Of a DNA stretch of 64,000 nt, positions 1 to 64,000 are shown piece by piece. Every line of letters begins with the position of its first letter. The first letter of the stretch is position 1. The DNA is taken from assembly GCF_009914755.1 (NCBI RefSeq), contig NC_060948.1; one strand, written 5' to 3'. A program made the position numbers and the translations under genes. Below the pieces are notes generated by a model, which did not search any database, was not told the origin of the DNA, and was given only the letters and a program-made list of their open reading frames with translations. Origin of the DNA: the human T2T-CHM13v2.0 reference genome, Homo sapiens.

Positions 1-302
1 CAGCAAACTATCGCAAGGACAAAAAACCAAACACCCCACGTTCTCAATCACTGGTGGGAATTGAACAACGAGAACACTTGGACACAGGAAGGGGATCATC
101 ACACACTGGGGACGGTTGTGGGGTGGGGGGAGGGGGAGGGGGAGGGATAGCATTAGGAGATATACCTAATGCTAAATGACGAGTTAATGGGTGCAGCACA
201 CAAACATGGCACATGTATACATATGTAACAAACCTGCACGTTGTGCACAGGTACCCTAAAACTTAAAGTATAATAATAATAATAATTAATAATAATAATA
301 TT
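1..302 (+). mobile_element. 3' end of a young L1PA (L1PA2-4-like) LINE-1 with (TAA)n tail
   Basis: Canonical L1 3'UTR: gggtgggggg...gatagcattaggagatatacctaatgctaaatgacgagttaatgggtgcagcac...cctaaaacttaaagtataat, followed by (taa)n. Confidence 0.95.
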
Positions 303-478
303 AAGAAGAAGAAGAAGAAGAATAAAAGAAAGAAAGAAAGAAAGAAGGCAGGAAGGAAGGAAAAGGAAAGAAGATAGGTAGGAAGGAAGGAAGGAAGGAA
401 AGAAAGAAACAGAGAGAAAGAAAGAAAGAGAGAAGAAGGAAGGAAGGAAAAGAAGAAAAGAAAAGAAAAAAGAAAAAT
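303..478. repeat. Purine-rich simple repeat (GAA)n/(GAAA)n/(GGAA)n
   Basis: Almost pure A/G tract grown from the L1 tail; it produces the spurious F/S-rich ORF 301..507. Confidence 0.95.
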
Positions 479-479
479 A

Positions 480-2572
480 TGGGAAAACCTTTTAAACTAA
501 AAAACACACAAGCCCAGAGAAAACATTTACAGAATAAGCTTTAGAGACCGAAGAATATCTAGCCTAAAAAATGTGTATTTTATTCCCCCAGACAAAAGAA
601 ACTTAATACAGATTTTGACATGTCACATTTTATTATACAAATTGCAACCTAAGATTACAACATATATGAAACATCAAGATAATATGGCTCAATCAAAGAT
701 AAAAATAAATATCCAGAAATCAATTATTAAAAAACGGGGAGGTAAAAATTAACAGAGACAATATGAGTTATAGTCTAGATATATTCTTAAAAAAATTAAT
801 TACCCTTAAAAATTAACATTGCCGATTTAGTGATGCTCCGTGAGTAAAATGGAAATAAATAAATTAAGAAAAAGGAAATAAATGAAATAACAAAAATTAA
901 ACCAACAAAAAATAAAAAGCACAAAAAGAAATAAAAATTGTGGAGTGGAAATACAGAAAAAGACTAATATGTACTTCACCATTAGTAAAAAAAAAATGAG
1001 AAGATCAATAAGCTCAGCAAATTTCAAATAAAATTAACATTAAGAGATTTACAACAAGACACAAGTTAAGCAACGTTTTGGAAGTCACATAAAAGAGAAT
1101 GAAGAATGCAGAAAGAAAAAAAAACAAATGTATTATTTATATTCACACTTCTGCAAAATTACCAGTAAATTTATGAACATAAATCTTTCAAGCAAGAAGC
1201 GGGTAGGATGACATTGGTAAAACGCTGAAAAAAAAAAGTTCTAAACAAGAATACTATATTTTGCAAAAGTATCCTTCAAAATGAAAAAAAAAAAGACCTC
1301 TATCACTATCTATAAGAACATCTAACTATGTCATGTCTTCAAAAGACTCATTTCATATCTAATTTTAAAAGACTGAAAATCACAGGATAAAAATACATTT
1401 CATGCAAGTGTTAACCAAATGAGAGGAGAAGAGGCAACAATTCCTTAAGATGAAAACTACCATATTTCATATAATTTACTTTATGTGAAAATTAACAAGA
1501 GACAAAGTAGGACATTCAATTATAGTAAGAGGGTTTATTCACTAATAACTTATAAATATATGACAATTTTCCCAAACACATAAAGCAAACATTGACAGAA
1601 TTGAAGAAAAAATAGACAACCATATAATAATGGAAATACATCAATATTTCACTTTCAGTAGTAAATAAATAATGAGAGACTATCAACGAGGGAACAAAAA
1701 ACCTGAATGCATTACACAATAGTTACACCTAACAAATGTATGCAGACAACAGAATCACATTCTTTTCAATACCTCAGAAAACATTTTTCTAGATGGACCA
1801 CATGTGACACCACAACAGAAGCCTTAATAATTTTTTAACTAAAATTTTACAATTATTTACAGCCCAAATGGAATGAAACTAGGAATCAGTAACAGAAGAA
1901 AAGCTGAAAAATTCAAAACTTATAAAGATTAAGCAACACAATTTCCTGTTTTGTTTTGTTTTGAGATGGAGTATCTCTTTCACTAGGCTGAAGCGCAGTC
2001 GTGCAATATCAGCTCACTGCAACCTCCACCTCCGGGTTCAAGCGATTCTTCTGCCTCAGTCTCTGAGTAGCTGGGATTACAGGCATGCACCACCTCACCC
2101 AGCTAATTTTATGTATTTTAGCAGAGACGGGGCTTCACCATGTTGGCTAGGATGATCTCGATCTCCTGAACTAGCCATGCATCCTCCTGGCCTCTCAAAG
2201 TTCTGGGTTAGAGGCATGAGCCACTACCCCCAGCTACAACACACTTTTTATTACGCTCTTTTTCAATGGTTGGAAGACCTAATATTGTGAAGATACCCAT
2301 GCTGTTTAAAGTGACCAACACATTCAACACAGCCTGTTTCAATTTTCAATTATACTTTTGCAAAAATAGAAAAAAACCCCACAAAGTTATGTAAGATCTC
2401 AAGGCACCATGAAAAGCCTGGCAATCTTTAAAAAGAATTAAAATATTGGAAGCATTATACTTAACAATTTCCAAACACAAAACAAACCTGTCGTAATCAA
2501 AGCACTCTGGTACTGGTATAAAAATAGAGCACCAAAGTAATAAAACAGAATGCAGCACAGATATAAACTGTT
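480..2572 (+). mobile_element. Old degenerate L1 remnant (ORF1/ORF2 fragments), interrupted by an Alu
   Basis: A-rich L1-like segments (e.g. aaagcaaacattgacagaattgaag, aatggaatgaaactaggaatcagtaac); paralog at ~32411-34150. Confidence 0.7.
1943..2235 (-). mobile_element. Alu (AluS-like), antisense
   Basis: T-rich tail, then gagatggagt...ctcactgcaacctccacctccgggttcaagcgattct...gggattacaggc... Confidence 0.93.
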
Positions 2573-2574
2573 GA

Positions 2575-5500
2575 AGAGAGAGTACAGGCATACCACCTAG
2601 GTTTTACATTCAGCCATATGTCACAATTCCTTTGGTAAGCAGGACCCAGGCAGGAGAGAAGAGTTACATTACATAGACGCTAGTTTCAGTGATATTTAAA
2701 ACTGTCCTCTGGGAGCAAAGCACAGACTGGAGAGACACATCACCTAGCTGATAGACCCAGAGATATGTGATAATATTCCCTGTTTACAGGGCCCAGGCAG
2801 AGGAGTCAAATTATTATGATTCTAACCCATCGATATGTAACAATGCACCCACAGAAAGGGATTTGAGACAAAAAGTCTCAACACCAGGGTACTAGGCCCA
2901 GTGATATGACACAATCCCATCATCTTTGAGGATGACATTGTTAACATTTAGCTGAGCATGTATATTAGAGTCACAATCTCACATGTATGCTCAGACAATA
3001 TATAACTTTCTCTACAATATTCGAGGGCTTTATGAAACCTGTATGAGAGTTGCAAACCTCTCTGTGGCCTGCCTGCTCCTATGGACTCACAATCTTGCAT
3101 ATTGCTCTAAACCACGTTTGATAGTCGACATCTATAGGCAGGGTTAAGGGAGAAGACTCATTATTATGCCTGTGGGCTGGGTCCAGAAATGAATCACCAT
3201 CTCCCCTGTGGCCAAAGCCACATATAAATGTCACAATTTTAACTGTGTACTGTATTCTTTTGTTAGACTCAGGACCTCAATAGTGGGAATTATAAATATG
3301 GAATGGTGACAACTCTTAACTGCACCTGGGTGTGTAACCAAGAGTCCCATTCTGAACCTTTTGCTGGTCCCTGTTATGAAACTCTTTACCACCAAAGAGT
3401 TTAAACAATATAAGTTAGTGTTGTAAGCTTATGTGTGTTAGTACAAATATGCAACCCAGGACCTTAAATATTGCCTTAAGCCAAACAATGAGAGGAAAAA
3501 TATCTCCTATTGGCTGTATCCCAATATAAGTTTGATCTTTGTGCCTGTGAACTAAAGCAAGGTATATGTCATAATTCCACATGTGGGCAAAAAACAAGAC
3601 AGGAGGGTAACATTACATAGATCATGTACCAAGCAATATGTCGCAATGCCTTCTCTAGGCAGGGTATAAAAATTTGGGTCACATTAACCTGGTGCTGGAC
3701 CAAGCATTGGACAACATTTCACATGTGGAAAATACCAAACCAAGTTATGAGAGCCAAAACCCCTACATAATGGGCCCAAGACATGTCAAGGTATATTCGG
3801 TGGCTCCAGCATGGGCAGGAGAGTCACAGTCATAAGGGTGCTGGGCCTAGCAATATGCAATATGCCATAATTTCCTCTTTATGCATAATCCAGGAAGAAG
3901 CGAAAAATCACCTTGGTGTTGAGCCATTCAGTAGGTCAAAATTTCTTCTTTGTGGGTATAATTCAGGAAAAATAGGAGAGTTACATGTTTTGAGTGCTGG
4001 GCTTAGCAATATGCCAAAATCCACCTATCGTGAAGGCCCAGGCAACAAAAGAGCCACATCACTTAGGTCAAGGGCTCAGAGATATTGCAAGGTGTCCCAA
4101 GTAGTCAGGGCTCAGGCAGATGTGGAGAGTCATATCACCTAGATGCTGCCCTAGGAATATGTCACAGTGGAACATGAGAGCAGCATGCAGGCAGAAGGTC
4201 CACATCACTTGAGTGCTGGGTTCTGAGGTATTTCATAAGGATCTCTTCACATAGCACCCAGCAAAGAGAGTTTCATCAACTAATTGAAGGTCCTCTGCTC
4301 ATGTCACAATGCTCCATGTGGGTAGGGTCCAAGGAGGGACTCACATCTCCTAGGTGATAGGCCCAGAGATGTGTCACAATATCCTCTATGGAACATAGCC
4401 CTGGCAAAAGAGTACCATCACCTGTGTGCCTTGCCTAGAAATATGTCACACTCCAGGTTGACAGGACCCCAACAAGAGCCCCACATAGCCTAGGTAGCAG
4501 GCCCAGAGATATGTCATGATTCCCTTCTTTGGGCATGGCTGTGGCAAAATAGTTCTCTTGCCTGTGTGCCTGGCCTTGCAATATGTCTCTATATTTCCTT
4601 TGTGCAGGGCCCATTCCAGACAGGAGAGTTATATAACCTATGAGGCGAATACAGGGATATGTCCTAATAATTTTGGTGGGCATGGCACAGGCAAAAATGT
4701 AACATCACCTGGGTGCTAGATCCAGTGATAAGACAATCCTTACGGAGAGAAGGGCCCTGGCAGGAGAGTCACACCACCTTGAGGCTGGCGTAAGTAGATA
4801 TCACAATCCCATATATGAGCTGAAACAAGTCTAGAGAGTCAGATTACACAAGTGCTTGGCAATAATTTATATCACAATCACACTGTCAGAAAATTCCAAA
4901 GGTGAGATTTTAAATACCAATCATTTCTTATTTTCATCTTTGACAATTGACTTCATCCATGTGAGGTAATGATAATTCTTACTGTCAGCTGGGTGTGAGT
5001 ACAAGACTCACAATTTTACCTGTGTGCTGAGCCCGGCTTTGACTCCCTCTGTATAACCCAAAGACTTGGTAAAATATGTGTGAGTGTTGTAATCTTTTGC
5101 AACCTTTGTATAAAAGATGGTCCACGGTATCAGTCATGTCCCTAAAACTAGTTATCTAGTTATAAAAGTCAAAATAGCCTCTATTGCCTGAGTCCACATA
5201 CGACAGTCATTATCATTCCTGTTAGCCATGCCTAGATATAGGATTTAATTCCCTCTGCGGTTATGAAACAGGCAGAACAGGCACATCACCTAAATGCTGG
5301 GCCAGAAATATTCCAGTATTCTTTTTGTAGGCAGGGTTCTGTCACAAATATCATATATTTGTGTGCTCAGTTCAGCTCTGTGTCACAATGTTTCTTGTGG
5401 GCAGTCTCCAGGCAGGAGAGGAGAGTCATATCACCAAAATGATGGGCCCAAAAATATGTCACAGTGCTTCCTGTGACAGAGCCCAGGCAAGAGATTTATA

Positions 5501-8500
5501 TCATTTGGATGCAGTGTTTGGAAATGCTACAATTACTAAAGGAAGCCAGGTACAGGCAGGAGAGGAGAGTTATGCAACCTAGATGATGGGTCCAGAAATA
5601 TGTTACAAATCCCCTTGAGGACATTGTTAAGATAGCACAGTCAAATCACCAAGTTACTTGGCTCAGGTACTTATGAGACTATTGTTTTTGGGCTATACCT
5701 ATGCAGAATTATTAAATCACTTAGGAGCTGGACAAAGGTATAAGACACAATTACACTTGTGGAAAGGCTTAAGAATAAGGGTCACCATCCTGCATATGTC
5801 CTGGCTCCACTCATATGAGTTGTTATTAGACTTTTGCTATGGTTTGTGGTATATGGCACAATATTACCTGGCCAGAAGGAAAGCAAGAAATTCACATAAC
5901 CTATGAGGGTTTGGCTCCAGTGTGATATCACAACTTACTTTGTGGACAGGACACTGGCTGAAGGGTCACATCACCTGAATGCTGATTTCAGTGACATATG
6001 AAAACTTTGTGTGTAGGCAAGACTTTGACAAGAAAGAGACTTACTTCACCTAGGCAATTGGCCTAGATTTATGTCACAATGTCTGTTCTGTGCAGTACAA
6101 AAGCTGGAGAGTGACCTCACATTGGTGCTGGGACCAGCAATATGTCACAATCTCCATGTGGTTAGGGTACAGGAAAAGTGAACCAACGTCACCTAGGTGC
6201 TCAGCCAAGCGTTATGTTTCAATGCTTTCTGTTGGCAGAATCCCCCAAAAAGAATCACATCACCTGGATGCAGTTATGTGTCACAATGCATTGTAAGTGC
6301 AGGGCTAAAGGAGTAGAAGGGAGTCACATCACTTATGTGATGGACCTAGTTATAAAACACAATTCCCTTTGTAGCCATGTTTTAGGCAGATAATTCACAT
6401 CACCAGGGTGACGATACGAGTGATAAATAAAAGTGCCCTTTGTAGGAGAAACATGGTAGATGTTATATATTGCAAAGGTGTTTGTTATACTTATGGCGCA
6501 ATTTTATCTGTGGTCTGGGCCTAGAAAAAGAGTCAAATCATTCATGTGCTGGGAAAAGTTACCTGACCCAATCACACGCTCAGAAAAGTTTGCAAATAAG
6601 TTTCGCATTCCACATAAGTTCTCGTTTCCTGTATGTAAGTCGTCAACTCTTTCTATGAGTTTGGTGGAAGTAGAGGAGTCAAAATCTCAACAATGGTCAA
6701 GATCCATGTATAGGAGCTCCAGTCCCATTGGAAGATTGTGTTCCAGTAGGGGAGTCACAGCACCGCAGGCATGCTGAATCATGGTTCAAATGTTGCCAAA
6801 ACACCTGTGAATCTAATCCCCGTATGAGAGTAATGATTTCAATCTTTGATGACTTTTATGTGTGAGATTTAGTACCTCATTACTAGGCCCTGTTTATGCG
6901 TGAGAATCACAATTGTATCAACTAGGTGTGCATAGAGAGTCACATTCTTGTCTGGTTGCTGGGGATAGTGACTTGTGGCTCAACCATATGTCACTATCCC
7001 CAACTGTGTTCAGGGCCCGTTCTGAGGAGAGTTATATCGCCTAAGTGGTTGACACAGTGATGTGTCACAATAATTTATGTGGGCATGGCTCAGCTGATTC
7101 TTACTGAGAGTGGGGCCCAGGCAGAAGGGTCAAACCACCTAGAGATTGGCCCTCATAGATTTCAAAATAACATCACTGGGCTGGAACCGGTCTGGAGAGT
7201 CAAATCACACAGATGCTCGGAAAAGATTTATATCACAGTCAGACTGGCAGAAAATTCCCAGGATGAGACTAACAATACCACATATGTCCCATTTTTATCA
7301 GTGACAGTTGGCTTTATATATATGAGATGGTTACAGTCTTTAACTGTCAGCTGGGTGTTCATATGAGACTCACAATTTCACCTTAGTGATAGGTCCTGTT
7401 ATGACACCCTCTGTACAAGATGAAGGCTTTTTAAAATCACTTATGCTGTTACAATCTTCTGCAATCTTTTTACCATAAAGAAACTTAATCACTTAAATAA
7501 CTCTAAAGCAAGTTATGAGATTAAAAATTACTCCTATTTGAGGGTTCTACATATGGGAGTCCTTATCATGCCTGTGAGCTGTGCTTAGATATATGTCACA
7601 ATTTACACCGTGGTAATGAAACAGGCATGAGAGCCATATAATCTAAATGCTGAGGCAGAAATCTTCCAATATTATTCTTTTTGGCAAATTCCTAGAAGAA
7701 AAATCACATAACTTTGGGCCTATGCCCAACTGTATGGCACAACACCCCTTGTGGGCAGTGGTCCAGAAAAGAGGAGAGTCATATCATGTAAATGATAGGT
7801 CCAGAGGTAAGTCATAATGTCTCTTGTTGAAAGGATCAGGCAAGAAATTCATATAATTTGAATGCAGTGTTTAAAAATGCTACAATACCCAGTGGAAGCA
7901 GAATTCAGGCAGGAGAGGGGACTGAGGTAACCTAGATGATGGATCCAGAGACATGCTACAAACGTGCCTGAGGATAACGTTAAGACAGGAGAATCAAATC
8001 ACCAAAGTGCTCAGCTGAGATATATGTCCAAATCTCAATTGTGCGCTATACCTAGGCAAGATTACTAAATTACTCAGGAACTGGGCAGAAGTGTATGTCA
8101 CAATAACACTGGTGGAAAGTTCCAGGAGTGGGAGCCACCATCATGCATATAACCTGGCTCCAGGTTTAAGAGTCATGATTAGTCCTCTTATCTGGTCTCA
8201 GTTGTATGGCACAATATCCCCATGGGCAGACAGCAAGCAAAAAGGTCACATCACCTGGGTGGGTGCTGGTCCAGTGAGCTGTCACAATCTTTATTGTGGG
8301 CAGACTTCTGGAAGAAGCATCACATCACCTGAATGCTGGTTTAAACGATGTATCAAAATTTCCCTTTTGGGCTTGGCTTAGAAAGGAGAGGAGACTCACT
8401 TCACCTAGGCAATTGGTATAGATAAATGTCACAATGGCCACTATGTGCAGGACCAAAGTTTGAAAGTGACCTTAACTTGGCGCTGGATTTAGCAATGTGT

Positions 8501-11500
8501 CACAATCTCCCCTGTGGTCAGGGCAGGTCAAGAGAGGAGAAACATCATCTAGGTGCTGAGCCAAGTTACATGTTACAAAGCTTTCTGATGGCAGAAACCA
8601 AAATGGAGAGTCCCATCAGTTGGGAGCAGTACCCAGTTATGTGTCACAATGCACCGTTAGTGCAGGGCCAAGGCAGTAGAATTGAGTAACATCACTACAT
8701 GATGAACCCAGACATAAGCCACAGTGCTTTTCATAGGCAGGCATTAGGCAAATAATCCACGTTACCTGGGAGCTGTTCCCAGTGACATGTAAAAGTGCCC
8801 TTTGTCTACAGGCCCAGGCACCTATGCTTAGGTGTATGGTCCATGTATATCACAATTTCATCTGTGGTCATGGGCCTAAAGAAGAGAGTCAAATTATTCA
8901 GGAGCTGGGCTAACTTTTATGTCCTAATCACACAGTAGGAAATATTCAGAAATGTTTCACAGTCACAGAAGTCCTGGCTTCACGTACGTACAGGAGGAGT
9001 CAACACCTCCTGTGAGTTGTGTCAAAGCAGAGGAGTCCCAATCTCAACAATGGGCAAGATCCATGTATAAGATGCCCAGTCCCACTTGAAGATTGTGTTC
9101 CAGTAGGGGAGTCACGGCCTCACAGTTGTGCTGAATCATGTATCACCAAACCACCTGTGGGTCAGATTTGTGTATGAGAGAAACAATTTCAACCTTCAAC
9201 TGATCTTTTTTGTAACAATTTAGTACCTTATTTGTAGATCATATTTTTGTGAGGGAATGACAATCGTGTCAGCTAGGCATGCATCCAAGAGTCACAATCG
9301 CACCTGGTTACTGTTCCCTGTTATGACAGTTTGTGTACCACTCAGACTTTATATGATATGCTTGAGTGTCATAATCCTTTGTGAACTTTATGCAATTAGG
9401 AGACTCATTTCTTTACTTATGGCCATGAGACTGACCATGAGAGTAAAAATATGTCTCCCTTCTGGGTAAAGATATGATAGTTATATTTGTGTATGTAAGC
9501 TGAACTCAGGTATATGTTAAAATTTCACCTGTGGGCAGAAACAAGGCAGCATAATTGCCTTACTTGGATTCCGAGCACAGAATTCATTATAATCTCCTTC
9601 ATAGGCAGGCCAAGTCAGAAGATTCATGTCAACGGAGAACAGCCTCAATGAATATGACACCATGTCGACTGTAGACAAGGTTGAAGAAAAAGAGGAGAGT
9701 CACACCTCCTAGGTGCTTAGCTCAGCAATACGTAATAATTTCCCCTATTGGCTGCCTCCAGAATAAAGGGGATGGTTACATTACCTAGGTTTTGCGCTCA
9801 GTAGTATGTCACAATTCCTTTTGTGGGCAGAACCTAGGCAAGAGACGAGAGTCACATTTCCTAGATGCTATGACCACTGATGTCACAATGTGCCTTGGGG
9901 CAAAAGTACAGGAAAAATAGGCAAATCACCTAGCTGATCGGCTCAGAGAAATGTGATAATATCCCTTGCTGTCAGGGTCCAGGCAAAAGAGTCACACTGT
10001 TATGATTCTTATGCAATGATATGTCAAAATACACACATGGGAAACAATTAAAGCACAAGTTTTAACACCTGGGTACTCGGCACAGTGATATGACACAATC
10101 TCCTCATGTTTGAGGGTGACACCTTTAACTGTCAGCTTGGCGTCTGTAACAAAGTCACATTGTCACGTGTGTGTTGGACCACCGAATGACACCCTCTACA
10201 ACATCCAAGGGCTTCAAACGGCATCCATTATATTTGCAAACTTCTCTGAGGCCCATAGGCTCATATGGACTCACAATCTTATATATTGTCTTAAATCCAG
10301 GTATGATAGTCAATATCTCTAATTTAGGCCACATTCAGGAATGAGAAGCATTTTTATGCCTGTGAGCTGGGCCCAAAAATGAGTCACGATTACACCTGTG
10401 GCCAGATCCACATGTGAGAGTCACAACTCCATTTTTGTACTGTGTTGTCATGTTAGACTCAGTAACTCCATAGTGTACTTTGTAAATGTGGGATGGTGAC
10501 AACTTTTACTTTCACCTGGGTGTGAAACTGAGAGTCACAATTTTAACTTTTTGCTGGGCCTTGTTATAAAATGCTCTGTACCACCCATAAAGTTTATACC
10601 ACAGGAATTCGTGTCGTAAACTTCTGTGAGCTTTGTAGAAATATTCAACCAAGAATTTTTTCTATTGCCATAAGCCTAGTGATGAATGGCAAAATATCTT
10701 CCATTGACTGAATCCCAGTATAAGTTTGCTCATCATGCCTGTGAACTGAAGCAAGATATAAACCATAATCCCATTTGTGGGCAAAAAATTAGAAAAAAAA
10801 AGTGTAACATTACTTAGGTGATGTGGCAATTAACATGTCACAATATTCTCTCTACACAGAGTCTAGGAAAGAGGGCCACATTAACTGGATACTGGACCCA
10901 GCAATATGACACAATTCCACATGTGGAAAAACATAATGAAGAGATGAGAGCCAAAACACTTACAGAATAAGCCAAAGATGTGTCAAAACACCCTCTGTGG
11001 CTCTGGCACAGGCAGGACAGTAGCATCATCAGGGTGCTGGACTTATCACTATGCAATAATTATCTCTTTATTCAGGATTCTGGCAGAAGAGTAACATCAT
11101 CTGGGTGCAATAGGTCAAAATTTCCCTTTGTGGGCATGGTTCAAAAAAAAGAGTAGAGTCACACAACCTAAATGCTGGGCTCAGCAATATGTCATAATCC
11201 CACTATTTTAAAAGCCCAGGCAGGGGGCGAGAGTCATATCACTTAGGTCATGGGCTCAGAGATATGTCCCAGTGTCCCCAGTAGGCAGGACTCAGGCAGA
11301 AAATGTGGGTCATATCACGTAGGTGCTTCTTTATGTGTACATCACAATATAACACATGGGGAGAACCCAGGCAGAAGAGCCACATCACCTGGGTGCTGGG
11401 TGCTGAGATATGTCACAAGTTTCCCTAGGACAGCACTAGATTGAAAGAGTTACATCATCTTGATGCAGGTCTAACTTTTACGTTGCAACGATCTATGTAG

Positions 11501-12547
11501 GTGAGGCCCAAGCGTTCGGTCACATCACTTAGGTGACAGGCCCAGAGATATGTCACAATGACCTCCTTGAAATATATCCCTGGCAAAAGAGTATCATCAC
11601 CTGTATGCCCTGGCCTGCCAATATGGCACTACCATTCTCTGTGTTCAGGGTCCATTCCAGAGAGGGGAGTTACATCACCTAAGTGGTGGACACAGTAATA
11701 TGTCACAATGATGCCTGTGAATATGGTCCAGGCAACAATGTAACATCACCTGAATGTTAGATCCAGTGGTATGTCTCAATCCTTACTGAGAAAAGGGTCC
11801 AGGCAGGAGAATCACATCACCTAGACGCTGGCTCAGGTAGAGATCACAATCTCATATACATGCTGGAACCTGTCTGGAGAGTCAAATCACACAGATGCTT
11901 GGCAAAGATGTGTATGACATTCACACTGGGAGATTATTGCAGAGATGAGATTTACAATAACATACATGTCCTGTTTTCATGTTTCACAGTAGGCTTCATA
12001 TACATGAGATGCTGACAGTACTTCCTGTCAGCTGGGTGTGCATATGAGACTCACAACTTCATCTTTCATTTGGGTTTTGTTATGGCATTATCTGTACAAG
12101 CCAAGGGCTGTAAAATATTTGAGGGTGTTATAATCTTCGGTGACCCTTTTACCAGAAAGAGATCTAAGACATCACTTGCATTGCTAAAGCGAGTTACAAG
12201 AGTCAAACTTACTCCTATTTGGGAGGTCCACATATGAGTCATTATCATGCCTAGTGATTTGTCAGAATATTGAGCTGTGCCTAATTATTTGTCAAAATTT
12301 ACTCTGCAGTAATGAAACAGGCATGACAGCCACATAACCTAAACGCTGAGGCAGAAATGTTCCCATATTCTCCTTGTAGGCAGGCTCCTGGCAGAAAAAT
12401 CATATAACTTTGGGGCTGTGCCCAACTGTATGGCACAATGCCCCCTATGGGTAGTGTCCAGGCAGAAGAGGAGAGTATATCACTTAAATGATAGACTTAA
12501 GTGACCAGAGATATGTCACAATGCCTCCTGTTGAAACGGCCAGGCAC
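2575..12547. repeat. Complex beta-satellite-related repeat block 1 (BSR-like)
   Basis: Recurrent ~70-80 bp monomer like gagtcacatcacctgggtgctgggcccagagatatgtcacaat...gggcagggcccaggcaggagag; diverged and CpG-poor. This family is known to flank ZNF91-family clusters and to occur in Y amplicons. Confidence 0.85.
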
Positions 12548-13600
12548 GTATTATTTATAATTGTAGCCGTTTTAACTGGAGTCATTTGGTATCTTGTGGT
12601 AGCTTTAATTTGCATTTTTCTAATGATAATGTTGAGCATCTTCACATGTACTTGGCCATTTGCATGTCTTCTTTGGAGAAGTGTCACATAGTGTATCTTG
12701 CCTATTGCTAAATTGTGAGTTAGTTTTGCTGTTACGTTTCTTATATATCTTTATGTTTTTCCATTGTGATATGTATATTTTGCAAATATATTCTCCCACA
12801 CTGTAAGTTGTCTTTTCACTCTGTTAATTTATTTTTGCTATGTAAATTTTTTTTTTAGATTCTGTTAATTTTATTTGTCTGCTTTTGCTTTTCTTGCCTG
12901 TGGTTTTGAGATCTTATTTAAAATGTTTTTCCTGTCCTGTTTAGTAAAGAATTTCTCTATGTCTTATTCAAATAGTTTTATAAGTTTGAGTTTACATTTC
13001 AATCTTCTATTTATTTTTATTTAAATTGTTTTAATATGGTAACAGGTAGGCAACTAGTTGTATTCCTCTGTATTTAAATAATCCATTTTCTTAGCACCAT
13101 TCGTTGAAAAGATTGTCTTTTCTTCAATGTATGTTCTAAGCAACTTAAAAATTACTTGGCTCTAGGTTTATGAATTTTGTTACTGGGATCGTTGGATACT
13201 TTGGTCTATGTGTCTGTTTTCTATGCCAGTATCATGCTGTTTTGCTTGTTATAGCTTTGCAGTATGTTTTGGAGTCAGGTAGTTTGATATTTTCAGATTT
13301 GTTCTTTTTTCACAGCTATTTGGGGAGTGTTTTTTTGGTTCCCCATAAATTTTATGCCTCTTAATTTCATTTTTGTTCAAAAATGTTCTTGGCATTTTAT
13401 AGAGTTTGCAGTGAATTTGTAGATTTCCTTGTGTAGCATAGCCATTTTAGCAATATTTTTTATAACTCATGAGCAAAAATATCTTTTTTTTTACTTTTTT
13501 CATCAATATTTTATAATTTATAGTGTAGAGAGTGTTTCTCTTTTTAATTAAGTTTACTGCTACACATCTTTATTTTTTATTCTAGATAAACAAAAAGTAT
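12548..13600 (-). mobile_element. Old L1 fragment (3' part of ORF2), antisense
   Basis: ttaatttgcatttttctaatgat..., ttagcaccattcgttgaaaagattgtc, atgccagtatcatgctgttttg; ORF 12484..12687 shows an L1 ORF2-like IIRKMQIKATTRYQMTPVK. Confidence 0.85.
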
Positions 13601-13716
13601 TTGGAAAATTTTACGTGACTTTGTAATTAAAAACAACTGAACAAATTAGGTATAAATGATATGTACTTCAACACAGCTAAGGCAAAATATGACAAATCAA
13701 TAAACAAATTAAATAT

Positions 13717-15229
13717 TGTCACCGGCAGGTCTTCATGATTTTTTTTTTTTAAATTAGAGGACTGGATAGAGAAAGATCATGTATCAAAACTTATACATTT
13801 GTCATTAAATTTTAAAACCATGAAGTTTGAATTTTTGCCTACATTTTAGACCAACCATGCTTATTCCTATGAAAAAGCTTGCAGTCTTCAACCGCAGCTC
13901 AGAAGAAACAAAAAGGGATGAGCGATGAAAAATCTGGTTTAATATTCTAGTTCTAGGCAATTACCCTGCAAATTTTTCAGTGATGAAAATAAACAGGGTG
14001 CCCCCCCAAATCTTGGCAAAGTTAACTATTGCCACTAGTTATCTGGGTTTGTCACAAGCATTTTTTTCTCTTCCTTGTGGAAAGAGGACTCAATTCCACA
14101 GCTTTATCTTAGCATTTAGCTGCTAATGAGGAGTCCATGCAATCCCCTGAGGAACATTTTTGTCCCAACCTCAATTCCAAGCCTCAGGTTGAAGCCCTAA
14201 GAAAGAATACTGGATCTGAGAAATCCAGAGGCAGATGATTATGGTGGTTAAAATTCACCGTGGAAGTGAGCATGACTAATTCCAGTGGATTAAGCCAAGC
14301 CTCACATTTCACGGATAAAGGCCATGATAGTATCTGTTGCATAAATGAAGTCTAATGAACTCCAGAACTACTGAGAGCAGGGAAGATAGGACATATGTAG
14401 GTAAGAGCAGATATTTCCACCCCCAACAGGCCTTCCTGTTAACATGAGTGAAAGCTGCTTTGACATCCATGGGTTGCAACCTATCACAATCCCTGGAACT
14501 CGGGGATACAAGGATGCAAGGGGGAAAGACAACATTCTTTCTTCTATCCCTCAACATACACTGGATATTTCCTAGAAAGATAAAGGAATCAGGGATACAT
14601 GGTCTTCACTCTCCTTCTAGATGAGTAGCCATTCATTATCAGTCTATATTCCTTTTAAATGCATCCTGAAATTTTGGGCCTCCTTTGAAAAAATGCTTAC
14701 TTTTTACCTTGTTTTCTCCTCTGTCTTCTTTTTACAGACAGGTAATCATGTATTCATACTATGGGACAGTCACCTCAGATGCATTCTCCAACCTTAGACT
14801 GGTTGGCTTAACTTAGGATTGGACTCAGGGCAAAAGAACACAGAAGCCAGACATGCTGGCAAAAGGGTGAAAGAAAATTTTCAAGTTGTGCTTTTGTCCT
14901 TCTCCTTCCTATGTAAACTGGAAAAATACCTTGGAATTTTTGAGCTGTCCTTGCCACCTTCCCCTTGTTTTATTTTACTTTATTTTAATACATGATTTTT
15001 AATAACCCAGTTTGATTCTTCTCCCATTTAGGTTACCAAATTCATGCCACCAGAGCCTCAGACAAGGCCCCTTTCACTGGAGACACTTAGGTAGGCCTCT
15101 TAGGAAAATCTGACTGCCGGTTTTCCAAAACAGTGCCCCCTGTCAACAGGAAGCTCTTAAAAGTGGTGTTGGTCCTGATCCTTCTCCTCATTCTAATGGC
15201 AGTTAGATGTACTTCTTTATATGGGGAAA
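13717..15229 (+). mobile_element. ERV1 (MER4-group, MER61-int-like) internal remnant
   Basis: Non-L1 sequence ending in a purine-rich tract (atggggaaa) directly before an LTR; subfamily recognised from memory only. Confidence 0.55.
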
Positions 15230-15651
15230 TAACAGAGTTAGAAAACAGCCAATGGTCCTGGGTGAAACCCCATCTTCAAGCCTAAAACAGCATAAAGACT
15301 GAAAAATCAGACTGCTTCTCCCAGATGAAGCCTGCCTTTTTTCAACTGATTCTCTCTGAATAGTATCCATGTCCACACTGGGGGAAGTGATTGGAGCCAG
15401 GGAAACTTCACTCCTTGTGCAGGGAGAAGGAGACTGGCCTCTGCAGTTCTTGTGTGATGGTTTAGTGTTAATCTACCCAGGAGGTGGGACTTGTAAACAG
15501 GACTCCCACTCACTCTGTTGACAGTTTTTCTTTCCTTCTTTTTACCCAATCAACTCTACCCTTCATCCTTCAGAGTATCCCTGGGCCTAATCTTTCCTAG
15601 TCACGTGAGAAGAACTCAATTTTGCTGAAGTAAGGAGAAAGTTCTGCAACA
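15230..15651 (+). mobile_element. ERV1 LTR (MER61-like)
   Basis: gaaaccccatcttcaagcctaaaacagc...cctaatctttcctagtcacgtgagaagaac...taaggagaaagttctgcaaca, ending in CA. Confidence 0.7.
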
Positions 15652-15654
15652 TGA

Positions 15655-16560
15655 GGATTGGGAACCCTCATTTATGATAAGCTGAGTATATGCATGTGGA
15701 TTTATTTTTGCCTTCTCTTATCGGTTTCAACATTTATTTTTCTGTCTTTATGCCAGCACCACACTGTTTTGATTAATGTAACTTTGCAATATGTTTTGAA
15801 ATACAAAACTATTATTCCTCTGAGTTTATTTATTTTTTTACAGGTTGTTTGGTTACTTGTGGTTTTTTGAGTATTTATAGAAATCATAGGGCAATATGTG
15901 TTGGCTCACTCCTGTAATCCTAGAACTTTGGGGAGCCAAGCCAAGGTAGGTGGGTTGCTTGAGCCTAGGAGTTTGAGACCAGCCTGGGAAATATGGTGAA
16001 ACCCTGTCTCTAAAAAAAAAAAAAAAATACAAAAACTTTCTGAGCATGCCAACATGCACCTGCAGTTTCAGCACTTGTGAGGCTGAGGTAGGAGGATCAA
16101 CTGAGCTTTGGAGGTCAAAGATACAGTAAGTCATGATTATGATATTATACTGCAGCCTGAGTTACACAGGTAAATATTGACTCAAACATTTTAGAATAAT
16201 TTAGTACTTCTGCAAAAACTATCACCATTTTTAAACATCTCATTGATCCATAGATCACCTGGTATACCATTAACATCTAAAAAACTTGCACGTTCTAACA
16301 CTTGAAAAATAGTATGCTCAAGAATATGTCCAGTTTTCAAATATATGCAAACATGATGGTTTTGTTTTAACTTCCAGCTGTATTTTATTGTAGTCAGAAA
16401 AAATACTTTTTGTGATTACCATCAGTTTAAATATGCTAAAACTAGCATGCTACCTCACAAGTTTGCCTATCTTAGAAAATGTGTCATATACAATTAGAAG
16501 TATTATGTATTATGCTGTTGTTGGGTGAAATGTTTTGTAGATTAACCTGACGTCTTATTT
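15655..16560 (-). mobile_element. Old L1 ORF2 fragment, antisense, interrupted by an AluJ
   Basis: ORF 15702..15887 gives GIIVLYFKTYCKVTLIKTVWCWHKDRKI, similar to L1 ORF2 [28 protein letters not shown]. Confidence 0.8.
15889..16187 (+). mobile_element. AluJ-like element
   Basis: ggctcactcctgtaatcc...gcttgagcctaggagtttgagaccagcctggg; AluJ-type 'gcttgagcc' motif; highly diverged. Confidence 0.85.
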
Positions 16561-17045
16561 CTCTATTTAACTTTTTATTTTTGTGCATTCTCTTTATCTT
16601 TATTTTGTTTCTCTTTATTTTTCATTTTATCTATTAATTTAATTTAATTTTATTTCTATTTTTCTTTTTTCTCATTACATTCTCTTCATTTCAAATATAC
16701 TTCAACTTGTATCTTGTTTTTAGCAGTTTATTTAATTTTATATTTTTTCTGTTATTTGTTTCTAGTCATATTCCTTCATATTATCTTATTTTTTATCCAT
16801 ATTTCTTTTTTATTTTTTCTCCTTATTCTGAAACTTTTTATTGGAAATTATTTCATTTCTGTTTATTTCTTTTATTTTTTGTATTTATTGTTTATCTTCA
16901 TTTTATTTTCACTTATCTTAATTACATTTCTCTATTTTTCTCTATTTCGGTTTATTTTATTTGTCCTTACTATTTTTCACTTGCTTTAAATTTATTTTTA
17001 CATTTTATTTCTCTTGATTTTTTTTTTTTAATTTACCTTTCTATG
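16555..17045. repeat. T-rich low-complexity tract
   Basis: ~500 bp of ttta/tttc degenerate repeats; source of the F/L/I-rich ORFs 16707 and 16714. Confidence 0.85.
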
Positions 17046-17446
17046 TTCTGCTTCATAAAACAGAAGAGATAAGATATTTTAGATTGCCCCAGCCATAGTC
17101 ATCAAGGCTCGTGTTTGCTGAGGTTCTCTCTCAGCTACTCTGCCCCGGAGTCTTCAATCCAAATCATAGTCATGGCATCCTAGTAAGATTGCTAAGATCT
17201 CTGGGCAGATCTTTCATTGTTACAGGCCCATCTAGCATTCAGTGTCACGGGCCGGTTTTGCTGCTTTCAGAAGCCCCCTGCAAGCCTCAGTGTTGCTAGG
17301 CCAAGACCTGACTGCCTCTTCATTAGTGTCCCAATGGATCCCACAAACATAATCCAAGGTCCTGACTGTTCTTCTCCTTTCCCAGAACAGGATCATACAC
17401 ACTTTACTCCACCAGGACATGTCTAGATCATATGTGTGTCTCTACA

Positions 17447-17751
17447 TTTTATTTTATTTTTTTTTGAGACAGAAGCTTGCTCTGTCACTCATGCTGGAGT
17501 GCAGGGACGTGATCTCTGCTCAGTGCAACCTCTGCCTCATGGATTCAAGTGATTCTCCTGCCTCAGCCTCCCAAGTAGCTGAGATTACAAGTGCCCATCA
17601 TTTTTTTTTTTTTTTTTTTTTTTTGTATTTTTAGTAGAGATGGTGTTTCACCATATTTGCCAGGCTGGTTTCGAACTCTTGACCTGAAGAGATCCAACCT
17701 CCTCGGCCTCCAAAACTGCTGGGATTACAGGTGTGAGCCACCACGCCTGGT
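17447..17751 (-). mobile_element. AluS, antisense, with an expanded middle poly(T)
   Basis: Alu consensus in reverse; run of ~24 T at 17601-17624. Confidence 0.92.
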
Positions 17752-17794
17752 TGAAATTTTTTTTTATATTAACTTGACATATAACTGATTTATT

Positions 17795-18151
<357 letters not shown>

Positions 18152-18999
18152 CTAATGATACGAGGAGATGAACATTTCTACATTTTATCTAAGGATTTCA
18201 TGGAGTTGCTATTTTACCTTTTCCAGTCTTTATCTCTATATATTCAATGGGAAAATCCTCAATGAAGACTCCTCACTGTGATAGACAAAATGTTCAATTA
18301 GTCATTGACAGATGCAGTGAGTTAACTTCTGGTTTTTATTTGGAGCCCTCACAGCTAGGATTAAAAACTGTTGGCTCTAAACTCACATGATGAGGAATTA
18401 TACTATGCTGTCCTCTTCTATACACTTGTCTACCATCACAATTTTTTGAACTTGCCAAAGGAAATTGTGGGAAATTGTTTCCCTCAGACCTACTCATCTC
18501 CGTTTCATAAGTTTTAAGATTGGGCATTGTTTAGATTTCTTATAAGCTCATAATCACAGAGGTCATGTTTGTCAGGAGAAAGCTTTCTTGCAGCAGGATT
18601 AAGTAAAGACATTTGCCAACCATGGCTTATGGTTCCTCCAGAGGCAGAATGGAGCTTAAAAACCATTGCTGAAGCCAAAAAGTGGTGAAAGAAGTTGAGG
18701 GCTGCCCAGAGGATAAAGAAAAAATGCTACTTTTTACTACCAAAGCAGTCACAGCTCATTTTGGCATTAATCTTGCTTCTGACCACGATATGTTTCTTAC
18801 TGGTCTTTCTTTGTATTCCACTGATTGTACATTTAAAAAAAGAGGCCTGGATGAGAGTGGTAAAAAAAATAAATTCATCCTTCTATAGCTGATGCCTTGG
18901 TGAGCTTTGAAGCACACTGAGCAGAGTCTGAAATCCTTCCTCACTATGGGGTAAGTTGTGTCAAACTCGACACCCATTGAAATGGCACAAGGATCAAGA

Positions 19000-19591
19000 T
19001 GTCAAAGAAGAGACTCAGAACCAGTAAATGAGATATGGACTTTTAGTGGAAACTTCCACAGAGAGCAGAAAGTACAGTGTCAGTGGGCCTAGCTGAATAA
19101 CCAGGCCCACTTGCAAAAAACATGCAGTTTGTATGGCCTTTTTATTTAGCACTTTTTTTTCTGAACAAGCTTTCACCTGTCAGCCCTCATTTAACAAAAA
19201 TGGAATAGCCTCACTTCCTTGTGTGACCTGTATTCCTATGCCACATGATGGGACAGAACAGGGGCTCAGACATTATTGGCGCGGTGGCTTATGCCTGTAA
19301 TCTCAGCACTCTGGGAGGCCGAGGCGGGCGGATCACGAGGTCAGGAGGTCGAGACCATCCTGGCTAAGACGGGGTTTCACCGTCTTAGATAGATCTCTCT
19401 GAGATACTGTTCTCAGATAGAACTCAGGACAGTATCTCAGATTACTCATAGATAAAGAGTAAGCTCCAGGTTGACCATGACAAGGTTTTTTAGATTTGGA
19501 ACTCTGAACACTCAGAAGCATCTATTTATAGAGGGTCAGTAACCAGGTATGCCCAAGTCAAGATAACACCGTCAGTTTCATCCATCATACA
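19000..19591 (-). mobile_element. Solo ERV1 LTR (MER67-like) interrupted by an Alu fragment
   Basis: TG...CA termini (tgtcaaagaagagactcagaacc ... ccatcataca); subfamily from memory. Confidence 0.55.
19278..19388 (+). mobile_element. AluY left-arm fragment ending in a micro-inversion
   Basis: ggcgcggtggcttatgcctgtaatc...gagaccatcctggctaagacgg|ggtttca|ccgtcttag; no tail. Confidence 0.9.
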
Positions 19592-21298
19592 GGCTGGTTT
19601 AGGCAGTGGAGTTTCTTCTTCCTGAGATTTTAGATTCAAAATAGTTATTGCTTTACTTGAATTGTTGTGTTGGCAGGAGTTTATCTGAAAGTCCTGATGT
19701 GTGTGCACATTGCAGGTACAGTTGTATAAGTTAATGTGATGGCTTCTTAGTTGGTAGAGTCTGTTTTTGTTACGGGTGTGACTGGGTATATACAGGCTGC
19801 TGAGGTGACCGTCTCCATATTCACCGGACCACGACAATATGGGGCCCCAGTTCCACTATTTTCCAAAGTATGACATGCTGAACAAGACCCTGAAATTGTG
19901 GTTCACTGTGACCAGGCTGAGGCTGCGCTTTAAAAGGCAGAACTGCCAGCTTGGTGCCTTATTTTCCTTGTCATTCTAATGCATCTTTTGATAAGGAGAC
20001 CAGAAAAGAGTATTTTAGTACGGAGACCAGAAAAGGGTCTGAATATGTGACAGCCCTCCTCATAGAGTTGGTACTATTTATTCATGACTCTCTTAAGTGT
20101 CAAGAAAGGTTGAGAGATCTGCTTCCTGGCACAGCCTGAGTAGGCTAGAGCACTGTGACCCGTAATGCTTAGCTCATGCGGTCTTCACAGAAATTTCAAA
20201 AAATCATAGGATACGCGGGGTAGAGAAAGAGCTGGTACAAATAACAACTTGCAGGTGAAATAATTGGAAGCAGGAAGAGAATGGGATCTGCTTGGAAGAG
20301 TATACACACTGCCTAGGTGCAGCTGAACAGTCAAGTCTGTTCTCTGATTTGAGCCTTGTGTCTTGGAATTAACAGGTCCAGTTTGGCTCTGGCCTGAGTA
20401 CTAAAATTTTGGTTCTAGAACCAAATGTGAACTCTGGACTCTGGAATTCCAGTTGGGTTTCACAGGCCGGTGGATTAAGGAGGCCCACATGAGCCCATAA
20501 AATGGGCTGTGGGTGGCTTTGCCACACATGACTGGCTGCTTTTGTGCCTAGACTCTCAAGGAAGAGGCATCTTCTTCCTCAAGGCAAGCCCAGGGAGGTC
20601 TGAAACTTATGGCTGCCAGTGAAGAAAAATGGTAATGCCTCTGGCCAGTGCTTTTGCCCCTCCTGCCTTGTGGCTTTGGGGATTCAATTTGCTCATCAAA
20701 AAATGGGCAATGAAATCCCCTCAGTGACTGGCTGCTCACCCCACATTTGCCTGGCCACTGCACAGAGCCCACTCACCACCTCCAGTTACATCCTGTGCTT
20801 CCACTGATTGGCTAGGGGAACATGCTCACTGAAGCCCAGGTGACCTATCCTTTCTCCAATGCACAGCCTCATGCAGATGCCACCCAGCTTTCCTTTTAGA
20901 TTGTAATCTTAGGGAGTTAGAGAGCACTAACTCATTGACGAATTAATCTGCTCTAACTTACTGACTAATAAATCAATAAGTCACTTAATGTTACAAGATG
21001 GGTGTGGGACTTGATACTCTTGATTTCTTTCCTCAGGTGGGACTGCACTGGGCATTGCCATCCTGATTTCGTTGTGAAAAAAGCTAGCAGGTGAGGCAGG
21101 ATTCAAGGTCCAGGAACAGAACACAGCACCCAGGCTGGCCTGCACAGGGGCCTCTGAGGCCCTTGCAGGCAGGAGGGCTCACTGGAAGTCCAGGCCCCTT
21201 TTCTAGGATGGTGACCATAGCCCCTCCCTGGACCTCTGAGGACAGCCTACTTGTTCTGCAACTTGCAACCACTGGATTCTAAGGGGTGAGCATCCAAT

Positions 21299-21324
21299 TG
21301 TGTGTGCGTGAGTGTGTGTGTGTA

Positions 21325-21365
<41 letters not shown>
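21299..21365. repeat. (TG)n microsatellite
   Basis: Imperfect then perfect TG dinucleotide run. Confidence 0.97.
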
Positions 21366-21367
<2 letters not shown>

Positions 21368-22662
21368 ATGGCCTTCTGCTTCATTTCCATGGGATGTTCT
21401 CCTAGAAGAAATTCCTAGGGAATCCTGGGACTGTGCTGGAGATTCTCAAACTGCCAAATTCAGTAAGAGTTGTCTCAAGAATATAATTAGTAGTATTTTC
21501 TGCAGATTACTATGTCAGGGTTTCCTTTGCCAAAAAAAAATGTGTAAAAAACAAAGTTGTTAGTCCTTTACATTATTTTAATTAGGTCATCAAATAAACC
21601 TTTTATTTTCTTCAAACTTATTTTTATGACAATCATTGAATTTTTGTTTTCTTCTTTGTTCCAACTGTTACCTGTTTTAGAGAAAAATATTTAAAAAATG
21701 TGATACACAATTACTAACAAGTGACAGCAATTTATTTAAAATGCAATTAGATTTCTTAAATGAGTAAACAATTTCAGTAAACTTAGTTTGTGTTACTTGT
21801 ATAAATTATTTTTCATCTTATCCTCAATCTTAAAAAAATTTAGCTAGGTATGCAATTCAAAATTGATAGATGTTTTATATAGACAACTTAAAAACATTTT
21901 ATTGGTCATGTTGGGTAGTATAATTCTCACATATTTTATCTTAGAAATCAACACATTTGACAATTGATATTTATAGTATCTATAAAAGTGACTTTATAAA
22001 CATGCTTTTATAGTTGCTAAAATTTTTGGAGAAAAAAATCTATTCTGGCCTTCATTAGTAAAACTTAAAGATGATAGAAATGAGACTATATTTACTGGCT
22101 AAATTAACGACAAAAACTGAAAGAGATTCATTTACTTATTCTTTATCTTTCAGTATCTGATAATGAACAGAATTAAAGATGCTCAGAATCTGCATCAGTA
22201 TAGAAATAAAGCAAACAGCTCTTGTGAAAGAATTATTGAAAATATACAGAACAAACCTATCAATTATATTTAAAAATTTACCCAATTCATAGTCCAAAAA
22301 ATACCACTCTTACAGAGGTTTACTACTGGCAGAATCCAGCGTTTCTTATGACCTGATACAACATAACCACTCTTTATATATCATCTGATTGCCCAAAATC
22401 TACCCAGAACTGAAGGCTAATCCTGCCAGTTCCTAAAAAGACAGTCTTCACACACAACCCATTTTCATTTAAGCTTGTTTCCCACATCAACCTTTCAGTA
22501 ATGTCTGCCAGAACTACACTTCTGAAAGTCCAGGACAGCAGGGCAGAAGGGAAGACTACTTAGGTTATAATAAATGTTTTGTTTTGTTTTTCCATATCAC
22601 ACAGTATTTCTGTCCTCAGAGACATTAAGTTGAGGATGAGCTGTTTCAAAACCTAGAAATAA

Positions 22663-22957
22663 GGCTGGGTGTGGTGGCTCATGCCTGTAATCCTAGCATT
22701 TTGGCATGCCCAGGTGGGTGGATCACAAGGTCAGGAGATCAAGACCATCCAGCCTAACATGGTGAATCACTGTCTCTGCTAAAAATACAACAAATTAGCC
22801 AGGCTTGGTGGAGGGCACCTGTATTCTCAGCTACTTGGTATACTGAGGCAAAAGAATAGATTTAACCCAGGAGACAGAGGTAGCAGTGAGCCGAGATTGT
22901 GCAACTACACTACAGCCTGGGCAACAGAGTGAGATTCCATCTCAAAGAAAGAAAAAA
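22663..22957 (+). mobile_element. AluS (Sc-like)
   Basis: Full dimer; flanking acctagaaat/acctaaaat resembles a target-site duplication (TSD). Confidence 0.9.
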
Positions 22958-24588
22958 TACCTAAAATCAAATGTAAAAAAGTGGCATGATAATTCTGTCT
23001 ATGCCAGAATATAGAGGAGGAAGACTAAAACCATATTTTGTTAATCTAAATGAAAAGAGTTCAGGGCATTTTAGGTTTCAATACCTGTGGTGAATACCCT
23101 TAACATGTGTCAGCCATTCCAGGTTTGACTGCATAGGCTAGCGCTCTGCCTTCCTCCATAGATGTTTAAATGTAGCACCATAATCCAATAATTTTACAAG
23201 GTTTTCATACAATTATGATCTCTTTTTGAGAACAATTAATGTCATTTATTATAGATGTTTTCAATTTTTCACTAGAGACAGTAGGCTAATTTTAAAAAGA
23301 CTATTTTTTAATCATGTAGCTTCTATTACATAGCTAGTTTTGTCTTTTTTACTTCGTGTATATGCCAAAAAGACCTCATGACTTATTAAACATTCAACTA
23401 TTTACTTGAATAAATTGGCCCTATGCATTTAATCAGCTCAATTATATCAATTTTATGAAGTAAAATGAACAATAACTAAACAAAAATTGGATTAATCGCA
23501 TTTTCTAATTGAAACAAAATATAAAATATACTAAATAAATAACATTCAATAATGCACACACTGTGAAATTACTCACATGTGAAAGTTATTTTGGGAACAC
23601 CATTATATTTTACCAAAGCCACTTTCATAATCTGTGAGGAAATTATACAAATAATGTTTTACAAAATTGGACAAAAACAAAATTGTGTATTATGTTTACA
23701 GTTAGCCACAAATGAACAGATATAAAAAAAGTAATTTGCATAAGATATTTCAAAGCCAGGAGCAATGACATATTAGATAAATACGTTTAATACAAAGCAG
23801 AGAAAATAAATTTGCTTTCAAATTCTTTGAAGATTCTGGTTTGCTGGTGACTTATCAATGCTTGTATAACTACCTATTTCATTCTAATATTTTTCTTTTC
23901 TTCTCAAAGTAGGTACATGACCGTAAACAAATACGATTATTCTCTATAAATCTGTTACACCTAAAGTTTATTTTACAGTGATATATCTGTATATTTAAAA
24001 CCATGTAAACCAAAACTGAAAGTCTGTATATGTTTAGCAGACCAGAGAAGTCATATTTTTAAAAAAAAGTTGGATAAAATGTTTTAAATAGTTGTTCAGA
24101 ATTCTGAAACATGTAGTTCCATTATACTCAAAGTCTTCATTGCAACCATCATAATAATCTGTAGTTACAAGAAAAACAAAAATGTAAGTGCTAGAAACCA
24201 TATTCTCAAAATTATTTTCAGTTAAAGACCACTAACAAAGTAACCACTAGAGATGTTATTTCACTGTCACCAGATAGTATATTGTTACCATCTGTTACCT
24301 ACAACCTTGAGTAAGATGGGAAAAGTTAACATCAGTGGCAAAATACACATTCAATGTAAAATAGCCATAACACAAAAACAACAATTTTGGCTTATTAAAA
24401 CAAATTAAGTTCACACATTGCCATTAAAAAGGCATTTTTAAATTCACTGTATTTTAATTACATTAATTTGCAAATGGTAAAGGAATTTTCTTCTAAAATT
24501 CATATGGTTTCTCTTACTGTGCAGAATGCTATCCTGATCACTTAAAACACTCCTATCATCCTGTCACATATAATACTGCTGTTAACAT

Positions 24589-24932
24589 GGCCAGATGCAG
24601 TGGCTCATGCCTGTAATCCCAGCACTTTGGGAGGCTGAAGCGGGCAGATCACCTGAGGTCGGGAGTTTGAGACCAGCCTGACCAACGTGGAGAAACCCCG
24701 TGTCTACTAAAAATACAAAATTAGCCAGGCGTGGTGGTGCATGCCTGTAATCCCAGATACTCGAGAGGCTGAGGCAGGAGAAGTACTTGAACCTGGTTGA
24801 ACCTGGGAATTGGAGGTTGCAATGAGCAGAGATTGGGCCATTGCACTGCAGCCTGGGCAACAAGAGTGAAACTCCAACTCCAAAAAAACAAAAACAAAAA
24901 CAAAAACAAGACAAAACAAAACAAAACAAAAA
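24589..24932 (+). mobile_element. AluS (Sp/Sq-like) with (CAAAA)n tail
   Basis: Full dimer; TSD aatactgctgt on both sides; small internal duplication ttgaacctgg x2. Confidence 0.93.
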
Positions 24933-25141
24933 TACTGCTGTAAACCAACCATTAAGTAGCCTTTCTACTAAGATTTTCTTCATTTACATTAGATTTCAGT
25001 TTTCTTAACCTTCCATGAAAAAGAATATAAATCTGTCTATCTAATTTAGAAGAACCTCTCATAACTCTGGTACAGCAACAATTGACCATGTTCTTTCACA
25101 TAAACACTAGAAATGAAGAGAGCATCAAATGTAAGAGTTAA

Positions 25142-25478
<337 letters not shown>

Positions 25479-25513
25479 TAATTTCTTTTAAAATAAAAAG
25501 GTAGGTTTCTTTT

Positions 25514-28209
25514 AGAGGAAAGTAGTCAAGATTGCCAGCTAGAATCTGCTGGACTGCGTAGTTCTCACAGAGAGAAATGCAAAATATGCATAAATACAGC
25601 ACCTTAAACTGAAACATCCAGGTACTAGCATTGGGAACAATCAAAGAAACGACTTATCTAATGGAGAATGGAGTAAAGGAAGGTAGAATAATGGGCCATC
25701 CGGGAAAAACAAGAAGCCAAGGGAAACTTTCCACCCAGTAAATCAGTAATTGCATGTGTGACCCTGGCAACCCACAATTCTGTCACTGATTTTGCAACCC
25801 TCAGGTAAGGAGATACCCTCGTTAACCCACTTCATTATGGCCTTCCGTTTAACAAACAGAGCTACATGGAGTCACAGCAGAGCAGTCACCCAGGCCAGTG
25901 CAGAGATTCAAGAGCCTTAGATAATCTGGCTCTCCAGGCTTCCAAGAAAAATTAGCTGCAACTCCAGCAAAGCAGGAGGTTACATCCTTGTACACTCCCA
26001 TAGGAAACAGGCAGAATCCAGGGGCCTGAGCAGCGATGGTCTGTAGGACTCATTTCCACAATTCCTCACAGGGTAAGATCTACTGGCTTACAATTCCAGC
26101 CAACCATTGATAACAGCATTTCACCTCCACGTGATGGAGCTACCAGAAAGAGGGGTGGCCCACCCTCTTTGCTGCTTTGGCAAGTTAGCCATTCCAGCCT
26201 TCAGGCTTTGAAGAGCTCAAGCCGACTGGGGACAGAAAGAATCTCCTAGCACAGTACAGGTGCTGTAAAAAGACATGTCCAGATTGCCTGTTAAAGCAGG
26301 TCTGCAATCTCATTCCTCCTCACTGGGAAATACTTTCCAACCAGGGTGTCCATCTACCACCACTGGTGCTATTTGATCGATGGAATTTGGAAATGTCTTT
26401 GGGATACAGTTCCTGGAGGGAAGAGTGAGCTGCCCTTTTTGCTGTTTGTGTGACTTAGCTGTTCCAGCCTTCTGGCTTTTGAGAATCCAAATAAACTGAG
26501 GGTGGAAGTGGTACCTCTGCCCAGCAGAGCTGTCCTACAGAAATGTGGCTAGATTGCTTTTCAAGTGGGTCCCCAATTATGTCACCCTCACTGGGTAAGA
26601 TCTTTCAACTGAGATTTTTAGCTACCTCCTATATGTGCTTTTGTGCTGGAAACAGGTCTAACCTCCCTGGGACAGGGCTCCCAGAGAAAAGGGCATGTTG
26701 CCATTGTTGTTGTTTTGCAGCATTTACTGGTGATAACTTCAGATACTGGAAAATTGGAGATGACTAGAAACTGCAATGGACACTCAGGATAATCCAACAG
26801 CCCTTCAGAAAGTGGCCAGATTGTTACGTAAGGGCCTGTTCTCCTATATTCTCTTTGGGAAGGTTCTCCAGGACTGGCCCACTAGCCAATCATTCCCAGA
26901 GTTATTGAGCCAGTAGCAAGTTAGCAATTCCCTGGACAGAGACTCCAGCAGCAATTGAAAATACTTCTGCCACTGCCCCTGCAGTAGAACTGTCCTTGCT
27001 TCCCTCAGGCTAATGAACAGTCCAAAAACTTAAGTGCGTTATTCACACCTTAAACAAGCTGCAGTTTACCCAAGGAGAAGAGGCCAGTCCATCCTCCTTG
27101 GGTTTCACACACTCCTCACTGCTCCTCACCAGACAGTGAACCTCTACTTGGCCAAAAGCAGAGCTCCTCCATCCTGGGCTGACTGCACTGAGGGATTGCT
27201 GACCTACATCTCTCTGAGATGCAGCCCCCCAGAAGAGAAGCAAAGAGGTGGGCCAGCAAGCCAGCTTATGTGGTGTCCAGTGGGTTTGGCACAAAAGCAT
27301 CTGTAGGAAAGTGTGGCCAGTGATGGCCATTTCTCTAGGCTAAACTTTCTCTCATAAGAGACTTTAGCCCTAGAGAACCTGTTGGACCTAATTTCTGCAG
27401 GATAGTCTTGCAAATGAGAAGAAGCGTCTCCAACTGAGCACTCCTTGGTCTGCTGGTCTCTCCCAGGGTCCCAGTCTGGCTGCAGCCACTTACAGGGCAG
27501 TCTCAGCTCCTCTGGAAGAGTAGTTTACCATACCATGGCATCTGCATTGGTGGACGATGCCTGAGCCCTAACTGCTCCAGCAAAGCAGCCCCTGTGGCTG
27601 CACCAGCACACAGGTATGTTCCCCATACTGCAGCTTCTCCAGAGACCATGGCAACTCCTGATATTACTTTGGTGGCACATGTCTGCAAAGGTGGGTTGGA
27701 CTTTGCTTGATCCATCAGCAAATAAGAATGCAGTATTCCCCTGCCACCCACAGCAGCTTCTACTGTAGATGAAGCTTTGGTGGGCAGAGAGCCAGAAAGG
27801 CACAACTCTGCCTTTGTGTTAACACTGTGCAGAGAACTGTGTATTCTCCCACACTCTGAACAATCACTTCTTTATTGGTGGGGCACAAAGAAGGCATCAA
27901 ACATTCACTGGCCAGCTTCCTGCACCAAGCTAACACAACCAACCATTATTAGCGCAACAGCACACACAGTGTCCAGCAGTTACGTCCTCAGTCACCTCCC
28001 AACTTCTTTGCTCCTGCCACTAAGGTAAATGCCCAGAGGCAGGCAGAAAACCCATATCCACTACCACTTTGCTGCAGCTGCGGCATGCTAGTCCTACAAA
28101 GTGATGGACTTGAAATATCAAGGAGCCAGAGAAGATGGTTGGAAACAAATACAACTGCCCCAGAGTATGCAGCCTCTGAGTTGTGAGCTGAGCATTGTCT
28201 CCCTGCCAC

Positions 28210-28245
<36 letters not shown>

Positions 28246-30930
28246 CCCAGGAACAAAGCCCGTAGGCTCAATCTACTTTATACCACAATTGGATATTACA
28301 GGCCATTGAATAGGATTAAAAAAAAAAAAAAAAAACTCCATTCAAATGTCAGCAACCTCAAAGATATGCCCACAAAGATTTGACAAAATCCGTGCAAAAA
28401 TGTTGAAAACACAAAAAACCACAGTGACTTCTTTCATCCAAATGACCAAATTATGTAATTTGGTCATTTCAGCAAGGCCTAAGATGACAGAAGTAGAATT
28501 CAGAATATGGATAGAAATAAACTTCATTGAGCTACAAATGTAAGTTGCAACCCAATGCAATAAAAGGAAAAAATTGCAGGAATTAATGGAAAAAACAGCC
28601 AATCAGGAGGAAAATGTGGTCAACCTGATAGAGCTGAAAAACACAATACAAAACTTTATAATGTAATCAAAAGTCTTAACAACAGAATAGGCCAAGCAGA
28701 GGAAAGAATCTCAGAACTTCAAGACTGGCTTTCTGAAATAAGACAGACAAGAATAGTGAAAAAAGAATACAGAGAAATGAACCAAAGTCTCTAAGAAATA
28801 CAGGATTATGTAATGAAACCAAATCTATGATTAAAAAGAACATCTGAAATTGATGGGAAGAATGAAAACAACTTGAAATACCTATTTCCAGATATCATCC
28901 ATGAGAATTTTTCCAGCCTAGACAGAGAGGTCAACATTCAAATGAAGGAAATGTGGAGAACCCCAGTAAGATACCCTACAAGAAGGTCACCCTCAAGACA
29001 CGAAATCGTGAGATTCTCCAAGGTCAAAATGAAAGAAAAAAATGTGTTAAAGGCAGTTAGAGTGAAAGGCCAGGCCACCTGTAAAAGAAGACCATCAGAC
29101 AAACAACAAACCTTTCAGCTGAAATCCTACAACTCAAAAGAGACTAGGGGCCAATATTCTACATTCTTTAAAAAAAAAGAATTCCAAACAAGAATTTTCA
29201 GAGGAACCGGCCCCGAATATTTCAACATAGGTTCTTTTCTATTTTCCCTAAGTGTTGGCTGGTCTGAGAAATAAAGGGAAAGAGTAAAAAAAAAAAAAAA
29301 AAAAAAAGGGAAATTTTACAGCTGGGCCTCTCGGAGTGACATCACATGTCAGCAGGTTCTGTGATGTCCACCTGAGCCACAAAACCAGGAAGTTTTTATT
29401 AGGGATCTCAAAAAGGGAGGGGTGTATGAATAGGGAGTGGGTCACAGGGTTCACATGCTTCATAGGGCAATAAAAGATCACAAGGCAAGGGGGCAGAGCA
29501 AGATCACAAGGCAAAGGTGAAATTAGAATTACTGATGAAGGTCCATGTCCCAATGGGCATGCACTATCATTGATAAACATCTTAACAGGAAACAGGGTTT
29601 GAGAGCAGACAACGGATCTGACTAGAATTTGCCAGGCTGGAATTTCCTAATCCTAGCAAGCCTGAGGGCACTGCAGGAGACCAGGAAGTATTTCATCCCT
29701 TATCTTCAACTGCATAAGACAGACACTCCCAGAGCAGCCATGTTAGAGAACTCCCCCTGGGAATGCCTTTTTTTCCCAGGGCTATTCCTTGCTGAGAAAA
29801 GAATTCAAGGATATTTCTCCTATTCACTTCCTGCAAGAAGAGAAGTATGATTCTGTTCTGCCTGGCCCCGTAGGCAGTCAGACCTCATGGCTGTGTCCCT
29901 TGTTCCCTGAACATCGCTGTTATCCTGTTCTTTTTCAGGGTGCCCAGATGTCATATTGTTCAAACACACATGCTTTACAAACAATTTGTGCAGATAACGC
30001 AATCATCACAGGGTCCTGAGGCGACGTACATCCTCAGCTTATGAAGTTGAAAGGATTAAGAGATTAAAGTAAAGACAGGCATTGGAAATTATGAGAGTAT
30101 TGATTGAGGAAGTGATAAATGTCCATGAAATCTTCCCAATTTATGTTCAGAGATTGCAGTAAAGACAGGCATAAGAAATTATAAAAGTATTCATTTGGAG
30201 AACTGACAAATGTCCATGAAATCTTCACAATTTATGTTCTTCTGCCATGGCTTCAGCAGGTGCCTTCATTCAGAGTCCCTGACTTCTCACAACAAGAATT
30301 CTATATCTTACCAAAGCAAGCTACAGAAGTAAAAAATAAATATAATCCTATTCAGATAAGCCAACGCTGAGGAACTCTGTTACCACAAGACCGGCCTTAC
30401 AAGAGCTTCTGAAGAAAGCAGTAAATAAGAGACTATTACAAGTCACTACAAACAAAATAAAAACAAAACAAAAACAAAACAAAACAAAACAAACCCCCAA
30501 AAAACCCACTAAAGTACATAAACAGCTGGCACTATAAAGCAACTACATAAATGTGAAAATTAGCCAGCTAAGATCACAGGGACAGAATCAAATCCACGCA
30601 TAAAAATGCTAACTTTAAATGTAAATGGGCTAAATATCCCAGTTAAAAAACAGAGTGGCAAATTGCATGCAGAGTTAATATCCAAGGGTATGCTGTAACT
30701 GAGACACCCATCTAAAATAAGATAACAATAAATTGAAAAAGAAAAATCTACCAAGCAAATAGAAAACAGGAAAAAAGCAGCCGTTGAGATTATAGTTTCT
30801 AGCAAAACAGACTTTTAAGTCAACATAGATTTTTTTAAAAAGACAAAAAAGAACATTACATAAGAGTAAAGTGCTATATATGCACCCAATACAGAAACAT
30901 ACAGATTATAAACCAAGTTCTTAGAGACCC
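25514..30930 (+). mobile_element. Older primate L1 (L1PA13-16-like): 5'UTR, ORF1 and start of ORF2; 3'-truncated and split by MER11
   Basis: 5' start caagattgccagctagaa; long GC-richer 5'UTR; ORF1 remnants KMTEVEFRIWI and DIIHENFSSLDREVNIQMKEMWRTPVRYPTRRSPSRHEIVRFSKV; ORF2 start ctttaaatgtaaatgggctaaat; ends at caagttcttagagacc. Confidence 0.88.
29197..30294 (-). mobile_element. MER11 solo LTR (HERV-K11/HML-8)
   Basis: Minus strand starts tgttgtgagaagtcagggac...gaagccatggcagaagaacataaattgtgaagatttcatgg; ~1.1 kb; 6-bp TSD AGAATT at 29191-29196 and 30295-30300. Confidence 0.92.
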
Positions 30931-30933
30931 TCC

Positions 30934-31752
<819 letters not shown>

Positions 31753-32304
31753 CTGAAACAAACAAACAAAAAAAGACAAAATTTCTCCCTCATTCGACTC
31801 AGGTGAATACACTTGACAAATGTGTAATTATACAAAGCACATTAACAAGGTGACAATAAAATACCACAGGGCCTAATTCCTTTATAAACATATAAGTTTA
31901 ACATAATATACTTACCAAAATGCCTTTGTGAGAAGTCCAAGACTCAGTTAAGCATTTGCAGCACCAAGTGAGCAAAATGCCAAGAACCACATAGGAGTGT
32001 AATAAAAGTATTTCATATTTACCCACTACACACATATTTTATCCTATGAAAAGTGTAGAGACTGACAACTCCTGTCTTACCCCTTCAAAAATAAATAAAA
32101 CAGTGACATGTCCATGCTTCTGGCTTTTTGAGTTTTTACCAAAGACAAATTCCTACATTCCAAGACAGTGTTGAAAGGAAAGATGGTATACTTTGACTGA
32201 GACTAAAGACAAATAACTGTTACAAAAAAAGAAAGACTTCAGTATCATAGGCAGACTATGGGTATCCAGCTGACTGCAGGATCTCAGTGAGAAATATGGG
32301 GAAC

Positions 32305-32411
32305 GGCTGGGAGTATTGGATCACACCTGTAATTCTAGCTATTTGGGAGGCTGAGGTGGGTGGATCAGCTGAGGTAAGAAGTTCAAGACCAGCCAGGTCA
32401 ACATGGTGAAA
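32305..32411 (+). mobile_element. Truncated Alu (left arm only)
   Basis: ggctggg...cacacctgtaattctagc...gaagttcaagaccagccaggtcaacatggtgaaa, joined directly to the L1 remnant. Confidence 0.85.
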
Positions 32412-34150
32412 TATCCAGAAATCAGTTATAAAAAATGGAGATATAAATGGTAATATAAAAATTACCAGAGGCGATTTGGGTTAGTTTAGATCTATTTTTA
32501 AAAAGAAAAAAAAAAAGTGCTAAAAAGTGAAAATCACCGTGTCAATGATGCTTAATCAGTAAAATAGAAATAAAGAAAAAAACATAAAAATAAATAAATG
32601 AAACCAACAAAAGATAAAAGTCACAAAAAGGAATGAAAATTGTGCAGTAGAAGCACAAAAAAAGACTAATATGCAGTTCAACATCAGTAAAAAATTTTAA
32701 GAAACTCAAGAAGCTCAGACAATTTCAACTAAGGTTAACACAAAGAGATTTCTAACAAGACAAAACATAAGCAATGTTTTGAAAGTCAGAGAAAAGAAGA
32801 GAATCTGGAATTCAGAAATAAAAAATAGATGTGTTATTCATATGTATGCTTCTGCAAGATTACCAGTAAATTTATGAATGTCAATCTTTTGGGCATGAAG
32901 GGAATAAGATGACATAGTTAAAACACTGAAATAAATAGCCTAATAAAGAATACTATAGCCTGCAAAATTATCTTTCCAAATGAAAAAAAAAAATGTGGCT
33001 ATGTTGTAGTCTATATCAGGATGTAACTATGTCATGCCTTTAAGAGACTCATTTCAGATCTAATAAAAATTAGACTGAAAATGGCAGTATAAAAATACAT
33101 TCCATGCAAGTGTTAATCAAATGAGAGGAGAAGAGGTAACAATTTATTAAGTTGAAAACTGTTATATTTATATAATTTATTTTATGTTAAAATTCACAAG
33201 GGACAAAGTAGGACATTCAAATGCAGTAAGAGGGTTCATTCACTGAGAACCTATAAATGCAGGACAGTTATTCCAAACACATAAATCAAACATTGACAGA
33301 ATTGAATCAAAAATAGGCAGGCAGCAATGAGATAGTGGAAGTATATATCAATACCCCACTTTCAGTAATAAATAAAGCAAGACAGAATATCAATGAGGGA
33401 ACAAAAACTTGAATGTACTGTACAACAACTACACCTAAGAAATGTATAGAGACAACAGAATAGACTTTCTTTTCAATAGCACATAAAACATTTTCCTAGA
33501 TGGACCACATGTGACACCACAAAAGAAGTCTTAATTATTTTTCAGTTGAAATTTTACAGAAAATTATTTATAGCCCAGACGGAATGGAACTAGAATTTAG
33601 TAACAAAAGAAAAGCAGAAAAACTCCAAAAATATAAAAATTAAGCAACACAGTTTTTTTTTTTTTTCTTTTGAGATGGACTCTCACTCTGGCACTCCGGA
33701 GCTAGGTTGGAGTCCAGTGGCACAATCTCAGCTCCACTGCAATCTCCACCTCCTTGGTTCAAGCCCTACTTGGCCTCCAAAAGTTCTGGGATTAGAGGTA
33801 TGAGCTACCATGCCCAGAAAACAACGCACTTTTAAGCATGCTGTTTTTCAAGGGTTGGAAGATAAAATATTATGAAGATGTCCATACTGCTTAAAGTGAA
33901 GCACACCGGCAACACACTCCTTTTCAATTTTTAATTTTACTTTTCCAAAAATAGACAAAACTCCACAAAATTACTTGAGATTCCAATAAACCATGAAAAG
34001 CCTGACAATCTTAAAAATATATATAGGAAGCATTACACATAACAATTTCCAAACACAAAGCAAACCTACATTAATCAAAGGATTGTGCTGCCGGTATAAT
34101 GGTAGAACACCAAAGTCATGAAACAAAATTCAGCACAGATATAAACTCTT
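32411..34150 (+). mobile_element. Old L1 remnant, paralog of ~710-2572
   Basis: Colinear with 710-2572 (tatccagaaatc..., gcaagtgtta[ac/at]caaatgagaggagaagagg, gcacagatataaact). Confidence 0.8.
33653..33816 (-). mobile_element. Internally deleted Alu, positional paralog of the Alu at 1943-2235
   Basis: Same flanks (aagcaacaca ... acaac[a/g]cactttt); middle ~130 bp missing. Confidence 0.85.
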
Positions 34151-37100
34151 GAATAGACAGGAGAGACATCACCTAGGTTTTGCATTCAGCCATATGTCGC
34201 AATTCCTTCAATAAGCAAGACCCAGGCAAGAGAGCGGAGTTACATTTCAATAAGCAAGACCCAGGCAGGAGAGCAGAGTGATATTTCAAAATGTCCTCTG
34301 GGTGCGGGACAGAGGCTGGAGAGACACATCACCTAGCCGAAAAGACCAGAAATATGTAATAATATCCCCTGTTGACAGGGCCCAGGCAGAAGAGTCAAGT
34401 TATTATGATTCTGTCCCATTGACATGTAACAATAAACCCATGGAAAGGAATATGAGCCAAAAAGTCTCAACACCTGCATACTATGTCCAGTCGTATGACA
34501 CAATCTCCTCATCTTTGAGAGTGACAGTTTTAACTTTTACCTGAATATGTATATTAGCGTCACAATTTCACATGTGTGCTGGGCCAATATACAACACTGT
34601 CTACAGGAGCTGAGGGTTTTATAAACCTGCATAAGAATTGCAAAGCTCTCTGAGGACTACATGCTCCTATGGACTCACAATCTTACATATGGCCCTAAAC
34701 TCAGGTTTGATAGTCATCATCTCCCTATAGGCAGGGTTAGGGAGGAAGACCCATTATTATGCCAGTGGGCTGGGTCCAGAAATGAGTCACCATCCCAACT
34801 TTTGTCAGATTAACATATAAAAGTCAAACCTCCAACTTTGTGCTGTATTCCCTGTTAGACTCAGGACCTCAACCTTGGACATTGTAAACGTTGGATGATG
34901 ACAACTTTTGATTTCACCTGGGTGTGTAACCAGGAGTCTCAATCTGAACTTTTTGCTGGGCCCTGTTATGAAACATTCTACCACCAAAGAGTTTGAAAAA
35001 ATATAACTCAGTGTTAAGCTTCTATGACCTTGGTAGAAATATGTAACCCAGGAACTTACCTATTGCCCTAAGCCTAATGATGAGAGGTAAAATATCTCCT
35101 ATTGGCTGAATCCCAAAATAAGTTTGATCATCATGCCTGTGAACTAAAAGCAAGATATATGTCATAATCCCATATGTGGCCAAATAAGTATGCAGGAGGG
35201 AAACATCACTTATATGGTGTGCCAGGCAATATGTCAAATTGCCTTCTTCAGGCAGGGTATAGGGGATATTAGGTCACAATAACCGGGTGCTGGAGCCAGC
35301 AATATGACAACATCTCACATGTAGAAAATACCCAGCCAAGTTAGGAGAGCCAAAACATCTGCATTATGGGCTGAAGATATGTCAAAATACCTTCAGTGGC
35401 TCCAACACAGGCCGGAGAGTCACATCATAAGGATGCTGGGCTTATCAATATGCAATATGCCATAGTTTCTTCTTTGTGCAAAACCCAGGCAGGTGAGTAA
35501 CATCATCGGGATGCTGGGCCCTGCAATAGGTCCAAATTCTTTTTTTGTGGGCATGGCTCGGGAACAAGAGGAGAGTCACATATTCTGCGTGCTGGGATCA
35601 GCAATGTGCCAAAATCCTCTTAATGTGAAGCCCCAGGCAGAAAAATAGAGTCACATTTTTAGATCATGGGCTCAGAAATATGTCCAAATGTTTCCAGTAG
35701 GCAGGGCTCATTGAGACGAGGAAAGTCATATCACCTGGGTGCTTCCCTTCAAATATGCATAATGTAACATGTAAGCAGAAACAAGGTAGAGGAGCCACGT
35801 CCCTTGGGTGCTGGGTCCTGAGATATGTCACAAGGCTGTCTTAGGATATCATCCAGGAAAGGGAGTTACATAAATGAGGTACAAATTCTCTGCTTATTCC
35901 ACAATGCTCCATGTGAGTAGATCCCAGAGAGGGAGTCACTTCAACCAGGTGATAGCTGAAGAGACGTGTCACAGTGTCCTCTATGAAGCACAGCCCTGGC
36001 TAAAGAGTACCCTCACCTGTGTGCCTGGCCTAGAAATATGTCACTCTCCAGGTTGGCAGGGCCCAAGCCGGAGAGCCACATAACTTAGGTGACAGGCCTA
36101 GAGATATGTCACAGTGCCCTACTTTCAGCATGGCTCTGGCAAAAGAATACCCTCACCTGTGTGACTGGCATTGCAATATGTCACTATCCTTCCTTCGGGC
36201 AGGGCCCATTCCAAAGAAGAGAGTTACATCACCTATGAGGTGGACACAGGAATATGTCACAGTAATTTTTGTGGACATGGCACAGGCAAGAATGTAACAT
36301 CACCTGGCTGCTAGATCCAGTGATCTGTCACAACACTTACTGAGAGAAGAGCCCAGGCATGGCAGTCATATCCCCTTGAGGCTGACCCAGCTAGATATCA
36401 CAATTTCATATATAAACTGGGACCATTCTGGAAAGTCCAACTACACAGGTGCTTGGCAAATATGTATATCACAATCACACTGTCAGAAAATGTCAAAGGT
36501 GAGTTTTATGATACCACACATGTCCTGTTTTTACGTGTGACAGTTGGCTGCAACCATGTGGGATGATGACAGTTATTTCTGTCAGCTGGGTTTGCATACA
36601 GGACTCACAATTTCACCTGTGTGCTGAGTGCTACATTGGTTCTGCTTGTATAACCCAAAGACTCTATAAAAGTATGTGTCAATGTTGTAATCTTTTGTGA
36701 TGTTTGTACAAGAATGTGATCCATGATATCACACATGTCCCTACACCTAGTTATAAGAGCCTAAATATTCTCTATTTGCTGAGTTCACATCTAAGAGTCG
36801 TTATCATTCCTGCGAGCCTTGCGTAGGTATATGTTACAATTCCATGAGTGGTTATGAAGCAGGCAGAACAGCCTCATCACCTAAATTCTGGGCCTGAAAT
36901 ATTTCAATATTATCTTTGTAGACAGGGTCCTGTCAGAAATGCCACATGACTTGTGTGCTGGGTCCAGCTCTGTGGCACAATGTCCCTTGTGGGTAGTGTC
37001 CAGGAAGAAGAGGAGAGTAATATCACCTAAATGATAGGCCCCAAAATATGTCAAAATGCCTCCTGTTGACAGGGCCCAGGAAAGAGAGTCGTATCATTTA

Positions 37101-40100
37101 GATGCAGTGTTTAGAAATGCTACAATTACCAAAGTAAGCAGGGTACAGGCAGGAGAGGAGAATCATGTAACCTAGATGATGTGTTCAGAAATATGATACA
37201 ATCCCTCCTGAGGCCATTGTTAAAATAGCACGGTAAAATCATCAAGTTACTTGGCCAGGTATTTGTCAAAATCTGATTTGTGGGCTATACCTAGGAAGAA
37301 TTATTAAATCTCTCTGGAGCTGGACAAAGGTATGTGTCACAATTTCACTTGTGGAAAGATTTAGGAATTACAGTCACCATCCTGCACATGTCCTGGCTCC
37401 AAACATATGAGTTGTTATTAGGCTTTTGTTTTGGTCTCAGGTATATGACACAATATCACCTGTGGCCAGAAAGAAGGCAAGAAACTCACATCACCTACAT
37501 GGGTGCAGGTCCAGTGAGATGTTGCAATCCACCTGGTGGGCAAAACCCTTGCAGAATTGTCAGATCACTTGGATGCTGGTTTCAGTGATATATTTTTAAA
37601 AAGCCCTCTGTGGGAAGGACTTTGGCATGAGAGAAGACTCACTTCATCTAGGAAATTGGCCTAGATTATGTCACAATGACCATTAACTGCAGTAAGAAGG
37701 CTAAAGAGTGCCCTCACCTTGGTGCTGTACCCAGGAATATGTCCCAAGCTCCCTGTGGTCAGGACACAATGAAAAGTGAAGAAACATCACCCAGGTGCTG
37801 AGCCAAGTGGTATGTTACTATGTTGGCAGAACCCCCCAAAAAATCACATCTCCTGGGTGCAGTAGCCTGTTATGTGTCACAGTGCTCTGTAACTGCAGGG
37901 CCAAGACAGTAGAAGAGAGTGACATCACTTATGTGATGGACCTAAATGTAAGACACAATTCTCTTTTTAGGCAGTTTTCAGGCAGGTAAATCACATCACC
38001 TGGGTGACGGTCCCAGTGATATATAAAAGTGCCCCTTATAGGCAGAGACAAGGATGATGTTATATATTGATTAGGGGCTTGTTCCGCATATGGCAAAATT
38101 TCATCTGTGGTCTGGGCCTAGAAATGTGCATCAAATTACTCATATGCTGGGAAGGGTTGCATGACCCAATCATACTTTCAAGAAGGTTCAGAAATAATTT
38201 TCAGTTCACTCAAGTCCGAGCTTTGAGTATGCGAATCAACACATTCTACGAGTTGGGTTGTAGTACAGGAGTCACAATCTCAGCAATGGGAAGATCCATG
38301 TGTAAGAGCCCCAATCCCACCCGAAGACTGTGTTCTAATAAGAGAGACACAGCACCACAGTTCTACTTAATCATGGTTCCAATGCCATCAAACACCTGTG
38401 GATCAGATTCACGTACAAGTGTAACAGTTTCAAGTCTTATGTGTGTGAGATTTAGCACTGCATTGGTAGGCTCTGTTCATGTGTGAGAATAACAATTGTG
38501 TCAGCTTGGTGTGCATTCAAGAGTCACAATACCACCTGGTTTTGGGTGCCTGTTATGACACTCTTTGTACCACTCAGGCTTTATACGATATGCCTGAGTG
38601 GGATACTTTTCTGTGTATTCTTAGAGGTGGGTAATATAGAACTCTACCCATGGCCATAGAGTTATTATTGTGCATGTGAGCTGAATCCAGGTATATGTCC
38701 CAAATTCACCTTTGGACAGAGACAAGACAGAAGAGTCTCATCATCTGGATTCTGATCCAGGGATACATTTTATTCTGCACTGTAGGCAGGACTCAGTCAG
38801 AAGAATCATATCACCTGGGTACACTCTCAAATAATATGTCATCATGCCTACTGAATACAGGGATTAAAAAAAGTGGATAGTCAAATTCTCTAAGGACTGG
38901 GCTCAGCACATCTTCTCGGACTCTCTTGGCAGAGCCCAGGACAAAGGGGAGAGTCACATCACCTAGGTTTTTCACTCAGTGGTATGTCACAATTTCTTCA
39001 GTGGGCAGGATTCAGCAGGAGAGGAGATTCACATTACCTAGATGCTTTATCTAGTGATATGTCACAGTGTCCTTTGTGGGCAGGGCACTGGCAGGAGAGA
39101 CACACCACTTAGCTGATAGGCCTAAAGACATGTGATCATATCCCCTGTTGTCAGGGTCCAAGCAGAGGGTTAAACTATTATGATTCTAAGCAAGGGATGT
39201 TTTACAATGCAACCATGGAAAAGAATTTAAGCCTAAAATTCTCAACACCTAGAGGTACTAGGCCTCGTGATATGGCACAATCTCTTCATCTATTAGGGTG
39301 ACAACTTTGACTGTTTGGTGAGTATATAGGAGTCACAATCTCATGTGTATTCTGGGTGATCCTATGACACAATCTACAACATACAAAGGCTTTAAGCAAC
39401 ATGCATGAGAGTTGCAATCCATTCTGAGGCCTACATGCTCCTATTGACTCACAATCTTACATACTGCTTTAAACTCAGTTATGATAGGCAACATTCCTCT
39501 TATAGGCTAGATTCAGACAGAAGACACATTATTATGCCCCTGATGTGGGTCCAGAAGTGAGTTACCATCTCACCTGTAGCAAGATCCATATATGAAAGTC
39601 ACAATTCCATCTTTGTACTTTATTTACTTGTTAGACTCAGGACTTCAACAGTGGGCTTTGTAAATGTGGGATTTTGACAACTTTTTCTCTCACCTGCATG
39701 TGTAATCAAGAGTCAAAACCTTAACTTTTACTGGGCCCTGTTATAAAACTCTGTGTACCAACCAAGGAGTTTATAGATTATGTGTTACTGTTGTAACCTT
39801 CTGTGAACTTTGTACAAATTTGCAACTCATAACCTTACCTATTGTTCTAAGTGTAGCCATGAAAGACAAAACATCTACTATTGGTGAAATTTCAATTTCA
39901 GCTTGATCATAATGCGTCTGAATTGAAGGAATGTAAATTTCATACCATTTGTAGAAAAAAAAAAAAACTTTTCAGAAAGGTAGCATACTTAGGTGCTGTG
40001 CCAAGCAATATATCACAAGGCCCTCTCAATGCAGGTCTAGAAATTGGGGTTATGATAACTGGGTGCTGGACTCAGCAATAAGACATAAACCCAAATGTAG

Positions 40101-43100
40101 AATATGTAGGAAAAAGAAATGCATACTAATGATGAGAACAAGATTACCTACAGAATAGGCCCATGGTATGTAAAAATACTTTGTTATTCTAGCACAGGCA
40201 AAAGAGTTACATCATCAGGGTGGGGGCCCCAGCAATATGCCATAATTCTCTCTTTATGCTGGACCTAGTAACAAGAGAACTGTCATCTTCATGCTGGGAT
40301 CAGTGATACATCAAAGTTCCTTTTCATGGGCATAGTTCAGGAAAAAAGGAGTCAATTTACCTAAGTATTGGGCCTAGCAGTATATCACATCACCCCATTC
40401 TAAAGGCTCTTGCAGAAAAAAAGATTCACATCACTTAAGACACAGGCTCAGATATATGGCCCAATGTCCCAAGTAGGCAGGACTCATGCAGAAGAGAAGA
40501 GTCATATCACCTAGGTGCTTCCTAGGTATATGACACAATCTAACATGTGAGGTGAAGCCAGGCAGAAGAGTCACATCACCTTGATGCTGGGTCCTAAGAT
40601 ATGTCACAAGACTTCCTTAAGACAGGACACAGAAAAGAGAGTTACAAAAAATAAGTACAAAAAAATATCACAATGCTCCATGTGGGCAAGACAGAAGCAG
40701 GGAGTCACATCACCTAGGGGACTGGCCGAGAGATATGTCACAATGTCCTCCTTGAGTCATGGCCCTGGTGAAAGAGTACCATCACCCATGTGCGTAGCCT
40801 AGCAATATGTCCACTATCCAGGTAAGCAGGACCCAAGCAGGAGAGCAACATCATCTAGCTGATAGGCCCAGAGATTTGTCACAGTGACCTCTTTAGGACA
40901 TGGCCCTAGCAAGAAAGTACCATCACCTCTGTGCATTATGTTGTTATCCAGGTAAGCAGTACCCAAGCAGGAGTGCAGTATCACCTAGGATAGGCCAAGA
41001 GATTTGTCACAATGCCCTCTTTAGGACATGGTACTAGCAAAATAGTCCTGTCACCTCTGTGCCTGGCCCAGCCACATGTCACTATCACCCACTGAGTGCT
41101 GTGCCCATTCTAATAAGGAGAGTTGTGTTGCCTAAGTTGTTGACACAGTGGTATGGCCCAGTGATTTCTCTATGCATGGCTTAGGCAAAAATGTAACATG
41201 ACCTGGGTGCTGGATCTAGTGATATGTCATGATTCTTAATGACAGCAGGGCCGAGGCAGGAGCATCACATCACCTAAAGTTTGGCCCAGGTAGGTATCAC
41301 AATAACATATGTGGACTGGAACAAGTCTGGAGAACAAAATCACACAGGTGCTTGGCGAAGATTTATATCACTCACACTGGCAGAAAATTCTGAGGATGAG
41401 ATTTATAATACCACACATGTCCTGTTTTCATGATTGACAGTTGGCATCATATATGTGAGACGGTGACAGTACTTGCTGTCAGCTGAGTGCACATATAAGA
41501 CTCACAGTTTCACCTTTCTCTTGGGTTCTGTTATAAAACTCTCTGTATGGGCCAAGGTGTTTATAAAACATCTGAGGCTCTTATAACCTTCCTTGTCTTC
41601 TTTTTTACCAGAAAGTGATTTAATCTCTCATGTTTCTGAAGCAAGTTATGAGACTCAGAATTAACCGTATTTACGGGGTCCACATATGAGGGTCATTATC
41701 ATGTCTCTAAGTTGTACCTAGGTATATGTAACAATTTATATTGTGGCTTATGAAATAGGCACGACAGCCAAGTACACTAAATGCTGAGCCAGAAATGTTC
41801 TAATATTCTCCTTGTAGGCATACTCCTGGCAGTAAAGTTGCATAAACTGGGGGTTACACCCAGATATATGGCACAATGCTCCTGTGGGCAGTTTCCAGAC
41901 AGAAGAAGAGACTCATATCACCTAAATGCTAGGACCAGAGATATGCCGCAATGTCTCGTGTTGAAGGGACCAGGAAATGGAGTCATATCATTTGGATGGC
42001 ATGATTAGAGATGCTGGAATCCCCAGTGGAAGGAGGGTTCAGACAGCAGAGGAGAGTAAGACAACTAGACGAGGGGTCCAAAGCCATGTTACAATCCTTC
42101 CTGAGGATATTCTTAAGACAGGAGAGTCAAATTGCCAAGGTGCTCAGCTGAGTAATATGTCCAAATCTCATTTGTGGGCAACATTTAGGCAAGATGATTA
42201 AGTCACTCAAGAGATGGGAAATAGACTATGTCACAATAACACTGGTGGAAAGTTTCAGCAATGGGAGTCACCATCTTTGATGTGACCTGGCTTCAGGTCT
42301 AACAGTCATGATTAGTCCTCTTGTTTGCTCTCAAGTATATGGCATGATATCGTCTATGGACAGAGAGCAAGCAGAAATGTCACATCACTTGTGAGGGTGC
42401 TGGTCCAGTGAGATGTCACAATCTTTCTTGTGGCCAGGACCCTGGAAGAAGAGGCATATCACCTGGAAGCTGGTTTCAGTGATATGTCAAAATTTCTTCT
42501 GTTGGGCAGGGCTTAAGAAGGTGAGGAGAATCACTTTACCTACATCTAGGCAATTGGCCTAGATATATGTCACAATGGCCACTAGGTGCAAAACCAAAGT
42601 ATGAAAATGACCTCACCTTGGAGGTGGGTTTATCAATATGTCACAATCTCCCCTGTGGTCAGGGTGAGGTAGGAGAGTAGAAACATCACCTAAGTGCTAA
42701 GCCAAGTGATATGTTACAAAGCTTTCTGTTTGTAGAACCCAGAATGGAGTGTCACATTTTCTGAGTGTACTATCCAGTTATGTGTCACAATGCACCATAA
42801 TTACAGGGCAAAGGCAGTGGAAGTGAGTCACGTCACTTACATGATGGACCTAGATAAAAGCCACAATGCTTTATATAGGCAGGAATCAAGCAAATAATAC
42901 ACATCTCCTGGCTGCTCATCCCAGTGATATGTAAAAGTGACATTTGTAGGCAGGCCCAGGCACCTTTGCTTAGGTTTTTGGTCCACATATGTCACAATTT
43001 CATCTCGGGTTATGGCCTAAAAAGGAGAGTCAAATTACTCAGGACCTGGGCTAACTTTTAAGTCCTAATCATACACCAGGAAATATTCTGAAGTAAGTTT

Positions 43101-43361
43101 CACAGCCCCACACAAGTCCTGGCTTTATGTATGAAAGTCAACACCTTCTGTGAGTTGGGTCGAAACAGAGGAGACACAATCTAAACAATGGGCATAATCC
43201 ATGTAGAAGATGGCAATCCCACTTGATAACTGCATTCCAGGGGGAGAGTCCCAGCCTCACAGATGTGCTGAACCATGCAACCCCAAACCACCTGTGAGTC
43301 AGATCCACATATGAGAGGAACAATTTCAATCTTTTACTGCTCTTTTGGTGAGATTTAGTAC

Positions 43362-43367
43362 TTTATT
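43362..43367 (-). promoter_or_regulatory. Candidate poly(A) signal (AATAAA) for a terminal BPY2 3'UTR exon
   Basis: tttatt on +; ~7.2 kb downstream of the stop, consistent with my recollection of the BPY2 gene end; candidate acceptors near 43884 or 43731. Confidence 0.5.
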
Positions 43368-46300
43368 TGCAGGTTCTGTTCTTGTGAGAGAATGATAGTC
43401 GCGTCAGCTGGGTGTGAATCCAATAATCACAATAGCATTGGTTTGCTGTTCCCTGTTATAACACTCATTGTACTACTCACATTTTCTATGATACGCTGGG
43501 AGTGTCATAATACTGTGTGAACTTTATACCACTATGAGAACCATTACTTTGCTTGTGGCCATAAGAATGGCAATGAGAATCAAAATATCTCTCCTCTTTG
43601 GGTCCAGGTATGATAGTTGTATTATTGCATGGTATCTGAAGCTGGGTATATGACAAAATTTTACCTGCGGGCAGAAACAGAGCAGGAGAGTCTCATCACC
43701 TGGATGGTGAGCTCAGGATACATTATAATCTTAGAGAAACAGAGAAGACTCACATCACCTGGGTGCTGGACTCCGCAATATGTGATAATCCCTTGTTTTG
43801 GCAGACTCCAGAATAAAGAGGAGAGTTGCATTACCCAGTTTTTGCAGTCAGCGTTATGTCACAATTCTTTTAGTGGGCAGGACCTAGGCAGGAGAGAAGA
43901 ATCACATTTCCTAGATGTTATCACCGATGATGTCACAATGTTCTTTGGTGAAAAAGCAGAAGCAAAATAGACAAATCACCCAAGAAATAGGCTCAGATAT
44001 ATGTGACAATATCCCTACTTGGCAGGATCAAGTAGTAAAAAGTCACATTATTGTGATTCTGACCCAACGATATGTCACAATGCACACATGGGAAACAAAG
44101 CAGTTTTTACACCTGGGTACTAGGCCCAATGATATGACAATATCTCCTCATCTTTTAGGGTGACACCTTTAACTGTTAACTCATATGTATGTAAGTCACA
44201 TTGTCACGTGTGTGCTGGGCCATTGTATGACATCCTCTAGAACATCTGAGAGTTTTATACAACATGCGTGAGATTCACAAACTACTCTGAGGTCCACATG
44301 CTCATTTTGACTCTGAATATTATATATTGCCTTAAACCCAGATATGAGAGTCAGTATCTCTCATTTATGCTTAGTTCAGGAATGAGGCTTATTTTTATGC
44401 CTGTGAGCTGGGTCTAAAAATGAGTGATGGTTGCACCTGTGGCAAAATCCACAAATGAGAGTCACAATTCCATCTTTGTACTGTTTTACTTGTTAGACTC
44501 AGTATCTCAGCAATGGGCTTTCTTAATGAGGGGTGGTGACAAGTTTTACTTTCAATTGTGTGTGTAATTCAGAATCACAATCTTAACTTTTTGCTGGGCT
44601 TTGTTAGGAAACGCTGTACCACCCAAGGAGTTTATACAATATTAATTATTGTTCTGTGAGCTTTCCTCAAATACGCAACCCAGGATTTTACCTATTGCCC
44701 TAAGCCTTGCGATGAGAGGCAAAATATCTTCTATTTGCTGAATCACAATGTAAGTTTGACCATCATACCTGTAAACTGAAGCAAGGTATATTTTATAATC
44801 CCATTTGTGGGCAAAAAATTACCAAAAAGAGTAATGTCACTTAGGTGCTGTGGCACGCAGCATGTCACAGTGCTGTCTCTAGGCAGAATACAGAAAGCAG
44901 GGTCATGTTATCTGGATGCTGGACCTAGCAATATGACACAATTTTACTTGTTAAAAAAAGAAACTCAACCAAGGGATGAAAGCCAAAACACTTACAGATT
45001 TGGCTGAAGATATGTCAAAATGCCCTCTGTGGCTCTGGCACTGGTGGGACTGAAGCATCATTAGAGTGTTGGGCCTACCATTATGCAATCACTCCCTCAT
45101 TATTCAGGACTGCAGCAGAAGAGTAACATCATCTGAGTGCAATAGGTGAAATTTTCCCTTTGTGGGCATGGTTCAGAAAAAAGGAAATAGTCACATAACC
45201 TAAATCCTGGTCTCAGAAATACATCACAATTTCAGCATTTTAAAGGCTGAGGCAAGGGAAGAGAGTCATATCACTTAGGTCATGGGCTTAGAAACATGTC
45301 CCAATGTCCCCAGTAGGCAGAAGTCAGGCAGAATTCAGGCAGAAGAGGAGAGTGGTGTCTCATTGGTGCTTCTTTAGGTGTATGTCTCAATCTAACACAT
45401 GGGCAGAACCAGACAGAAGAGCCATATAACCTGGGTACTGGGTCCTAAGGTATGTTGCAAATCCCGATTAGTTCAGAACCAAGGTGAAAGAGTTACATCA
45501 CCTTGGTTCAGGTTTCACTTTCATGTCACAATGCTCTATGTGTGTGAGGCCAAAGCATTTAGTCCCATAAACTAGTTTATTGGCCCAAGAGATAGGTCAC
45601 AAAGTCCCCTGTGAAGCATAGTCTTGGCAAAAGAGTATCATCACCTGTGTGCCTGGCCTAGAAATATGTCATTCTCCAGGTTGTCAGGGCCCAAGCAGGA
45701 GAGCCGCTTAACCTAGGTAATAGGTGCAGAGATATGTCACAATGCCCTACTTTGGGCATGGCTGTGGCAAAAAGTACCCACAGCTGTATGCCTGGCTTCA
45801 CAATATGTCACCATCCTTCCTTTGTGCAAGGCCCATTCCAGAGATCAGAGTTTCATCCCTATGAGGTGCACACACAAATATGTTCACAATAATTTTGGTT
45901 GGCGTGGCACAGGCAAGAATGTGAACATCACCTGGATGCTAGATCCAGTGATATGTACAATCCTTACTGAGAGAAGGGCCCAGGCAGGAGAGTCACATCT
46001 CCTTGAGGTTGGCCTAGGTAGATATCACAATCCCACATATGGGCTGGAACAAGTCTGGAGAGTCAAATTACACTGGTGCTTAGCAAAGATTTATATCACA
46101 ATCACACTGTCAGAAAATTCCAAAGATGTGATTTACAATACCACACATGTCCTGTTTTCATGTGTGACAGTTGACTTCATCCATGAGAGATGATGACAGT
46201 CCTTACTGTCAGGCGGGTGTGCATACAAGACTCACAATTTCACCTGAGTTGAACCCTGCTTTGACTCTTTCTGTATAAACCAAAGACTCTGTAAAATGTG

Positions 46301-47699
46301 TGTGTTGTAATCTTTTGTGATGTTTGTACAAGAAAGTGATTCAGGACATCACGCATGTCCCTAAACTGAATTATAAGAGTAAAAATATTCTCTGTTGGAT
46401 GAGTCCACATATAAGAGTCATTATTATTCCTGCAAGCCCTGCCTAGGTATTTGTTATAATTTGTTCTGTTGTTATGAATCAGGCCTAACAGCCACATCAC
46501 CTAAATGCTGGGCCAGAAATATTCCAGTATTCTTTTTGCAGGAGGGGTCTTGTCCAAAATATCACATAACTTGTGTGCTAAATCCAACTCTGTTGCACAA
46601 TGTTCATTTTGGGCTGTGTCTAGGCAGGAGAGGAGAGTCACAGGACCTAAAAGCTGGGCTCAAGCATGTGTCAAAATGCCTCTCAACAGGAGAGTTTCTC
46701 CAAAAAAAGAGAGCCATGTCATTTGAATGCAGTGTTTAGAAAAGGTACAATTACTATAGGAAGCAGGGTACAGGTCAAAGAGGAGAGTCATATACCCTAA
46801 ATAATGGGTCCAGAAACATGTGACTATTTTGCCTGAGGACACTTTTTAGATAGCACAGTCAAATCACCAAGGTGCTTGATGAAGATATTTGTCAAAATCG
46901 CTTTTGTAGGCTATATCTAGGCAGAATTATTAAATCACTCAGGAACTGAAATACAATATATGTCACAATTACACTTGCGGAAAGGTTTAGGTATAAGACT
47001 CAACTGTGGGCTTTGTAAATGTGGGATGGTGGCAACTTTTAATTCCACCTGGGTGTGTAATCGAGAGTCCCAATTTGAACTTTTTGCTGGCCCCTGCTAT
47101 AAAAATTTCTACCACAAAGGAGTTTATAAAATGTAAGTTAGTTGTGTAAGTTTCTGTGAGCTTGGTACAAATATGCAGCCCAGGACCTTATCTATTGCCC
47201 CAAGCCTAACAATGAAAGGCAAATATTTTCTATTGGCTGAATCCCAGTATAAGTTTGATCATCATGGCTGTGAGCTTAAACTGGGTATATGTTATAATGA
47301 CATATGTGGGCAAAACACTACGCAGAAGGGTAACATCACTCAGATGCTGTGCCCAGCAATATGTCACAATGCCTTCTGTATGCAGGGTGTAGGAAATTGG
47401 GTCACGTTAACTGGGTGCTGGACCCAGAAATACGACACAATTTCACATGTGTAAGAAACCCAGCCCAGTTATGAGAGCCAAAACACCTACATAATGGGCA
47501 TAATATATGTCAAAATACTTTCGGTATCAGCAGCACAGGCAGGAGCATCACATCTTAAGGGTGCTGGGCCCAGCAATATACAATATGCCATAATTATCTC
47601 TTTATGCAGATCCCATGCAGAAGAGTAACATGATCTGCATGCTGGGCAATAATATGTGTCAAATTTCTTTTTTGTAGGCATGGTTCAGGAGAAAGAGAA

Positions 47700-48169
47700 G
47701 AGAAACAGATCCTGAGTCCTGGGCTCAGCAATGTAACAAAATCTTCCTTTTATGAAGGCCCAGGAAGAAAAACAGAGTCACATCACTTAGGTCATGGGCT
47801 CAGAGACATGTCCTAATATTCCAACTAGGCAGAGCTCAGGCAGGTGAGGACAGCCGAGAGTCACATATCCTGAGTCCTGGGCTCAGCAATGTGACAAAAT
47901 CCTCCTTTTATGAAGGCCCAGGAAGAAAAAGAGTCACATCACTTAGGTCATGGGCTCAGAGACATGTCCTAATACTCCAACTAGGCAGAGCTCAGGCAGG
48001 TGAGGACAGCCGAGAGTCACATATCCTGAGTCCTGGGCTCAGCAATGTGACAAAATCCTCCTTTTATGAAGGCCCAGGAAGGAAAAGAGAGTCACATCAC
48101 TTAGGTCATGGGCTCAGAGATATGTCCTAATACTCCAACGAGGCAGAGCTCAGGCAGATGAGGACAGCC
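47700..48169. repeat. Recent tandem triplication of a ~157-bp unit
   Basis: cctgagtcctgggctcagcaatg starts at 47711, 47869 and 48025; copies nearly identical. Confidence 0.95.
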
Positions 48170-50539
48170 ATATCACCTATGTGCTTCCATCAAAATATGT
48201 CACAATTTAACATGGGGGCAGAAACTATGCAGAAGAGCCACATCACTTGGGTGCTGGGTCCTGTGATATGTCACAAAGTGCTCTTAACACAGCACCTAGC
48301 CAAGAGAAATACATCATACTAGGTGAAGGGTCTCTGCTTATGACACAATGCTTCATCTGGTTAGGACCCAGGGAGAGAGTCACTTCATTTAGGTGATAGG
48401 CCCAGAGATATGTCACAATGTACTGTGTGAAGCATAGCCCTGGAAAAGGGTACCATCACCTGTGTGCCTGGCCTAGAAGCGTGTCACTTTCGAGGTTGGA
48501 AGGACCCTAGCAGGAGAGCCACATAATGTAGGTGATAGACCCAGAGATATGTCACATTGCCCTCCTCCAGGCATCCACAGGATAAGGAGGAACCTTGCCT
48601 GTGCGCCGGTCCTTGCGCTATGTCACTATCATTCTGTTGTGCAGTGCCCATTCCAGAGAGGAGACTCACATCAACTATGAGGTAAACACAGAAATATGTC
48701 ACAATAATTTTGGTGGGCAGGGTGCAAGTAAGGATGTAACGTTACCTGGGAGCTAGGTCCAGTGATATGTCACAATCATTACTGAGAGATAGGACAAGGC
48801 AGGAAAGTCATGTCACCTCGAGGTTGGCCTAGGTAGATTTCATAACCCCACCTATGAGCTGGAACAAGTCCGGAGCCTCAGATTACACAAGTGCTTAGCA
48901 AAAATTTATATCATACTCACACTGTCAGAAAATTCCAAAGATGAGATTTACCATCTTACCACACATGCCCTGTTTCATGTGTGACAGTTACCTTTATCCA
49001 TGTGAGATAATGAGTTCTTACTTTCAGCTGGGTGTGCAAACAAGACTCATGATTTCATCTGTGTGCTGAGCCCTGCTTTGACTTTGTGTGTATGACCCAA
49101 AGACTTTGTAAAATATGTATGAGTGTTGTAATATTTTGTGACCTTTGTACAAGAAGGAGATCCAGGACATCATGCATGTCCCTAAACTGAGTTATAAGAT
49201 GCAAAATATCCTCTATTGGCTGAGTCCACACATGAGAGTCATTATCATGGCTGTGAGCCATGCATAGGTATATGTTACAATTCACTCTGTGGTTAAGAAG
49301 GAGGCCTGACAGCCATATCACATAAATGCTGGGTCAGAAATATTCCAATATTCTTTTTGTAGTCAGAGCCCTCTCAGAAATATCACATAACTTATGTGCT
49401 ATGTCCAGCTCTATGGCTCAATATCCCTTGTGGACAGTGTCTAGGCAGGAGAGGAGAGTAATATCACCTAAATGATGGGCCCAAAATTTTGTCACAATTC
49501 TTCCTGTTGACAGGTCCCAGGCAAGAGTGTCATATCATTTGGATGCAGGGATTATAAATACTACAATCCACCAAAGAAGCAGGGTACAGGCAGGAGAGAA
49601 GAGTCACGTAACCTAGATGAAGGGCACAGAAATATGTTACAAGAGCCCCTGAGGACATTTCAAGATACATCAGCCAGATCACCAAGGTGCTTGACCAATG
49701 TATCTGTCAAAATCTCATTTGCTATACCTAGGCAGAATTATTAAATCACTCAGGAGTTGAGCAAAGGTATATGTCACAATCAGACTTGTGGAAAGGCTTA
49801 AGTCTAAGAGTCACCATCCTGCACAAGTCGTATGCTCTAGTCATATGAGTTGTTACTAGGCTTTTGTTTTGGTCTCTGGTACATGGCAGAATATCACCTG
49901 TGGCCAGAGAGAACACAAGAAAGTCCCATCACCTATGTGGGTCTGGGCCACTAAGACATCACTATTCACCTTGTGGGTAGGAACCTGGTGGAAGAGCCAC
50001 AGCACCTGGATTTCAGTGACATATCAAAAGCCTCTCTTCTGGGCAGGGCTTTGGCAAGAGAGGAGACTCACTTCACAAAGGCAGTTGGCCTAGATGTTTG
50101 CCACAATGTCTATTCCGTGCAGTAACCAAACTGTAGAGTGGCCTCACATAGGTGTTTGTCCCAGGAAATATGTCACAATCTGCCTGTGGTCTGGGCCAAG
50201 GCGAAAGTGAAGAAACATCACCTAGGTACTGAGCCAAGTGATATGTTCAATGCTTCCTGTTGGCAGAACCCAAAAAGAAGAATCACATCACTTGAATGCA
50301 GTACCCAGTTCTTTGTCACAATGCCCTGTAAGTGCATGGCCAAGGAAGTAGAAGAGAGTCACATCACTTACAGGATGGACCTAGATATATAACAAAATTC
50401 CTTTTGTAGAAAGGTTTCAGGCAGATAACTCACATCATCTGGGTGATGGTCCCAGTGACATATGTAAAATTTCCCTTTGAAGGCAGAGCCACGATGGATG
50501 TTATCTATTGCTTAGCTGCTTGTTCCACATATGGCACAA

Positions 50540-50558
50540 TTACTTCTGTGATCTGGGC
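50540..50558 (-). CDS. BPY2: BPY2 coding exon 4 (stop exon; exon probably extends to the donor at 50434)
   Basis: ctcattttctag|g ccc aga tca cag aag taa; downstream donor gat|gtgagt at 50433. Confidence 0.93.
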
Positions 50559-53500
50559 CTAGAAAATGAGTCAAATTATTCATTTGCTGGACAAAGTGAC
50601 CTATCCCAATATGACACTCTCATATATGTTCGGAAATAAGTTTCACATCCCACACAAGTCCTGGTTTTGTGTATGTGAGTCAATTCTTTCTGTAAGTTGG
50701 ATCAAAATGGAGGAGTCAAAATCTCAACAATGGGCAAGATTCATGTATAAGAGCCGCAATCCCCCTTGAACATTGTGGTCCAGGAGGGGAGTCACGGCAC
50801 CACAGGTGTGCTGAATCCTGGTTCAAATGTTAACAAACCACCTGTGGATCAGGTCCATGTAGGTGAGTAATTATTTCAAACATCGACTGCTTTTTATGTG
50901 TGAGATTTAGTCCCTCATTCCTAGACCCTGTTAATATGCGAGAATGACAATCATTTCAGTGAAGTGTGCATACAAGAGTCATATTCTTACCTGGTTGCTG
51001 GTCTCTGTTATGACACTCTTTGCACCATTAATGCTTTATATGATATACCTGAGTATTATAATCCTTCGTGACTTTTATACAAGTGAAAAACACAGGGCTT
51101 TACCCATGGCCGTGAGACTGGCTATGAGAGTCAAAATATTCCTACAGGCTGGGCCCAGGTATGAGAGTTATTTTTGTCCATGCGTGCTTAACCCAGGTAC
51201 GTGTCAAAATTTCACCTGTAAGCAGAGACAAGGAAAGGGAGTCAACTCACCTCGACACTGAGCCAGTGATACAGCATAATCTCATTTGTATGCTGGGCCT
51301 AGTCAGAAGAGTCACTTCACCCGGGTACAGTTTCACATAATATGTCAGCAAGCCCACTATGGACAGGGAAGAAAAAAGAGAGGACAGTCAGTCCACCTAT
51401 GTGCTGGACTCCGCAATATGTAACAACCCTCTCTCTTGGTAGAGTCTAGAATATGAAGGAGAGTCACATCATGTAGGTTTTTCAATCAGCGGTATGTCAC
51501 AATTTGTTTGCTGAGCAAGGCTCAGGCAGGAGGTGAGAGTCACATTACCTAGATGTTAAGCCAAACAATATTTCACAATGTCTTCTGGGTGCAGGACACT
51601 GTCAGAAGAGACAAATCCTCTAGCTTATAGACCCATAGATATGTGATAATATCCCCTTTTGGCAGGGTCCAGACAGAAGAGACACATTATGATTCTAACA
51701 CAGTGATATGTTACAATCCACCCAAGGAAAGGAATTTAAGCCAAATAGTCTCAACACCTAAGCACTATGCCTATTAATAGGCCAAATCCCCTTGTCTTTG
51801 AGAGTGACATTATAAACTCTGAGCTGGGTGTGTATATGAGAGTAACAATTTCACTAGTATCCTGGGCCGTTGCATGACTCTCAACAATTTTCAAAAGCTT
51901 TATACATCACGCATGAGAGTTTCAAACCACTCTAAGGCCTACATATTCACATGGATTCATGACCTTACATATTCCCCTAAACCCAGGTATAATAGTCAGC
52001 ATCTCCTCTATAGGCTGGGTTAGAAATGAGACTCATTTTTATGCCTGTGAGCTGGATCTAGAAATAAGTCACAATCCCACCTGTGGCCAGATCCACATAC
52101 GAAAGTCACAATTCCAACTTTGCACTGCATTCATTTGTAAAACTCAGGTTCTTAACAATGGCCTTTGGACATGTAGAATGATGACAGCACTTGCTTTTAC
52201 CTGGGTGTGTAATCAAGAATCTCAAACTGAACTCTTCACTGGTCCCTATCACCAAACTCTCTATACCAACAAAGAAGTTCATACATTATGAGTTAGTGTT
52301 GTAAAGCTCTGTGAGCTTGGTACAAATATGCAACCCAGACTTTATGTATTGCCCAAAGCCTAGCAATGAAAGGTAAAATATCTCCTATTGGCTGAATCTC
52401 AGTATAAATTTGACCATCATGCCTGTGAACTGAAGTCATAGTCCCATTTGTGAGCAAAAAAAGTAGGCCCGAGGGTAACATCACTTAGGTGTTGTGCCAA
52501 GCAACATGCCACAGTGCCCTCTCTAGGTAACATAGAGGAATTAGAGTCATGTTAACTGAGTTCTGGACTCAGCAATATGAAACAATCCATTATGTGGAAA
52601 CAAACAAAAACAAAAGTGAAAAAAAAAAAAAAAAAAACAGCAAAAAGATAAGAGCCAAAACACCTACATAATGGGCCCAGGATCTGTGAAAATACCTTCT
52701 CTGCCTCCAGCAAAGTCATGAGTTTTATATTTTCAGGATGCTGGGCCCAGCAGTATGTTATAATATTCTCTACATACAGGACCCACGTAAAGGCGTAACA
52801 TTATCTGGGTGCTGGGCCCTGCAATAGGCCAAAATTTCTGTTAGTGGGCATGATTTGAGATTAAAAAAAAAAAAGGTGAATCAAATAACCTGATTGCTAG
52901 GTTGAGCAATATTTCACAATCTCTCCATTGTAAAGACCCAGCAGAAAAAGAGAGTCACTTCCCTTAGTTCATGGGCTCAGAGATATAGTCCAGTGTACCC
53001 AGTGAACAGGGCCCAGGCAGAAAGGGAGACTCATATCACCTAAATGTTTCCCTAGTTATATGCCAAAAACCTTACCCACGGGCAGAAACCAGGCAGAAGA
53101 GCCACATCACCTGGGTACAACTGCAAGTAATATGTCACCATCCCCAGCATAGATAGGTTTCTTATAAAATTAGATAATGACACCACGTGGGTGCTCTGCT
53201 CACCAATATGTAACAATTCCCTCTCTTGACAGAGTCCAGGAAAAAAAGGGGACTTCTGTCACCTAGGCTCTGCACTCAATGGTATATGACAATTTTTTCA
53301 GTGAGGAGGATCCAGGCAGTAAAGATGGGTCAAATTTCCTAGATTCTAAATCCAGCAATATGTCAGTGTCTCCTCTGGGCAAAGTACTGGCAGGAGAGAC
53401 ATATTACATAGCCAATAGGCCTGGAGATATGGGAAAATATCCTCTGTTTGCAGGGCCCTGGAAGAAGAGTCACATTATTTTGATTCTGACCCAGTGATAT

Positions 53501-56465
53501 GTAACAATGCCCTAATGGAATGAAATTTAAACTAAAAGTTCTCAACACCAGCTAGTAGGGCAAGATATATGACAAAATCTCCTCATCTTTAAGGGTGACA
53601 CCATTAAATGTTAGCTATCTGTGTATAAGAGAGTCACAATCTCATGTGTGTGCTTGCCATTGTATGACACTCTCTATAATACCTGAGAACGTTATGCAAC
53701 ATGCATGAGAGTTGCAATCCTCTCTGAGGCCTACAGGCATTTACAGAATTATGATTATGCATATTGCCCTAAACCCAGGTATGACAGTCAGCATCTCTCC
53801 TATAGACTGGTGTTAGGGATGAGATCATTATTATGACTGAGAGTTGGCTCCAAAAATGAGTCACCATCCCACCTGCGGCCATATTCATTTATGAAAGTCA
53901 CAACTCCATCTTTGTGGTGTATTTGCTTAGACTCAGGATCTCAACAATGGGCTTTGTAGATGTAGGATGGTAAAAACTTACTTTCATCTGAGTGTGCAGT
54001 CAAGAATCATAATCTTAACTGTTTGCTGGGCACTGTTAAGAAACCCTTTGTATCACCCAGGAAATTTTTATTACATGAGTTAGTGTTGTAAACTACTGTG
54101 AGCTTTGTAGAAATGTGCAATGAGTAACCTGACTCTTTGACCTAAACCTGGTGGTGAGAGGAAAAATCTCTCCTATTGGCTGAATCCCAACATAAGCTTG
54201 ATCATCATACCTTTGGACTGAAGCAAGGTATTTCTCACATTCCCATTTTTTAGCAACCTATGCAGAATATTAACATCACTTAGGTTCTTTGTCAAGCAAT
54301 ATGTCATGATGCCCTCTGTAAGCAGCACCTAGGAAAGAGGGCCACATTAACTGCAGGCTGGAGTCAGCAATATAATACAACCACACGTGGAAGAAATTCA
54401 GCAAAGTGGTAAGAGTGAAAACACCTAGAAAATGGGCCAAAGATATGTCGAAATACCTTCTGCGGTCCTGGCACAAGCAGGAGAGTCACATCATTAGGGT
54501 TCTAGGCCAAGAAATATGCCACAATTTTCTCTTTATGCACAACCTAGGCAGAAGAGCAGCTTCATCTGGGTACTGGGCCCTGAAATACGGCAAAAGATCT
54601 GTTCCTGGGCGTTGTTCAGTTACAAGATGAGAGTCACATTACCTAAATGCTGAGCTCATCAATATCTCATAATCTTACCATTGTAAAGCCCTAGACAAAA
54701 ATAGAGTCACATCACTTAGGTCACAGGCTTAGAAATATGGCCCAATATCACCAGTAGGCTGGGTTCAGACAGAAGAAGAGTCATATTACCTAGATGCTTC
54801 TTTAGCTATATGTCACAATTTAATATGTGGGTGAAAACCAGGTTGAAGAGCCACATCATGTGGTCCTGGGTACTGAGGTATTCACAAGTCCCTCTTAGAA
54901 AAGGACCCAGGCAAGAGAGTTATGTCACCTAGGTGCAGATTCCACGCTTATGTCTCAATACTTCATGTGGGCAGGACCAAGCAGGAAGTCACATCACCTT
55001 GGTGATAGGACCAGGTATATATGACAAGGCATTTTTGAAAGCATGGCCCTGGCAAAAGAGTTCCATCACCATTGTGCCTGGCCTAGCAGTATGTCACTAT
55101 TCAATTGGGCAAGTTTCAAGCAGAAGAGCCGTATCACCTACACGATAGGTCCTGTGATATGTCAAATGCCCTTTTTTGGGCATAGCCCTGGGAAAAGAGC
55201 ATCATCACCTGTGTGCCTGGCCTAGAAACAGGTCACTATTTTGCCCAGTGTTCAAGGCCCTTTCCAGAGAGGAGAGTGACATCTTCTAACTGATGGACAC
55301 TGCAATATGTCACAATGATATCTGCGAGCATGGCGCAAGCAAGAATGTAACGTCACCTGTGTGCTGGATCCAATGATGTTATAATTCTGAGTGGAGGGCC
55401 CAGGCAAAAGAGTCACGTCACTTCAAGGTTGGCTTAGGTAGATACCAAAATCCCATAGGTAGGCTGGAACCAATCTGAAGGGTGAACTCACACAGGCACT
55501 TGGCAAAGATTTATATCAGTCATGATGGAATAAAATTCTAGGGATTAGATTTACAATATCAGGCGTGTTCTATTTTTATGTGGGACAATTGCCTTCATCA
55601 TCTGTAATGGTGAAAGCCGTTACTGTCAGCTGAATGTACATATGAGAATCCCAATTTTCTCCATGTGCTAGGCCCTGTTATGACTCTCTCTATACGACAC
55701 AAGGATGTTATAAAATATGTGTGAATGTTGTAATCTTCTGTGACCTTTTTACCAGAAGGAGATGCTGGATATCACTTATCTCCCTAAGCCTAGTTATAAG
55801 AGTCAAAATGTTTCCTATTGGCTGGGTTCACATATGAGAGTCCTTATCATGTATTTTAGATGTGTCTACAGATACGGCGCCATCTCATCTGTGGTAATTA
55901 AACAGGCAGAAAACGACATCACCTAAATCCTAAGCCAGAAATACCCCAACTTTATTTTGTAGAGAGGGCCCTAACAGAAATATGACAAAACTTAGGTGCT
56001 AGACTCAGCTCTATGGCATAATGCCCTTTGTGGAGTGTGTCCAGGCAGTAGAGGAGAGTCATATCACCTAAATGAAGGGCCCAGAGAGATATCACAAAGC
56101 CCCCCCTTTAAAAAGCCCAGACAAGAGACTCATGTCATTTGGGTGCAGTGCTTAGAAATGCTACTCTTCACTGGAAGCAGGGTTCATGCAGAAGAGGAGA
56201 GTCATGTAACCTAGACAATGGCTCCAGAGATATGTTATGATCACTTCCGAGAACCTGTTAGGACACAAGAGTAAAATCACAAAGGTTCCTGGGAAAGGTG
56301 TAGGTCCAAATGTCATCTGCGGGCTATAACAAGGCAGGATTATTAAATCACTCAGGAGCTGGGTAAAGGTGTATGTCACAATAGTACCTGTGAAAATCTG
56401 GGGCAGGGATGAGAGTAATGATCCTGTCCTGCACGTGTCCTGGCTCTGGGGACAAGCGTCATCAT
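50540..56465 (-). CDS. BPY2: BPY2 (VCY2) basic charge Y-linked 2, spliced CDS, 106 aa
   Basis: join(56465..56388, 54328..54211, 51356..51251, 50558..50540) = 78+118+106+19 = 321 nt, all introns GT-AG. Translation MMTLVPRARTRAGQDHYSHPCPRFSQ/VLLTEGIMTYCLTKNLSDVNILHRLLKNGNVRNTLLQSK/VGLLTYYVKLYPGEVTLLTRPSIQMRLCCITGSVS/RPRSQK*. The copy (BPY2, B or C) cannot be told from sequence; minus orientation would fit BPY2C if this is the reference + strand. Confidence 0.97.
51251..51356 (-). CDS. BPY2: BPY2 coding exon 3
   Basis: ttttttcttccctgtccatag|tg ggc ttg ctg...gtg tcg ag|gtgagt; GLLTYYVKLYPGEVTLLTRPSIQMRLCCITGSVS. Confidence 0.96.
54211..54328 (-). CDS. BPY2: BPY2 coding exon 2
   Basis: ctctttcctag|gtg ctg ctt aca...tcc aaa g|gtatga; VLLTEGIMTYCLTKNLSDVNILHRLLKNGNVRNTLLQSK. 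Confidence 0.96.
56388..56465 (-). CDS. BPY2: BPY2 coding exon 1 (exon starts at 56506 with 41 nt of UTR)
   Basis: Acceptor ttctctctgcccacag| at 56507-08; ATG at 56465; MMTLVPRARTRAGQDHYSHPCPRFSQ; donor cag|gtacta. Confidence 0.96.
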
Positions 56466-59400
56466 TAGGCTTTTTATCTGGTCTCAGGTAAATGGAACAA
56501 TATCACCTGTGGGCAGAGAGAAAAAGGAAAGTTCCATCACCTTAGTGGATGCTGGTCCAGTGAAATGTCTCAATTGTCCTTGTGGCTAGGACTCTGATAG
56601 AAGAGTCACATCATCCGGATGCTGGTTTCAGTGACATATAAGATCCCCCCTGTGAGCAGAACTTAGGCAGGAGAGAAGACAAACTTCACTTAGGCAATTG
56701 GCCTGAATATACGTCACAATGGCCCCTATGTGTAGGATCAAGGCAGGGGAGTAACCCTCGCTTTGGTGCTAGGTTCAGCAACATGTCACAATCTCTCTGG
56801 CGGTCAGGGCACAGGCAAGAGAAAAGAAATATCACCTAGTCGCTGAGCCAAGTAATACGTTACAAAGCTTCCTACTGGCAGAAACTTCATTCTCCAAAAA
56901 AGTCACATCACCTGGGTGCAGTACCTAGTTACGTGTCACAATCCACCACCAGAAGTGCAGGGCCAAGACAGTAGAAGGAAGTCATGTCACTTAAGTAATC
57001 AACTTATATAAAAACCACAGTGCTCTCTGTAGGCAGGCCTCAGGCCAAGATTTCACATCAGCCAAGTGCTGATCTCAGTGATATGTAAAAGTGCCCTATG
57101 TTTCATTACCAAAAAAGATGTTACTTATTGCTTAGGTGCTTGGTGCATGTAAGTCACAATTTCAACTGTGCTCTGGGCCTAGAAAGGAGAGTCAAAACAC
57201 TCAGATTCTGTGCAAAGTTATACTTCTCAGTTACACACTCAAAAATGTTCAGAAATAAGTTTCACAGTCCCACACAAGTCCTGGATTTGGGTATGAGAGT
57301 CAACACCTCCTATAAGTTGGGTTGAAGTACAGGTGTCACAATCTCAAAAATAGGAAAGATCCACATAGAAGAGTCTCAATCCCACTTGAAGATTGTGTTC
57401 CAGTAGGAAAGTCAAAGTACCACAGTTTGACTAAATCATAGTTCAAACATCACCAAATCACCTATGGATCAGATTCGTGTATGAGAGTAACAATTTCAAG
57501 CTTCAACTGCTTATGTGTGTGAGATTTACTACCTCATTTGTAGGCTCTGTACATGTGTGAAGATGAAAATCATGTCAGTTGTCTATGCATCCAAGAGTCA
57601 CAATGGAACCTGGTTGCAGGTACCTGTTATGAAACTCTTTGTAACATTCAGGCTTTATATGATATGCCTGAGTAGTATAATTTCCCGTAAATTATTACAG
57701 GTGGGAGATCTAGGACTTTACCCATGGCCTTAAGACTGCCTGTGAAAGTCAAATATCTCCCACTGGCTAGGTCTAGGTATGAGAGTTATTATTGTGCTGA
57801 ATCCAGTTATTATATGAGCTGAATCCAGGTATACATCACAATTTCACCTTTGGACAGAGACAAGAGAGAAGAGTTACATTATCTGGTTGCTGAGCAAGGG
57901 ATACGTTATAATTTCCTTTTTAGTCAGGACCCAGTCAGAACAGTCATATCACCTGGATACAGTCTCAGATAATATTATCATGACCACTAAACCCTGGATT
58001 GAAAAATAGAGGATTGTCACGCCCCTAGGTGATGGGCTCAGCAATATTTTATTATTTCCTCATTAGCAGAGTTCAAGACAAAGCTCACTGGCAGAGTCCA
58101 AGACAAAGAAGAGAGTCACATCACCTAGGTTTTGCACTCAGTGGTATGTCAAAATTTCTTCAGTGGCCAGAATCCAGGCAGGAGTGGAGAGTCACATTAC
58201 CTAGATACTATAGTGATATGTCCCAGTGTCCACTGTGGCAGGGCACTGGCATGAGAGACACCACATCACCTAGCTGATAGGCCCAGAGATACGTGATAAT
58301 ATCCCCTGTTGGCTGGGTCCAAGAAGAAGTTTCACATTATTAGGATTCTGACCCAGTGATAATTCACAATGCACCTATGGGCAAAATTTAAGCCCTAATT
58401 CTCAACACTTGGTTACCAGGCCTAGTGATAAGACACACTCTCCTCATCTTTTAGGGTGACACCTTTAACTTTCAGCTAAGGTTGAATATTAGAATCACAA
58501 TCTCACATGTATGCTGGGCCAATGTATGACACTCTTTACATCCGAGGGCTTTATAAAACCTGCATGAGAGTTGTAAACCTCTCAGCGACCTGCATGCTCA
58601 TATGGGTTCACAATTTTACACATTGCCCTCAATTCAGATTTGATAGTCAGCATCTCTTTTATATGTAGGGTTAAAGGAGAAGACCCATTATTATCCCACC
58701 TCCAGACAGATCCACATATAAATTCACAATTGCAACTTTGTGCCGTATTCCACAGTGGGCATTGTATATGTAGGATGGTGACAACTTTTAATTTTACTGG
58801 GGTGTATAATCAGTACTCCAAATCTGAACTTTCTACTGGGCCCTGTTATGAAAGTTTTTACCACCAATGAGTTTATACAATATAAGTTAGTGTTGTAATC
58901 TTTGGACTTTGTACAAATATGCAACTCTCTGTGTACAAATATTACTCTCTGTGGTTATGAAGCAGGCAGAACAATCACATCACCTAAATTCTTGGCCAGA
59001 AATATTCCAATATTCTCTTTGTAGGCAGGATCCTGTAGAAATGCCACATAAATTGTGTGCTAGATCCAGCTTGGTGGCACAGTGTCCCTTATTGGCAGTG
59101 TCCAAGCAGGAGAGGAGAGCTGCCATATCAGGTAAATGATGGAACCCAAAATATGTCACTATGCCTCCTCTTGACAGGGCCCAGGCAAGAGAGTCATATC
59201 ATTTGGATACAGTGTTTAGAAATGATACAGTTACCAAAGAAAATCATGTACAGGTGGGAGAGAACAGTCATGTAACCTATGTGATGGGCCAGAAATACGT
59301 TACAGTCACGCCTGTGGATATTATTAAGATAACACAGTCAAATCATGAAGATGCTTATACCAAGGATTTGTCAAAATCTCATTTTGATGCTATACCTATG

Positions 59401-60915
59401 CAGAATTATTAAATCACTAAGGAGCTGGGTAAAGGTATATGTCACAGTTACACTTGTGTATCGCTTTAAGACTAAGAGTCACCATGCTGCACATGTCCTG
59501 GCTCCAGATATATGTGTTGTTATTAGGCTTTTATTTATGGTCTCTTGTATAAGGCACAATATCGGCAGTGGCCAGAGAGAAGAGAAGAAAATCTCATCAG
59601 CTACATGGGTGTGGATTCAGTGAGAAGTCACAGTCTACCTTGTGGACAGGACCCTGGCAGAAGAGTCAAATCACCTGGATGCTGGTGTCAGTGAAATATC
59701 AAAACCTCTTCTCTGGGCAGGATTTTTGCTAGAGAGGACACTCACTTCACTTGGGCAATTGGCCTAGCTATTTGTCACAATGCTTCTTATGTGCATTACC
59801 AAGGCTGGAGAGTGACCTCACAAGGGTGCTGGACCCAGAAATATGTCACAATCTCCCTGTGGTCAGGGCGAGGACAATGCGAGGAAACATCACCTACATT
59901 CTGAGCTAAGTGATATGTTACCATGTTCCAGTTGGCAGAACGCAAAAAGGACAATGATCTCCTGGACACAGTTTCTGCTTATGTGTCAAAATGCACTGTA
60001 AGGGCAGGGCCAAGGCAGTAGAAGGGAGTCACTTCAATTCATGGTGGATGTAGATATAAAACACAATTCCTCTTGTAGGCAGGTTTTAGGCAGATAATTC
60101 ACATCACCTGGGTGATGGTCCCAGTGATATATGAAAGTGCCCTTTGCAGACAAGGCCAAAGAAGGTATTACATATTTCTTAGGTGCTTGTTCAACATAGG
60201 GCACTATTTCATCCGAGTTCTGGGCCTAGAAAAGAGAGTCAGATTATTCATGTGCTGGACATGGTTACCTGTCCAAATCACACTCTCAGATATGCTTGGA
60301 AATAAGTTTCACATGCCACACAACACCTAGTTTCCTGTACCTGAGCCAACTCTTTCTATGAGGTAGATCTTAGTAGAGGAGTCACAATCTCAACAATGGT
60401 CAAGATTCATGTATAGGAGCCCCAATCCCCCTTGAAGACTGTGTTCCAGTAGGGAAGACACAACACCACAGGTGTGCTGAATCATGGTTCAAACTTTACC
60501 AAACCACCTGTGAATCAGATCTATGTGTAAGAGTAATTATTTAAACATTTGACTGTTTTTTTATGTGTGAGATTAGTATCTCATTCCTACGCCCTGTTCA
60601 TGTGTGAGAATGACAATCATGTCAGCTGGGTGTGCATTTAAAAGTCCCATTCTCACTTCATTTCTGGCCTCTCTTATGACACTCATTGTACAATTAAGGC
60701 TGTATATGATATACCCGAGTGTTATAATCCTTTGTGAACTTTATACAGTTGAAAAACTCAGGACATAACCCATTGTCGTGAGACTGCCTATGAGAGTCAA
60801 TTATCTCTACTGGCTGGGTCCAGGTATGAGAGTTATTATTCTGCATGTGTGCTTAACCCAGATATATGTCAAAACTTGGCCTGTGAGCAGGGACAAGAAA
60901 GGAAAGTCACATTAC

Positions 60916-61052
60916 CTGGGTGTTGAGCCAATTATACAGTGTAGTATTATTTGAAGGCTGGGCATAGTCAGAAGTGTCAGCTTTATGCTGGTCCAGTGAT
61001 ACAATATAATCTTGGTGATGTGACAGCCTCAAAGATTATGTCACCAAGCACA
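60916..61052 (-). other. BPY2: Candidate 5'UTR exon of BPY2 (paralog of coding exon 3)
   Basis: Long pyrimidine tract then ...cctggcaatag| acceptor at 61053-54 and donor cccag|gtaatg at 60915; lies ~9.67 kb from exon 3 in the duplicated segment. Confidence 0.5.
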
Positions 61053-64000
61053 CTATTGCCAGGAAAAAAAGAAAAAGAGGAGTGTCACTCTACTCTACCT
61101 CAGTGCTGGGCTTTGCAAACTGTAATAATCTGCTGGCTTGGAAGAGTCTAGAATATGAAGGAAAGCCACATCACATAGATTTTGCAATCAGTGCTATGTC
61201 ACAACTTCTTTGGTGAGCCACACCCAGGCAGGAGAGTAGAATCACGTGACCCAGATGTTAAGTTAATATTTTCCAATGCCTTCTGGGGGCAGGGAACATG
61301 CAGGAGAGAAAAATTCCCCTACTTATAGGTCCAGAGATATGTGATAATATCCCCTGTTGGCAGGGTCCAGACAGAAGAGTCACATTACAATGATATGAAC
61401 CCAGTGATACGTCACAGTGCACCTGTGGGAAAGAATTTATGCCAAAATGTCTCAACAGGTGGGTACATGGCCTAGTAATATACCAAATTTTGTTGCCTTT
61501 GAGGGTGACACCATTAACTGTGAACTGACTGTCTACATGAATATAACAATTTCATGTGTTTCCTGGGCTGTTGATTGACACTCTGTGACATTTGAAGGCT
61601 TTATACAGCATGCGTGAGAGTTGCAAACCACTCTGAGGCCTACATGTTTGTATGGATTCATGATCTTACATATTACCCTAAACTCAGGTATAATAGTCAA
61701 CATCTCTTCTGCAGTTTGGGTTCAGGGATGAGACAGTTTATTATGCCTGTAAGCTGGATCCAGAAATGAGTCACCATCCCACCCGTGGCCAGATCCACAT
61801 ATGAAGGTCACAATTCTGATGTTGTACTGTATTCACTTGTTAGACTCAAGACCTTAACAGTGAGGTTTGGACATATGGAATAGTGACAACGTTTGCTTTT
61901 ACTTGGTTGTGTAATCGAGAGTCCCAATCTGAATTTTTGCTACTCCCTGTCATGAAACTCTCTGTACTCCACACATTTATACATTATGAGTTAGTGTTGT
62001 AAAGGTCTTTGAGTTTGGTACAAATATGCAACCCACAACCTCACCTATTTCCCTTGTTCTAGTGATAAAAGGCAAAATATCTCCTTTGGCTGATTCCCAG
62101 TGTAATTTAGACCATCATGCCTGTGAACTGAAGTAAGGTATATGTCATAATCCTATTTGTGGGCCAAAACTAGGCAGGGGTGTAACATCACTGTGCTGTG
62201 CCAAGCATCATGCCACAATGCCATCTCTAGGCAGCGTATAGGAATTAAGTCATATTAACTGGGTACTGGACACAGCAATATGACACAATCCCATATGTAG
62301 AAAAAGAACAGGCAAAAAATCAGAGCCAAGACATCTACAGAATAAGCTCAGTATATGTCAAAATGCCTTCTGTAGCTGCAGGAAAGCATGACAGTCACAT
62401 TTTTAGTGTGCTATTATTATATATTAGTATATGCCATAATTCTCCGTGTACGCAAAATCCAGGCAAAAGAGTAACATTATATGTGTGCTGAGCCCTGCAA
62501 TAGGTCAACATTTCTGTTTGTTTGCATGGTTCAAGAGAAATAGCTGTCAATAAATCTGAGTGCTGGGCTCAGCAATATGTCACAATGCCGTCACTGCAAA
62601 GACCAGACTGAAGAAGAGAGTCACTTCACTTAGGTCTTGGGCTCAGAGATAGATCCCACTGTCCCAGTAGGGCAGGGCATGGGCTGAAAAGGAGAGTCAT
62701 ATACCTAGGTGCTTTCCTAGTTGTATGTCACAATCTAACATGTGAGCAGAAATCAGGCTGAAGAGCCACATCACCTGGGTAGACCCTCAGGTAATATGTC
62801 ACCATGCCCAATGTAGACAGATTTGATGAAAAATAAAAGTAAAAAAAGAATCACAACACCTGGGTGCTGGGCTCAGCAATATGTAGAAATTCCCTGTCTT
62901 GGCAGAGTCCAGGACAAATAGGAGAGTCATGTCACCTAGGTTTTGCACTCAGTTGTATGTCACAATTTATTTGGTGGACAGGTTCCAGGCAGGAGTATTA
63001 CCTAGATGCTGTATCTAGTGATATATCACAATGTCCCCTGTGGGCAATGCACTAGCAGGAGAGACATATCACCTGGCCAATAGGCTTGGGGGTGTGTGAA
63101 AATATCCCCTGTTTTCAAGGCCATTATCATTATTCTGACCCAGTGATATGTGACAATGCCCTTTTGGAAAGGAATTTAAACAAAAATGTCTCAACACTGG
63201 GGTATGACGCCAAGTGATATGACACAATCTCTTCACCTTTAACGGTGACACAATTAATGGTTAGCTAGTTGTTTATATGACAGTCACAATCTCATGTGTG
63301 TGCTGACCCTTGTATGACATTCTCTGCAATATCTGAGAACACTATACAACATGCCTGAGAGTTGAAAACCTCTCTGAGGCCCACATGCTTATATGAACTC
63401 ATGATCTTACATATTGCCCTAAACCAAGGTATGACTCTCAACATCTCTTCTCTAGGCTGGCTTCAGAGATGAGACTGTTTTTAAGCCTGTGACCTGGGAC
63501 CAGATATGTATGAGTCACCATCCCACCCGTGACAAGATTAGCTTTTGAAAATCACAACTCCAACTTGGTCCTGTATTCACTTGTTAGACTCAGGACCTTA
63601 ACAATGAGATTTGTAAATGTGAGAAGATAACAACTTTTACTTGCATTTGAATGTGTAGTGGAGATTCACAATCTCAATTTTTTGTTGGGATCCGTCATAA
63701 ATATCTCTGTACCACCCAGGAAGGTTTTATGATATGAATCAGTGTTGTAAGTTTCTCTGAGCTCTGTATAAATATGCAATGAAGGGACTAACTTATTGAT
63801 GTAAACCTAGCAATGCAAGGCAAAATATCTCCTGTTGGCTGAATCCCGATATAAGCTTGATCATCATGTTTTTGAACTGAATCAAGGTATCTGTCATAAC
63901 CCCATTTGTGGGCAAAATCTAGGCAGAAGGTTAACATCACTTAGGTGCTGTTCCAAGCAATATGTCACAATACTCTACCTAGGCAGGGCCTAGGAAAGAG

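What the first reader, a model, noticed from the sequence alone, without database searches (positions are those of the whole stretch)
56380..56510. Enabling mutations for BPY2 exon 1 can be read against in-window paralogs
Seen: six paralogous modules at ~5750-5830, 8100-8185, 37340-37425, 42235-42320, 49780-49860 and 59450-59530. On the minus strand BPY2 has cctaATGATGacg. Four paralogs have ataaca/gtaaca (no ATG) and two (~8175, ~42308) have atcATG. BPY2 has the donor cacag|GTacta where paralogs read e.g. ccacaagtgtaat. BPY2 also has a private 5-bp duplication (atcctgtcctgcac versus atcctgca). Inference: start codon, donor and frame were each gained by small mutations in one repeat copy.
Basis: partly seen in the sequence, partly recalled or inferred. 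Interest (0 to 1): 0.75.

Follow-up and report, generated by a model that had tools for sequence, protein, structure and literature searches.

The report
BPY2 start exon built from satellite repeats
The exon that starts the human Y-linked BPY2 protein is one unit of an old, decayed satellite-like repeat whose units already carry splice-site-like motifs and an ATG, so only a few small changes were needed to open a reading frame; the gene's origin from non-coding DNA is already published.

Summary
Six in-window paralogs of the BPY2B start exon exist at 69-73% identity. Their ATG states are as described, and the 5-bp duplication is absent from all 26 other copies compared.

The inference is only partly right. 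The six paralogs belong to two other subfamilies (A, B) of the repeat. The exon belongs to subfamily C, whose other members lie outside the window on chr8, chr7, Yp and Yq, at 76-88% identity. Against these closer copies:
- The acceptor is inherited.
- The CAG|GT donor is inherited (9 of 27 copies; GT in 24 of 27).
- The second ATG is inherited (11 of 27 copies).
- The first ATG is shared with one non-coding Yp copy.
- The 5-bp duplication, a 3-bp insertion and the GTGTTA>GTACTA donor change are seen only in BPY2.

De novo origin of BPY2/VCY2, including the gained ATG and a frame-shifting insertion in this exon, was published by Cao et al. 2015.

One result I did not find in print. The locus is a strand-specific array of ~71-bp units related to the 68-bp beta satellite. 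All 13 splice junctions of the seven in-window BPY2 exons fall on four positions of that monomer. The two start codons sit on a dead copy of its donor motif.

The parts
56388..56506 (-). BPY2B exon carrying the start codon (119 nt, coding part 56388-56465). It is one module of the repeat array. The equivalent stretch is 110-113 nt in 23 of the 25 other copies that hold it whole.
   Evidence: Annotation given with the finding
56507..56526 (-). Pyrimidine tract plus CACAG acceptor. The AG falls on positions 54-55 of the antisense satellite monomer. AG is present in 22 of 26 copies.
56463..56465 (-). ATG1, the annotated start. It is ATA in most subfamily-C copies and ATG only in BPY2 and the Yp copy L005. 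It aligns to GTG at monomer positions 23-25.
56460..56462 (-). ATG2 (codon 2). It is present in 11 of 27 copies and aligns to the ATG at positions 26-28 of the monomer's donor motif CAG|GTGATG, which is dead in this unit.
56422..56431 (-). Tandem CAGGA-CAGGA. The 5-bp duplication is found in BPY2 only (1 of 27). It moves the ancestral in-frame TGA out of frame and makes the ATG-to-donor distance a multiple of three.
56403..56405 (-). TGC codon. Most subfamily-C copies read CCTGAACC here, which would be a TGA in the post-duplication frame. BPY2 and the two L005 copies read CCTGCCCC (3 of 27).
   Evidence: the frame argument is inference
56397..56399 (-). 3-bp insertion found in BPY2 only (1 of 27). 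It is frame-neutral, and its exact placement within 56397-56401 is ambiguous.
56382..56390 (-). Donor CAG|GTACTA. It lies on the monomer position (55|56) that serves as the acceptor for four other BPY2 exons. Eight other copies read CAG|GTGTTA.
59370..59666 (-). In-window paralog, subfamily A (ATAACA, CAA|GT, acceptor lost)
49706..49996 (-). In-window paralog, subfamily A (GTAACA, CAA|GT)
42156..42453 (-). In-window paralog, subfamily B (ATCATG, CCA|GT)
37257..37539 (-). In-window paralog, subfamily A (ATAACA, CAA|GT)
8023..8317 (-). In-window paralog, subfamily B (ATCATG, CCA|GT, acceptor lost)
5690..5956 (-). In-window paralog, subfamily A (ATAACA, CAA|GT)
34200..64000 (-). Main block of the diverged ~71-bp-unit array related to the 68-bp beta satellite. 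It holds all seven in-window BPY2B exons.
2700..12600 (-). Second block of the same array, same orientation. The stretch between the blocks (12.6-34.2 kb) has no unit.

Best explanation
The BPY2 start exon is one module of an old, strongly diverged, strand-specific array of ~71-bp units related to the 68-bp beta satellite. That array makes up the BPY2 locus and its non-coding relatives on chr8 (the BEYLA/LINC00293 region named by Cao et al.), chr7, Yp and Yq.

Read in the BPY2 sense, each unit carries three motifs: a donor-like CAG|GTGATG, a pyrimidine-rich stretch, and an acceptor-like CACAG|G that in this array usually reads CACAG|GT. The exon begins at one such CACAG|G. It reads through a unit whose donor motif has decayed, and the ATG of that motif survives as codon 2. 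It ends at the next CACAG|GT, used here as a donor.

The splice sites and one ATG were therefore inherited from the repeat (shown). The reading frame was opened stepwise on the Y lineage (order inferred by parsimony from copies in one genome). First came changes shared with a non-coding Yp copy, probably BPY2DP: ATA>ATG, and a TGA>TGC change at 56405-56403. Then came changes seen only in BPY2: the 5-bp CAGGA duplication, which bypasses the old TGA at codon 15 and sets phase 0 for the only open frame of the downstream exons; a 3-bp insertion; and a small donor change.

That BPY2 arose de novo from non-coding DNA through such changes is already published (Cao et al. 2015). The satellite ancestry and the repeat-templated splice sites are the part I did not find in print.
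For: Subfamilies: IQ-TREE on 27 copies gives clades A 100/99, B 100/100 and C 97/96. BPY2 is sister to the Yp copies L005 at 100/100.

Closer relatives outside the window: 88% (Yp), 82% (chr8) and 81% (chr7), against 69-73% for the in-window copies. There is 3.3-kb colinearity at about 82%.

Trait table: 5-bp duplication 1/27; 3-bp insertion 1/27; ATG1 2/27; ATG2 11/27; CAG|GT 9/27; GT 24/27; AG acceptor 22/26; in-frame stop in 24/26 other copies.

Phase: downstream exons are open only in phase 0.

Array: the 25-nt junction motif has 135 hits on the minus strand, 0 on the plus strand, and about 1 in shuffles. Spacings cluster at 71, 111, 141 and 212 nt.

Satellite link: an HMM built from chr1 68-bp satellite dimers gives 186 hits at E<=0.01, all on one strand, best E 3e-13, against 6-8 hits at E<=10 in shuffles. 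The reverse HMM gives 116 hits, best E 8e-13, against 2-5 in shuffles. The 471 nt around the exon align colinearly to tandem monomers at 309/428 identity, score 231.5, against a maximum of 115.5 in 100 shuffles.

Splice sites: all 13 junctions map to monomer positions 55|56, 42|43, 22|23 or 27|28.

Literature: Cao et al. 2015, Results read in full.
Against: No ape or macaque sequence could be examined here. The order of events rests on paralogs within one human genome, where gene conversion between copies could mislead.

Ancestral sequences were not reconstructed (the tool does not offer it), so 'inherited' versus 'gained' rests on trait counts and tree position.

The single-junction alignment for this exon's donor scores 48.0. 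That is above the shuffled 95th percentile (42.5) but just under the shuffled maximum of 49.

The array fails two classical beta-satellite features: the Sau3A site is mostly absent, and the units are too diverged for TRF to detect.

Naming the chr1 satellite 'beta satellite' rests on its 68-bp period, its GATC site, my recall of the consensus, and two literature passages on the 68-bp Sau3A ladder. It does not rest on a repeat-library match.

The 106-aa ORF is only modestly longer than chance: 23 of 1000 dinucleotide shuffles reach it.

Cao et al. describe a 4-nt insertion where I see 5 nt.
Confidence: 0.8

Rival explanations
1. One reading: start codon, donor and frame were each gained by private small mutations in a single repeat copy, as read against the six in-window paralogs.
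For: Against the six in-window copies alone, BPY2 is the only one with ATG1, with G at -1 of the donor, and with the 5-bp duplication. Its donor pairs far better with U1 than theirs, -7.1 against -1.4 to -4.0 kcal/mol.
Against: The six copies belong to other subfamilies. Closer copies already have CAG|GT (8 other copies), ATG2 (10 other copies) and ATG1 (the Yp copy L005). Only the frame changes are found in BPY2 alone.
Confidence: 0.1
2. The paralogs are decayed copies of an older protein-coding exon, and BPY2 is the survivor.
For: The family consensus has a good acceptor and a GT at the donor place, which looks exon-like.
Against: 24 of 26 other copies have an in-frame stop, mostly the same TGA at codon 15 across all three subfamilies. 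ATG1 is absent from 25 of 26. The splice-like motifs recur every ~71 nt, are features of a satellite monomer, and are not exon boundaries. In that monomer, ATG is followed directly by TAA. Cao et al. report the same disablers in autosomes of apes, Old World monkeys and marmoset.
Confidence: 0.03
3. The exon and its changes are real, but the ORF is a neutral accident in a spliced testis non-coding RNA of the BEYLA/TTTY kind. The 'enabling' changes were then not selected for coding.
For: 23 of 1000 dinucleotide shuffles of the 1052-nt in-window mRNA part reach a 106-aa ORF. ATG-started frames open to the junction occur in 24 of the 26 other copies; most run 10-13 codons, the longest 36. No high-confidence complete ORFs were found in bonobo or the orangutans, and BPY2 exon positions are not conserved among apes (passages and one section read).
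Against: Cao et al. cite western blot and immunostaining of human testis, and binding partners MAP1S and UBE3A (I did not read those primary papers). Coding copies are reported in human, chimpanzee and gorilla. All three human copies are identical over the 319 nt examined.
Confidence: 0.15

Closest known systems
De novo origin of VCY2/BPY2 (Cao et al. 2015, PLoS One, PMC4370482; Results read in full)
   Same: Same gene, same exon, same conclusion. The ATG replaces ATA/ATT. A short insertion bypasses a premature stop about 42 nt downstream. The non-coding homologs (BEYLA on 8q11, chr7, macaque Y, BPY2DP, and an 8.5-kb duplicate in the 5' UTR) share the disablers.
   Different: That paper compares autosomal and primate homologs, not the six in-window modules. 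Its text contains none of the words satellite, tandem, splice, splicing or donor. It reports a 4-nt insertion plus TGA/TAA>TTA. I see a 5-bp tandem duplication that by itself takes the TGA out of frame, a separate 3-bp insertion, and a TGA>TGC change needed in the new frame.
Beta satellite (Sau3A family, ~68-bp monomers)
   Same: The array's ~71-bp units match a profile of a 68-bp, GATC-bearing chr1 satellite in both directions, with E down to 1e-13 and about 72% identity over 428 aligned positions.
   Different: The units are 60-80% alike, interspersed in multi-kb higher-order duplications, and not detected by TRF. They mostly lack the GATC site and lie in euchromatic amplicons. This is a relative of the classical satellite, not a member.
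Exonization of antisense Alu elements (recalled from general knowledge, not checked here)
   Same: A repeat read in one orientation supplies a pyrimidine tract with AG and near-consensus donors. Few point changes then create exons.
   Different: Here the source is a tandem satellite-like array, not a dispersed retroelement. It supplies every junction of a multi-exon gene, and the same motif serves as acceptor in some units and as donor in this one.
BEYLA/LINC00293 and BPY2DP, the non-coding relatives
   Same: They have the same module with the same acceptor and CAG|GT or TAG|GT donor. The Yp copy L005 (probably BPY2DP, judged from its place and from Cao's description) even has ATG1.
   Different: They keep the in-frame TGA/TAA at codon 15 and lack the 5-bp duplication and the 3-bp insertion.

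Membership tests
De novo protein-coding gene | Homologous sequences that are non-coding and share disabling features | tested here: met
   24 of 26 other copies in the same genome have an in-frame stop, and 25 of 26 lack ATG1. The exceptions are w49706 and L030, which have no stop, and L005, which has ATG1.
De novo protein-coding gene | Orthologs in outgroup species are non-coding (ancestral state) | not testable with these tools
   No primate genomes are held. Cao et al. 2015 report it for ape, Old World monkey and marmoset autosomes and for macaque Y. Their alignment figures are not held.
De novo protein-coding gene | Identifiable enabling mutations on the lineage to the gene | tested here: met
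   ATA>ATG is shared with L005. The 5-bp duplication, 3-bp insertion and donor change occur in BPY2 only.
De novo protein-coding gene | Transcription and translation of the ORF | not testable with these tools
   RefSeq NM_001002760.1 is given with the finding. Protein evidence is known only as cited by Cao et al..
Beta satellite (Sau3A family) | Sequence similarity to the 68-bp monomer | tested here: met
   186 one-strand hits at E<=0.01, a reciprocal HMM, and 309/428 identity around the exon.
Beta satellite (Sau3A family) | Head-to-tail units of about 68 bp | tested here: inconclusive
   Modal spacing is 71 nt, with multiples at 141 and 212 nt but also many irregular spacings. TRF finds no such array.
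Beta satellite (Sau3A family) | One Sau3A (GATC) site per monomer | tested here: not met
   There are 76 GATC sites in 39.7 kb of array, against about 560 unit lengths.
Beta satellite (Sau3A family) | Homogenised satellite block | tested here: not met
   Copies are 60-85% alike and are arranged in multi-kb duplications.
Repeat-derived (exonized) exon | Splice sites lie at recurrent positions inside the repeat unit | tested here: met
   13 of 13 junctions fall at four monomer positions. Alignment scores are 48-103, against a shuffled 95th percentile of 42.5 and a maximum of 49.

The most novel reading that the evidence does not exclude
BPY2 is a protein-coding gene whose whole exon-intron skeleton is templated by an ancient beta-satellite-like array. 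One motif of the unit serves as acceptor or as donor, another as donor, and a dead donor supplies the start codon. The same array underlies BEYLA and probably the neighbouring testis non-coding RNAs. That would explain why ape BPY2 transcripts use different exons: any unit can be exonized. The array is present in marmoset according to Cao et al. It could be the low-copy progenitor from which the classical hominoid beta satellite later expanded. No paper found in searches or 52 links BPY2 with beta satellite. A RepeatMasker track may already show it without comment.
Probability: 0.45. Interest if true: 0.65.

Novelty: already known. Interest (0 to 1): 0.4.

Why it matters
BPY2 is a well-documented human de novo gene and lies in the AZFc infertility region. 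But it repeats a 2015 paper and uses the wrong outgroups, so it overstates what had to be invented.

The useful addition is mechanistic. The raw material was a satellite-derived array that is dense in ready-made splice signals: 62 CAGGTG on the gene strand against 13 on the other. It also carries an ATG in each unit's consensus. Transcription through such an array yields spliced RNAs almost for free, and a 5-bp slip was enough to connect an ATG to an 80-codon open frame. This offers a concrete, testable reason for the unstable exon usage of BPY2 among apes. It is also a possible example of a satellite-like array acting as a substrate for gene birth.

Tried and rejected
I did not attempt it any other way and used trait counts on the tree instead.
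- MaxEntScan is not available. I used matches to the donor consensus and a U1 duplex energy as a crude stand-in.
- TRF at minimum score 30 found no ~71-bp array; the units are too diverged.
- A first attempt to cut satellite monomers with an exact anchor gave only one monomer and the script failed. It was replaced by an nhmmer-seeded alignment.
- The supplements of Cao et al. held here are four tables only. The alignment figures S7 and S8, which may show the BPY2DP and 5'-UTR copies base by base, could not be seen.
- I considered that the ~2.35-kb spacings recall the DAZ repeat unit. I dropped this, because the units here are directly tandem ~71-mers with no sign of DAZ.
- A literature search for beta satellite plus splice, exon or de novo gene returned nothing on point.
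Full report
**What is there.** The window is human chrY (T2T) with BPY2B on the minus strand. The exon 56388-56506 reads, in the gene's sense, a pyrimidine tract and cacag|GTGATATT... at its 5' end. It has ...GCCTA ATG ATG ACG... with the annotated start at 56465. It ends ...TTTTCACAG|gtacta. The spliced coding parts give 321 nt, a 106-residue protein. The exons downstream of this one are open only in phase 0: 80 codons, against stops at codons 8 and 17 in the other two phases.

**Checking the observation.**
- The seven-row alignment confirms ATAACA/GTAACA in four copies and ATCATG in two. It also confirms the extra CAGGA in BPY2.
- The donor GT is invariant in all seven rows.
- The consensus of the family already has a pyrimidine tract and CAG|G at the acceptor.
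- BPY2 has a further private 3-bp insertion.
- The observation therefore stands, with these additions.

**The in-window copies are the wrong comparison.**
- A search of the whole assembly gave 141 candidates, of which 40 were scored and 41 matches listed.
- Besides the three identical BPY2 copies, the best matches are a Yp copy (88%), chr8 (82%), chr7 (81%) and further chr8, Yp and Yq copies (75-82%). All are closer than the in-window copies.
- I aligned 25 unique copies, added two from the Yp locus L005, and built a tree.
- The tree gives three clades. A (100/99) holds w49706, w37250, w59370, w5680 and one chr8 copy. B (100/100) holds w8023, w42156, two chr8 copies and one Yq copy. C (97/96) holds the BPY2 exon with 16 copies from chr8, chr7, Yp and Yq.
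- BPY2 is sister to the L005 copies (100/100).
- The 3.3-kb loci around the chr8 and chr7 copies align colinearly to window 54.8-58.15 kb at about 82%. Their next-best in-window matches are 73-76%.
- The in-window duplications are therefore older than the split between the Y copy and the autosomal copies.

**Trait counts over the 27 copies.**

| Trait | Count |
|---|---|
| 5-bp duplication | 1/27 |
| 3-bp insertion | 1/27 |
| ATG at codon 1 | 2/27 (BPY2, L005 main copy) |
| ATG at codon 2 | 11/27 (BPY2, all five B copies, five C copies) |
| AG at the acceptor | 22/26 |
| GT at the donor | 24/27 |
| CAG\|GT at the donor | 9/27 |
| In-frame stop before the junction | 24 of 26 other copies |

- The in-frame stop is usually TGA at codon 15. 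The two copies without a stop are w49706 and L030.
- The exon-equivalent is 110-113 nt in 23 of the 25 other copies that hold it whole, and 119 nt in BPY2.
- Only BPY2 has a 26-codon ATG frame that reaches the junction in phase 0. Shorter ATG frames open to the junction occur in 24 of the other 26 copies; most run 10-13 codons, the longest 36.
- In a crude U1-pairing measure (U1 end typed from recall), the BPY2 donor scores -7.1 kcal/mol. The CAG|GTGTTATT form in eight C copies scores -6.7. The six in-window paralogs score -1.4 to -4.0.
- The donor was therefore essentially in place before BPY2.

**Order of events (inferred).**
- The Yp copy L005 is probably BPY2DP, because it fits Cao's description of a copy with a start codon but a premature stop in exon 1.
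- It shares ATG1 with BPY2, along with GTCCCCAGAGCC, CCCTGCCCC and TTTTCACAG.
- It lacks both insertions, keeps a TAA at codon 15, and keeps the GTGTTA donor.
- The 5-bp duplication alone turns the 70-nt ATG-to-junction distance into 75 nt, which is phase 0. It also reads the old TGA out of frame.
- In that new frame the usual CCTGAACC would give a TGA. BPY2 and L005 read CCTGCCCC there.
- The 3-bp insertion is frame-neutral.
This order is parsimony on present-day copies of one genome.

**What the repeat is.**
- The junction motif CACAGGTG.TATTGTGACATATACC occurs 135 times on the gene strand at 17 or more of 25 matches. It occurs 0 times on the other strand and about once in shuffles.
- Spacings cluster at 71, 111, 141 and 212 nt. 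The hits lie in two blocks, about 2.8-12.5 kb and 34.3-63.9 kb.
- A short motif that I recalled from beta satellite occurs 3,907 times in the assembly, against 0 for the control. On chr1 it forms arrays with 67-68-nt spacing.
- A profile built from 59 hits in three of those loci has a 68-nt consensus unit with a GATC site. It finds 261 places in the window at E<=10, of which 250 are on one strand. At E<=0.01 it finds 186, all on one strand, with best E 3e-13. Shuffled windows give 6-8.
- A profile built from 33 of the window's own units finds the chr1 satellite 116 times in 9 kb, best E 8e-13, against 2-5 in shuffles.
- The 471 nt around the exon align colinearly to tandem antisense monomers at 309/428 identity. 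The score is 231.5, and the maximum over 100 shuffles is 115.5.
- Two papers describe beta satellite as ~68-bp Sau3A-ladder monomers (passages only). I therefore call the array a diverged relative of beta satellite.
- It is not a classical member. The GATC site is mostly missing (76 sites in 39.7 kb), and TRF does not see the periodicity.

**How the repeat shapes the gene.**
- Read antisense, the monomer consensus contains three motifs. CACCCAG|GTGATG is donor-like, at position 22|23. TCTAG|G is at 42|43. CCTACAG|G is at 55|56, behind a pyrimidine-rich stretch.
- All 13 junctions of the seven in-window BPY2B exons fall on these places.
- Acceptors: four at 55|56 and three at 42|43.
- Donors: four at 22|23 and one at 27|28. 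The donor of the exon in question falls at 55|56, the place used elsewhere as an acceptor.
- The local alignments score 48-103, against a shuffled 95th percentile of 42.5 and a maximum of 49. The weakest is this exon's donor.
- ATG1 and ATG2 align to positions 23-25 (GTG) and 26-28 (ATG) of a unit whose donor motif has lost its GT.
- The second start codon is thus the consensus ATG of the repeat.

**What is known.**
- Cao et al. 2015 (Results read in full) already showed that VCY2/BPY2 lies in a segment transposed from autosomes.
- They showed that BEYLA on 8q11, a chr7 fragment, macaque Y, BPY2DP and an 8.5-kb duplicate in the 5' UTR are non-coding with shared disablers.
- They showed that in exon 1 ATG replaces ATA/ATT, and that a short insertion plus TGA/TAA>TTA avoids a stop 42 nt downstream.
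- Their text does not mention satellite, tandem, splice, splicing or donor.
- Their alignment figures are not held here.
- Tomaszkiewicz et al. 2023 (passages) found that BPY2 exon positions are not conserved among great apes.
- A 2024 preprint (one section read) found coding copies in human, chimpanzee and gorilla only. Both fit a substrate in which many units can be exonized.
- Searches for BPY2 with 'beta satellite', 'beta-satellite', 'BSR', and a mixed set of terms gave no paper that links the two.

**Verdict.**
- The finding is real, and its core idea is right for the frame.
- It is overstated for the start codon and wrong for the donor.
- As a claim about BPY2's origin it is already published.
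- The satellite ancestry and the repeat-templated splice sites are the part worth following up.

Noticed in passing
window 43343-61052 (all seven BPY2B exons): Every splice junction of the seven in-window exons falls on one of four positions of the antisense satellite monomer. Exon lengths (106-137 nt for six of them) reflect unit spacing.
   Followed up: yes
L005 (G000:C24:7592035-7595268, Yp): The Yp copy, probably BPY2DP, carries an extra partial copy of the exon region, from just after ATG1 to about 130 nt past the donor. This is inserted about 0.9 kb upstream of the main copy. There is also a deletion of about 1.2 kb downstream, relative to BPY2.
   Followed up: partly
L030 (G000:C24:26037254-26037546, with two further amplicon copies at 24417271 and 23646905): A subfamily-B copy has ATG2 and no in-frame stop up to the junction (22 codons). 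Its junction is the weak CCA|GT, and the phase does not fit BPY2's downstream exons.
   Followed up: no
window 47705-48169 and 40815-41062: Young local tandem duplications lie inside the old array: 156 nt x 3.0 at 96% matches, and 128 nt x 1.9 at 85%. The array is therefore still being re-amplified locally.
   Followed up: no
window 12600-34200: The stretch between the two array blocks holds TRIM60P7Y and all the stretches listed as masked. It has no hit to the satellite profile at E<=0.01.
   Followed up: no
L031, L032, L035 (chr1 satellite loci): The profile of the window's units hits the chr1 satellite on both strands (80 minus, 36 plus). This suggests an internal inverted symmetry of the monomer around the ..CACCTGGGTGATG.. 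motif.
   Followed up: no
window 56460-56468: ATG1 has C at -3, and ATG2 has A at -3. By the usual context rule the inherited ATG2 is the better-placed start, so the gained ATG1 may not have been needed.
   Followed up: no
G000:C24:24246309-24246603 (window place 66309-66603, just outside): The nearest subfamily-C paralog of the exon lies 2.3 kb beyond the window end. It falls in the stretch where Cao et al.'s 8.5-kb 5'-UTR duplicate would lie (my inference; its coordinates are not given). It reads ACAACA, keeps the TGA, and has CAG|GTGTTG.
   Followed up: partly
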